Shown here piece after piece: positions 1-32,000 of a stretch of 32,000 bases of DNA. A program made the position numbers and the translations under genes. This DNA is from Abditibacteriota bacterium (GTDB lineage Bacteria; Armatimonadota; UBA5829): NCBI GenBank assembly GCA_942493375.1, contig OW818698.1, positions 5,494,528-5,526,527 on the forward strand, written 5' to 3'. The notes under the pieces are model-generated. The model saw only the letters and a list, made by a program, of their open reading frames with translations, was not told the DNA's origin and ran no database searches. Positions within the stretch are counted from its first letter, which is position 1. Every line of letters begins with the position of its first letter.

Positions 1-1
1 C

Positions 2-1306
2 GGTTGGAAGCTCCCAAAAGGTAAATATGCCTGCTGGGAAGGCGCCGGAAAATATAACCAGGTAGACCGAAAAGGCAGGAATCCGATGTTTGACTTCGGA
101 TTCACACAAGTTGCTGAGAACACTATTTCCGCTGGCGGAAGCGTCCCCGGAAAAGATGAGCAGTGCCGGGTGTTTGGAGATGCTGAGTGGCTGGATATGT
201 CGGATGGCGGCAACCAGACCAAGTGGCACAATAATGGCTGGAAGAGTCGTGGGGAGCGGATGAAGATAGTTATCCCCGATTTTGAAAATGCCGACGCTTG
301 GCGGTGGAACCAGGCACAGTTTGATGCTTTTAAAGCTCTAGTTTCGGATTTCAAGAAGGATCGACCGGACTGTCTTATTGGTTGTTGGGGAGTTGGAGTT
401 TCCAATTACTCCTTCAGGATATTCGACGAACGTGACAATGAAGGCCGACCGACTGGTGTTGTCAATCTAAAAGCAGCAGGCCAGTGGAAGTCTCAGTATG
501 ACAACCCGAAACCCCAGTTGCACAGGATTTTGGACTACTGCGGACTGAACTTCGGGAACCCGAGTGTCTACTGGATCAACAGCGGAAATCCTGCGCATCT
601 GTATGCAGTAGTTCAGGAGTGGGAGATAGGCAAACTCGCCAAGCCCGAAGTCCCGAATGTGCTCTCAAACTGGATACAGACAGAATTTGTAGATGGTTAC
701 CCGCTATCCAGTTATAGGTTCACCAAACCTGACGGCAGTTCCCAGGTGCGATATACAAAGCACCAGGCGCCACCGACATATACGTATGCTCTCTCCCTGT
801 TCGCTCACACCCGCATGGATGGAATATACTGCTGGGAGACCGGTAACGGTTACTCAGAAGACGTAGCAGATGCCGGAGTAATAGGCCCGGACGGTTATCC
901 GACCTCTGAGCGCAAAATCGTCAATGGCGTAGAGAAGAATGCAACCTATTACATAAAGTATTTTGGGTTCTACAACTACCACGTGCTGGGTATGTGGCAG
1001 GCAAGTCAGAACAAGAGCATTATCGAAGCCAATACTCCCTGGATAATGCCGGAATTGTGGACATCAACCAATAAAGTCTGGAGAACCGGAGACGACCGCT
1101 ACCCGAGCTACTGCAACTTCTACAAAGAGCCCCTGATCCGGGTCAAATACTCCTCCGATGGAAAGACTCCATTGGTAATAGCCTGCAACCCCTATAACAA
1201 AGATGTCCAGCAGGTAAAAATCAGAATCCCAGGTTCCCTCAAAGAACAAACCTTCGAACTAATAGGAGACTATCCCATAATTACAACTTTCAAGCTCAAA
1301 AAATGA
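2..1306 (+). CDS. 5'-truncated CDS; uncharacterised protein, possibly glycoside-hydrolase-like
   Basis: The reading frame is open from nt 2: GWKLPKGKYACWEGAGKYNQVDRKGRNP precedes the first Met at 86. The gene therefore very likely starts upstream of the window. Stop is TGA at 1304-1306. I recognise no family with certainty. An IPDFE..W.W segment, W/Y-rich composition and glycan-degradation neighbours are merely compatible with a glycosidase barrel. Confidence 0.55.
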   Translation, partial: GWKLPKGKYACWEGAGKYNQVDRKGRNPMFDFGFTQVAENTISAGGSVPGKDEQCRVFGDAEWLDMSDGGNQTKWHNNGWKSRGERMKIVIPDFENADAWRWNQAQFDAFKALVSDFKKDRPDCLIGCWGVGVSNYSFRIFDERDNEGRPTGVVNLKAAGQWKSQYDNPKPQLHRILDYCGLNFGNPSVYWINSGNPAHLYAVVQEWEIGKLAKPEVPNVLSNWIQTEFVDGYPLSSYRFTKPDGSSQVRYTKHQAPPTYTYALSLFAHTRMDGIYCWETGNGYSEDVADAGVIGPDGYPTSERKIVNGVEKNATYYIKYFGFYNYHVLGMWQASQNKSIIEANTPWIMPELWTSTNKVWRTGDDRYPSYCNFYKEPLIRVKYSSDGKTPLVIACNPYNKDVQQVKIRIPGSLKEQTFELIGDYPIITTFKLKK

Positions 1307-1342
1307 CCAATACAACCCTCCGAGAAACCCATCTACCCAATT

Positions 1343-1361
1343 CCCCCTTGGAGAAGGGGGG
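1343..1361 (+). terminator. G/C-run hairpin after the first CDS (CCCCCTT-GGAG-AAGGGGG)
   Basis: A 7-bp stem is formed by 1343-1349 and 1354-1360 with a 4-nt loop. It lies 37 nt after the stop at 1306. It is followed by GTAGGGGGG rather than a T-run, so it is not a canonical intrinsic terminator. Confidence 0.25.
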
Positions 1362-1545
1362 TAGGGGGGATTGATTCACACCCATTCAAATTTCGACTCA
1401 CCCTCTCCCTTCCCTACTTATATAATTCATAATTCATACTTCATAATTTCTAATATCCCCTTCCCGAAGTCTCCTCAAAAAAGAGGAATATTACCACCTC
1501 ACCCGTAACAGTCATATCATTAATATTCAAATACTGGAGGACGCA

Positions 1546-2157
1546 ATGGACATTTTTGGATCCTTTTTTGGTCCCTCAAAGGATGAGATCTGGGGCAAGA
1601 TTGCAGATGATATTGGTGGGAGTTATGAAGACAGTGGGTTTTTCGGGGGTGATGTTCTCCGTTACTGCTCCGGACAGTGGGAGATCACCCTGGACACATA
1701 CACGGTCAACAGTGGGAGAAGCAGTCAAACCTACACCCGCATGCGAGCTCCCTTCGTTAACAAGGACGGTCTTTACTTCAAGATCTACCGCGAGGGTGTT
1801 TTTGCTGCAATCGCCAAGACTTTCGGCATGCAGGAAATCGAGCTAGGCGATACATTCTTTGATCTAGATTTTATTATTAGAGGCAATAATTCTGACAAGA
1901 TCAAACAACTCCTCTCAGACGAGAGCTTGAAAGCCCTGATTCGCTATCAGCCGAATATCAGTCTTGAAATCAAGGACGATGAAGGCTGGTTCGGTGGCTC
2001 ATTTCCTGATGGAGTAGATGAATTATATTTCGAGTGTTATGGAATTGTAACAGATGAATCCCTTCTGAGAAACCTGTTCGACATGTTCTGCCTGACGCTC
2101 CAAAGGTTAGTAGAGATTGATTCCGGCAGTGACAGCAAGCCCAATGTGCAATTGTAA
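1546..2157 (+). CDS. hypothetical cytoplasmic protein (203 aa), no recognised domain
   Basis: ATG 1546 is preceded by GGAGG (1536-1540) with a 5-nt spacer. The product is acidic and lacks a signal peptide. The gene ends 32 nt before the next gene, so the two are probably co-transcribed. Confidence 0.6.
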   Translation: MDIFGSFFGPSKDEIWGKIADDIGGSYEDSGFFGGDVLRYCSGQWEITLDTYTVNSGRSSQTYTRMRAPFVNKDGLYFKIYREGVFAAIAKTFGMQEIELGDTFFDLDFIIRGNNSDKIKQLLSDESLKALIRYQPNISLEIKDDEGWFGGSFPDGVDELYFECYGIVTDESLLRNLFDMFCLTLQRLVEIDSGSDSKPNVQL

Positions 2158-2189
2158 GTCTTGTAAAACAAATACTCGAGGAACAAACA

Positions 2190-3728
2190 ATGAACTACCG
2201 ACCAAAAGCAGATAGCTTAATACTCTGGGACACATGGATGTTCAGAGATCCCAATGGTAAAAGAATGCACTTGTTCTACCTTGCGAACCTGCCTGAAGGG
2301 CATTGGGAGTGGGTGGGGCATGCTGTCAGCGAAGATCTTGTTCATTGGGTGGATATGCCCAATATCCAGGTACGTTGTCCGGGTGACAGTTATGATGTCG
2401 GAGTTATTGGTACCGGGATGGTATTTGAGCATAGACCCGGTGAGTATATGATGAGTTATACCGCCAATCTGGACAGTGACAGACAGCAGATCTCTTTTCT
2501 TCACAGCAATGATCTCATTAACTGGGAGAAGAAATGGCCGCAGCCGGTGTTTACAGCTGAACCTCCATACTATGAGACTGACAAGACCAGGTGTATTAGC
2601 AGTCCGGCGTTCAGAGATGCATACATCCACAAGGTAGGGGAGCATTTTGAGGCTCTTGTTGGTGCAAATCTAACTGATGGACCGGTGCTGCTGCGCGGAG
2701 GCATTGCCAGGTATCGCAGCCTCAATGATCAACTGGACAAATGGGAACCACTGGCGCCTATTATCGGTCCAAACATCACAGCTCTGATGGAGGTTCCGGA
2801 GCATTTTCAGTTAGGAAATAAGCATTATTTGATATGGTCGACCTCCTCAAGCTTGGGTGTCGAATGTGATACACCAACACGCCGCACCTGTGGCGGGACT
2901 TTCTACGCTGTGTCAGACAGCTATGATGGATCTTACTGCGTGCCTGAAGACAACCTGCTGATAGGTGCCGGTGGGACGGTCCAGAGCTATGTTGGTAGAA
3001 CCATTGAATGGCATGGGGAACGACTGCTTTACCATCACATGGCATTCCCTTATCCGTCTTCAGGTATGCCGAAGCGCGTGATACAGAATGAAGATGGCAC
3101 CCTGAAACTCGGTTACTGGCCGGGTATTGAGTCGATCCACGCTGAAGCTATTGATATTCCTCTCAATAAACTTGATATCCAGGGAGAAAATATGGGAGCT
3201 GGAACCTGGATATCCACGAGTTCCAGTAGTCTGACCGGCAGTATAGATGGTGGTGGATCGTTGGCGCTTGTGGGATTTGAACACCAGGATATCCACCTCA
3301 AATGCAAAGTCACAGCCGATGCCACCCGGTTTGGTGTAGTCTTGCGCGATCCAGGTCAGTTCACAGACCGCGAGAACAACGTGCGAACGACCCACGCTGG
3401 ACTTGCCCTGCAGGGTGATATCAAACACAGAGAATGGCACTTTGGCAAGCCCTGTCATTCGTGGTGCAGTCATATATCACCCGTAGAGACAATCTATGAG
3501 GCTCCGCTGCCGAACCGCACTTACCAACTCGACCTGATTGCCCGGGACATCTACTTCGAGGTTTACATAAACGGTATCTGGAAATTCACCCGAATAGTAA
3601 GCGATAAATCCCCCAAAGGCAGAGTAGGTTTCTACGTGGAAGCCGGTTCAGCAAGGTTCGAAGAAATCCAGGCCTGGCAACTCGAACCAATGTCCCAACC
3701 CTACCCGGAAAACCTGCCCACCGCGTAA
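2190..3728 (+). CDS. GH32-like (clan GH-J) five-bladed beta-propeller glycosidase with C-terminal beta-sandwich
   Basis: GAGGA (2178-2182) lies 7 nt before ATG 2190. Three motifs match GH32 blocks:
- WMFRDPNG at aa 16-23 (compare the GH32 WMNDPNG nucleophile block).
- FRDA at aa 141-144 (RDP block).
- MEVPE at aa 200-204 (EC(P) acid/base block).
The C-terminal tail YFEVYINGIW...GRVGFYVEAGSARFEEIQAW looks like a lectin-type sandwich. No signal peptide is present. Confidence 0.65.
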   Translation: MNYRPKADSLILWDTWMFRDPNGKRMHLFYLANLPEGHWEWVGHAVSEDLVHWVDMPNIQVRCPGDSYDVGVIGTGMVFEHRPGEYMMSYTANLDSDRQQISFLHSNDLINWEKKWPQPVFTAEPPYYETDKTRCISSPAFRDAYIHKVGEHFEALVGANLTDGPVLLRGGIARYRSLNDQLDKWEPLAPIIGPNITALMEVPEHFQLGNKHYLIWSTSSSLGVECDTPTRRTCGGTFYAVSDSYDGSYCVPEDNLLIGAGGTVQSYVGRTIEWHGERLLYHHMAFPYPSSGMPKRVIQNEDGTLKLGYWPGIESIHAEAIDIPLNKLDIQGENMGAGTWISTSSSSLTGSIDGGGSLALVGFEHQDIHLKCKVTADATRFGVVLRDPGQFTDRENNVRTTHAGLALQGDIKHREWHFGKPCHSWCSHISPVETIYEAPLPNRTYQLDLIARDIYFEVYINGIWKFTRIVSDKSPKGRVGFYVEAGSARFEEIQAWQLEPMSQPYPENLPTA

Positions 3729-3738
3729 TCCCGGGCAC

Positions 3739-3784
3739 GCCGAACCCCAGTTCGGCACCTGGTGCGATAACATATCGCACCAGG
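3739..3784. terminator. two adjacent hairpins between convergent genes (likely bidirectional terminator)
   Basis: Hairpin 1 is GCCGAAC (3739-3745), loop CCCA, GTTCGGC (3750-3756). Hairpin 2 is a perfect 12-bp stem of CCTGGTGCGATA (3758-3769), loop ACA, TATCGCACCAGG (3773-3784). Together they fill the 62-nt gap between the stops at 3728 (+) and 3791 (-). Confidence 0.55.
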
Positions 3785-3790
3785 CCCGTA

Positions 3791-6700
3791 CTACTCCACT
3801 ATCCCCACCGCATCCACAAGCTGCCCGTTATTTAGAAGTTTCACGCACACCGGATTCAAAAGCCCCGTCAGATCCAAAGTCTGTGCACCAGCCTTTGCTT
3901 TCTGTTTAAGCAGTTGCTTGCCGTTTACATCACTAATAACCAGCTCTGACACCTTACCAGGAGACTTCATGCTTACCTGTAAGGCATTACCGCTGCGTTT
4001 CATTGAGATGGTTTTGGATAGCACTGCCACGCAAGCTACATCATTGCGTTCCATGTAGAGGCTGACCTTACCATAAATGACAGGCAGTTCCTGGCAGGTC
4101 AGAAGATTGACTACGTGGGTATCACGCAAGGATGTGTCCAGTTTCAGTGCCTCTCCTTCGAAAGTGTGTCCCATCGCATTATACAGATGGTAAATCGTCT
4201 TGCCTTCACCTCTAAAGCGGTTACAGTAAAGGTAGTTCTGTAAGGTTGGCAGGAGGGCATAATTGTCGCGGCCCTGGTAGACATTCTCATTCTCGTTAAG
4301 GATCGTATACATATTGTCAGGATAGTATCGTCCGAATGACTCAACTGCATTCCAGAACTTCTTATGACTGTTGACATCTACATTCATGTGGTCCAGTTCA
4401 TAAGCCTTGCATTCAGGAAAATAGAACCGCTGGAGGTTGCACTCCAGAGGACGCAGTGGTGATTTCTGCCCCGTAAGATCGTAAGTGATGCAGCCGTCGA
4501 GATATTGCATCATGTAGTCGAATGCTGGGAATTCGGTGGTGAGGACAAGGCCCGGACGGACTTTATCCATCCCCCTGTGTACCATCTTTATTGTCTCAGA
4601 GACAGCCTTATTCCATTGGGTGACTCCGAACTCGGCATAACTGTGCTTGTGGGAGGGGTTATAGCAGGCCCAGCCGCGATGGCCATACTCGTCCAGGCGG
4701 ATTCCGTCAGCCCCGGTCTCCCGCATCACGCGTCCGGTGGTCTTCGCAACCCACTCCCGCACTTCGGGCAGGTCGTGGCATGGATTGTAAACATCATATT
4801 CGGTGCTGAGCTTATCATCCTTATTGATCACCCCCCACTCCTTACCGTGAGCTAGACCGATCTTTGATGTGAAGTCCATGCGGAAGAAATCCGTATAGAG
4901 AGTGGTGAGGGATCCCATAGACTTGTATTTCTTTATAGCAGCCTGGAATGCAGGTAGTCCACCAAATCGTTCGTTATAACCCAGATAGTCACCGGGCTGG
5001 TTGTTCCACATCTTCTTGCCGGTAACCGGGTCGTTTACGAAGTATGGTTCCCATTCCTTGGTCTTAGCCGGAGAGAGGACCTTCTCAAGTTGATCGAAGG
5101 GTGTGCCGAATGGGCCCAGCGGAGACCAGTCCCACCAACTCATTAACTCGATGCAGTCGGTGTTCGGCTGTATGAAATCGGTGCGATATTTGCCATCCTT
5201 GAACAGGTAATCAGTCGCCCAGCCAGTTGCCATCATATTGCGAACACTTTTTAGTTTGGATGGATAAGGTCGAAACTTCCAGACGCTGTGTGCCCATTTT
5301 GCATAATCAGCCATTGCACTGTGCCAATCCCCAGTGTGAGCAGTCAGGACAGCAGTAGCAGGAGTGAATGATGCACCTGGTTTGCGGGTACGGCGCAGGT
5401 ACTCATAGGTGAAAGCGGTTCCATCCACGATATCCAGTGCAGCCGGCTCACATTTATACTCCGGCTTTACGAGCATTGTCAGTTCCTCCTGGTTTGAGTC
5501 AAACGCACCGGGAATGTGCTTGCGCAGTGCCAGGATCTTGTGCCATCCATTTTTGTCATCCGTCCGGATAGAAAGTCCACCCCCGAGTGCCGGACTGTAA
5601 AGGTCCATCACCTGGTAGAGTGCCTCATATTCGCCATAACCACGCCGTATTGAGGCAGAAGTGTCGGCGATAATCCCACCACCGGCAGGGAAGAAGTAGT
5701 AGTCGTCTTTTATCTGGGGTGATATAGCCAGGCTGGCCAGATGTGGGAAAGCCAATTTGAAATCGGTCGACTGCTTGCCGGTGTTGGTCAGACTGAAACC
5801 CATTCGCAGCCCTTCATTGGTCATATTCACCGTGAGTAAACCCCTGAGCGCGGGAGAGGACATATCCAACTGTGCTACAAATCCATTAGTTGATGGTTTA
5901 ATGCTGGTGATCTTGAATTCACGGCTCCCTGAATAGCGCTTCCCATTGACCTCGACTAAAAACAGAGCACATGCAGCGGGATCATGGATCATCTCAGTCC
6001 TGGTGACCATATTATAGAGCGAGGTCAAACGCAGGCGATTGGAGCTTTGGAACTTCGCGCGGAGTTGTCCTCCGGCAAGGGTTATCTCACGATCATTGAT
6101 CTTGCACACAGGTTGCAAGGCAGGAGGAGCCTTCACTACCTTGACTGCAGGTGTAAGGTTGATAGCCGGTGGTAGCGGGTGATATGAACGACTGCCGGTG
6201 ACTTTCACGCTCTGGACGACAACTGGTGTGTCAGTTGCAGTGATCAATAAACCCGAGGGTTGGAATGAACGCATGGCCGGTAAGTTGATATCTACACCCA
6301 TGGAAGCAGGAATATCCTTGGCAGCGGTACCGTCACGGTTGATCCACTGGATTTTCACAGTGCCAGTAGCTTCAACAGTTGCAGTCACTGGCTGAAGCAT
6401 ATCCAGGTTTTCAGCTGCCCACTCGACGCGTGCGCTCTGCCCGGCAGCCAGACTCAGTCCATCGGATTGGGGTTTAAGATCCCGTCCTCCAGTGTATATA
6501 AAGAATCCACATGGATCGTCCGTAGCAGACGACTTATCAGGTCGCCATCTTGCTTCAAAGCTGGTGGGTTTCTCAAGCACATACAAGCGGATCAGGTATT
6601 CACCGTTGCCTCCCGGGATCGTCAGCATCTCCTGGGTCCATGTCTTCCCATCGAATGCCACAGAGCTGTTACCGCGCTTCTCGCTGTTATCTATGCCCAG

Positions 6701-7201
6701 ATACAGGTAGTCATCACCTTTGCAGCCGGGTGTTTTACGCACCAGTATCTCATTGACACCGTGGATGAACTCGCTCTTTGGGATGACAAAATCATACCAG
6801 GCTATGCTGGGAGCGCTGTTCTCAGCGAAGATCGGGGCTCCTCCGTTGGTGGGATACTCGTGGATATTGCCGTTTATGACTATCTGGTACGATTCATCCA
6901 GCCCGTTGACCGCAGGGAGGTCGTGCCAGGAGTAGTCTCGCACCATGAAATAGACCGATAAGCGCACATCTGAGGCTGCATCCCACGTGGCTGCGGGGAT
7001 ATCGCTGGTGTCAAGGATCTTCCGGGCGGTGTAGTCACCTGTGCTCATGTGGGTGATTCCATTAGTCATCCCACCCCATCCCCCGGTGTCATCCCGGACT
7101 TCCAGAACTCCCTCGCCAACACGGAAAAAGTGCGAGGGGACGGCAATAGCCGCTGAGGTAAGAGCAAGGATGACTAACATGAACAGGATAGTGCGCAACA
7201 T
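3791..7201 (-). CDS. large secreted protein, putative (beta/alpha)8 glycoside hydrolase with N-terminal beta-rich modules
   Basis: This is the longest ORF in the window. The track start TTG 7204 is immediately followed by ATG 7201. GGAGG (CCTCC at 7208-7212 on the + strand) lies 6 nt before that ATG, so 7201 is preferred. The signal peptide is MLRTILFMLVILALTSAAIAVP. The central motifs GDWHSAMADYAKW, GADGIRLDEYGH and LTTEFP are typical of glycosidase barrels. The family cannot be assigned by eye. Confidence 0.8.
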   Translation of the reverse strand: MLRTILFMLVILALTSAAIAVPSHFFRVGEGVLEVRDDTGGWGGMTNGITHMSTGDYTARKILDTSDIPAATWDAASDVRLSVYFMVRDYSWHDLPAVNGLDESYQIVINGNIHEYPTNGGAPIFAENSAPSIAWYDFVIPKSEFIHGVNEILVRKTPGCKGDDYLYLGIDNSEKRGNSSVAFDGKTWTQEMLTIPGGNGEYLIRLYVLEKPTSFEARWRPDKSSATDDPCGFFIYTGGRDLKPQSDGLSLAAGQSARVEWAAENLDMLQPVTATVEATGTVKIQWINRDGTAAKDIPASMGVDINLPAMRSFQPSGLLITATDTPVVVQSVKVTGSRSYHPLPPAINLTPAVKVVKAPPALQPVCKINDREITLAGGQLRAKFQSSNRLRLTSLYNMVTRTEMIHDPAACALFLVEVNGKRYSGSREFKITSIKPSTNGFVAQLDMSSPALRGLLTVNMTNEGLRMGFSLTNTGKQSTDFKLAFPHLASLAISPQIKDDYYFFPAGGGIIADTSASIRRGYGEYEALYQVMDLYSPALGGGLSIRTDDKNGWHKILALRKHIPGAFDSNQEELTMLVKPEYKCEPAALDIVDGTAFTYEYLRRTRKPGASFTPATAVLTAHTGDWHSAMADYAKWAHSVWKFRPYPSKLKSVRNMMATGWATDYLFKDGKYRTDFIQPNTDCIELMSWWDWSPLGPFGTPFDQLEKVLSPAKTKEWEPYFVNDPVTGKKMWNNQPGDYLGYNERFGGLPAFQAAIKKYKSMGSLTTLYTDFFRMDFTSKIGLAHGKEWGVINKDDKLSTEYDVYNPCHDLPEVREWVAKTTGRVMRETGADGIRLDEYGHRGWACYNPSHKHSYAEFGVTQWNKAVSETIKMVHRGMDKVRPGLVLTTEFPAFDYMMQYLDGCITYDLTGQKSPLRPLECNLQRFYFPECKAYELDHMNVDVNSHKKFWNAVESFGRYYPDNMYTILNENENVYQGRDNYALLPTLQNYLYCNRFRGEGKTIYHLYNAMGHTFEGEALKLDTSLRDTHVVNLLTCQELPVIYGKVSLYMERNDVACVAVLSKTISMKRSGNALQVSMKSPGKVSELVISDVNGKQLLKQKAKAGAQTLDLTGLLNPVCVKLLNNGQLVDAVGIVE

Positions 7202-7398
7202 CAACTACCTCCAGGATATGTGACCAGCAATCTATATGGTGCACTAGTTCGCCGTTCCAGGCACGGACACCTTCTATATAGGATTCGTTTCGTGTTTTGG
7301 CATTTGGTAAAGTGAATCAATCTCAGATTGTCCTGATGTTATTGATAGCAGGGGATTATGCTCTGGTAAAGGTAATTGAGAAGAGTGAATGTATATTC

Positions 7399-7785
7399 CT
7401 AGATGGATGGTCGCAGGATTTCCTGGTCATTTACACAGTTGGTTATCTTGGTCAGTTCAATCTCAACTGAAGACTTGAGCGGTATCTCGGTATAGTTTGC
7501 GTCTTGTTTAGTGTGGAAAATTATAGTCTCAGCCAGCGGTGCAACGCGACTTAATAACGTATTTATATCTGATGAAGATATTTCCGGAATGGCCCAATAA
7601 ATGACGCTGTTCTCTGTGTCAAAAATCGTACATTCATGATCGTCAGTCTCTACTTTTAGTGGACTGATACATATGCTTTCTGCAAGTAGATCCAGTTTAA
7701 TTGCGCATGGCAGCAAGCTGCCTCCCACGACTAACTCCTTATCAGATTCTATGTATTGGATTACCACGGTGGAATCCTTTCTCAA
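7399..7785 (-). CDS. hypothetical small acidic protein (coding status uncertain)
   Basis: The 128-codon ORF starts at TTG 7785 with no Shine-Dalgarno sequence. An in-frame GTG at 7728 follows AAGGAG with a 6-nt spacer and would give about 109 aa. No domain is recognised, and the flanks are AT-rich. Confidence 0.35.
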   Translation of the reverse strand: MRKDSTVVIQYIESDKELVVGGSLLPCAIKLDLLAESICISPLKVETDDHECTIFDTENSVIYWAIPEISSSDINTLLSRVAPLAETIIFHTKQDANYTEIPLKSSVEIELTKITNCVNDQEILRPSI

Positions 7786-8092
7786 TCAATTAACGTCTAC
7801 CTGATAATTAGCATTATTCATGTGCAATCCGAGTCTGTCTTGGCAGTGTAGCCCATAAATTCTCTATTGTCAAGAGCAAGTCGACTGGTTTTGTTGAGTT
7901 GAGCTTAACAATCCGTAAAAACTGGTAATTATGCTGGGAATGAATAGTATCACGAAGTATGAATCATAAAATGGGGAGTCTCGATTGAATGTGTGATATA
8001 CTTCACTTATAAGCCCGCTGTAGTATAGGGCTGCCTTTGTGCAGTTTAGTATTACAACGGGTTGTTTCTTGCATATCCTGTAGCTTGTTTTC

Positions 8093-9475
8093 TTGAAGAG
8101 GGATGAGGCTTTGTCTATTACACTTAAGAACAGGAAAAAGACCGTCATTATCATAGTAGCCATTATCCTGAGCATACTAACGTATGTATGGCCATTTGCT
8201 CGCATTCTTCTGCCAGGTTGGGTTTCGTATTCGAGGGAGACCAAGAGGCTAAATAGACAGATAGCTGCAATCAGGGCAAAAGGTGAACCTGTTTATGCAA
8301 ATGAATTGTATGGCAAATCCGTCCCTGATAATTTTAATGCCGCAGTCTCTATTGAACCGGTACTTAAGGTCGTATCCGAAAAAGCAGTCAAAGCGGATCT
8401 CAACAAAATACGCCGATACACCGGTCGTTATACTAATAATGAAGCTCCACTGACTGCTGGAGACTTGGTTGAGTTTGAACGCCTGACCAATAAATATAGC
8501 TATCTACTCCCCCAGATTAAAAAGGCTGCATCCAAGCCTCTTTGCAGATATAAAGTGGAGTGGGAAAAGACAGTTGCAGCTTCATTACCCCATTTAGCTA
8601 AGCTCCGGAATATAAATGGTCTAATTATGGCAAAAGCGATCTGCGAAGCCAGACAAGGGAACATGAAGGCTTCAGCGGATTATATTTCATTGAGCGTTTC
8701 CTTAGGTAACACCTTAAGAAACGAACCAGGGATGATATCTCAACTGGTCAGATATACCCTGCTGCATATGACAGCAAATGGACTTAAGGGAATATTGAAA
8801 GAAGGGCACATCAGTCCTGTTACGGCAAATAAAATTATACTTTCTCTAAATAAGGGTGAGATATCGGATAGCTATAGAACAGCTCTAATAGGAGAACGTG
8901 CAACATGCATCACCTTAATAGACGATACAGTAGCCAGACGAATTGTGATTGATAATGCTGATGCTGGACCGAAAGGTGCTTTTATGAGACTAGTACCTAA
9001 TTTTATAGCATATTTAAGAGCAAATGAGAACGAGATAATATCCTATTGCACAAAACAGTTAGAATCTACAAACAAGCCATATCGGGAATTTATGCCAGCT
9101 GACTTCATTTTTCCCGCCAGTAGTACATCAAAAGGTATGTTTACTTCCCTGTGCTCGATATATCCGAAGATTGTTGGACGCCGGGATACGGTCACTGCCA
9201 CACTCAATGGTTCAATCATCGCCGTCTCCCTTAATAGCTACAAGACCCAGTTTGGGCAATATCCACCCAGTCTGGCTACTCTAAGCAAGAAAACAGGCAA
9301 AAAACTTCCACTTGACCCATTCAGTGGTAAGAGTTTTATCTACAAACCCAAAGCCAACGGTTATCTGCTATATAGTATCGCCGTGGATTTAAAAGACAGC
9401 AGAGGAATAGAACTCCCAAAAGGTGCCAAAGCTGAAAAGACCCCTCATGATATTGTATGGCGGATGGATGAGTAG
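8093..9475 (+). CDS. membrane-anchored protein with GspG/PulG-like C-terminal motif
   Basis: The start is TTG 8093 (no SD) or in-frame TTG 8111 (AGAGGGA 7 nt upstream). A basic N-terminus is followed by one TM helix (TVIIIVAIILSILTYVWPF) and a long helical region. The C-terminus LPLDPFSGKSFIYKPKANGYLLYSIAVDLKD follows the DPxG..Y.Y...Y.L.S.G.D pattern of type II secretion pseudopilin C-termini. Confidence 0.7.
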   Translation: MKRDEALSITLKNRKKTVIIIVAIILSILTYVWPFARILLPGWVSYSRETKRLNRQIAAIRAKGEPVYANELYGKSVPDNFNAAVSIEPVLKVVSEKAVKADLNKIRRYTGRYTNNEAPLTAGDLVEFERLTNKYSYLLPQIKKAASKPLCRYKVEWEKTVAASLPHLAKLRNINGLIMAKAICEARQGNMKASADYISLSVSLGNTLRNEPGMISQLVRYTLLHMTANGLKGILKEGHISPVTANKIILSLNKGEISDSYRTALIGERATCITLIDDTVARRIVIDNADAGPKGAFMRLVPNFIAYLRANENEIISYCTKQLESTNKPYREFMPADFIFPASSTSKGMFTSLCSIYPKIVGRRDTVTATLNGSIIAVSLNSYKTQFGQYPPSLATLSKKTGKKLPLDPFSGKSFIYKPKANGYLLYSIAVDLKDSRGIELPKGAKAEKTPHDIVWRMDE

Positions 9476-9618
9476 GCAATTAGCACTTATCTTGATTTTA
9501 TATTAATATACCGCAAGTCCTATGTTTTCCTCCACTACTCTAGAAAACCATAATACTTCCAGTTAATCAATATTTCTCAAATGGATGTTAACGAAATGGT
9601 GTGATATCGAGTCTATAT

Positions 9619-9631
9619 TAACTGTTGCAAA
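9619..9631 (+). promoter_or_regulatory. 13-mer TAACTGTTGCAAA, 54 nt upstream of pseudopilin gene 1 (copy 1 of 2)
   Basis: An identical 13-mer occurs at 20888-20900, 55 nt upstream of the second DUF1559 gene. Both copies are on the coding strand. Confidence 0.4.
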
Positions 9632-9685
9632 GTCTTATGCAAAGTTTCATTTAAGTTTTGCAGCAAAAATATTAGGAGGAAAAAG

Positions 9686-10399
9686 ATGCAAGCGAGAAAA
9701 GGTTTCACTCTAATTGAACTATTGGTTGTTATAGCAATTATAGCTATATTGGCAGCCATCCTGTTCCCGGTTTTCGCAAAAGCACGGGAAAAGGCAAGAC
9801 AATCCACATGTGCCAGTAACTTGAAACAGATTGGTCTAGCTTACACTTCGTATGAACAGGACTATGATGAGCGTCTTCCGGGTAACCAGTTTAACTTGAA
9901 TGCTGCAGACACTACATCTAAGTATGTGATGAAGTGTGGTATCAGGATTCAGTTCTGGCCTCAGTATCTGGAACCATACATCAAAAGTGCTGGAGTGTAT
10001 GAATGTCCCAGCGGTTTGACCGCAGCTTGTGGATCACTACCCAGCACTCCCCGCAGTTATGCTGTAAATGTCACTTTAGTGGGTTGCTGCGGAGGTGATG
10101 GGTCTGGAACCGACAATCGTGGCCAAAAAGTGGCAGATATAACCAAACCTTCCGAAACAGTCCTTATGGCCGACGGTGGTGTGCACTTCCTGTTTGGAGC
10201 GAATGGTGGATCCTCTTTTGGTTGGTATACCGGTACCCCCCCTGTAGACGCACCCTCTGGATCTCCAACCTGGGGAGATTCCTGGAAATGGATAGCCAAT
10301 AGACACAACGATGGAGCCAACGTGCTTTGGGCCGACGGACATGTGAAATGGGCGAAACAAAAAACCCTGACATACGTTAGCTTCTTTGCAGCACAGTAG
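9686..10399 (+). CDS. prepilin-type N-terminal cleavage/methylation domain protein, H-X9-DG (DUF1559) family
   Basis: AGGAGGA (9674-9680) precedes ATG 9686. The class III signal is MQARKG|[24 protein letters not shown], with Glu at +5. The C-terminal segment [14 protein letters not shown] matches H-X9-DG exactly. Confidence 0.9.
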
Positions 10400-10421
10400 T
10401 CATAATCCGTGATATAGCAAT

Positions 10422-10442
10422 GCCTCCAGCAATGCTGGAGGC
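10422..10442 (+). terminator. 9-bp hairpin downstream of pseudopilin gene 1
   Basis: The stem is GCCTCCAGC (10422-10430), loop AAT, GCTGGAGGC (10434-10442). It starts 23 nt after the stop at 10399. No T-run follows. Confidence 0.3.
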
Positions 10443-10843
10443 TCCTCGAAATCCACTGAGCCATCCGCATGTTCTTCTATGCAGGCTCCTTCACAGGCTC
10501 CAGAATCTCCGACCAGCTCAAACCAACCGATCTCATCGTACGTGACAATCCGAATACCTCCCCCCGTAGCCCATTCCATCGTAAATGGATGGGTGCTGCT
10601 ACGGAAGCATCGACAGTAACACTAGATGAAATCAACCTACGCAGGGCGGTTTAACCCGAGTGCACGAGTCAGAATTGTTAGCGGGATTTCGCCCAGCACC
10701 AATATCCCGTGCTTTTATCATACAGTTTCAATTGCCTACTACGTATAAATATATACATAACCGGCTCTTGATGTGGAATATACGTAATGCGAGAATCCGC
10801 TGAGTTAAATCCTCCACTGAATATATGATTTCGGGAGATACTA

Positions 10844-12940
10844 TTGAATAACTGCTTTTGCGATATCCGATCCAGGGTGATCTACACCATTGGAGTCCTC
10901 CTACTGCTGGTTTTTTTCTGGCTGCTGCCGGTTGTGGCTGAGGTAACTGACAAAACAGATGCAATTGAACTCAGGAATACAAGTTATGACTTGACTCAAC
11001 TGAGTATTGAGGACTTAATGAATGTTGAGGTTGAAATCACTCTTGCATCCAGGAAACCAGAAAGGCTTTTCGACACTACATCAGCTACATATGTTATCTC
11101 TCATGAGGACATTCAACGATCAGGTATTACTAATATTCCCGATCTGCTTCGCATGGTTCCCGGTATGCAGGTGGACAATATCAATTCAAATTCCAGAACA
11201 GTTACTTGCAGGGGTTTAGGGAACCGGTTTGGAAATAAATTGCTGGTGTTGTTTGACGGAAGGAGTGTATATGCAACAACACTGGGAGGGGTATGGTGGG
11301 ATGTACAAGACACCACACTCATGGATATAGAGCGTATTGAAATCATTCGCGGCCCCGGAGCTACTATGTGGGGGGCAAACGCGGTCAATGGTGTTATCAA
11401 TATCATCTCCAGACACAGCGAGGCGACACAAGGTTCCGCCATCTCTCAGACCATCGGATCACAAGATAAATCTAACACGGAGGTCAGATATGGTGGGAGA
11501 CTGGACGAAAATGGCACATATAGAATCTTCGGCAAGAATTTCAACCGTGGTGGTTCCATTACTCAATCCGGAGCCAAAGCGCACGATTCCTGGTATCATA
11601 ACCGCAGTGGGTTCCGGGTAGACTTGAATCCATCAACAAATGACTCAGTAGCAATACAGGGACAGGCTTATCAGGGACGATATGGCACGACCGACGAGGC
11701 TCTTACACTTAGTCCTCCATACATTCGAATAGTTGAGGATATGGGTAATGTCACCGGAGGTGATCTGCAGGCAGAGTGGACTCATCGCATATCACAGAAG
11801 TCAAGTACCAATTTGCTCTTCTATTGTGATAAGTCAGAACACAAGGATTGGCGAATCGACGACAGCAATGAGTCTTGGAATATCGATTTTAGTCACCGAT
11901 TTTCGGTTGGCGACAGGCACGATATTGTTTGGGGTATCGGTTATCGTACGGTTGACGGCACTGCTAAAGATGGAGTTCTACTCAACTTCAACCCAGACAA
12001 CCACACTGACCAATTGTACAGTGCGTTTTTGCAGGACGATATTGTAATCAAGAAAGATAAATTCAAACTGACACTGGGTTCGAAATTTGAACACAACACT
12101 TACACAGGTATTGAGCTGCAACCAAGTGCCAGGGTTCTGTGGACTCCTGATAAACAGCATGCAATCTGGGCTGCTGTGTCCCGTGCTGTCAGAACGCCAA
12201 GCTGGCTTGAAAGATACGGCCAGATAAATGTCAATGCAGTACCGGGTCCTATGGGACTGCCATTAGTATCTGCGTTGATTGGAGATCCGGATTTCGATTC
12301 GGAACGATTGACTGCCTACGAAACCGGATATCGTGTACAGACCAACAATCATTTGCAATTCGATGTCGCCGCATTCTATAACGTATACGATGGCGTGCAG
12401 GCCGGAGTCGCTCATCCTGAGAACATATATCCTGTTGGATCTCCTCCGCAGTACCTAATCCTCCCAATCACATTCGTGAATGGGGGGCGATTAAGGAGTT
12501 ACGGAGCTGAGTTAGCAGTCACCTGGAAGCCTGCACAGTGGTGGAGAGTATCTGGCTGGTATACTAGTCTACATGTAAATTCGGAGCGAGGACTCCCATC
12601 CAGCGATTCATCAATAGCAATGTATGACAGAGCATATCCACGTAGTCAGTTCCACATACGTTCATATATGGACTTACCCAACAATCTGAGTTTCGACGCG
12701 CTGCTCTACTATGATGGATCAAAATCGACTGGGAATGCCTTTACCACATTGCCCAATATCAGCAGTTACACAAGGCTTGATCTCAGACTTGGTTGGACAC
12801 CAAAACCAAACCAGGAGTTTAGTATCGGAATACAGAATGCGCTGGATTCCCGTCATGTAGAATACACAACACGTATTTCTGAGTTGCCTACTCTCGTGGA
12901 ACGTACTTTTTATGCACGTGCAGTTTGGAGTACATTATGA
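10844..12940 (+). CDS. TonB-dependent outer-membrane receptor
   Basis: GGGAGA (10833-10838) lies 5 nt before TTG 10844. The signal peptide ends LLPVVA|EV. Plug-domain motifs are DLLRMVPGMQV, VLFDGRSVY and IERIEIIRGPGATMWGANAVNGVINII. A remainder of about 500 aa resembles a beta-barrel. The stop overlaps the next start (ATGA). Confidence 0.9.
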   Translation: MNNCFCDIRSRVIYTIGVLLLLVFFWLLPVVAEVTDKTDAIELRNTSYDLTQLSIEDLMNVEVEITLASRKPERLFDTTSATYVISHEDIQRSGITNIPDLLRMVPGMQVDNINSNSRTVTCRGLGNRFGNKLLVLFDGRSVYATTLGGVWWDVQDTTLMDIERIEIIRGPGATMWGANAVNGVINIISRHSEATQGSAISQTIGSQDKSNTEVRYGGRLDENGTYRIFGKNFNRGGSITQSGAKAHDSWYHNRSGFRVDLNPSTNDSVAIQGQAYQGRYGTTDEALTLSPPYIRIVEDMGNVTGGDLQAEWTHRISQKSSTNLLFYCDKSEHKDWRIDDSNESWNIDFSHRFSVGDRHDIVWGIGYRTVDGTAKDGVLLNFNPDNHTDQLYSAFLQDDIVIKKDKFKLTLGSKFEHNTYTGIELQPSARVLWTPDKQHAIWAAVSRAVRTPSWLERYGQINVNAVPGPMGLPLVSALIGDPDFDSERLTAYETGYRVQTNNHLQFDVAAFYNVYDGVQAGVAHPENIYPVGSPPQYLILPITFVNGGRLRSYGAELAVTWKPAQWWRVSGWYTSLHVNSERGLPSSDSSIAMYDRAYPRSQFHIRSYMDLPNNLSFDALLYYDGSKSTGNAFTTLPNISSYTRLDLRLGWTPKPNQEFSIGIQNALDSRHVEYTTRISELPTLVERTFYARAVWSTL

Positions 12941-13572
12941 ATACATACAACCAACTGCATTATAGTGCCGGAGTTTCAAGAGATGAGTTGCAGATTACTG
13001 CTCTCTCATTCCGAAGTACAATAGCAGCCAGAGTAGGAGCAATCCTTCTCACTGTGTTAATGATTGGCATACTGGTGGCAGCTGTGTGTGCTCCAGCTTC
13101 CGGTTCCTCTGAATATGAGGTTAAGGCAGCATTCATATACAACTTTGCAAAGTTTGTAGACTGGCCGGATGAGGTATTCGGAAATGCGTTATCGCCCATA
13201 ATTATCGGCGTTCTGGGTTCGGATTCCATGTGCGACATACTGGAACAAACGGTTGCGAACAAAACTGCAAATGGCAGGAAGCTGTCCGTCAAACGTGTAA
13301 GTCGCATTCAAGACTTGAGCAACTGCAACATAGTGTTCATCAGTAGATCGTGGAGTAGAAGCACTAACGAGATATTAGAATCGACAAAGGGATCAAGCAT
13401 ATTGACCATCGGTGAAACAGAGGGGTTTGCCAAGCACGGCGGGATCATTAACTTCGTGATGAATGATCGGAAGGTTGGTTTTGAGATAAATGTCGATATA
13501 GCAAAGCGAGAATCTATAAAGATAAGTTCCAAACTCCTCAGTCTAGCTAAAATTGTTAAGGACAACAAGTAG
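12937..13572 (+). CDS. YfiR-like periplasmic protein (DUF4154)
   Basis: ATG 12937 overlaps the receptor stop (ATGA) and follows GGAG (12927-12930) by 6 nt. Alternative starts are TTG 12925 (track) and TTG 12988. A hydrophobic export segment is followed by [19 protein letters not shown]. Later come ILTIGE..GF..HGGIINF and KISSKLL, which I recognise as the YfiR/DUF4154 signature. Confidence 0.85.
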
Positions 13573-16336
13573 AGTGGGTTACTTTCGCAGATACTCATTT
13601 AGGAAAAAGCTAACTATAGTTATGATGCTTACAAGCGGAGTCGCACTACTGCTGGCGTGTGCTGCTTTCATGACATATGAATGGTGTACCTATCGACGGG
13701 CTACTGTTGTCGATCTAGCAACACTTGCCAAAATCACTGGAGACAACAGTGCAGCTGCACTTACATTTGGCGATAGCCTTGCCGCCATTGATAATCTGTC
13801 GAAACTGCACACTCAGCCGCATATAGTAGCTGCTTGCCTCTATACATTGAAAGGCGACTTGTTTGCCCGATATGTTTCCAAACAAGCAGAAAACAGACCC
13901 GCTCGTAGAAGAGAACAGGAGCAAGCTGCCAGTAAGGATAAAGGACATCTATCGGTATTCCGTAACGTCAAACTGGACCACAAGAATATTGGTTCAATCT
14001 ATATAGAAGCCGACACCAGCTCAATGAATATAAGGTTGAAACGATATGCAGGAATTATGCTCGGGGTTGTTTTACTATCTTCTCTGGCAGCATTCCTGAT
14101 GTCAGCGTTCCTGGAGCGAGTGATCTCCAAGCCAATCGTTAAGCTTGCTGATATGGCCAAGAGCATATCAGCCAACAGAGATTATTCAATCAGAGCATCA
14201 AAGACAAGTGAAGACGAAATTGGCTGGCTGATAGATGGGTTTAATGAGATGTTGTCAGAGATCCAGAAGCGGGATATGGACCTTCGCGAAGCTATTATCC
14301 GTGCGAATGAAATGGCAGAGAAAGCAGAAGCAGCGAACTATGCCAAGAGTCAGTTCCTCGCAAATATGAGTCATGAGATCAGAACACCCCTCAATGGGGT
14401 TATCGGGACATCCGGTTTACTACTTGGCAGCGAGTTGGATCATACGCAGCGCCGCTATGTGGACATAATTCGCAGCAGTGGTGAGGCGCTGCTTTCAGTA
14501 ATCAACGACATACTGGACTTCTCCAAAATAGAAGCTAAAAAACTGCAGATCGAAAGCATTGATTTTGATCTGTATGCCATGATAGAGAAATTTTCAGAAA
14601 CTATGGCTCTACGGGCTCAGGAAAAGGGCCTTGAATTGATATTTAACATACACCCTGATACTCCAAGGTTGTTAATAGGGGATCCGAACCGGATTCGACA
14701 GATAATGACAAACCTTGTGGGTAATGCGATTAAGTTTACTGCAAGAGGCGAGATTACAGTTAATGTAATCTCTGAGCCACCGCGAAACAACAAGGAAATC
14801 ATCAAGATTGAGGTACAAGATACCGGCATAGGAATGTCAAACCAGAATCAGGTGAGCATCCTTGAGCCATTTACTCAGGCAGATGGATCCATAACCCGGA
14901 AATACGGTGGTACTGGTCTTGGACTTGCGATATCAAAGCAACTCACTGAGATGATGGGTGGTAAGTTTGGTTATGAGAGCAAGATTGGATTGGGTTCCAC
15001 ATTTTGGTTCACTGTGGCGCTGAGCACACAACACGGTGATATAACATATAAGCTGCCGAGAGCTGATACCGAAACAATCGGATCCGCCAGTATTATCATA
15101 GCAGACGCCAGCGAAACCAACCGACTGGTTCTCAAATGTATTCTTGACAGCTGGGGCATCACGAACGAAGCTGTCGGGACTGCCGAAGAATTGATGAAGC
15201 GACTGGTGAGTAACGATCAGAAAGGAACTCCATACCAGGTTGCAATCATCGATGTACATTTGCCTGACACAGAAATTGTCGAAATATCCAGACGAATCAG
15301 ATCTAATGAAGCCACACAATCGATGGGACTCATTGCAATGGTCCACCTGGTTGAGTTGAATGAATCTGAACAGTATACTCAGGCAGGTTTCAACTGCTGT
15401 TTGTCTAAACCAATAGGACGTTCAACGCTTTATGACAGTATAGTTGCGGTAATCCATCCAGACATACACATAGATGAGCTATCCGGGAGAGTAGGCAGAG
15501 ATTGCAGCTCCAGGCCGAAATCCGAGAACCAAAGGTTCAAGATTCTACTGGCAGAGGATAACGTGACCAATCAAATGGTCGCCGAGGCAATACTGGAGTC
15601 ACTTGGCTACCCCATGGATATCGTAGAGAATGGTGCGGATGCCATTAGATCTCTGGGTGAGAAAGACTACGATCTAGTCCTAATGGACTGCCAGATGCCG
15701 GTTTTAGATGGTTATGCAGCGACTGCCAGAATACGTGCAGATGGCTCTGGAGTCAGGAATCCTGCAATCCCTATAATCGCTCTAACAGCAAATGCCATGG
15801 AAAGTGACAAACGTCAATGCTACGAAGCAGGCATGGACGATTATCTTTCAAAGCCTGTGACAGCGGAAGCTATTGCGGCTGCGCTGAGTAAATGGCTTGT
15901 ATATGATGAAAACATATACGTACCGGAAATTCCGGGTATAGCATCCGATTCACAATGCAATGATTATAAGTCAGAGCAAATACTATCGCCTTCACCAGAA
16001 GATTCTACTTTACCTGTATTCGATGAAGGGGCATTACTGGCACGTATTGGCGGTAATGAAGCGCTGGCTGGAAGAATTGTAATAAAATACCTGAATGATG
16101 TTCCCAAACGTATTAGCTTGTTGAAAGAATCTATCATGAGCAACGATCTACCGGAAGCACGGCTGCAGGCACACACAATAAAAGGCAGTTCCAGAAATGT
16201 AGGAGCAGAATCACTGGGAGAAGCAGCGGAAATATTGGAGAAAGCTTGTATTGCCGAAGATACAGGCTCATTAGCGGAGTTGACTCAGCAGATGGAGACG
16301 CGTTTTGAAGAGCTGAAAATCCGTCTGGCAGCATAA
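13553..16336 (+). CDS. hybrid sensor histidine kinase (2 TM periplasmic sensor-HAMP-HisKA-HATPase-REC-REC-Hpt)
   Basis: The start is TTG 13553 (overlapping the upstream stop) or GTG 13574. Domain order as read:
- TM1 ([20 protein letters not shown]).
- A periplasmic segment of about 130 aa.
- TM2 ([19 protein letters not shown]).
- A HAMP-like linker.
- H-box [13 protein letters not shown] (His codon 14372-14374).
- ATPase boxes [16 protein letters not shown] and [13 protein letters not shown].
- Receiver 1.
- Receiver 2 ([19 protein letters not shown]).
- Hpt ([11 protein letters not shown], His codon 16172-16174). Confidence 0.95.
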
Positions 16337-16416
16337 AACATTACTGACTGAGGATCTGGATACTATATTAATCAGCAAAGCGCAGCATTTTTTACAGATA
16401 AGAATAGGTGTAGAAA

Positions 16417-17463
16417 TTGAGAATATTAGGCGTAGATGACGACGATATAGCACTGGACATTCTAGAGGCTGCAATATCAGCTGATGGACATGAACTTATC
16501 CGTGCAGCTAATGGACTGGCGGCACTAAATATACTACAGCACGAACGAATTCAGATGGTTATCTCTGACTGGATGATGCCGGGAATAAGTGGAATCGATC
16601 TGGCAAATAAAGTGCGTGAAATAAATACCGGCCGGTACACATACTTTATACTACTAACATCACGAACAGAGAAATCCGACATTCTGGATGGGCTGAATGC
16701 TGGTGCTGACGATTTTATTATCAAACCATTCGATCCGGTAGAACTCAGATTACGCCTCAAAGTGGGCCAGAGAGTACTCGCACTAGAAACGCATCAGCTG
16801 ACGATTTTTGCACTCGCGCAACTCGCAGACACTCGCGATAACGAGACCGGCAATCATCTCTTGCGTATACGTGAATACTCATATCTGTTGGCGCAGCATC
16901 TCGTTGATTCATTTAAAACGGAATACAAGTTGCCCGGGGACTATGCAGAACTAATATATCTGACAAGTCCTCTGCACGATATAGGTAAGGTGGGGATACC
17001 TGATTGTGTATTGCTTAAACCAGGAAGGCTGGATGATTCGGAGTTCGCGATAATGAAAACACATGCATATTTGGGTGGGCAAACTCTATCTGCAGCTCTT
17101 CAGCACTTCCCGGAAGCAGCGTATTTGCAGATGGCTAGTGATATAGCAATGTATCACCATGAACGATTTGATGGTAAAGGATACCCAAATGGACTCAAAG
17201 GTGAAGCCATACCCTTGTGCGCCAGGTTAGTCAGTGTGGCAGATGTCTATGATGCACTGGTATCCCGTAGGGTATATAAGCAGGCGTTTACTCATGAAAT
17301 AGCACGCAGTATTCTGGTAGATGGATCCGGAACTCAATTCGACAGCACGATAGTGGATGCTTTCATGGCCAATGAGAAGAATTTCGAGGCAATAGCACTC
17401 CAGTATGCTGACGTTCCTCCTGCAATAAACTCATCTGAATCAGGGGAAAGGAAGTATGCTTAA
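16417..17463 (+). CDS. response regulator with HD-GYP domain (predicted c-di-GMP phosphodiesterase, RpfG-like)
   Basis: AGGTG (16406-16410) lies 6 nt before TTG 16417. The receiver motifs are GVDDDD, MVISDWMMPG and IIKP. The HD-GYP motifs are HDIGKVGIPD (HD codons 16975-16980) and HHERFDGKGYPNGL (GYP codons 17179-17187). Confidence 0.95.
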   Translation: MRILGVDDDDIALDILEAAISADGHELIRAANGLAALNILQHERIQMVISDWMMPGISGIDLANKVREINTGRYTYFILLTSRTEKSDILDGLNAGADDFIIKPFDPVELRLRLKVGQRVLALETHQLTIFALAQLADTRDNETGNHLLRIREYSYLLAQHLVDSFKTEYKLPGDYAELIYLTSPLHDIGKVGIPDCVLLKPGRLDDSEFAIMKTHAYLGGQTLSAALQHFPEAAYLQMASDIAMYHHERFDGKGYPNGLKGEAIPLCARLVSVADVYDALVSRRVYKQAFTHEIARSILVDGSGTQFDSTIVDAFMANEKNFEAIALQYADVPPAINSSESGERKYA

Positions 17464-17570
17464 AGATCTGGTTCCTATGGTTATGTGGTGCTTGACCGGT
17501 ATGAAGATAATGAATGTTAAGATAGCTGCAGGAACGCCGGTTTGCATTGTGTTATATACTTCAATCAACT

Positions 17571-17646
17571 AGCGCGCATCATTCACATACTATACTTTCG
17601 ACCGGCAGTAGGGGCGAAAGTGAGTTAATCACGAATAATGCGCGCT
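17571..17646. repeat. 14-bp imperfect inverted repeat enclosing a 48-nt segment with an inner 6-bp stem
   Basis: AGCGCGCATCATTC (17571-17584) pairs with GAATAATGCGCGCT (17633-17646) with one mismatch. The inner stem is CTTTCG...CGAAAG. The element lies in a 293-nt spacer between convergent genes. Confidence 0.5.
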
Positions 17647-17756
17647 CGAGTTCCCACAGCCATTAACAAATGTTTCCACATACAATCCAAGATGGCATCT
17701 TAGCTGCCATACTTATAGTAACAGACTCATTCTAGGTGCTAATTATATATGGGTTA

Positions 17757-19367
17757 TTATGCTTCCAGGATTACTACCCAGTCCTGGTAGATTGGCAACA
17801 TTTTCCAATTACCGTTTCCGAGTGGAATTTGCCAGTTGCCGGATGTATCGGGAACAACCTTACCGATATCGGTTTCCTCACCTGTTGCAGGGTTGAACAG
17901 CTTTGCATGGTAGCTTACACCTGCTTCGATGTTCTTGACTATGCCCGATCCCCACCAGTTGAGAGGGAAGTAGATGATCCTCAGCTTGCCTGGTATACCT
18001 GCTGCATATGCGCGGGTGTAATCATCAGAAGACCAGCATGGGTCAATCCACTCCGGATGCGGGGTCATGTTCCACCATTCATATCTGCAAAGAAGCTTCT
18101 TTGCCAGTCCCAGATGCAGTGAACCAGGAAGCTGATATGCATCTTCCCACGGAGTATTACCCCACGCCATACCATGCGGCGACGGACCATATGGTTTCTC
18201 TCTTGTGTTTACCTGCCAGATACCGTTGGCGCCATATGTGTGTCCGCACGCCCCACTCAGCATGCAAGTCCAGAACATCAGCCTCTGGACTTCCTGGCGA
18301 CAGGACTCTCCTATTCCTTCGTAGCAGACTTCAGAGTTGAAAACCGGCATTACCGGTTCACGGGTGTATTCACTGGTGATTGATCTAATAGTGTGTGGCA
18401 GACTACTACGGTCTCCATGGCCAGTCTGGAGCATATCGAAATCCAGGATTGAAGGATCTTCTACCTGGTTTCTGGAATTGTCCGTGGGATGTATTGTGAC
18501 AAGTCTATGGAACGGGTCAGTCTCCCGAACAAACCTGCCAACTTCCGTCCATCCTTTACACTGGAGCTCGGAGCCTGTTTCGTGGGTATCAGACATGTAA
18601 TAAGCCATCTTGCCTTCACCTGCCAGACACCAGAATACAGGATATGCAGCCCACCTGGCGATAAGATATTTCCAGTGTTGCTTCATCTTCTCTGTGTCGG
18701 TGAATGACAGGTAGTATCCCCAGCAGCCAACTACGCATGGTGCCAATCCCATTTCTACCAGGTATTCAATCCTCCGGTCAGCATAATCGAAGTAGGCTGG
18801 GTTTATTGAGCTATAATCGGTCTCCCAGGGGAATCCTGCTTCATTAACGCCTCTCTCATCAAATGCAGGCATATCGGGGTACAATCCGGCGATGATCTGG
18901 ATGACAGAGAAACTCTTCTCCACACGATCATTCGTCAGTGTCTGAAAACCCATTGGCCAGGATAAACGCTTGGTCAGGCCCATCCACCATGTGTCTGCAA
19001 ACCAGAAGAAAGGCGTTCCATCCTGGTGAGTAAAGTGACGTTTGTTATCTGAGACAACTACCGGACCATGTTTGTAGAGAGCATTGTCCCCTGAGTATTC
19101 AAGAACATCAATCCCGCCAGTCTGGCCGTGTAAACCGGTATCTGATGGACGGTTACATGTTGTCCGGAAATTAAAATGCCCCGGTGTGTGTGAGGAGAAA
19201 CGGACTTTCCATAGATTATTCCCCGCCCAGAACCCAGGGACTTTGTATTGCACTCCGTCTTCTCCGGTAAATACGGTTGCAAAATCCACGTCATTAAATG
19301 GGTCTTGATATATAGCTCCGCTAGCAAATGTTAACTCAATTACTTTGTTACGCGAGACTGCATACAT
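17757..19367 (-). CDS. DUF5060/DUF4038-type glycoside hydrolase (GH140-like)
   Basis: AGGAGG (CCTCCT at 19373-19378) lies 5 nt before ATG 19367. An N-terminal beta-sandwich (VPGFWAGNNLWKVRF) is followed by DGTPFFWFADTWW and FSVIQIIAG. I associate these with DUF4038/GH140 barrels. No signal peptide is present. Confidence 0.75.
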   Translation of the reverse strand: MYAVSRNKVIELTFASGAIYQDPFNDVDFATVFTGEDGVQYKVPGFWAGNNLWKVRFSSHTPGHFNFRTTCNRPSDTGLHGQTGGIDVLEYSGDNALYKHGPVVVSDNKRHFTHQDGTPFFWFADTWWMGLTKRLSWPMGFQTLTNDRVEKSFSVIQIIAGLYPDMPAFDERGVNEAGFPWETDYSSINPAYFDYADRRIEYLVEMGLAPCVVGCWGYYLSFTDTEKMKQHWKYLIARWAAYPVFWCLAGEGKMAYYMSDTHETGSELQCKGWTEVGRFVRETDPFHRLVTIHPTDNSRNQVEDPSILDFDMLQTGHGDRSSLPHTIRSITSEYTREPVMPVFNSEVCYEGIGESCRQEVQRLMFWTCMLSGACGHTYGANGIWQVNTREKPYGPSPHGMAWGNTPWEDAYQLPGSLHLGLAKKLLCRYEWWNMTPHPEWIDPCWSSDDYTRAYAAGIPGKLRIIYFPLNWWGSGIVKNIEAGVSYHAKLFNPATGEETDIGKVVPDTSGNWQIPLGNGNWKMLPIYQDWVVILEA

Positions 19368-19563
19368 TATAACCTCCTGCTTATGGGAACCAATGTTGGT
19401 ATCTATGGATTGAGTGCTTTATAAATACACACAAATGCTTACAATCGATTTACACGCTGGAGGCAGAATTCCTTCTATTAGGATTTCACTGTTTCGGGAC
19501 AACACAATAGAGAAATCTGTTTGATGGGGAGTTTGGAAAGAGTGGAATTGCTGTCATAATATT

Positions 19564-20136
19564 ATGGAGAAGCTCTCGCAGTATAGAAGAGATCTCATGA
19601 TCGTAATTAATCCCAATGAAAGCAGGGTTGGAATAGATATGAAAGCAAAAGGAATATCAGATTACACTACTTTCTTTATGGTAGACCAAACTCCGAATGA
19701 AGTATATAATGCGATTAACAACGTTCGCGGGTGGTGGTCGGAAGAGATTGAAGGAAGCACAGACAAACTCGGTGCTGAGTTCAATTATCACTACCAGGAT
19801 CTCCATCGATGTAAAATGAAGATAACTGAACTAGTTCCCAACGAAAGAGTTGTTTGGCTTGTTTTAGATAATTACTTCAGTTTTACTAAGGATAAATCTG
19901 AGTGGATTGGCACGGAGATTGTTTTTGAAATATCTAGAATTGGTAACAAGACAGAACTCCGTTTTACTCACATAGGTCTGGTCCCCGAATATGAATGTTA
20001 TGAAGATTGCGTAGAAGGGTGGGGAAATTTTGTTAACGGCAGTCTGTGGAGCCTGATTACTACAGGTAAAGGGCAGCCCGATATTGCGCAGGCTGTCACT
20101 GACAGTGAGCGAACACTCGATAATGTGGCTTGGTGA
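19564..20136 (+). CDS. SRPBCC-superfamily protein (Aha1/START-like fold)
   Basis: The motifs VYNAINNVRGWWSEEIEG, AEFNYHY and a C-terminal GWGNFVNGSLWSLITTGKG are typical of AHSA1-type SRPBCC proteins. The start is ambiguous: ATG 19564, 19597 or 19639, none with a strong SD. Confidence 0.7.
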   Translation: MEKLSQYRRDLMIVINPNESRVGIDMKAKGISDYTTFFMVDQTPNEVYNAINNVRGWWSEEIEGSTDKLGAEFNYHYQDLHRCKMKITELVPNERVVWLVLDNYFSFTKDKSEWIGTEIVFEISRIGNKTELRFTHIGLVPEYECYEDCVEGWGNFVNGSLWSLITTGKGQPDIAQAVTDSERTLDNVAW

Positions 20137-20194
20137 TAACTGATTAGGTCAGTGGAGAATTGGATGTAAAGGTTGGGAACCTCTGTAACGATAG

Positions 20195-20737
20195 TTGTTC
20201 TCGCAGGATATTGTAGTAAGTCCCAGTCATATCGCCGAGGAAAGGAAAACATATTTGAAAGAACAGAAATCAGACTTATATGATCTGAGAATGAGACCTC
20301 ACCATATTATTGATATTATTTCTGATTATGGAAATAATGCCACATATGAACCAAACCCATACGGGCATTCTCTGCATCTTATTGCTCCAAGACTACTGGC
20401 AGATTTGGAGCTGAAAATTATGCTGGTGCTTGAGACAGATGACCTCTGCACAGGCTGTTGTCACATACTACCGGAAGGTAAATGTGATGATGTCCTGGCT
20501 CAGCTCAACCCATCTCCTTCAAAACAGGCATATAATGATGTCCTCGATTGCCGCATATTTGACCATCTGTCACTAGACCAAACCTGTATCCTGACCACCC
20601 GCAGATATCTTGAATTGATAAATGAGAAAACCCCCGGCATAGAGTTAATCTGCACACACCCAAAAGAAGACCCTAACGAGCGTTTGGCAGGCCTGATAAA
20701 TGGATTGATCAAACTTGGAATCCGCAGAACAGCTTAA
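20195..20737 (+). CDS. hypothetical Cys-rich protein, possibly DUF1284-like
   Basis: LRMRPHHIIDI near the N-terminus and DDLCTGCCH resemble my recollection of DUF1284 (RGHHLLC ... C..C). The track start is TTG 20195. An in-frame TTG at 20255 follows the purine-rich GAGGAAAGGA and is more plausible. ATG 20291 is also possible. Confidence 0.4.
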   Translation: MFSQDIVVSPSHIAEERKTYLKEQKSDLYDLRMRPHHIIDIISDYGNNATYEPNPYGHSLHLIAPRLLADLELKIMLVLETDDLCTGCCHILPEGKCDDVLAQLNPSPSKQAYNDVLDCRIFDHLSLDQTCILTTRRYLELINEKTPGIELICTHPKEDPNERLAGLINGLIKLGIRRTA

Positions 20738-20887
20738 CCGGCTCTAGAGTTTCACTTGTCTAATAAGTTGCGCTCCGAAGCGCTTGCTAACATTGATTGA
20801 AGCTTATTAGTAAAAATATCTATAAATGGTCTGATCCCTCGCTAATCTCTCCATCACCGTGCAAAATCCTTCTGGAATGACTGGAAC

Positions 20888-20912
20888 TAACTGTTGCAAA
20901 AATTGGTATAAT
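20888..20912 (+). promoter_or_regulatory. 13-mer TAACTGTTGCAAA (copy 2) followed by extended -10 TGGTATAAT
   Basis: The 13-mer lies at 20888-20900. TGnTATAAT lies at 20904-20912, about 44 nt upstream of TTG 20956. Confidence 0.45.
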
Positions 20913-20955
20913 GTATCTGATGTTTTACATCTAATAAATTATATGGAGAATTTAG

Positions 20956-21657
20956 TTGAAAAAGAAATCTGGATTCACACTTATTGAGTTGTTAGTTGTT
21001 ATTGCAATAATAGCTATACTAGCAGCAATCCTGTTCCCCGTATTTGCAAAAGCCAGGGAAAAGGCCAGACAGACAAATTGTATGAATAACTTGAAAAGTT
21101 TAGGCACTGCAATAATGATGTATTCACAGGACTATGATGAACTGTACCCGTTTGCCTATCTTGATACAACATATCTGGCTGGTGGCACAGCTACAAACTG
21201 GTATGGCAATTTGCAGCCATATATCAAAAATACCCAGATCTATCTATGCCCCAGCGCTCCTACTCAGGATCCGTATATAGGCAACTATAGTTCAAACAGA
21301 GGATTAATGCCATATCACCACGCTGGAAATCAGGTTCCGGCAATCTCAACCGCTTCAGTATCTGCTCCAGCAGAGATATACGCCATATTTGATGGCAGTT
21401 ATTTCTCATTAGCAAATACCGACCTTGCCCTGTGTGGAGCTTATCAAGCCTGGTTACCAGGAAGTGGACAAGTGAGCGGCATAGCCTGGCAGGGAGATGG
21501 TAACACTGCAAAACAAGCGGACTATAAAAATGGTCGCCACAGCGAAGGTGTAAACATGGCCTTTGCAGATGGACACGTGAAATTCCTCAAATCCGCAGTA
21601 GTCTGGAACGCCAAAGATCTGGGGATTAAGAATCCTTTCAATCCTACGACCTGGTAG
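20956..21657 (+). CDS. prepilin-type N-terminal cleavage/methylation domain protein, H-X9-DG (DUF1559) family
   Basis: GGAGA (20945-20949) precedes TTG 20956. The signal is MKKKSG|[24 protein letters not shown]. The C-terminal segment HSEGVNMAFADGHV matches H-X9-DG. A strong hairpin follows the stop. Confidence 0.9.
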   Translation: MKKKSGFTLIELLVVIAIIAILAAILFPVFAKAREKARQTNCMNNLKSLGTAIMMYSQDYDELYPFAYLDTTYLAGGTATNWYGNLQPYIKNTQIYLCPSAPTQDPYIGNYSSNRGLMPYHHAGNQVPAISTASVSAPAEIYAIFDGSYFSLANTDLALCGAYQAWLPGSGQVSGIAWQGDGNTAKQADYKNGRHSEGVNMAFADGHVKFLKSAVVWNAKDLGIKNPFNPTTW

Positions 21658-21668
21658 ATAGCATTTTT

Positions 21669-21701
21669 CCGAGAGACTGCCTTACTATGGCAGTCTCTTG
21701 G
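21669..21701 (+). terminator. 13-bp hairpin after pseudopilin gene 2
   Basis: The stem is CCGAGAGACTGCC (21669-21681), loop TTACTAT, GGCAGTCTCTTGG (21689-21701). It contains one G-U pair and starts 12 nt after the stop at 21657. A T-run precedes rather than follows it. Confidence 0.5.
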
Positions 21702-21803
21702 GAAAGTAAAAAAGGCTCCGTCCCATTATCTCTTCATTATCTCCAGTGTCATCCAAAAAGTGTCTGTCCCGATATCCCCGCCGATATTTCCGTGCGATAC
21801 CCT

Positions 21804-21836
21804 ATAATTGACAATGGTCAATTACATAGCTATTCT
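21804..21836 (+). promoter_or_regulatory. sigma70-like promoter (TTGACA-17-TATTCT) overlapped by a perfect 8-4-8 palindrome
   Basis: The -35 box TTGACA is at 21808-21813, followed by a 17-nt spacer and the -10 box TATTCT at 21831-21836. The palindrome is TAATTGAC (21805-21812), AATG, GTCAATTA (21817-21824). It lies about 70 nt upstream of ATG 21907. Confidence 0.5.
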
Positions 21837-21906
21837 TTTTACATAATATAACAAAGGTGCAGTATGGCCTGATACAAAACGGTTGTAGAATAGGGAGATA
21901 CGGCAC

Positions 21907-22638
21907 ATGCCTGTGTATGAACCACAGAAAACTAGTTGGAAATGGTGGCAGATTCTAGCTGCTAGTTGTGGCGGGATCATTCTCATTTTAGCGTGCACTA
22001 TAATCATTGGGTCTATCTACCTCACTAGACAGATCAGTAGGCATGTCTCCGGTATTATGTCGGGAACACCTCCCAAAAAGAATTCAACACCATATACAAT
22101 TTCTTCAGGTAGTGGTTTCTCAGAGTGCTCCCTGATTCTACCATCTGGATTCAACAAACTTACCTATTACTATTCCCTACCGAATCCATACGGAAAGTGG
22201 GGGGAAAGAAGTATCAAGATTACCGATAAATCCGGTAAGTCTCAGGAATGGCCTTTACCACAGTGTAAAATAAAGAATCTTAAGGTTGGTATCTATTGGT
22301 ATGAGGCAAAAAACGGAGTAGGACCTTTCATACGTTTTTATGATCCAGGTGAGAGTGCGGTCCTGGACCTGAAAAAACGTGAAGTAGGCGGGCTTTTCAA
22401 GATCAAAAGCTCGTATGTCGTTGCTGATTATGCATATAATGATACCAGTTTCTACTGGTGCACAAGGATCACGGATTCTTCAGGAAATCTATCTATAACT
22501 GATGCCCATGGAAATCCAGCAAGGAATGTATCCTCCGTCATCAACTCCGCAAATAGCACTTACCTGGGCACAATTGTTATATATGGAAATAAACTGGTCC
22601 TTATAAACAATCAAACCAGCACAGCTAAAGGCCATTAG
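21907..22638 (+). CDS. single-pass membrane protein with beta-rich C-terminal domain, function unknown
   Basis: GGGAGA (21893-21898) lies 8 nt before ATG 21907. A sigma70-like promoter lies upstream. The TM helix is WWQILAASCGGIILILACTIIIGSIYL. More basic residues follow the helix (TRQISRH..PPKK) than precede it. No domain is recognised. Confidence 0.6.
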   Translation: MPVYEPQKTSWKWWQILAASCGGIILILACTIIIGSIYLTRQISRHVSGIMSGTPPKKNSTPYTISSGSGFSECSLILPSGFNKLTYYYSLPNPYGKWGERSIKITDKSGKSQEWPLPQCKIKNLKVGIYWYEAKNGVGPFIRFYDPGESAVLDLKKREVGGLFKIKSSYVVADYAYNDTSFYWCTRITDSSGNLSITDAHGNPARNVSSVINSANSTYLGTIVIYGNKLVLINNQTSTAKGH

Positions 22639-22826
22639 CGTTACCAACGCAGACTCCAGCGAGTCCGGATTCGGCAGTTGTATTTCACTGAACTACTGAA
22701 AAAATGATGATGCTTTATCTGGGGGAATGGGACATTACCCGGGAACGCCAATCTCCGCATTGGCATTTCTATGACCAATTGAGGTCTCGATGGTCTGGAT
22801 CATCAATGATGCAGACCTGATTCCCT

Positions 22827-22840
22827 GGACATCCATGTCC
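22827..22840. promoter_or_regulatory. palindrome GGACAT-CC-ATGTCC upstream of the TIR gene
   Basis: The 6-bp arms are read directly from the sequence. The palindrome lies about 110-135 nt upstream of the candidate TIR starts. Its function is unknown. Confidence 0.2.
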
Positions 22841-22950
22841 ATCAGCATACACAAACAGTTCTTATAACTGCTATCGATTGGTGAAGGGGGGGATGGATGT
22901 CCGCGAGATTGTGCTAGGGTCATGGATCATCTGGGTAATCTAGAAACAGA

Positions 22951-24447
22951 TTGTATTTCAACCGAGGTGATATTTTGTTATACGATGTATTCATATCTCA
23001 TGCAAGCGAAGACAAGGACGAGTTCGTTCGTCCGCTTGCGGAGGCTTTACAACGAAATCGTATTAAGGTTTGGTATGACGAATTCAGCTTAACCGTCGGT
23101 GATAGCCTACGTAGGTCTATCGATATTGGTTTGGCAAAATCTACCTATGGCATAATAGTCCTCAGTAAGAACTTCATGAACAAGAACTGGTCACAATGGG
23201 AATTGGATGGATTGGTTCAACGACAAATTGGGGAATCGAGAAAAGTCTTGCTGCCGATCTGGCACAATGTGACTCAGAACGAGGTAATGGAGTTTTCTCC
23301 GCCTCTTGCGGATAAACTTGCGATTTCAAGTGGAATTGGCTTGGACTGCGTTGTAGCCAAATTACTCAAGGTGCTGAGACCTGAAGGATCTACTTTAATA
23401 ATCGCACGAGATGAATTGCTGGATCTCGGATATGAAGTGCCGGTTATCACCGATGACTGGTGGCTAGATATGGTTGAATTCTCCGCTTCCAATGATATGG
23501 AAGGCACATTTCAAGAGGCTATGGGCTGGGGATACTGGGGGTTTCCGCTTCCACCCAAGACTGAAAAGCCGTCTGACAGAGGTCATAGATTGGCGATGTC
23601 AGTGGCACAAAACTTCTGGCAGGAGAGGGCTGCTGATCTTCGAATCAGCCAGGTTACTCATCCAAATGAAGTAATGGACTTTATACAATCTACACCCGCT
23701 ATGGAGGATGTTTGTTGTGAGAATATAAATTATCTTATCGCATATGCTCCACAATTGACTATACGTGGTTTTGGGGGACCATTTGAAGATATCATTGAAT
23801 CGGTATATCTACAGTCAGTATGTAAATGTGGGCAGAAACGCGAGAAGCATCTCAGTAATGGAACTGGCCTGACAATAAATGGATTACCTCCGGCTTGCGG
23901 TGAAAACATAGCATTGCGACACCCCACTTTTGGAGACTATGGCGCTTCGTTTATTGCATGTGACTTTGTTCAAGGTGATATATTTGGTCCACCAGTAAAA
24001 GTATTTGCAGAGGTGGATTATGCTGCATGGTTGATATCAGATAAAAGCATATGGATGCCATCAGCAACGCGACAGTATCTAATTGATGGTATTGGGGAAT
24101 GGGGTGTATGGCCTTGGGTTGACAATAGAGTGCCAGACATTTATGACTTGGAACGATGCGAACCGTGGCCACATATGGGCGATTTAGTGCATGCAATAAT
24201 GGACTTCTGTGGGAGAAAAATAGTCGCGAACAATGTATTTACGGTGACTAGTAATCTATTAGATGATATCCAATATCGTCTGGAATATTCACGTCGACTA
24301 CTGGGTATTGATGACGACACGGAAGTATTAACTCGCCGATTTCTTGCGTCAGGTATTATCGAAAGGACATTACTGGACCGCGAATCAAATGATATAAAGC
24401 AGTCTCCAGATCATATGCGACCTGTTGTGGTTCTACAAACTGAATAA
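22951..24447 (+). CDS. TIR-domain protein with ~350-aa uncharacterised Trp/Cys-rich C-terminal domain
   Basis: TIR motifs are YDVFISHASEDKDEFV, IKVWYDEFSLTVGDSL, and GIIVLSKNFMNKNWSQWELDGL with the conserved Glu at 23200-23202. The track start is TTG 22951. The in-frame TTG 22975 follows GAGGTGA (22964-22970) by 4 nt and gives the typical MLYDVFISH N-terminus. The C-terminal region (DDWWLDMVEF, GWGYWGFPLPP, GEWGVWPWVDN) is not recognised. Confidence 0.9.
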   Translation: MYFNRGDILLYDVFISHASEDKDEFVRPLAEALQRNRIKVWYDEFSLTVGDSLRRSIDIGLAKSTYGIIVLSKNFMNKNWSQWELDGLVQRQIGESRKVLLPIWHNVTQNEVMEFSPPLADKLAISSGIGLDCVVAKLLKVLRPEGSTLIIARDELLDLGYEVPVITDDWWLDMVEFSASNDMEGTFQEAMGWGYWGFPLPPKTEKPSDRGHRLAMSVAQNFWQERAADLRISQVTHPNEVMDFIQSTPAMEDVCCENINYLIAYAPQLTIRGFGGPFEDIIESVYLQSVCKCGQKREKHLSNGTGLTINGLPPACGENIALRHPTFGDYGASFIACDFVQGDIFGPPVKVFAEVDYAAWLISDKSIWMPSATRQYLIDGIGEWGVWPWVDNRVPDIYDLERCEPWPHMGDLVHAIMDFCGRKIVANNVFTVTSNLLDDIQYRLEYSRRLLGIDDDTEVLTRRFLASGIIERTLLDRESNDIKQSPDHMRPVVVLQTE

Positions 24448-24496
24448 GTAAGAATAATGATGATCACTACGACATAAAAGGAATTATAAATACATT

Positions 24497-24649
24497 TTGA
24501 GACTCTTCACCTACATAGTAACCCACGACAGAGGCCTGGCTCCTATCAAAGGTATCAAAGAAGACACAGATATCAAAGAGGTCAGGCACCATTTCGCTCC
24601 CAACCCGGAAAACTCGAAAACCACTGCTCGTGCAAGTCGTTTTTTGTGA
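24497..24649 (+). pseudogene. 50-codon ORF, possible N-terminal remnant of a larger gene
   Basis: TTG 24497 opens an ORF that ends at TGA 24647-24649 and encodes MRLFTYIVTHDRGLAPIKGIKEDTDIKEVRHHFAPNPENSKTTARASRFL. It is below the 60-aa track cutoff, has no SD, and ends just after a T6 run (24640-24645). See findings. Confidence 0.2.
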
Positions 24650-24791
24650 TATTCGTCTGGTTGTTTTCTTTCGGGAAGTCCTGAACGGATGACAACTTTA
24701 ATTGGCAATTGAGGGGTATAATAATACTAGGTGAATATTTATCTATAAAGGTGTTTGCTGCCAGTAGCAGTTCGATGGAGAGTGCCTGAGG

Positions 24792-25241
24792 ATGAAGCTC
24801 AGAATATATCTCGATACGTCTGTCATTAGCGCCTACTTTGATGACAGGGCCCTAGATAGAATGGCTGAAACCAGGATGTTCTGGTTGAGGTTGCCAGAGT
24901 TTCAGGTTTCGACCTCTGTGCTAGTCCATCAAGAGATTGTACAGACGATAGATTCAGTTAAGCGCCAGCAAATGCTGGAGTTACTGAGTAAATCTCATCA
25001 AATGGATGTGACTCCTGAAGCGCACGATTTGGCGCAAGCGTATGTTGACCGAGGATTGTTTACATCAACAATGTATGCTGATGCTTTACATCTCGCTCTA
25101 TCAGTACTTACGCGTCAGGATATCCTGGTATCGTGGAATTTCAAGCATTTAGTTAACAGGCGAAAGCGTGCAGAAGTGATTCGGGTGAACACCGTTCTAG
25201 ACTTACCTGCGATAGAGATATTGTCACCACCGGAACTGTGA
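24792..25241 (+). CDS. PIN-domain ribonuclease (VapC-like toxin)
   Basis: The acidic PIN residues are in the usual order: IYLDTSV (Asp codon 24813), HQEIV, YADALHLA and VSWNFKHLV. GGAGAG lies 9 nt before ATG 24792. A TATAAT box sits at 24717-24722. Confidence 0.85.
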   Translation: MKLRIYLDTSVISAYFDDRALDRMAETRMFWLRLPEFQVSTSVLVHQEIVQTIDSVKRQQMLELLSKSHQMDVTPEAHDLAQAYVDRGLFTSTMYADALHLALSVLTRQDILVSWNFKHLVNRRKRAEVIRVNTVLDLPAIEILSPPEL

Positions 25242-25450
25242 GGTATTGGGCAATGAAGTATTTTGATTATGAACAAACAGCCAACGAGGCAGGAATATCA
25301 GAGCTGGATTTGCAGTCGATAATCCAAGCAATGTGCAGTGAGTTTCCGGATGATGATATGATGAGGGAACTCCATGTGCTAAGGGTGTGTATAGCAGTCA
25401 GGGATGGCAGAGTTGCATTAAATGATGTTCTAGACAGTCTGGCTGCATAG
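25238..25450 (+). CDS. small acidic protein overlapping the PIN gene stop, possible HTH partner/antitoxin
   Basis: GTG 25238 overlaps the PIN stop (GTGA). Alternatively, ATG 25253 lies 9 nt after GAGG (25240-25243). The segment YEQTANEAGISELDLQSII resembles a helix-turn-helix. The product is 65-70 aa. Confidence 0.5.
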   Translation: MRYWAMKYFDYEQTANEAGISELDLQSIIQAMCSEFPDDDMMRELHVLRVCIAVRDGRVALNDVLDSLAA

Positions 25451-25460
25451 CCTGTGATTA

Positions 25461-25495
25461 AATTGACAATTGACAATGGATAATTGACATTGAAA
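25461..25495 (+). repeat. degenerate tandem heptad array (AATTGAC x5) containing three TTGACA hexamers
   Basis: The heptads are AATTGAC (25461), AATTGAC (25468), AATGGAT (25475), AATTGAC (25482) and ATTGAAA (25489). The array lies 11 nt after the stop at 25450, in a spacer between convergent genes. Confidence 0.6.
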
Positions 25496-25558
25496 ACACC
25501 CTTCGATATTTCGATTTTACAGATTTCGTTACTTTAGCAGTCGGGTAAAACGAGGTAT

Positions 25559-25604
25559 CACCACCCTCTTTCCCAGCCCACTTTAAAAGAGGGTATTAGT
25601 GGTG
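25559..25604. terminator. bulged stem-loop in convergent spacer
   Basis: The inner stem pairs CCCTCTTT (25564-25571) with AAAGAGGG (25586-25593). The outer stem pairs CACCA (25559-25563) with TGGTG (25600-25604). On the minus strand a TTTT follows 8 nt later, so it may terminate the 29202-25696 operon. Confidence 0.3.
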
Positions 25605-25695
25605 CTTGGGGCCACGGGAACTTAGTCCTTTTGTATAGACCGTTTCGTGTTGGTAAGCATTAACGCAGGATACCTAACCATCCTCGTTATTCCGG

Positions 25696-26271
25696 CTATT
25701 TTACCGAAATCAATGACGACCCTATATCCTTCATCGTCGCGTGCAGGTCTTGTCTTTCTTGCGCCGGTTCGTTTCGCATTCCGGTAACTACTACTACCTC
25801 TTCAACATCGAATTCCAGCAGCTCAAACATGTGTTTCGTATAGTCAATATACACCTTGAACATGCCGGAATCAGGATTGCCCTGAGTAAACACCAGAATC
25901 AACTTCTTCTTCCTGGACTTTTCTTTGTAATGCGGAGAAAAGCGCGGGGAGATTTGTGCAAATAGCCTGTCGGTGAATATCTTTGCTTGGCCGCTCATCT
26001 GCCCCATGTAAATTGGTGATCCGAGAATAAGGGCATCGGCGTGCTCAAGTGCTTCGTATAGTTTCTGCATGTCGTCGTTGATAATACAGCCTTGGTCGTG
26101 ATCGCTCGTGTGGCAGGCCAAACAACCCTGGCACGGCTTGATATCAAGTTCGCTGGTGTACCAGATCTGAGTTTCAGCGCCTTGTTCATTCGCGCCTTCG
26201 AGTATTTTGTTTACTATCCACGCGGTATTGCCTTCTTTGTGCGGACTTCCAATAAAACCGATTATTTTCAT
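25696..26271 (-). CDS. flavodoxin-like NAD(P)H-dependent FMN reductase family protein
   Basis: MKIIGFIGSPHKEGNTAWIV, PCQGCLAC and ADALILGSPIYMGQMSGQAKIFTDRL are typical of FMN_red/iron-sulfur flavoprotein-type enzymes. The start overlaps the upstream stop (ATGA at 26268-26271). Confidence 0.85.
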   Translation of the reverse strand: MKIIGFIGSPHKEGNTAWIVNKILEGANEQGAETQIWYTSELDIKPCQGCLACHTSDHDQGCIINDDMQKLYEALEHADALILGSPIYMGQMSGQAKIFTDRLFAQISPRFSPHYKEKSRKKKLILVFTQGNPDSGMFKVYIDYTKHMFELLEFDVEEVVVVTGMRNEPAQERQDLHATMKDIGSSLISVK

Positions 26272-27341
26272 TTCTTTCCATTCTTATCCCACACCCCAGC
26301 GCTTGTGAAATTGTCCGTTATTATCGTAGGTGGGGCAAAGTCGAAAATTGTGGTCTGGTCAGGGATTATGTAGTTTCCGGAAATGCGGTTGGCGTTTGTT
26401 CCGATTGTCGTTATCGAGCAGCCTATGATTCCGTCAGCTATGTTTACTCCCATGCTGTTTTCCAGGCGTATCGTTCCATAAAAGAAATTGCATCCATTGA
26501 AAGCCATACCATATTGAACTTTATTGCAGTAAAGAGCATATCTCTCATTATGATTCATCAAGCAGTTTGAGATTGCTCCGTGGGAGCCGTTTTCGTGGTC
26601 TTCGATAACAAGACCATCCATGTTTGTACCGAAATTCGATGCAGCTATCTTAACATTTCCCGCGTATATAGCACATCCGACGATATTATTGAAGCAGCTT
26701 AATGATACTGCGTTGTTATACTCCGCGCGGGTGTCAAATCGAATGCCTGTATGATTGCCGTAGGCGGTGATGCGTTCCAGATTGCCGCCTCCTCCACCCA
26801 GAAAAGCATAGTCAAAATGAGATATACAAAGCCCAGTTCCATCGAAATTGCGCAAGGTTACTCCGACGATATCATACTTTCCACACCCAAGAACCGATAT
26901 GCCGCCCAACTGCGTATCTTTGCGCCCATGCCAGTCACCTTTCGCTTCGCCATCGAGCACGATATCTCGAATTGCCCAATCGGTAACGTTTATCACCTCG
27001 AATATATATCCTGAGCCTGCAGTACGCACGATTGTAGCTGGTCCGGCGCCTGTTATCGTGACTCCGGATGGAATCGTCACTTTACTCAACCGATAATAAC
27101 CAGGACCGATATACAAAACCCCCGGACCAGCTTTTAAAGCCTTGCGCATCGCAGAAGTATCATCAGCAGTGCTATCCAATCCCGATGGACGTTTGCCGTT
27201 GTCATTTTTGTAATCAGTCAATTTACGAACAAAAGGGGCATCAGATGTATAAGCGCTGCTGGAAATTAATAATACAGCCAGAGTTGCAATAATAAGTGTT
27301 GTTATATTCATTTTATACTCCATAGAATCTGTGTGAGTCAT
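26268..27341 (-). CDS. secreted right-handed parallel beta-helix repeat protein (pectate-lyase-fold)
   Basis: The preferred start is ATG 27341, with AGGTGG 9 nt upstream. The track start at 27434 would overlap the upstream gene by 80 nt. The signal-like segment is MNITTLIIATLAVLLISSSAYT. Periodic repeats include VTITGAGPATIV, IRDIVLDG, VGVTLRNFDGTGLCIS, ITAYGNHTGIRF, ISNCLMNHNERYALY and VNIADGIIG. Confidence 0.8.
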   Translation of the reverse strand: MTHTDSMEYKMNITTLIIATLAVLLISSSAYTSDAPFVRKLTDYKNDNGKRPSGLDSTADDTSAMRKALKAGPGVLYIGPGYYRLSKVTIPSGVTITGAGPATIVRTAGSGYIFEVINVTDWAIRDIVLDGEAKGDWHGRKDTQLGGISVLGCGKYDIVGVTLRNFDGTGLCISHFDYAFLGGGGGNLERITAYGNHTGIRFDTRAEYNNAVSLSCFNNIVGCAIYAGNVKIAASNFGTNMDGLVIEDHENGSHGAISNCLMNHNERYALYCNKVQYGMAFNGCNFFYGTIRLENSMGVNIADGIIGCSITTIGTNANRISGNYIIPDQTTIFDFAPPTIITDNFTSAGVWDKNGKK

Positions 27342-27354
27342 TCCCGCCTGCCAC

Positions 27355-29202
27355 CTATTCCAACAACCGCGGGAAATAGTCCACTTTGATGGAGGTTTTG
27401 CCCCGAATGTCCTCGGTCTTGCCGTAAAGGTCATTTGCCTGTTTGAGGTTTTTGCCTTTCAGGCTAAACTCGGTTTCCTGGTCAAGGTTCCATACTATCA
27501 GCGCGCGGTGCCCGTTTGGGCGAGTTAGCTGGCAGGTCCAGGTCCCGGCGGTGTCAGCTTTTAGTGATTTCATCACGGAGCCTAACAACCACTCGCGAAT
27601 CCGGGCATAGGCGTAACCTGTTGGTTTGATGGGGACACCAGGGCCTCCTGAGCCACCCTCGACCAATCCCAGGTCTCCATTGTCCCAACTGTAGTAATAG
27701 TACCGTTCGAATCCACAGGCCCAGTTGATAATATGTTCGCAGGCAATCTCTCCGGAGGCTCTTCGCATCAGGATGGGGTCGCCATCAGACTGGGGTGGCG
27801 AGCCTATCCCTGTCTCTGTGTTCCAGATTGGTTTCGATTTCAAATTGTATTTCACCAGCATCTGCTTGATCTTCAGCATCTCCCCAATGGTAAACACTCC
27901 AACATCACCCGTGTAAAGATGCACACCAATCGCGTCGGTATTGCGTCCTCCACCTGCCTTGAGGTAGTTATATAAAAACAATCGTCCGGAATAGCTCTGC
28001 GTGTAACAGATACCGGGTGAGATTACCTTGGTGGCCGGGTCTACCTGTTTTAGAATAGTTATAGCTTCTTTCTCCAGCTCCACCAGTTTTGCAGGAGTGC
28101 CCGAGTAGAATCCTCCCCAGTTCGGTTCATTCCAGATCTCGTAACAGGGGATTTTCGCCTTGTAGTGCGTGGTTACTGTGCGAATGTAATTCCGCCAGTT
28201 ATCCATATCCTTTGGAGGCGAAGAAAGACCCGGCGAGTAGGGGGACTCCGCATTGGGGTTAGTCGCCGCCCACGCCGGGGTTTGTCCGAGAACTAAATAA
28301 GGCTCAACATGATGCTCCAGGGCACGGTTGACCAGCATATCCAGTCTGTTGAAATCCCACTGCCCCTGCTTCCATTCCAGACTCGCCCATGAGGTGCTGG
28401 TATCCCACAAACGCCAGCCGTAAAAAGGCACAAATGGCCACTTTAGGTCTCCAAAATGATGGATGTGCATATTGAAGAAACTGGCTGGGATCGATTTGCT
28501 GGGCGGTGTAATGGAAATCTTCCGGGGCATCATGGAGATCAACTTGCAGGAAACATCATCCACATAAAGCGTGCTGTTACCGTTCAATTTAATAACGAAC
28601 AGCGCCTGGTCGTCTGTAACCAGAGGGGTTAAATCGAACGTATATCGTTTCCATTTATTAGTCACAGTTACGAAATCGCCGCTGTAGTCGGTATAAGGTG
28701 CTGGCTCTTTGCGCAGGAATATCTCCACCGGTGCCTCATTCTCCACCTCCCCACGCATCCACAGGGAAATCCGGTAGAGTCCGTGCGGGATCACTTTGAT
28801 CCTCTGCTGGTTAACAAAAAACACGCAGCCGGACTTAAGGTTGCTGACAGTGATCTTCTGGGCGACCTTACCTCCGTGCGGATTCATGCCGTCAAGATCA
28901 TACGCAACCTTAAGGTCCGCCCAAAAAGACAGGTCATACCATCCCGGGGAAATGCCGGCACCAGGCACCGCTTGATCGTTGCGCTCAAAATCCCCATCTG
29001 CCAGCAATTCCTTGTTGAACACAATCCCTTTTATTGTATCCGCCGTTAATGCGGGTGTAGTCTCCCATGTAGGAGCAGCCTCCGACCATGCTATGGAAAA
29101 CAATATGCAATTGAACAACAGGACACACGCAACTAGCCAGGCGTGCTGAATGTCCTTCCACCTTACGTAGCTGTTGCCATGTCCCATCTCCATTATGCGC
29201 AT
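27355..29202 (-). CDS. secreted clan GH-A glycoside hydrolase (GH39/GH5-like) with N-terminal CBM4_9/22-like module
   Basis: The preferred start is ATG 29202, with GGAG 6 nt upstream; the track start is GTG 29220. The signal/anchor is AWLVACVLLFNCILFSIAWS|EA. The CBM-like region runs from GDFERN..GISPGWYDL to STLYVDDVSC. The acid/base block is YEIWNEPNW (Glu codon 28126-28128). The nucleophile block is IWNTETG (Glu codon 27814-27816). Confidence 0.85.
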   Translation of the reverse strand: MRIMEMGHGNSYVRWKDIQHAWLVACVLLFNCILFSIAWSEAAPTWETTPALTADTIKGIVFNKELLADGDFERNDQAVPGAGISPGWYDLSFWADLKVAYDLDGMNPHGGKVAQKITVSNLKSGCVFFVNQQRIKVIPHGLYRISLWMRGEVENEAPVEIFLRKEPAPYTDYSGDFVTVTNKWKRYTFDLTPLVTDDQALFVIKLNGNSTLYVDDVSCKLISMMPRKISITPPSKSIPASFFNMHIHHFGDLKWPFVPFYGWRLWDTSTSWASLEWKQGQWDFNRLDMLVNRALEHHVEPYLVLGQTPAWAATNPNAESPYSPGLSSPPKDMDNWRNYIRTVTTHYKAKIPCYEIWNEPNWGGFYSGTPAKLVELEKEAITILKQVDPATKVISPGICYTQSYSGRLFLYNYLKAGGGRNTDAIGVHLYTGDVGVFTIGEMLKIKQMLVKYNLKSKPIWNTETGIGSPPQSDGDPILMRRASGEIACEHIINWACGFERYYYYSWDNGDLGLVEGGSGGPGVPIKPTGYAYARIREWLLGSVMKSLKADTAGTWTCQLTRPNGHRALIVWNLDQETEFSLKGKNLKQANDLYGKTEDIRGKTSIKVDYFPRLLE

Positions 29203-29307
29203 ACCAGTCTCCTGTCCCACTCATCTTTGCATTTACAATCTGGTGGTATTATATCTCACAAGGATGACAATCCGGAAATTGCCACCCAGAGCTTAGAATC
29301 CCCATTC

Positions 29308-29333
29308 TGTTAATCTTGAAAATCTTGTTAATC
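29308..29333. promoter_or_regulatory. nested direct repeats in divergent promoter region
   Basis: TGTTAATC occurs at 29308-29315 and 29326-29333 (18-bp period). AATCTTG occurs at 29312-29318 and 29321-29327 (9-bp period). The repeats lie between the divergent glycosidase genes. Confidence 0.35.
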
Positions 29334-29411
29334 CTGTCTGATTCTTTCTTTTGTATTTTCCACCAAAACCGGATACTATTATGGGAACGATACATAAACG
29401 GATAATGGTGG

Positions 29412-31574
29412 ATGAAAATGAGATTATTTGTAGTATTTTTGTTGCTGTTTTTATTTTGCTCAAGTGTAAATGGTGAGACTGTGCTACCGAAGCTTTTACC
29501 TTCTCCTCAGATAATTCGGTCGGCTGGTTCCAGCAAGTTAAATATGGCTGGAATTCGAGGTTTTGTGCTGGGGAAAGGCTGCATGGGAGTTAAGGCGGGG
29601 ACTGAGCAGGTCAATACCAGGCTTAAAGAACTCAGCCCAAAGAGTTTGTCATATATTAAGAATGGCAAACCGGGGCAGAGCGGGACTATCTGGCTTGGGC
29701 TGCAACCTGATCCTGCTGCTCAGAAACTGGTAGCCGGGCTTCCTGAACCGAATGAGCAAGGGTATCGGCTGGTTGTTGGAGAAGACTCGATAGTCGTGTT
29801 GGGTAAGGATTTGCCTGGGTTATACTACGGGCTGATGACCCTCAGGCAGCTTGTTCAACCTGACGGCAGCATACCACAGGTGACTATATCTGACTGGCCT
29901 GATTTGAAGATGCGCGGGACATATACATGTGAATGGGATCCGGAGAAGAAGATAGAGTATTTTGCCTCTCTGAAGCTCAATTTTATAGTTTTTGAGACCC
30001 CTGAGTTCTATCAAATGGATAACCCGGCTTTACGAAAACGCTGGCAGAAAGTCTTTGATATGTGTCGGAAGAACTTTATTGAGCCTATCCCGGAGCTCCA
30101 GTCCTTCGGCCATGGCAATGCAAACATAGATATAGAACCCCGTTGTGTTGAGGGTGTCTATATGAAGAATGTGCGTGGCACTGCGCAAAACGGCGAGATT
30201 ATAGTGCGCAGATACAAGGAACCAATATCTGATACACCAATTACTAACGCAGGCTTTGAACAGAATAATGGGATTCCGGACGGCTGGTTGGTGGACACTA
30301 AAAATGGCGAAATATCCGTCACAAATTCCGTGAAACGCGGCGGCAATTCCAGCCTCTGCATATCTCATCAGACTTTAGGAACGCTTCGTGCCAGGCAGGA
30401 GCTGCCATGTATGGAGCAATCAAATTATAAGTATACATGCTACATAAAGACCAAAGACATAGTTAAGGGATCAGATATTTGCTCCGGAGCATACACAGAG
30501 ATCTATGGCGTAATGGAGAATGGTGAACTGTCTCCCGGGCTTCTGACAGTATCCAAAATACAAAACGGGACCAATGACTGGAACCAGTTGTCATTGGTGT
30601 TTAATACAAAGCAGTATAAAAAGCTGTGCATATTTGTAAGGCTTCAAGATGCATCAGGAACTGCATGGTTCGATGATCTGGAACTGAAATGTCTGGAAAA
30701 GTGGGATCAATTATCGCCAAATATAGTTATCACTCCATCCTCTCCAATCGTATTGACCAATAAGGCTGGGGATATTAAGTATGAAGAAGGTAAAGACTTC
30801 ATAATAGTACAAGGGGATCCACTTGTGATTGGAGACAATAAGACAGGCAAGCACTTCTATCCAGTAGAAGGCAAGCCATTGACCCTGAAGACAGTTTCCA
30901 ATGGACGGATCAAAGATGGCAATGAACTGCTGCTCAGCTACAATTATGCACCATCTGGAAGTGTTTCGTGCTGTCCATCTGAACCCTTGTATAGAAACAT
31001 GATGCAGAAATCCATCCGTAATGTGGTCAAAAGCTTGAAATGTAAATATCTCCATATAGGCCACGATGAACCGCAGTCCCTCAATCGGGACAGCCGCTGC
31101 AAAGAGCGGGGACTGGGAAATGTGGACCTGTATGTGGATGAGATCAAGCGAATGAGACAATACATGCTGGACGCAGACCCTAAATGCAAGATATTGATGT
31201 GGGATGATTCCCTCAATCCCTATTCAAATGCTGTCGGCATCAAACTGGAATCCGCTGCCCAGCATCTCCCAAAAGACATCATAATGAATGCCTGGGCATA
31301 TGAATATCCGGGTGATAACGAGAAGATCCAGAATTCCATCAAATTCTGGATCGACCTCGGATTCGATATAACGGGTTCCCCCTGGTTTAACGTCTACAAC
31401 GCCCACTACTGGGACCAGGCACTGAAAGAGCACAAAGACAGCGGACACATTCTTGGCAGCTTCTATACAGCCTGGGGTGATGACCCCCCGCACATGTGGT
31501 TCGGCCTAACCACCAGCGCACAATATGCATGGTCGAATACAATACCACTCGACGAGTTTTTGGCTTCGAAGTGA
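29412..31574 (+). CDS. secreted GH20-like glycosidase with a CBM4_9-like module inserted in the catalytic barrel
   Basis: The start is ATG 29412 or ATG 29418 (GGTGG 6 nt upstream). The signal peptide is MRLFVVFLLLFLFCSSVNG|E. GH20-type blocks are ISDWPDLKMRG (domain 2 to barrel junction), PELQSFGHGN (compare D.PGH) and YLHIGHDE (compare HIGGDE; Asp-Glu codons 31065-31070). The inserted NAGFEQNNGIPDGWL...GTAWFDDLEL module spans about 30240-30690. Confidence 0.6.
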   Translation: MKMRLFVVFLLLFLFCSSVNGETVLPKLLPSPQIIRSAGSSKLNMAGIRGFVLGKGCMGVKAGTEQVNTRLKELSPKSLSYIKNGKPGQSGTIWLGLQPDPAAQKLVAGLPEPNEQGYRLVVGEDSIVVLGKDLPGLYYGLMTLRQLVQPDGSIPQVTISDWPDLKMRGTYTCEWDPEKKIEYFASLKLNFIVFETPEFYQMDNPALRKRWQKVFDMCRKNFIEPIPELQSFGHGNANIDIEPRCVEGVYMKNVRGTAQNGEIIVRRYKEPISDTPITNAGFEQNNGIPDGWLVDTKNGEISVTNSVKRGGNSSLCISHQTLGTLRARQELPCMEQSNYKYTCYIKTKDIVKGSDICSGAYTEIYGVMENGELSPGLLTVSKIQNGTNDWNQLSLVFNTKQYKKLCIFVRLQDASGTAWFDDLELKCLEKWDQLSPNIVITPSSPIVLTNKAGDIKYEEGKDFIIVQGDPLVIGDNKTGKHFYPVEGKPLTLKTVSNGRIKDGNELLLSYNYAPSGSVSCCPSEPLYRNMMQKSIRNVVKSLKCKYLHIGHDEPQSLNRDSRCKERGLGNVDLYVDEIKRMRQYMLDADPKCKILMWDDSLNPYSNAVGIKLESAAQHLPKDIIMNAWAYEYPGDNEKIQNSIKFWIDLGFDITGSPWFNVYNAHYWDQALKEHKDSGHILGSFYTAWGDDPPHMWFGLTTSAQYAWSNTIPLDEFLASK

Positions 31575-31601
31575 ATTGTCAGTAATAGCTTAGTAAAATG
31601 C

Positions 31602-31742
31602 GAATAATGTCATCATGAGCCCACAAGCAGGGGACGCCAACTTGTATCAATCTTTGGAAGCCAAATTGTGGTGCGGGCTTCTAGCCTGCCGGCCTCGGAT
31701 TTCTAAGGCACCCCCAACTTGGGGCTCAGGATGACATTATTC
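31602..31742. repeat. 20-bp inverted repeat (1 mismatch) flanking ~100 bp, in an ORF-free tail
   Basis: GAATAATGTCATCATGAGCC (31602-31621) pairs with GGCTCAGGATGACATTATTC (31723-31742). The track lists no ORF of 60 aa or more on either strand from 31575 to 32000. Confidence 0.55.
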
Positions 31743-32000
31743 ACCCGCAAGGAGCCTACCTCTGGGTCTGCACCTATCCCATATCCCCGTGACTCAGCTA
31801 ACGGTTGCTTTTCTCTAACAATCAAATGAGAAGGACACTGGTAGAGGCAAAACGGTACCCTATCCCGCTAGTCCTGAGTAGCGCAGCGTATCGAAGGGCG
31901 GTCGGTTGTGCACAATCTATCAGAACGGTTTGGTCAGAGGCATAAAGGAGTTGCCACCTCAAAATATATCCGACAGACCCGTGTTGACGTACCTTGACCA

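Follow-up and report, generated by a model that had tools for sequence, protein, structure and literature searches.

The described systems closest to the locus studied here are YfiBNR and HmsCDE of P. aeruginosa, E. coli and Yersinia, in which the gene of a periplasmic protein of the YfiR fold (DUF4154) adjoins that of a CHASE8-HAMP inner-membrane sensor, the operon also codes for an outer-membrane protein and c-di-GMP is the final output. The periplasmic domain of YfiN is CHASE8 (PMC8085984), and one conserved surface of YfiR serves both YfiN and YfiB (PMC4655355). On the cytoplasmic side, the nearest parallels are RpfC/RpfG of Xanthomonas and the PA4781-type regulators, where a hybrid kinase with REC and Hpt domains feeds a REC-HD-GYP protein with intact HD and GYP motifs, as the genes here would allow. 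A further relative is known from NCBIfam (2026, release 20), which holds three dedicated models, NF053590, NF053591 and NF053592, for a triad of TonB-dependent receptor (TBDR), YfiR-like protein and sensor; these models are annotation tools.

Our locus lies in a 32,000-nt stretch of an Abditibacteriota bacterium genome (GCA_942493375.1 OW818698.1:5494528-5526527; hereafter the window), in which ORF calling gave four plus-strand genes between 10844 and 17463. They encode a TBDR of 698 aa (10844-12940), a periplasmic YfiR-like protein of 211 aa (12937-13572; DUF4154, TOL_0243 family), a hybrid histidine kinase and a REC-HD-GYP response regulator of 348 aa (16417-17463). The kinase comprises an input module with TM1, periplasmic CHASE8, TM2 and HAMP (13574-14254) and a transmitter and phosphorelay with HisKA, HATPase_c, REC, REC and Hpt (14255-16336). 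The tight junctions described in the sequence-only reading all withstood a check of the coordinates: the ATG of the YfiR-like gene (12937) forms an ATGA overlap with the TGA stop of the receptor gene (12938-12940), the kinase gene overlaps or abuts the YfiR-like gene, and an 80-nt gap separates the kinase stop (16336) from the regulator start (16417). There are two candidate kinase starts, TTG 13553, with a 20-nt overlap, and GTG 13574, which leaves 1 nt after the end of the YfiR-like gene (13572); the 920-aa database call corresponds to the latter, and the 211-aa database call in the same genome agrees with the YfiR-like start at ATG 12937. The receptor gene begins with TTG, 6 nt 3' of a GGGAG, and is separated from the end of a DUF1559 gene (10399) by 444 nt (10400-10843, plus strand), which from their position only are presumed to be the promoter and leader of the operon; no convincing sigma-70-type promoter was found in this interval, and an Rfam search of it matched no family. 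Since the gene that follows (17757-19367) lies on the minus strand, the operon is taken to end with the regulator.

The operon is not a member of YfiBNR. The exchange of the partners of YfiR proposed in the sequence-only reading is confirmed, and the underlying domain assignments, including that of CHASE8, were all right according to Pfam. In the outer-membrane position, the OmpA/Pal-like lipoprotein YfiB is replaced by a TBDR, and no OmpA-family match was found in any of the window ORFs searched. The sensor is a hybrid histidine kinase phosphorelay, whereas YfiN is a CHASE8-HAMP-GGDEF cyclase: here Pfam places HisKA-HATPase-REC-REC-Hpt after CHASE8-HAMP and finds no GGDEF domain in the kinase. 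The predicted output is degradation of c-di-GMP by an HD-GYP domain, in contrast to its synthesis in YfiBNR, and the order of outer-membrane protein, YfiR-like protein and sensor differs from yfiR-yfiN-yfiB. We regard the locus, with fair confidence, as a composite envelope-spanning signalling operon with a YfiR-like/CHASE8-to-HD-GYP relay. Its module A (10844-14254) would be a portable three-part cassette of TBDR, YfiR-like (DUF4154) protein and CHASE8-HAMP input, and its module B (14255-17463) a lineage-specific phosphorelay of DHp-CA, degenerate REC, REC, Hpt and the cognate REC-HD-GYP regulator.

The receptor matches the Pfam families Plug (1.6e-20) and TonB_dep_Rec_b-barrel (1.6e-35) and consists of a signal peptide, a conserved N-terminal 'LSxEDLMNxEV' segment, a TonB-box-like strand, the plug and the beta-barrel. 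The distance from signal peptide to plug is about 40 residues, and no N-terminal signalling (STN) domain was found, Pfam giving only the plug (75-184) and the barrel; sigma or anti-sigma genes were likewise not found in the window. FecA-FecR-FecI, PfeA-PfeSR and the SusC/hybrid two-component systems differ from this locus, which has no N-terminal signalling domain, anti-sigma or ECF sigma factor, places a soluble DUF4154 protein between receptor and kinase, and has as its predicted output the turnover of a second messenger in place of transcription of the receptor gene. The best NCBIfam family for the receptor by far is NF053590, the TOL_0244 family (E 6e-169 vs 8e-36 for the second), although the score of 563.4 bits does not reach the cut-off of 645. 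Identity to TBDRs that adjoin YfiR-like genes is 40-43%. Both the N-terminal motif and the plug are conserved in 71 such TBDRs, in which the segment 'DLxxLSLEDLMNIEV', N-terminal to the TonB-box-like strand, equals the plug core in conservation.

For the second gene product, the DUF4154 assignment (PF13689) holds at 2e-45. It begins with a hydrophobic helix, either a signal peptide or an anchor, and the folded domain covers approximately residues 57-207; when the AlphaFold2 model of the protein (pLDDT 86.7) was compared by Foldseek, the top 14 matches were YfiR chains, with TM scores of 0.68-0.79, headed by P. aeruginosa YfiR structures at 0.72-0.79. The proposed identity with YfiR stands as regards the DUF4154/YfiR fold but does not extend to canonical YfiR. 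The protein passes NF053591 (161.9 bits vs a cut-off of 125) and fails the canonical YfiR equivalog NF053586 (45.7 bits vs 85); in addition, the Cys145-Cys152 disulfide, which is essential in Pseudomonas YfiR, is absent, the equivalent residues being Ala165 and Asn172, and Cys occupies these positions in at most 1% of 149 relatives. Its mode of binding may therefore differ from that of YfiR. The YfiR fold is similar to one lobe of substrate-binding proteins. In TorT-TorS and LuxP-LuxQ, a soluble periplasmic protein governs a hybrid kinase via its periplasmic domain, as would be the case here; those systems use a two-lobe binding protein, whereas the YfiR fold is single-lobed, and our locus adds a dedicated gene for an outer-membrane receptor.

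An important question is whether the arrangement at the front of the operon is a local coincidence or recurs as a unit. We compiled neighbourhood statistics for the YfiR-like gene from 150 non-redundant relatives, which span at least 12 phyla, and found strong adjacency. Of 135 assessable YfiR-like genes, 116 (86%) are followed immediately by a CHASE8-HAMP sensor gene, a TBDR adjoins the YfiR-like gene in 98/125 assessable loci (78%; 87 on the same strand and 11 divergent), and the full order of receptor, YfiR-like protein and CHASE8 sensor on one strand was found in 64 loci assessable on both sides. The arrangement is far beyond chance, and its order recurs in at least 12 phyla. The outputs of the sensor module vary and include HisKA kinases, HisKA_2 kinases, GGDEF (L064) and GGDEF-EAL (L035, L149), while the CHASE8 sensor is constant; the invariant pair is therefore the YfiR-like protein and CHASE8. 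The last three loci also show that YfiN-type cyclases occur with a TBDR substituting for YfiB. Tandem-duplicated TBDR/YfiR-like pairs precede a single sensor in two loci (L009, L050), and two such pairs were found in L101, where no sensor was detected; the duplications thus indicate pairwise specificity. The receptor is nevertheless not obligatory, because approximately 22% of the relatives have no adjacent TBDR; YfiR-like/sensor pairs without any TBDR account for 23 of the 125 loci with assessable upstream sequence, and in the TBDR-less loci examined no alternative sequestering partner was found. At one locus (L074), a different outer-membrane channel family stands where the TBDR would be.

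The TBDR-less pairs are what one would expect if the receptor were merely a co-transcribed transporter and the YfiR-like protein itself sensed the redox state of the periplasm or envelope stress. This explanation could also draw on the intrinsic redox-sensing role of Pseudomonas YfiR (PMC4655355) and on Cys130, the equivalent of Pseudomonas Cys110, which is conserved in 90% of the YfiR-like family; however, conservation does not extend to the redox-sensitive disulfide pair of Pseudomonas YfiR, and the 78% adjacency across at least 12 phyla, the fixed order, the tandem pairs and the start-stop overlap all argue for a functional link between receptor and YfiR-like protein. Furthermore, direct regulation of the receptor gene by the regulator is excluded, as the latter is no transcription factor. 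We therefore consider simple co-transcription quite improbable.

From the homology with YfiR and YfiN and from the conserved adjacency, we infer, with good support, that the YfiR-like protein controls the kinase: like YfiR on YfiN, it would bind the periplasmic CHASE8 domain and set the signalling state of HAMP and kinase. In the reading that we favour for the preceding step, the receptor would import a ligand via TonB, and the ligand would alter the YfiR-like/CHASE8 interaction. The sequence-only reading had cast the YfiR-like protein as a shuttle; its direct capture by the receptor survives as one of two live mechanisms, with periplasmic sensing of an imported ligand at least as likely. In this YfiB-like mechanism, the outer-membrane receptor would itself titrate the YfiR-like protein, for example via its TonB box or conserved N-terminal segment upon ligand binding, and free the CHASE8 kinase from repression, with no need for ligand import. 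We hold sequestration to be a tentative possibility. It has a precedent in YfiR, which an outer-membrane protein captures by beta-strand augmentation on the YfiN-binding surface (PMC4655355), and it is in keeping with the translational coupling of the two genes by their ATGA overlap, their pairwise co-duplication, the plug-like conservation of the N-terminal segment and the use of a TBDR in place of YfiB even at cyclase-type loci. On the other hand, the receptor has no dedicated signalling domain, the conservation of its plug and barrel resembles that of a working transporter, the TBDR-less loci offer no substitute partner, and the other channel family of L074 suits a transport role better than docking.

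If capture of the DUF4154 adaptor does take place at the N-terminal/TonB-box segment of the receptor, which we would put forward as a speculative and rather doubtful generalization, the TBDR/YfiR-like/CHASE8 arrangement might constitute a second general, sigma-factor-free mode of TonB-dependent surface signalling. The adaptor would then read the ligand occupancy or the energised state of the receptor and, across at least 12 phyla, gate c-di-GMP enzymes as well as two-component phosphorelays, and the window would present a cassette whose parts can move together to an unrelated kinase, with the HAMP/DHp joint as the point of attachment.

Returning to ligand import as the favoured input, we consider the kinase that would receive it. 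Pfam detected CHASE8 (1e-15), HAMP (2e-8), HisKA, HATPase_c, two Response_reg stretches and Hpt; the HisKA H-box and an Hpt with HTIKGSS are present, the first REC is partly degenerate and the second is canonical. The input module corresponds to approximately residues 1-235, counted from TTG 13553; residues ~46-165 form the periplasmic domain. Residues 15-238 pass NF053592, labelled HK_near_YfiR_like and named 'sensor histidine kinase, YfiR-like protein-associated' in NCBIfam (243.5 bits vs a cut-off of 194), and residues 1-240 match YfiR-like-associated sensors only, at 44-46% identity. The remaining ~700 aa (residues ~235-927) share 61-68% identity with hybrid kinases whose inputs are CHASE4 or PAS, a likeness that begins at nt 14255 in tblastn. 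In the three independent contig sets read (L161, L166/L167 and L168/L169), the regulators encoded after these CHASE4- or PAS-input kinases share 79-81% identity with that of the window, and the kinase/regulator pairs have no TBDR or DUF4154 neighbour. On this distribution, the kinase is a mosaic, newly recognized here, of a YfiR-like-associated input joined to a transmitter of the CHASE4/PAS lineage; the widespread cassette appears to have been grafted onto the lineage's own kinase-to-phosphodiesterase relay. The locus agrees with the NCBIfam triad in the three components and their identical order, with the YfiR-like protein and the kinase N-terminus above the curated cut-offs, and differs from it in the receptor score and in the CHASE4-associated origin of transmitter and regulator.

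This origin also bears on the earlier claim of conserved gene order, which holds for the triad and not for the four-gene unit. The fourth gene does not belong to a conserved unit with the other three, its closest relatives following CHASE4 or PAS kinases, and HD-GYP output was found at only three surveyed loci. No relative of the input cassette was found at >56% identity, and because of the lack of such a close relative the four-gene unit was seen once. Enzymes of c-di-GMP turnover, mainly REC-GGDEF(-EAL), are linked to the cassette in 20 of 72 assessable loci (~28%); in 252 kb of distal flank there was one such ORF.

The regulator itself, with Response_reg and HD_5/HD domains in Pfam, is a REC-HD-GYP protein, as had been read from the sequence. 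It aligns to PA4781 (4R8Z, 1.3e-46) and PmGH (4MCW, 9.8e-40), and in these alignments the HD, HHE and GYP motifs (LHDIGK, HHERFDGKGYP) are intact; by inspection, the REC residues D8/D9, D51, T81 and K103 also look intact. We predict that it is a phosphorylation-controlled c-di-GMP phosphodiesterase. Phosphate would pass from His to Asp of the second REC, to His of the Hpt and to Asp51 of the regulator, a path proposed because the motifs are intact and the kinase C-terminus is co-conserved with the regulator; phosphorylation would then switch the HD-GYP domain, whose intact catalytic motifs suggest that c-di-GMP would be hydrolysed. Other substrates are possible for HD-GYP enzymes, and the regulator might instead be a 3'3'-cGAMP hydrolase, a c-di-GMP-binding adaptor or mainly the target of another kinase. 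The cGAMP-specific HD-GYP protein V-cGAP3 (5Z7C) also matches it, at 4.9e-28; some close relatives of the regulator (L162, L170) adjoin a stand-alone Hpt and not a kinase; and L161 and L168 carry, between kinase and regulator, an extra single-domain REC that is absent from the window. Nevertheless, the best structural-sequence matches are the c-di-GMP phosphodiesterases PA4781 and PmGH, with all metal-binding and GYP residues kept, and the kinase C-terminus and regulator are conserved jointly on several contigs. An Hpt-bearing hybrid kinase immediately upstream of the regulator is, moreover, the classic RpfC/RpfG layout, and a different output is accordingly judged very unlikely. From RpfC, a multi-TM DSF sensor, the locus differs in its TBDR/YfiR-like/CHASE8 input, and from RpfC/RpfG in its additional degenerate REC domain.

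Since NCBIfam has dedicated triad models, the cassette is already catalogued; the claim that experimental demonstration is lacking stands, no experimental paper on the TBDR/YfiR-like/sensor triad having been found in the literature. The sole functional datum that we found for the triad is a 7-fold increase in the TOL_0244 protein on the n-C28 alkane (PMC6304351).

The four genes of the operon lie on the plus strand of the window at 10844-17463, and ORF calls confirmed exactly the positions proposed in the sequence-only reading. The TonB-dependent receptor (TBDR) gene (10844-12940) starts with TTG, with GGGAG 6 nt 5' of the start, and its stop codon (TGA, 12938-12940) and the ATG start codon of the YfiR-like gene (12937) overlap in the ATGA arrangement noted earlier. 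The YfiR-like stop ends at 13572, and a public gene call of 211 aa for the same genome fits ATG 12937. The next gene, encoding the hybrid kinase, was expected to overlap or abut this stop and does so from either of its candidate starts: TTG 13553 gives a 20-nt overlap, while GTG 13574, which corresponds to the public call of 920 aa, lies 1 nt past it. The regulator gene starts at 16417, and the 80-nt gap between it and the kinase stop was likewise borne out. Given a 444-nt gap 5' of the TBDR gene and a convergent apiosidase-like gene on the minus strand at 17757-19367, the four genes form a plausible operon. Scanning 10300-17900 for promoter and terminator consensus sites, an approach uninformative for this organism, yielded fewer sites than shuffled sequence did, with none of them at a gene boundary; across the entire window, Rfam detected zero families and the repeat search gave short matches at chance level only. 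A 14-nt inverted repeat (17571-17584 / 17633-17646; 93% complementary, 48-nt spacer) in the space separating the regulator gene from the convergent gene is a possible terminator-like element, although the consensus scan did not pick it up.

Pfam bore out each of the domain assignments made at the outset (DUF4154, CHASE8 and HD-GYP). The receptor consists of a Plug and a TonB-dependent barrel, the YfiR-like protein of a DUF4154 'YfiR/HmsC-like' domain (2e-45), the kinase of CHASE8 (1e-15), HAMP, HisKA, HATPase_c, two receiver stretches and Hpt, and the regulator of a receiver and HD_5/HD. In the kinase sequence (residues counted from TTG 13553), hydrophobic segments at approximately residues 20-43 and 166-188 flank CHASE8. 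The H-box ([10 protein letters not shown]), the second receiver (DCQMP...LTA...SKP) and the Hpt histidine (HTIKGSS) are intact, and the first receiver is partly degenerate, with AD for DD and Val at the Thr/Ser position. The regulator retains the receiver residues D8/D9, D51, T81 and K103, and its HD-GYP domain aligns with the c-di-GMP phosphodiesterases PA4781 (4R8Z, 1.3e-46) and PmGH (4MCW, 9.8e-40), with the HD, HHE and DGKGYP motifs all kept.

The AlphaFold2 model of the YfiR-like protein (pLDDT 86.7, core >95) matched P. aeruginosa YfiR best (TM 0.72-0.79), followed by single lobes of periplasmic substrate-binding proteins. The Cys145-Cys152 disulfide, essential for the folding of Pseudomonas YfiR (PMC4655355), is absent: alignments to YfiR and of 149 relatives place Ala and Asn at these positions, which carry Cys in at most 1% of the family, and Cys130 (Pseudomonas Cys110) is 90% conserved. 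Conservation peaks at the domain start ([19 protein letters not shown]) and in the RFEIN...ISSKLLxLA end, stretches corresponding to alpha1, beta7 and alpha4, the surface by which YfiR contacts both YfiN and YfiB (PMC4655355). The closest relatives share 56% identity (species genomes), 51% (JGI metagenomes) and 50% (a set of 5.8 billion proteins), and the whole DUF4154 family comprises 23,743 representatives of 50%-identity clusters at E<=1e-3 (16,479 at E<=1e-10). No fusion of DUF4154 to a TBDR or to sensor domains was found among the best 120 and best 150 matches, where only tandem DUF4154 repeats turned up. Two or three such domains in tandem occur in the proteins P0361 (342 aa), P0362, P0363 and P0487 (546 aa) and at the comparison loci L043, L069 and L159.

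Is the gene arrangement conserved among relatives? The neighborhood statistics called for by the sequence-only reading were obtained from two sets of 80 loci, one from species genomes and one from metagenomes, each locus centered on a YfiR-like relative, with domains mapped by phmmer using window-derived and locus-derived queries and about 40 proteins checked with Pfam; the loci come mainly from metagenome-assembled genomes, and ORFs were taken from stop to stop. Among 150 non-redundant YfiR-like genes, which represent the nearest relatives of the window protein rather than a random DUF4154 set and whose counts are not phylogenetically independent, the next gene encoded a CHASE8-HAMP sensor in 116 of the 135 assessable cases (86%) and another TBDR in eight (6%). 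A TBDR gene lay directly upstream on the same strand in 87/125 (70%) and divergently in 11/125 (9%). According to record titles, the hosts of the surveyed loci include Verrucomicrobiota, Planctomycetota, Acidobacteriota, Armatimonadota, Nitrospirota, Nitrospinota, Desulfobacterota, Bdellovibrionota, Pseudomonadota, Bacteroidota, Binatia and Rokubacteria, among others. The sensors differ in output, being HisKA kinases (many of them hybrid), HisKA_2 kinases, a GGDEF cyclase (L064) or GGDEF-EAL proteins (L035, L149); thus, the invariant pair is the YfiR-like protein and CHASE8-HAMP. Tandem TBDR/YfiR-like pairs precede one sensor at L009 and L050, and extra TBDR genes separate the YfiR-like gene from the sensor at L010, L046 and L071, so that multiple outer-membrane inputs may converge on one kinase. 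At L101, two TBDR/YfiR-like pairs occur with no CHASE8 sensor detected 3' of them, and at L058, an extra TBDR gene lies 3' of the YfiR-like gene with no sensor detected before the contig end. In the TBDR-less loci, many from Phycisphaerae or Tepidisphaerales, no consistent candidate for a substitute outer-membrane partner was found; two of them carry, 5' of the YfiR-like gene, a Phenol_MetA_deg-family outer-membrane barrel (L074, 6688-7953; 8.9e-7) and a MotB_plug and OmpA protein (L076, 5936-7357).

The window operon belongs to a TBDR/YfiR-like/kinase triad for which three models, named after this neighborhood, are included in NCBIfam release 20 (June 2026). The YfiR-like protein scores 161.9 against NF053591 (TOL_0243 family YfiR-like periplasmic protein; cut-off 125), and kinase residues 15-238 score 243.5 against NF053592 (sensor histidine kinase, YfiR-like protein-associated; cut-off 194). 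The receptor falls under the cut-off of NF053590 (TOL_0244 family TonB-dependent receptor; 563.4 against 645), yet its E-value there is 6e-169, compared with 8e-36 for the second-best family. Our literature searches found no work on the triad; for DUF4154 they retrieved only the YfiB-YfiR structure, and combinations of YfiR with TonB, histidine kinase and HD-GYP retrieved unrelated work only. The sole functional datum found for the triad is the 7-fold increase of the TOL_0244 protein on n-C28 alkane in Thalassolituus, reported in a paper that also mentions OmpS of Alcanivorax, an alkane-sensing TBDR (PMC6304351). The cassette (TBDR, YfiR-like protein and CHASE8-HAMP input) is widespread but already recognized by annotators, and the mechanistic steps considered below are predictions from sequence.

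The operon resembles Pseudomonas YfiBNR at the YfiR/CHASE8 step but is not a member of that system. Each distinguishing feature tested differs: the YfiR-like protein, at 45.7, falls short of the cut-off of 85 for the canonical YfiR model NF053586 and lacks the disulfide, and neither the GGDEF output nor a YfiB partner is present. YfiN-like sensors with a TBDR and a YfiR-like gene 5' and no YfiB were observed at L064 (751-4732), L035 (151-3609) and L149 (3344-7646); in composition, they are intermediate between YfiBNR and the kinase triad. At the output step, the likeness is to RpfC/RpfG.

With respect to output, c-di-GMP enzymes were linked to the cassette in 20 of 72 assessable loci (3 direct fusions and 17 neighboring response regulators, mostly REC-GGDEF or REC-(PAS-GAF)-GGDEF-EAL), compared with a single c-di-GMP-enzyme ORF in the 252 kb of distal flank at the same loci (binomial p ~5e-12, phylogeny ignored). 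REC-HD-GYP regulators occurred only in the window and at L060 and L122, where they lie 5' of the receptor gene; the latter share 27% identity with the window regulator and have GFP for GYP, which indicates independent recruitment. Thus, of the proposed route to c-di-GMP degradation, the link to c-di-GMP recurs, but HD-GYP is rarely the enzyme involved, and the regulator gene stands outside the conserved unit. At a single locus (L057, 4401-5810), the regulator 3' of the YfiR-like-associated kinase is a REC-adenylate/guanylate cyclase (Guanylate_cyc, 4e-46), and hence the cassette can feed cyclic mononucleotide signaling too.

Where, then, does the HD-GYP output come from? The closest relatives of the regulator (P0003, P0006 and P0007; 79-81% identity) are encoded directly 3' of hybrid kinases with CHASE4 input, and others lie 3' of a PAS kinase or a stand-alone Hpt; no TBDR or DUF4154 neighbor was found at the loci of these relatives, and at the CHASE4-type locus L161, the 5' gene encodes a chaperonin. 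Compared with the L161 kinase, the window kinase shows 67% identity (82% similarity) across 705 residues from residue 228, with no similarity N-terminal to this point, and in tblastn comparisons with CHASE4-type loci, similarity begins at nt 14255. Among 5.8 billion proteins searched, the best nine matches other than self (55-68%; C-terminal 75%) all had CHASE4 or PAS input, and the best full-length CHASE8 kinases reached 38-43% identity. Conversely, residues 1-240 matched only sensors encoded 3' of YfiR-like genes (44-46%). This pattern implies that the TBDR, the YfiR-like protein and CHASE8-HAMP act together as a single portable cassette for input, which was joined at the HAMP/DHp boundary (approximately residue 235) to a phosphorelay of the lineage's own, with the HD-GYP regulator as its putative cognate output. 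The transmitter and regulator, being co-conserved, are predicted phosphotransfer partners. The novelty within the triad is the transplanted transmitter together with the HD-GYP output. Recent horizontal transfer of either module was rejected, as there is no GC or GC3 break, and beyond the kinase C-terminus and the regulator, the window shares no synteny with the CHASE4-type loci. At L161 (5421-5816) and L168 (2008-2403), an extra single-domain receiver gene lies between the CHASE4-type kinase and the HD-GYP regulator; the window has just the 80-nt gap there. The mosaic kinase is a natural domain-swap experiment: receptor, adaptor and CHASE8-HAMP travel together as an input unit, and the splice point lies at the HAMP/DHp junction, which is of use in the engineering of chimeric sensors.

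We consider the overall pathway to be fairly probable. Three of its steps are well supported by inference: the YfiR-like protein would be exported and act on the CHASE8 domain, phosphate would pass from the kinase receiver through Hpt to the regulator, and the regulator, a predicted phosphodiesterase, would hydrolyze c-di-GMP. The underlying observation is confirmed and the trans-envelope interpretation partly supported: the domain assignments and the conserved triad agree with it, but the HD-GYP gene lies outside the conserved unit. How the receptor is coupled to the pathway can be suggested only tentatively. We have a slight preference for ligand import followed by sensing in the periplasm, in favor of which are the conserved plug, barrel and TonB-box-like strand of the TBDR with no signaling domain, the resemblance of the YfiR fold to a substrate-binding lobe, the one locus (L074) at which another outer-membrane channel family replaces the TBDR, and the many loci without any TBDR. 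Sequestration of the YfiR-like protein by the receptor, for which YfiB provides the precedent, seems to us somewhat less likely; the start-stop overlap of the two genes, the co-duplication of receptor/adaptor pairs and a conserved N-terminal LSLEDLMN segment before the TonB-box-like strand speak for it.

DUF4154 is very common (at the stricter threshold), and it has been studied solely as YfiB-YfiR-YfiN, and our survey indicates that a large subfamily pairs instead with TBDRs and CHASE8 kinases or cyclases. If the receptor feeds the YfiR-like/CHASE8 switch, uptake or receptor occupancy at the outer membrane would be linked directly to second-messenger levels with no sigma factor, and a function would follow for many TBDRs and CHASE8 kinases now classed as 'orphan' in Verrucomicrobiota, Planctomycetota, Acidobacteriota, Nitrospirota and others.

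Elsewhere in the window, 22951-24447 (+) encodes a protein of 498 aa that begins with a TIR domain (TIR_2, 2.2e-19), and a PIN-domain protein (3.6e-5) is encoded 3' of it at 24792-25241 (+); both may be defense or toxin-type genes, and they are unrelated to the operon. Two DUF1559 (SBP_bac_10) proteins with prepilin-type N-methylation motifs (9686-10399 and 20956-21657, both +) are surrounded by several glycoside-hydrolase-like genes of the GH32N (2190-3728), apiosidase-like (17757-19367), GH39/GH10-like (27355-29220) and GH20 (29412-31574) types; this gene content suggests a genome of the Planctomycetota/Verrucomicrobiota type with polysaccharide-degrading capacity.

Follow-up and report, generated by a model that had tools for sequence, protein, structure and literature searches.

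A stand-alone gene and its surroundings

The window, a stretch of 32,000 nucleotides from an Abditibacteriota bacterium, contains on its forward strand an intact open reading frame (22951..24447) that reads mechanically as 498 aa from a TTG codon. As judged from the sequence, the biological start of the gene is probably the TTG at 22975 and not that at 22951. A Shine-Dalgarno element, GAGGTG (22964-22969, + strand), was read from the sequence 5 nt upstream of this likely start codon, and two further observations are consistent with this start: the database copy of the protein (P0001) counts 490 aa, and the N-termini align across the family at M-L-Y-D-V-F-I. With this start, the coding sequence occupies positions 22975..24447 of the + strand (490 aa and a stop codon), and the 490-aa numbering is used below. 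The protein is composed of an N-terminal TIR domain and a C-terminal region of about 355 aa, here called the orphan domain.

The gene is preceded by an intergenic spacer (22639..22974, + strand) which measures 312 nt to the first TTG and 336 nt to the likely start, in line with the 5' region of more than 300 nt that an earlier note on this DNA had attributed to it. The ribosome-binding site was the sole recognisable element of this spacer. A 5' leader RNA or regulatory element was rejected, as the Rfam scan of the spacer gave no match at E<=0.1 and its promoter and terminator matches did not rise above the shuffled background.

The immediate neighbours are a gene for a 243-aa hypothetical protein and the PIN gene that had been pointed out previously (24792-25241, Pfam PIN, E 3.6e-5). 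Among the other genes of the window, Pfam matches were obtained for a DUF1559 pilin-like protein, an FMN reductase and glycosidases, the rest being without match. The description of the region as an AT-richer accessory stretch is weakly true: the GC content is 0.42-0.45 at the gene and 0.40-0.53 across the window, but it is equally low at 7-10 kb.

A TIR domain of the AbTir clade

[quoted passage not shown] Their identity to these 2'cADPR-forming TIRs is about 53-55%. The Pfam TIR_2 model (PF13676) matched at E 2.2e-19, with 70.6 bits against a cut-off of 28, and the TIR model (PF01582) at E 5.3e-12, with 46.3 bits against 21.3. PDB profile matches ranged from E 2.5e-58 (7uwg, AbTir) to 1.5e-48, those of BtTir, PdTir and TcpB being comparable. 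In the AF2 model carrying the TIR (pLDDT 85), this part adopts a flavodoxin-like beta-alpha fold that superposes on solved TIRs. By Foldseek alignment it is 44-55% identical to these, with TM values (normalised by target length) of 0.69-0.93 and rmsd values of 1.5-4.4 A to 7uxr, 3h16, 4lqc and 8g83. The N-terminal TIR domain announced by the earlier note was thus recovered by independent sequence and structure comparisons.

The AbTir-clade structures compared were 7uwg, 8g83, 7uxr, 3h16, 4c7m, 4lqc and 4lzp. Alignment to 7uwg and 8g83 gave the AbTir equivalents K70=K202, W72=W204, E76=E208, G42=G174, S44=S176, L45=L177 and W96=W227, and in an alignment of 40 homologues all seven residues of the window protein are invariant or at least 90% conserved. 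In the WxxxE motif W72-S-Q-W-E76 (23188..23202, + strand), W72 corresponds to the cyclisation Trp and E76 to the catalytic Glu, and both are invariant. The codon at 23200-23202, already proposed as that of the catalytic residue, specifies this Glu (E84 in the 498-aa numbering), and its alignment with AbTir E208 bears out the proposal. The BB loop, G42-D43-S44-L45 (23098..23109, + strand), corresponds to AbTir G174-D175-S176-L177, the segment required there for TIRs to assemble head-to-tail; G42 is invariant, and D43, S44 and L45 are each at least 90% conserved. The AbTir counterparts act in catalysis, cyclisation and filament assembly, as established by mutagenesis or cryo-EM, and the activity of the AbTir mutants G174A and S176A is absent or very low (preprint 10.1101/2022.05.07.491051).

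The TIR head is therefore probably an active NAD-cleaving enzyme. Since the catalytic, cyclisation and BB-loop residues are all conserved, it probably also shares the chemistry of the AbTir clade, the conversion of NAD+ into nicotinamide and ADPR or 2'cADPR, together with the requirement for self-association by the BE interface.

The likeness to AbTir, BtTir, PdTir and TcpB concerns the sequence clade of the TIR and its conserved catalytic, cyclisation and BB-loop residues, whereas the architecture is different. In the AbTir-clade proteins the TIR is C-terminal, behind an N-terminal non-TIR region, and Tcp-type proteins, with their C-terminal TIR, measure about 270-300 aa. A C-terminal position is also seen in the PADLOC models PDC-S66 (TIR at 149-279 of 282 positions) and ThsB1 (166-283 of 303). 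In the 490-aa window protein, an N-terminal TIR precedes the 355-aa orphan domain, which the AbTir-clade proteins lack; the PDC-S66 model matched it at E 5.6e-62 over the TIR alone. The TIR is thus of a known type, with probable NADase activity, and what sets the protein apart is the large, confidently folded orphan domain carried by a TIR of this clade.

The orphan domain and its family

A conserved linker helix, PxGSTLxIAR (aa 136-154, 23380..23436, + strand), joins the TIR to the orphan domain. Residues P136, G138, S139, L141 and A144 are invariant, and the helix spans residues 140-150 in the model. As every Foldseek match of the full-length model came from the TIR, the C-terminal domain was modelled alone. 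It is all-alpha and non-repetitive, and the model is confident (pLDDT 86.7, pTM 0.87).

In the libraries searched, the orphan domain resembles no known family of proteins and no solved structure. Searches with its profile or its members in Pfam, PHROGs and PDB sequences gave no match, nor did NCBIfam and PADLOC, and Foldseek comparison of the model retrieved none from the PDB (best E 1.1, TM <0.2) or from BFVD (best E 0.7). PP2A B56, CRM1 and prenyl synthases, which appeared among the Foldseek results, were rejected (E>1, TM<0.2). The Pfam matches to Tryp_alpha_amyl (E 0.095) and DUF3472 (E 0.15) occurred in one of 16 members only and were attributed to chance, as was a match to DCoH in the PDB sequences (E 0.38). 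Comparison of the thirds of the domain by hhalign revealed no internal repeat (probability <=1%), which ruled out a TPR, HEAT or ARM reading. Neither a Walker A motif nor a transmembrane segment was found in the protein, and no NTPase or other Pfam domain in its C-terminal part. The earlier note had found in the last ~350 aa no P-loop or NTPase motif and no familiar TIR partner, and both statements stand, the second also after the Foldseek search with a structure model that it had proposed.

Conservation divides the domain into alternating segments. The first conserved core (aa 155-275, 23437..23799, + strand) carries the motifs TDDWW, GWGxWGFPLP, RGxRLA and YAPQLxIxGF...E. Residues D160, W162, W163, W188, F190-P193, G203, R205, Q226, P230, F236, C247, Y257-Q260 and E271 are invariant, and pLDDT values are mostly 90-98; over aa 136-275 the mean pairwise identity is 60%. 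It is followed by a first hypervariable segment (aa 276-310, 23800..23904, + strand; pairwise identity 40% on average, 13% at minimum), which is an insertion site in some relatives: their matches fall into two stretches that break around profile positions 142-159. The second conserved core (aa 311-380, 23905..24114, + strand) includes RHPxFG, FVQG, GPPV, IDYxxWLLSxxSxW and GxxxWxxW. Its mean pairwise identity is 55%, with G334, Y349, S355, S358, G372 and W379 invariant. The second hypervariable segment (aa 381-425, 24115..24249, + strand) is a low-confidence loop, with pLDDT blocks of 53-75 and a pairwise identity of 30% on average and 8% at minimum. Finally, C-terminal helices (aa 426-470) and a tail (aa 471-490) occupy 24250..24444 (+ strand); the helices are modelled at 426-443, 449-458 and 461-474, and R435 is invariant. 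The tail is K/R-rich, with a positive net charge in 35 of 40 members, whereas that of the window protein is acidic or neutral (-2).

All four motifs quoted in the earlier note are present in the C-terminal region, on the + strand: DDWWLDMVEF (23452-23481), GWGYWGFPLPP (23524-23556), CKCGQKREKH (23821-23850) and GEWGVWPWVDN (24094-24126). The note had called this region Trp/Cys-rich. The statement holds for Trp (3.1% here, 3.8% in the family), but the Cys content (2.3% here against 1.4% in the family) is not a family property. CKCGQKREKH lies in the first hypervariable segment and is not conserved. A Zn-finger reading of it was rejected, only C247 being invariant and C308 nearly so.

An exhaustive HMMER scan of 1.84 billion representative sequences retrieved only 307 relatives. 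Among the best 150 of these 307, full-length matches mostly start around residue 136, and every relative inspected was the same TIR protein, complete, truncated or split. For this reason the suggestion that the C-terminal domain might bear swappable effector heads was not borne out among these matches. Pfam scans and sequence inspection showed that the outliers among the matches listed are N-truncated TIRs, an N-extended TIR (P0127), contig-edge fragments and split genes; no new architecture was found among them. Within the same matches, the orphan domain occurs with a single TIR lineage, the 2'cADPR-forming AbTir clade.

Family loci were found in 34 of 185,579 species genomes, from about 10 phyla. 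The host groups include Chloroflexota, Actinomycetota, Acidobacteriota, Bacillota, Desulfobacterota, Spirochaetia, Cloacimonadota, Melainabacteria and Verrucomicrobiota. The family was carried by none of 50,697 phage records, by no IMG/VR entry and by one plasmid record, and no paper describing it was found in the literature. The TIR and the orphan domain thus form a fixed fusion, rare and patchily distributed across phyla.

The hosts are free-living bacteria of soil, sediment and the subsurface, together with MAGs. They are poorly compatible with a secreted virulence factor, a Tcp-like mimic of TLR signalling, or with a polymorphic inter-bacterial toxin. Such a role is brought to mind by TcpB/BtpA from Brucella, which is among the closest solved TIRs, but it appears highly improbable: profile and TM scans detected no secretion-associated or toxin-delivery domain and no transmembrane segment, no immunity gene is conserved next to the TIR gene, and the TIR is N-terminal instead of forming a C-terminal toxin tip.

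Genomic setting and proposed function

By all-vs-all BLASTP of the ORFs at 42 loci, with the upstream neighbours also compared pairwise, no conserved neighbour was found; ORF calling at these loci was naive and is unreliable in high-GC genomes. The only neighbour cluster shared by several loci was present at five, its position and strand with respect to the TIR gene being variable. A 525-aa gene that accompanies the Caulobacter plasmid copy was absent from all other loci. The single-gene unit envisaged earlier is consequently supported by the family as a whole.

Defence genes that move horizontally are as a rule accompanied by their effector. This argues against a Thoeris-like sensor that would produce only a diffusible cADPR isomer, read by a receptor encoded elsewhere in the genome. 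The lack of a conserved neighbour agrees with such a division of labour, and a precedent exists in SpbK, whose product N1-cADPR likewise has no linked receptor, any receptor being placed by the authors elsewhere in the genome (PMC12847820). Nevertheless, a self-sufficient protein is the simpler explanation for occurrence in about 10 phyla without a linked partner, and the unlinked receptor seems distinctly improbable.

Within 2.5 kb of homologues, strong PADLOC matches were obtained to MADS mad2/mad3, AbiEii, AriA, GajA (1e-124), DarG (7e-98), DpdF and TmtA, and Pfam matches to IstB, rve and phage integrase. Individual loci add ParE, HNH, HEPN_AbiU2, GmrSD, MNT-HEPN, SduA_C, HicAB, Abi_alpha and MazEF. 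Thus MADS, AbiE, PARIS, Gabija, DarTG, Shedu, GmrSD, toxin-antitoxin and transposase genes are often close to homologues. This defence association is qualitative. Some PADLOC models match housekeeping paralogues. A control set of ORFs located 5.5-10 kb from homologues also gave PADLOC matches; since this far set itself holds defence genes, it is not a clean control and no enrichment statistic is claimed. The defence setting suggested for the gene therefore applies to its homologues, often found near defence, toxin-antitoxin or mobile genes, but less to the window, which has no recognisable defence island and in which the PIN gene is the sole conflict-type neighbour found.

Other settings are housekeeping-like. 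One homologue lies between mutS and mutL (mutS-TIR-mutL, with overlapping stop and start), and another is accompanied by globin and cation-efflux genes. They would suit a non-defence role as a stand-alone signal generator or NAD+ modulator, acting in the decapping of NAD-capped RNA or in stress or dormancy control through NAD+/cADPR, where RNA or a cellular partner would be bound by the helical domain and the basic tail. TIRs of the AbTir clade reportedly strip nicotinamide from NAD-capped RNA (PMC10937652). The K/R-rich tail of 35 of the 40 members, the absence of the family from phage collections and its near absence from plasmids point in the same direction. However, this role is unlikely: the extreme patchiness (34 of 185,579 species, about 10 phyla) speaks against a core function in the cell, genes of defence, toxin-antitoxin and IS type recur nearby, the window protein has no basic tail, and no RNA-binding domain was detected in the Pfam scans.

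The explanation that we prefer, with a probability of roughly 45%, is a one-protein abortive-infection NADase in which the orphan domain gates TIR self-assembly. As a rare stand-alone gene, present in many phyla and often among defence or mobile genes, it is a credible candidate that may represent a new single-gene anti-phage system. In such a system, the TIR head would, as in the AbTir clade, cleave NAD+ only when at least two TIRs pack head-to-tail through the BB loop (BE interface), which would create a composite active site. The products would be nicotinamide and ADPR and, as the cyclisation Trp is conserved, probably also a cyclic ADPR isomer, that of the clade being 2'cADPR. We infer that the orphan domain holds the TIRs apart in uninfected cells. 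Upon binding of a trigger, which may be a protein or complex of the phage or a ligand associated with infection, the TIRs would be clustered or released, and their assembly would lead to NAD+ collapse and arrest of the infected cell. The hypervariable segments at the surface (aa 276-310 and 381-425) might determine specificity, and the conserved Trp/Gly/Pro-rich core may be a transducing scaffold or a ligand pocket.

This proposal is supported by the conserved scaffold with its two hypervariable loops, by the solo gene, by the defence and mobile neighbours and by the precedent of SpbK. In SpbK, from ICEBs1 of Bacillus subtilis, a 94-aa N-terminal four-helix bundle precedes a C-terminal TIR that produces N1-cADPR; the protein acts alone and is switched on when the YonE phage portal clusters it (PMC12847820). 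Both are single polypeptides combining a helical non-enzymatic domain with a TIR NADase that depends, or here would depend, on self-association, without a linked effector. SpbK is the best functional analogy, but the resemblance is functional and architectural only; the domain order is reversed here and the non-TIR domain is far larger (355 against 94 aa).

SARM1 (ARM-SAM-TIR) offers the concept of an all-alpha regulatory domain which, in cis, holds a TIR NADase off until its ligand changes. Its activation has been cited as conceptually similar to that of SpbK (PMC12847820). The likeness is limited to this concept, as the orphan domain has no SAM domain, no repeats and no structural match in the PDB, and the domain order is opposite.

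Several observations weigh against abortive infection by a gated NADase. The core, 55-60% identical across phyla, is unusually conserved for a sensor of phage proteins and would be no less suited to an enzyme, an effector or the pocket for a small molecule. Effector swapping, typical of modular defence sensors, is absent among the matches listed, several loci, including the window itself, are housekeeping-like, and collections of phages and prophages contain no member of the family, those of plasmids a single record.

A further comparison is with Thoeris, in which ThsB (types I-XI) is likewise a TIR that may make a cADPR-isomer signal. In a fused version, the TIR would sense infection and make the isomer in the manner of ThsB proteins, and the orphan domain would be the signal-binding effector or receptor executing growth arrest. 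The TIR retains the cyclisation Trp and is a member of the clade that forms 2'cADPR, and 2'cADPR is a bacterial immune signal, read in type VI Thoeris by a DUF6650 effector of previously unknown function (10.64898/2025.12.03.692087). The PADLOC ThsB1 model PDLC00417 matched at E 2e-44, over the TIR part only, and the orphan domain, strictly coupled 1:1 to the TIR and highly conserved in its core, would suit a pocket whose ligand is supplied by its own enzyme. Scores for Pfam ThsB_TIR (13.7 bits, cut-off 21.2) and NCBIfam ThcB4 (19.8 bits, cut-off 220) remained below threshold. Thoeris thsB is operonic with an effector gene (thsA or others), whereas no separate effector gene is linked here and no neighbour is conserved in 42 loci; a fusion would account for this. 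On the other hand, the orphan domain displays no nuclease, protease, NADase, pore-forming or transmembrane feature and, by Pfam and PADLOC, no similarity to DUF6650 or to a known Thoeris effector, and with producer and receiver in a single chain, a further step of control would be required. We regard a fused Thoeris as doubtful. The more specific proposal that the orphan domain is a new fold, serving as built-in receptor, effector or small-molecule-gated switch for the cADPR isomer of its own TIR and founding a new defence family in about 10 phyla, is rather improbable; the chain would then produce and read its signal as an entire immune pathway by itself.

Single-protein TIR NADases recur in immunity, as exemplified by SpbK, TIR-APAZ and TIR-SAVED in bacteria, by SARM1 and by plant TIR receptors. 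The domain attached to the TIR is what differs between them and determines what they detect. Should the orphan domain act as a sensor, it would represent a new module for trigger recognition; should it bind the product of the TIR, it would form a new class of receptors for cADPR isomers. The practical value is moderate, since the family is rare and is one of many TIR-X fusions that have yet to be characterised. The family occupies a blind spot: the systematic survey of Thoeris, the most recent for TIRs, explicitly discarded stand-alone TIR proteins and therefore did not cover it.

Further known TIR systems were compared with the protein. SPARTA TIR-APAZ, which acts by NAD+ depletion, is similar in size (about 450 aa) and in its N-terminal TIR followed by a larger non-catalytic domain. 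However, TIR-APAZ chains (8fex, 8sp0, 8qlo and others) aligned to aa 4-70 only and the PADLOC Aga_TIR models to aa 13-80 only, Foldseek against the PDB matched no APAZ structure to the orphan-domain model, and no Argonaute gene is adjacent to the TIR gene in the window, nor any conserved neighbour family-wide. The P-loop NTPase of TIR-STAND, Avs and TIR-NLR proteins is lacking, and the PADLOC TIR-NLR model matched aa 13-86 only. With regard to the TIR effectors of CBASS and Pycsar, Pfam detected no SAVED, STING or cNMP domain and no cyclase neighbour is conserved; the PADLOC SAVED_TIR model matched aa 12-113 only, and the TIR-STING chain 6wt6 aligned with the TIR alone.

Gene start and TIR head of the window protein

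The open reading frame of the window protein occupies positions 22951..24447 of the forward strand and comprises 498 codons when read from its first TTG in the six-frame ORF list. A second TTG at position 22975 (+) is the likelier start, because it is preceded by GAGGTG (22964-22969, +, by sequence reading), because P0001, the identical protein in the database, has 490 aa and because MLYDVFI is the common N-terminal alignment point of 40 homologues. Residues are numbered here on the 490-aa form, the numbering of the earlier note being shifted by +8. The 5' region of more than 300 nt described in that note was recovered as a spacer of 312-336 nt, in which no Rfam match was found and no promoter or terminator signal exceeded the shuffled background. 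Its "AT-richer accessory stretch" holds weakly, the GC content being 0.42-0.45 at the gene versus 0.40-0.53 across the window.

The N-terminal TIR domain recognised in the earlier note was confirmed by the Pfam families TIR_2 (aa 13-108, E 2.2e-19, 70.6 bits, the gathering cut-off being 28) and TIR (aa 11-113, E 5.3e-12). When the family profile was searched against all PDB sequences, the listed TIR matches all spanned aa 3-135 and corresponded to AbTir (7uwg, 8g83; E 2.5e-58, 5.1e-58), BtTir (7uxr; E 7e-56), PdTir (3h16; E 5e-55) and TcpB/BtpA (4lzp, 4c7m, 4lqc; E 2e-49 to 1.5e-48), bacterial TIR NADases of solved structure. Superposition of the AlphaFold2 model of the full protein (mean pLDDT 85.4, pTM 0.73) on the AbTir, BtTir, PdTir and TcpB structures gave TM-scores of 0.69-0.93 (target-length normalised) at 44-55% identity. 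By sequence and structure, the TIR head belongs to the AbTir/TcpB clade.

In the residue-level alignment, K70 corresponded to AbTir K202, which contacts the diphosphate, W72 to W204, which stacks on the base and is needed for cyclisation to 2'cADPR, and E76 to the catalytic E208, whose E208A variant is dead. Furthermore, G42, S44 and L45 were aligned with the BB-loop residues G174, S176 and L177 (the G174A and S176A variants have no or very low activity), and W96 with W227, which contacts the adenine from the neighbouring TIR; all these roles were described for AbTir by Manik et al. (preprint 10.1101/2022.05.07.491051). E76 is encoded by the codon at 23200-23202, where the catalytic glutamate had been predicted. 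In the 40-sequence family alignment, G42, K70, W72, E76 and W96 were invariant and D43, S44 and L45 at least 90% conserved. Since its active-site and BB-loop residues are kept, the head would be equipped for NAD+ cleavage, ADPR cyclisation and head-to-tail (BE-interface) assembly, the latter creating a composite TIR active site (10.1101/2022.05.07.491051); judging from the alignment, every residue known to be needed for these three functions is present. Both the NAD+-cleaving activity and the product of the window TIR are predicted from these residues.

An orphan domain behind the TIR

The region following the TIR (aa 136-490), which the earlier note had been unable to place, likewise escaped all the sequence and structure libraries searched. 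The full protein gave no match beyond the TIR in Pfam, PADLOC or NCBIfam, and 16 trimmed C-terminal domains compared individually with Pfam gave just two chance matches, each in a single member. The profile of the domain found no match among PDB sequences (best E 0.38) or PHROGs. Modelled alone with the family alignment, the domain was confidently predicted (pLDDT 86.7, pTM 0.87, 209 residues at 90 or above) as about 16 helices, essentially without strands; Foldseek returned nothing at E<=0.001 for this model from the PDB (best E 1.1, TM <0.2) or from the BFVD viral library (best E 0.7). The model points to an orphan fold relative to solved (PDB) and viral (BFVD) structures only. As the thirds of the domain reached probabilities of at most 1% in profile-profile comparison, a TPR, HEAT or ARM-type repeat was ruled out.

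The libraries and literature searched contained no description of the domain or of its fusion to a TIR. From sequence and model, the window protein would combine, in one polypeptide, a TIR NADase and a partner domain of orphan fold. It has no Walker A motif, in agreement with the P-loop-free reading made by eye, and is nowhere hydrophobic enough for a transmembrane span; that it acts as a secreted virulence factor or toxin is very improbable.

Mean pairwise identity was 66% in the TIR (aa 1-135), 60% in aa 136-275, 40% in aa 276-310 (minimum 13%), 55% in aa 311-380, 30% in aa 381-425 (minimum 8%) and 38% in aa 426-470. The variable segments of the domain coincide with low-pLDDT loops and with insertion points in relatives. 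Across the 40 sequences, the linker motif PxGSTLxIA was invariant, and invariant domain residues included D160, W162, W163, W188, F190-P193, G203, R205, Q226, P230, F236, C247, Y257-Q260, E271, G334, Y349, S355, S358, G372, W379 and R435. The four strings on which a Trp/Cys-rich character had been based are present (23452-23481, 23524-23556, 23821-23850, 24094-24126), and a high Trp content is shared by the family (3.1% here versus a mean of 3.8%); Cys-richness, however, is not a family trait (2.3% in the window protein versus 1.4%), and CKCGQKREKH lies inside a hypervariable stretch that is not conserved in the family. In the GWG(R)WGF motif, Y replaces the usual R in the window protein. A strongly basic K/R-rich C-terminal tail, found in 35/40 family members, is absent from the window protein, whose tail (24385-24444) is neutral to acidic (net -2).

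Proposed mechanism and known systems

The TIRs of the AbTir clade, SARM1, plants and SpbK form their active site at the junction of two TIR domains in a BE-interface assembly, and resting TIR proteins are non-productive monomers or symmetric dimers that are activated by induced clustering (10.1101/2022.05.07.491051; PMC12847820). In the present family, a structured and conserved linker connects the TIR with the large orphan domain, and the pair travels without partner genes. According to the sensor-gated NADase model, the orphan domain would gate TIR assembly and be auto-inhibitory at rest; a trigger engaged by this domain would oligomerise or release the TIRs, which, once assembled, would deplete NAD+, possibly produce 2'cADPR, and lead to abortive infection. 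The conserved scaffold with hypervariable loops fits a recognition module. Yet the core is very highly conserved across phyla, which is at least equally consistent with a small-molecule pocket or with an effector function, and for this reason the probability of the model was put at about 0.45. The orphan domain may act as a sensor, a receptor or an effector. The latter two roles belong to a "fused Thoeris", in which the domain would respond to the product of its own TIR; this is unlikely. The window protein is not itself a Thoeris system, as no effector gene is linked to it; stand-alone TIR proteins were left out of the 2025 Thoeris survey.

The window protein also differs from AbTir/PDC-S66-type proteins by its architecture, from SPARTA (APAZ unmatched, no pAgo), from STAND/Avs (P-loop absent) and from CBASS/Pycsar effectors (no SAVED, STING or cNMP domain). 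For the sensor-gated model, SpbK, a single-protein TIR abortive-infection system, is most plausibly the working analogue, and SARM1 may serve as one conceptually, no homology of their non-TIR part to the orphan domain having been detected in the sequence and structure libraries searched. What makes the protein interesting is a novel domain in tight association with a TIR lineage that is signalling-competent; this interest is lowered by the large number of uncharacterised TIR-X fusions and by the rarity of the family.

Family distribution and genomic neighbours

A word-indexed search gave more than 100 full-length relatives (~450-520 aa, 46-58% identity), from Mycolicibacterium, Kribbella, Paucidesulfovibrio, Desulfuromusa and Kineosporiaceae among others, with 'TIR domain-containing protein' as sole annotation. 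Exhaustive HMMER analysis of 1.84 billion representatives with the C-domain profile yielded 307 proteins (E<=0.001). Among the best 150 of these 307, full-length matches mostly started at about residue 136, i.e. TIR plus domain; the long exceptions (database relatives P0127, P0148, P0254, P0169) still contained a TIR, and the 'short' ones began within the TIR (ILPIWH...), were cut by a contig end or were split genes. The effector-head swapping anticipated by the earlier note was not encountered, no match inspected among these 150 carrying the domain on another effector or as an independent family. Two independent samples (L049:85-1439, L050:85-1439) have an identical split arrangement, a 110-aa TIR ORF then a 318-aa C-domain ORF, adjoining the toxin-antitoxin genes MazE/PemK; this arrangement represents a pseudogene or, alternatively, a real two-gene version. 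In 3/34 genome loci, all from MAGs (L031, L039, L040), two overlapping ORFs take the place of the intact gene; these could be frameshift pseudogenes or sequencing errors.

These 34 loci were confirmed when one genome from each of 185,579 species was pattern-scanned, and they belong to Dehalococcoidia, Cloacimonadota, Spirochaetia, Actinomycetota, Acidobacteriota, Desulfobacterota, Bacillota, Melainabacteria and Verrucomicrobiota. Thus, the family is rare and phyletically patchy, as expected of a horizontally moving accessory gene. It was found in 0 of 50,697 phage records, 0 times in IMG/VR and on one plasmid, Caulobacter henricii pCB4 (NZ_CP013003.1). In this stretch of the plasmid (L043:8596-11532), the copy is divergent (34% identity over the initial 244 aa of the C-domain), and a 525-aa hypothetical protein comes next at +1 nt. 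By eye, the N-terminus of that hypothetical protein (VMIASPGDVIAERQ...) resembles a TIR or DUF4062 domain; it matched no PDB sequence and was absent from the other loci.

All-versus-all BLASTP of 702 ORFs from 42 loci and the window revealed no neighbour family common to independent loci, and pairwise comparisons of upstream genes were negative. The TIR-orphan gene is a single-gene unit, in line with the single-gene architecture proposed earlier. A signal generator acting through an unlinked effector could also be encoded in this way; such a role is quite unlikely.

Among the 147 ORFs within 2.5 kb of homologues, PADLOC detected mad3 (1e-56), mad2, AbiEii (6e-40), AriA, GajA (1e-124), DarG (7e-98), DpdF (1e-125), TmtA (6e-301) and PDC-S02. 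Pfam added the mobile or defence families IstB_IS21, rve, Phage_integrase and AbiEii/AAA_21, and the housekeeping families LpxB, PrmA, topoisomerase and peroxiredoxins. From gene calls, single loci contained two ParE modules, HNH and a NOV_C giant protein (L003), HEPN_AbiU2 and PDDEXK (L005), GmrSD and MNT-HEPN (L044), SduA_C (Shedu), HicAB, Abi_alpha and an ImmA-like protein (L045), MazEF (L049) or a transposase (L001). Since a CBASS cyclase and DRT reverse transcriptases were among the ORFs at 5.5-10 kb, the islands extend and this distant set is not a clean control. The proposed proximity to defence and mobile loci stands as a qualitative association, housekeeping genes being neighbours too, and the defence link is circumstantial. 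In one homologue locus (L046, Logan SRR21358205 contig), the TIR gene (8001-9425) lies between mutS (5413-7992) and mutL (9422-11272), and mutL overlaps the TIR stop by 4 nt. This homologue is apparently co-operonic with mismatch repair genes, an unusual setting for a gene that is a candidate for abortive infection. A non-defence NAD or NAD-RNA function is likewise unlikely.

The window is a chromosomal region with no obvious defence island; its host, at which the DUF1559 proteins of this 8.2-Mb contig hint, is probably a member of the PVC superphylum. Close to the TIR gene lie genes for a DUF1559 pilin-like protein, a 243-aa protein without annotation, a PIN module and an FMN reductase, and at greater distance those for glycoside hydrolases, a TonB receptor and two-component regulators. 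The PIN toxin gene noted earlier is present at 24792-25241, with no obvious antitoxin upstream; its stop codon is overlapped by a 70-aa ORF (25238-25450, GTG start) without Pfam or NCBIfam match, and the two may form a reverse-order toxin-antitoxin pair. The 243-aa protein (21907-22638) is encoded directly ahead of the TIR gene in the same orientation; by eye, a single hydrophobic helix is seen at its N-terminus. It has no Pfam or NCBIfam match and is not conserved beside homologues elsewhere. Positions 13553-17463 encode a hybrid sensor kinase (CHASE8-HAMP-HisKA-HATPase-REC-Hpt, 927 aa), then a REC-HD-domain response regulator (Pfam HD_5, HD). Two proteins (9686-10399, 20956-21657) carry a prepilin-type N-terminal methylation motif with DUF1559, a combination characteristic of PVC bacteria, Planctomycetota among them.
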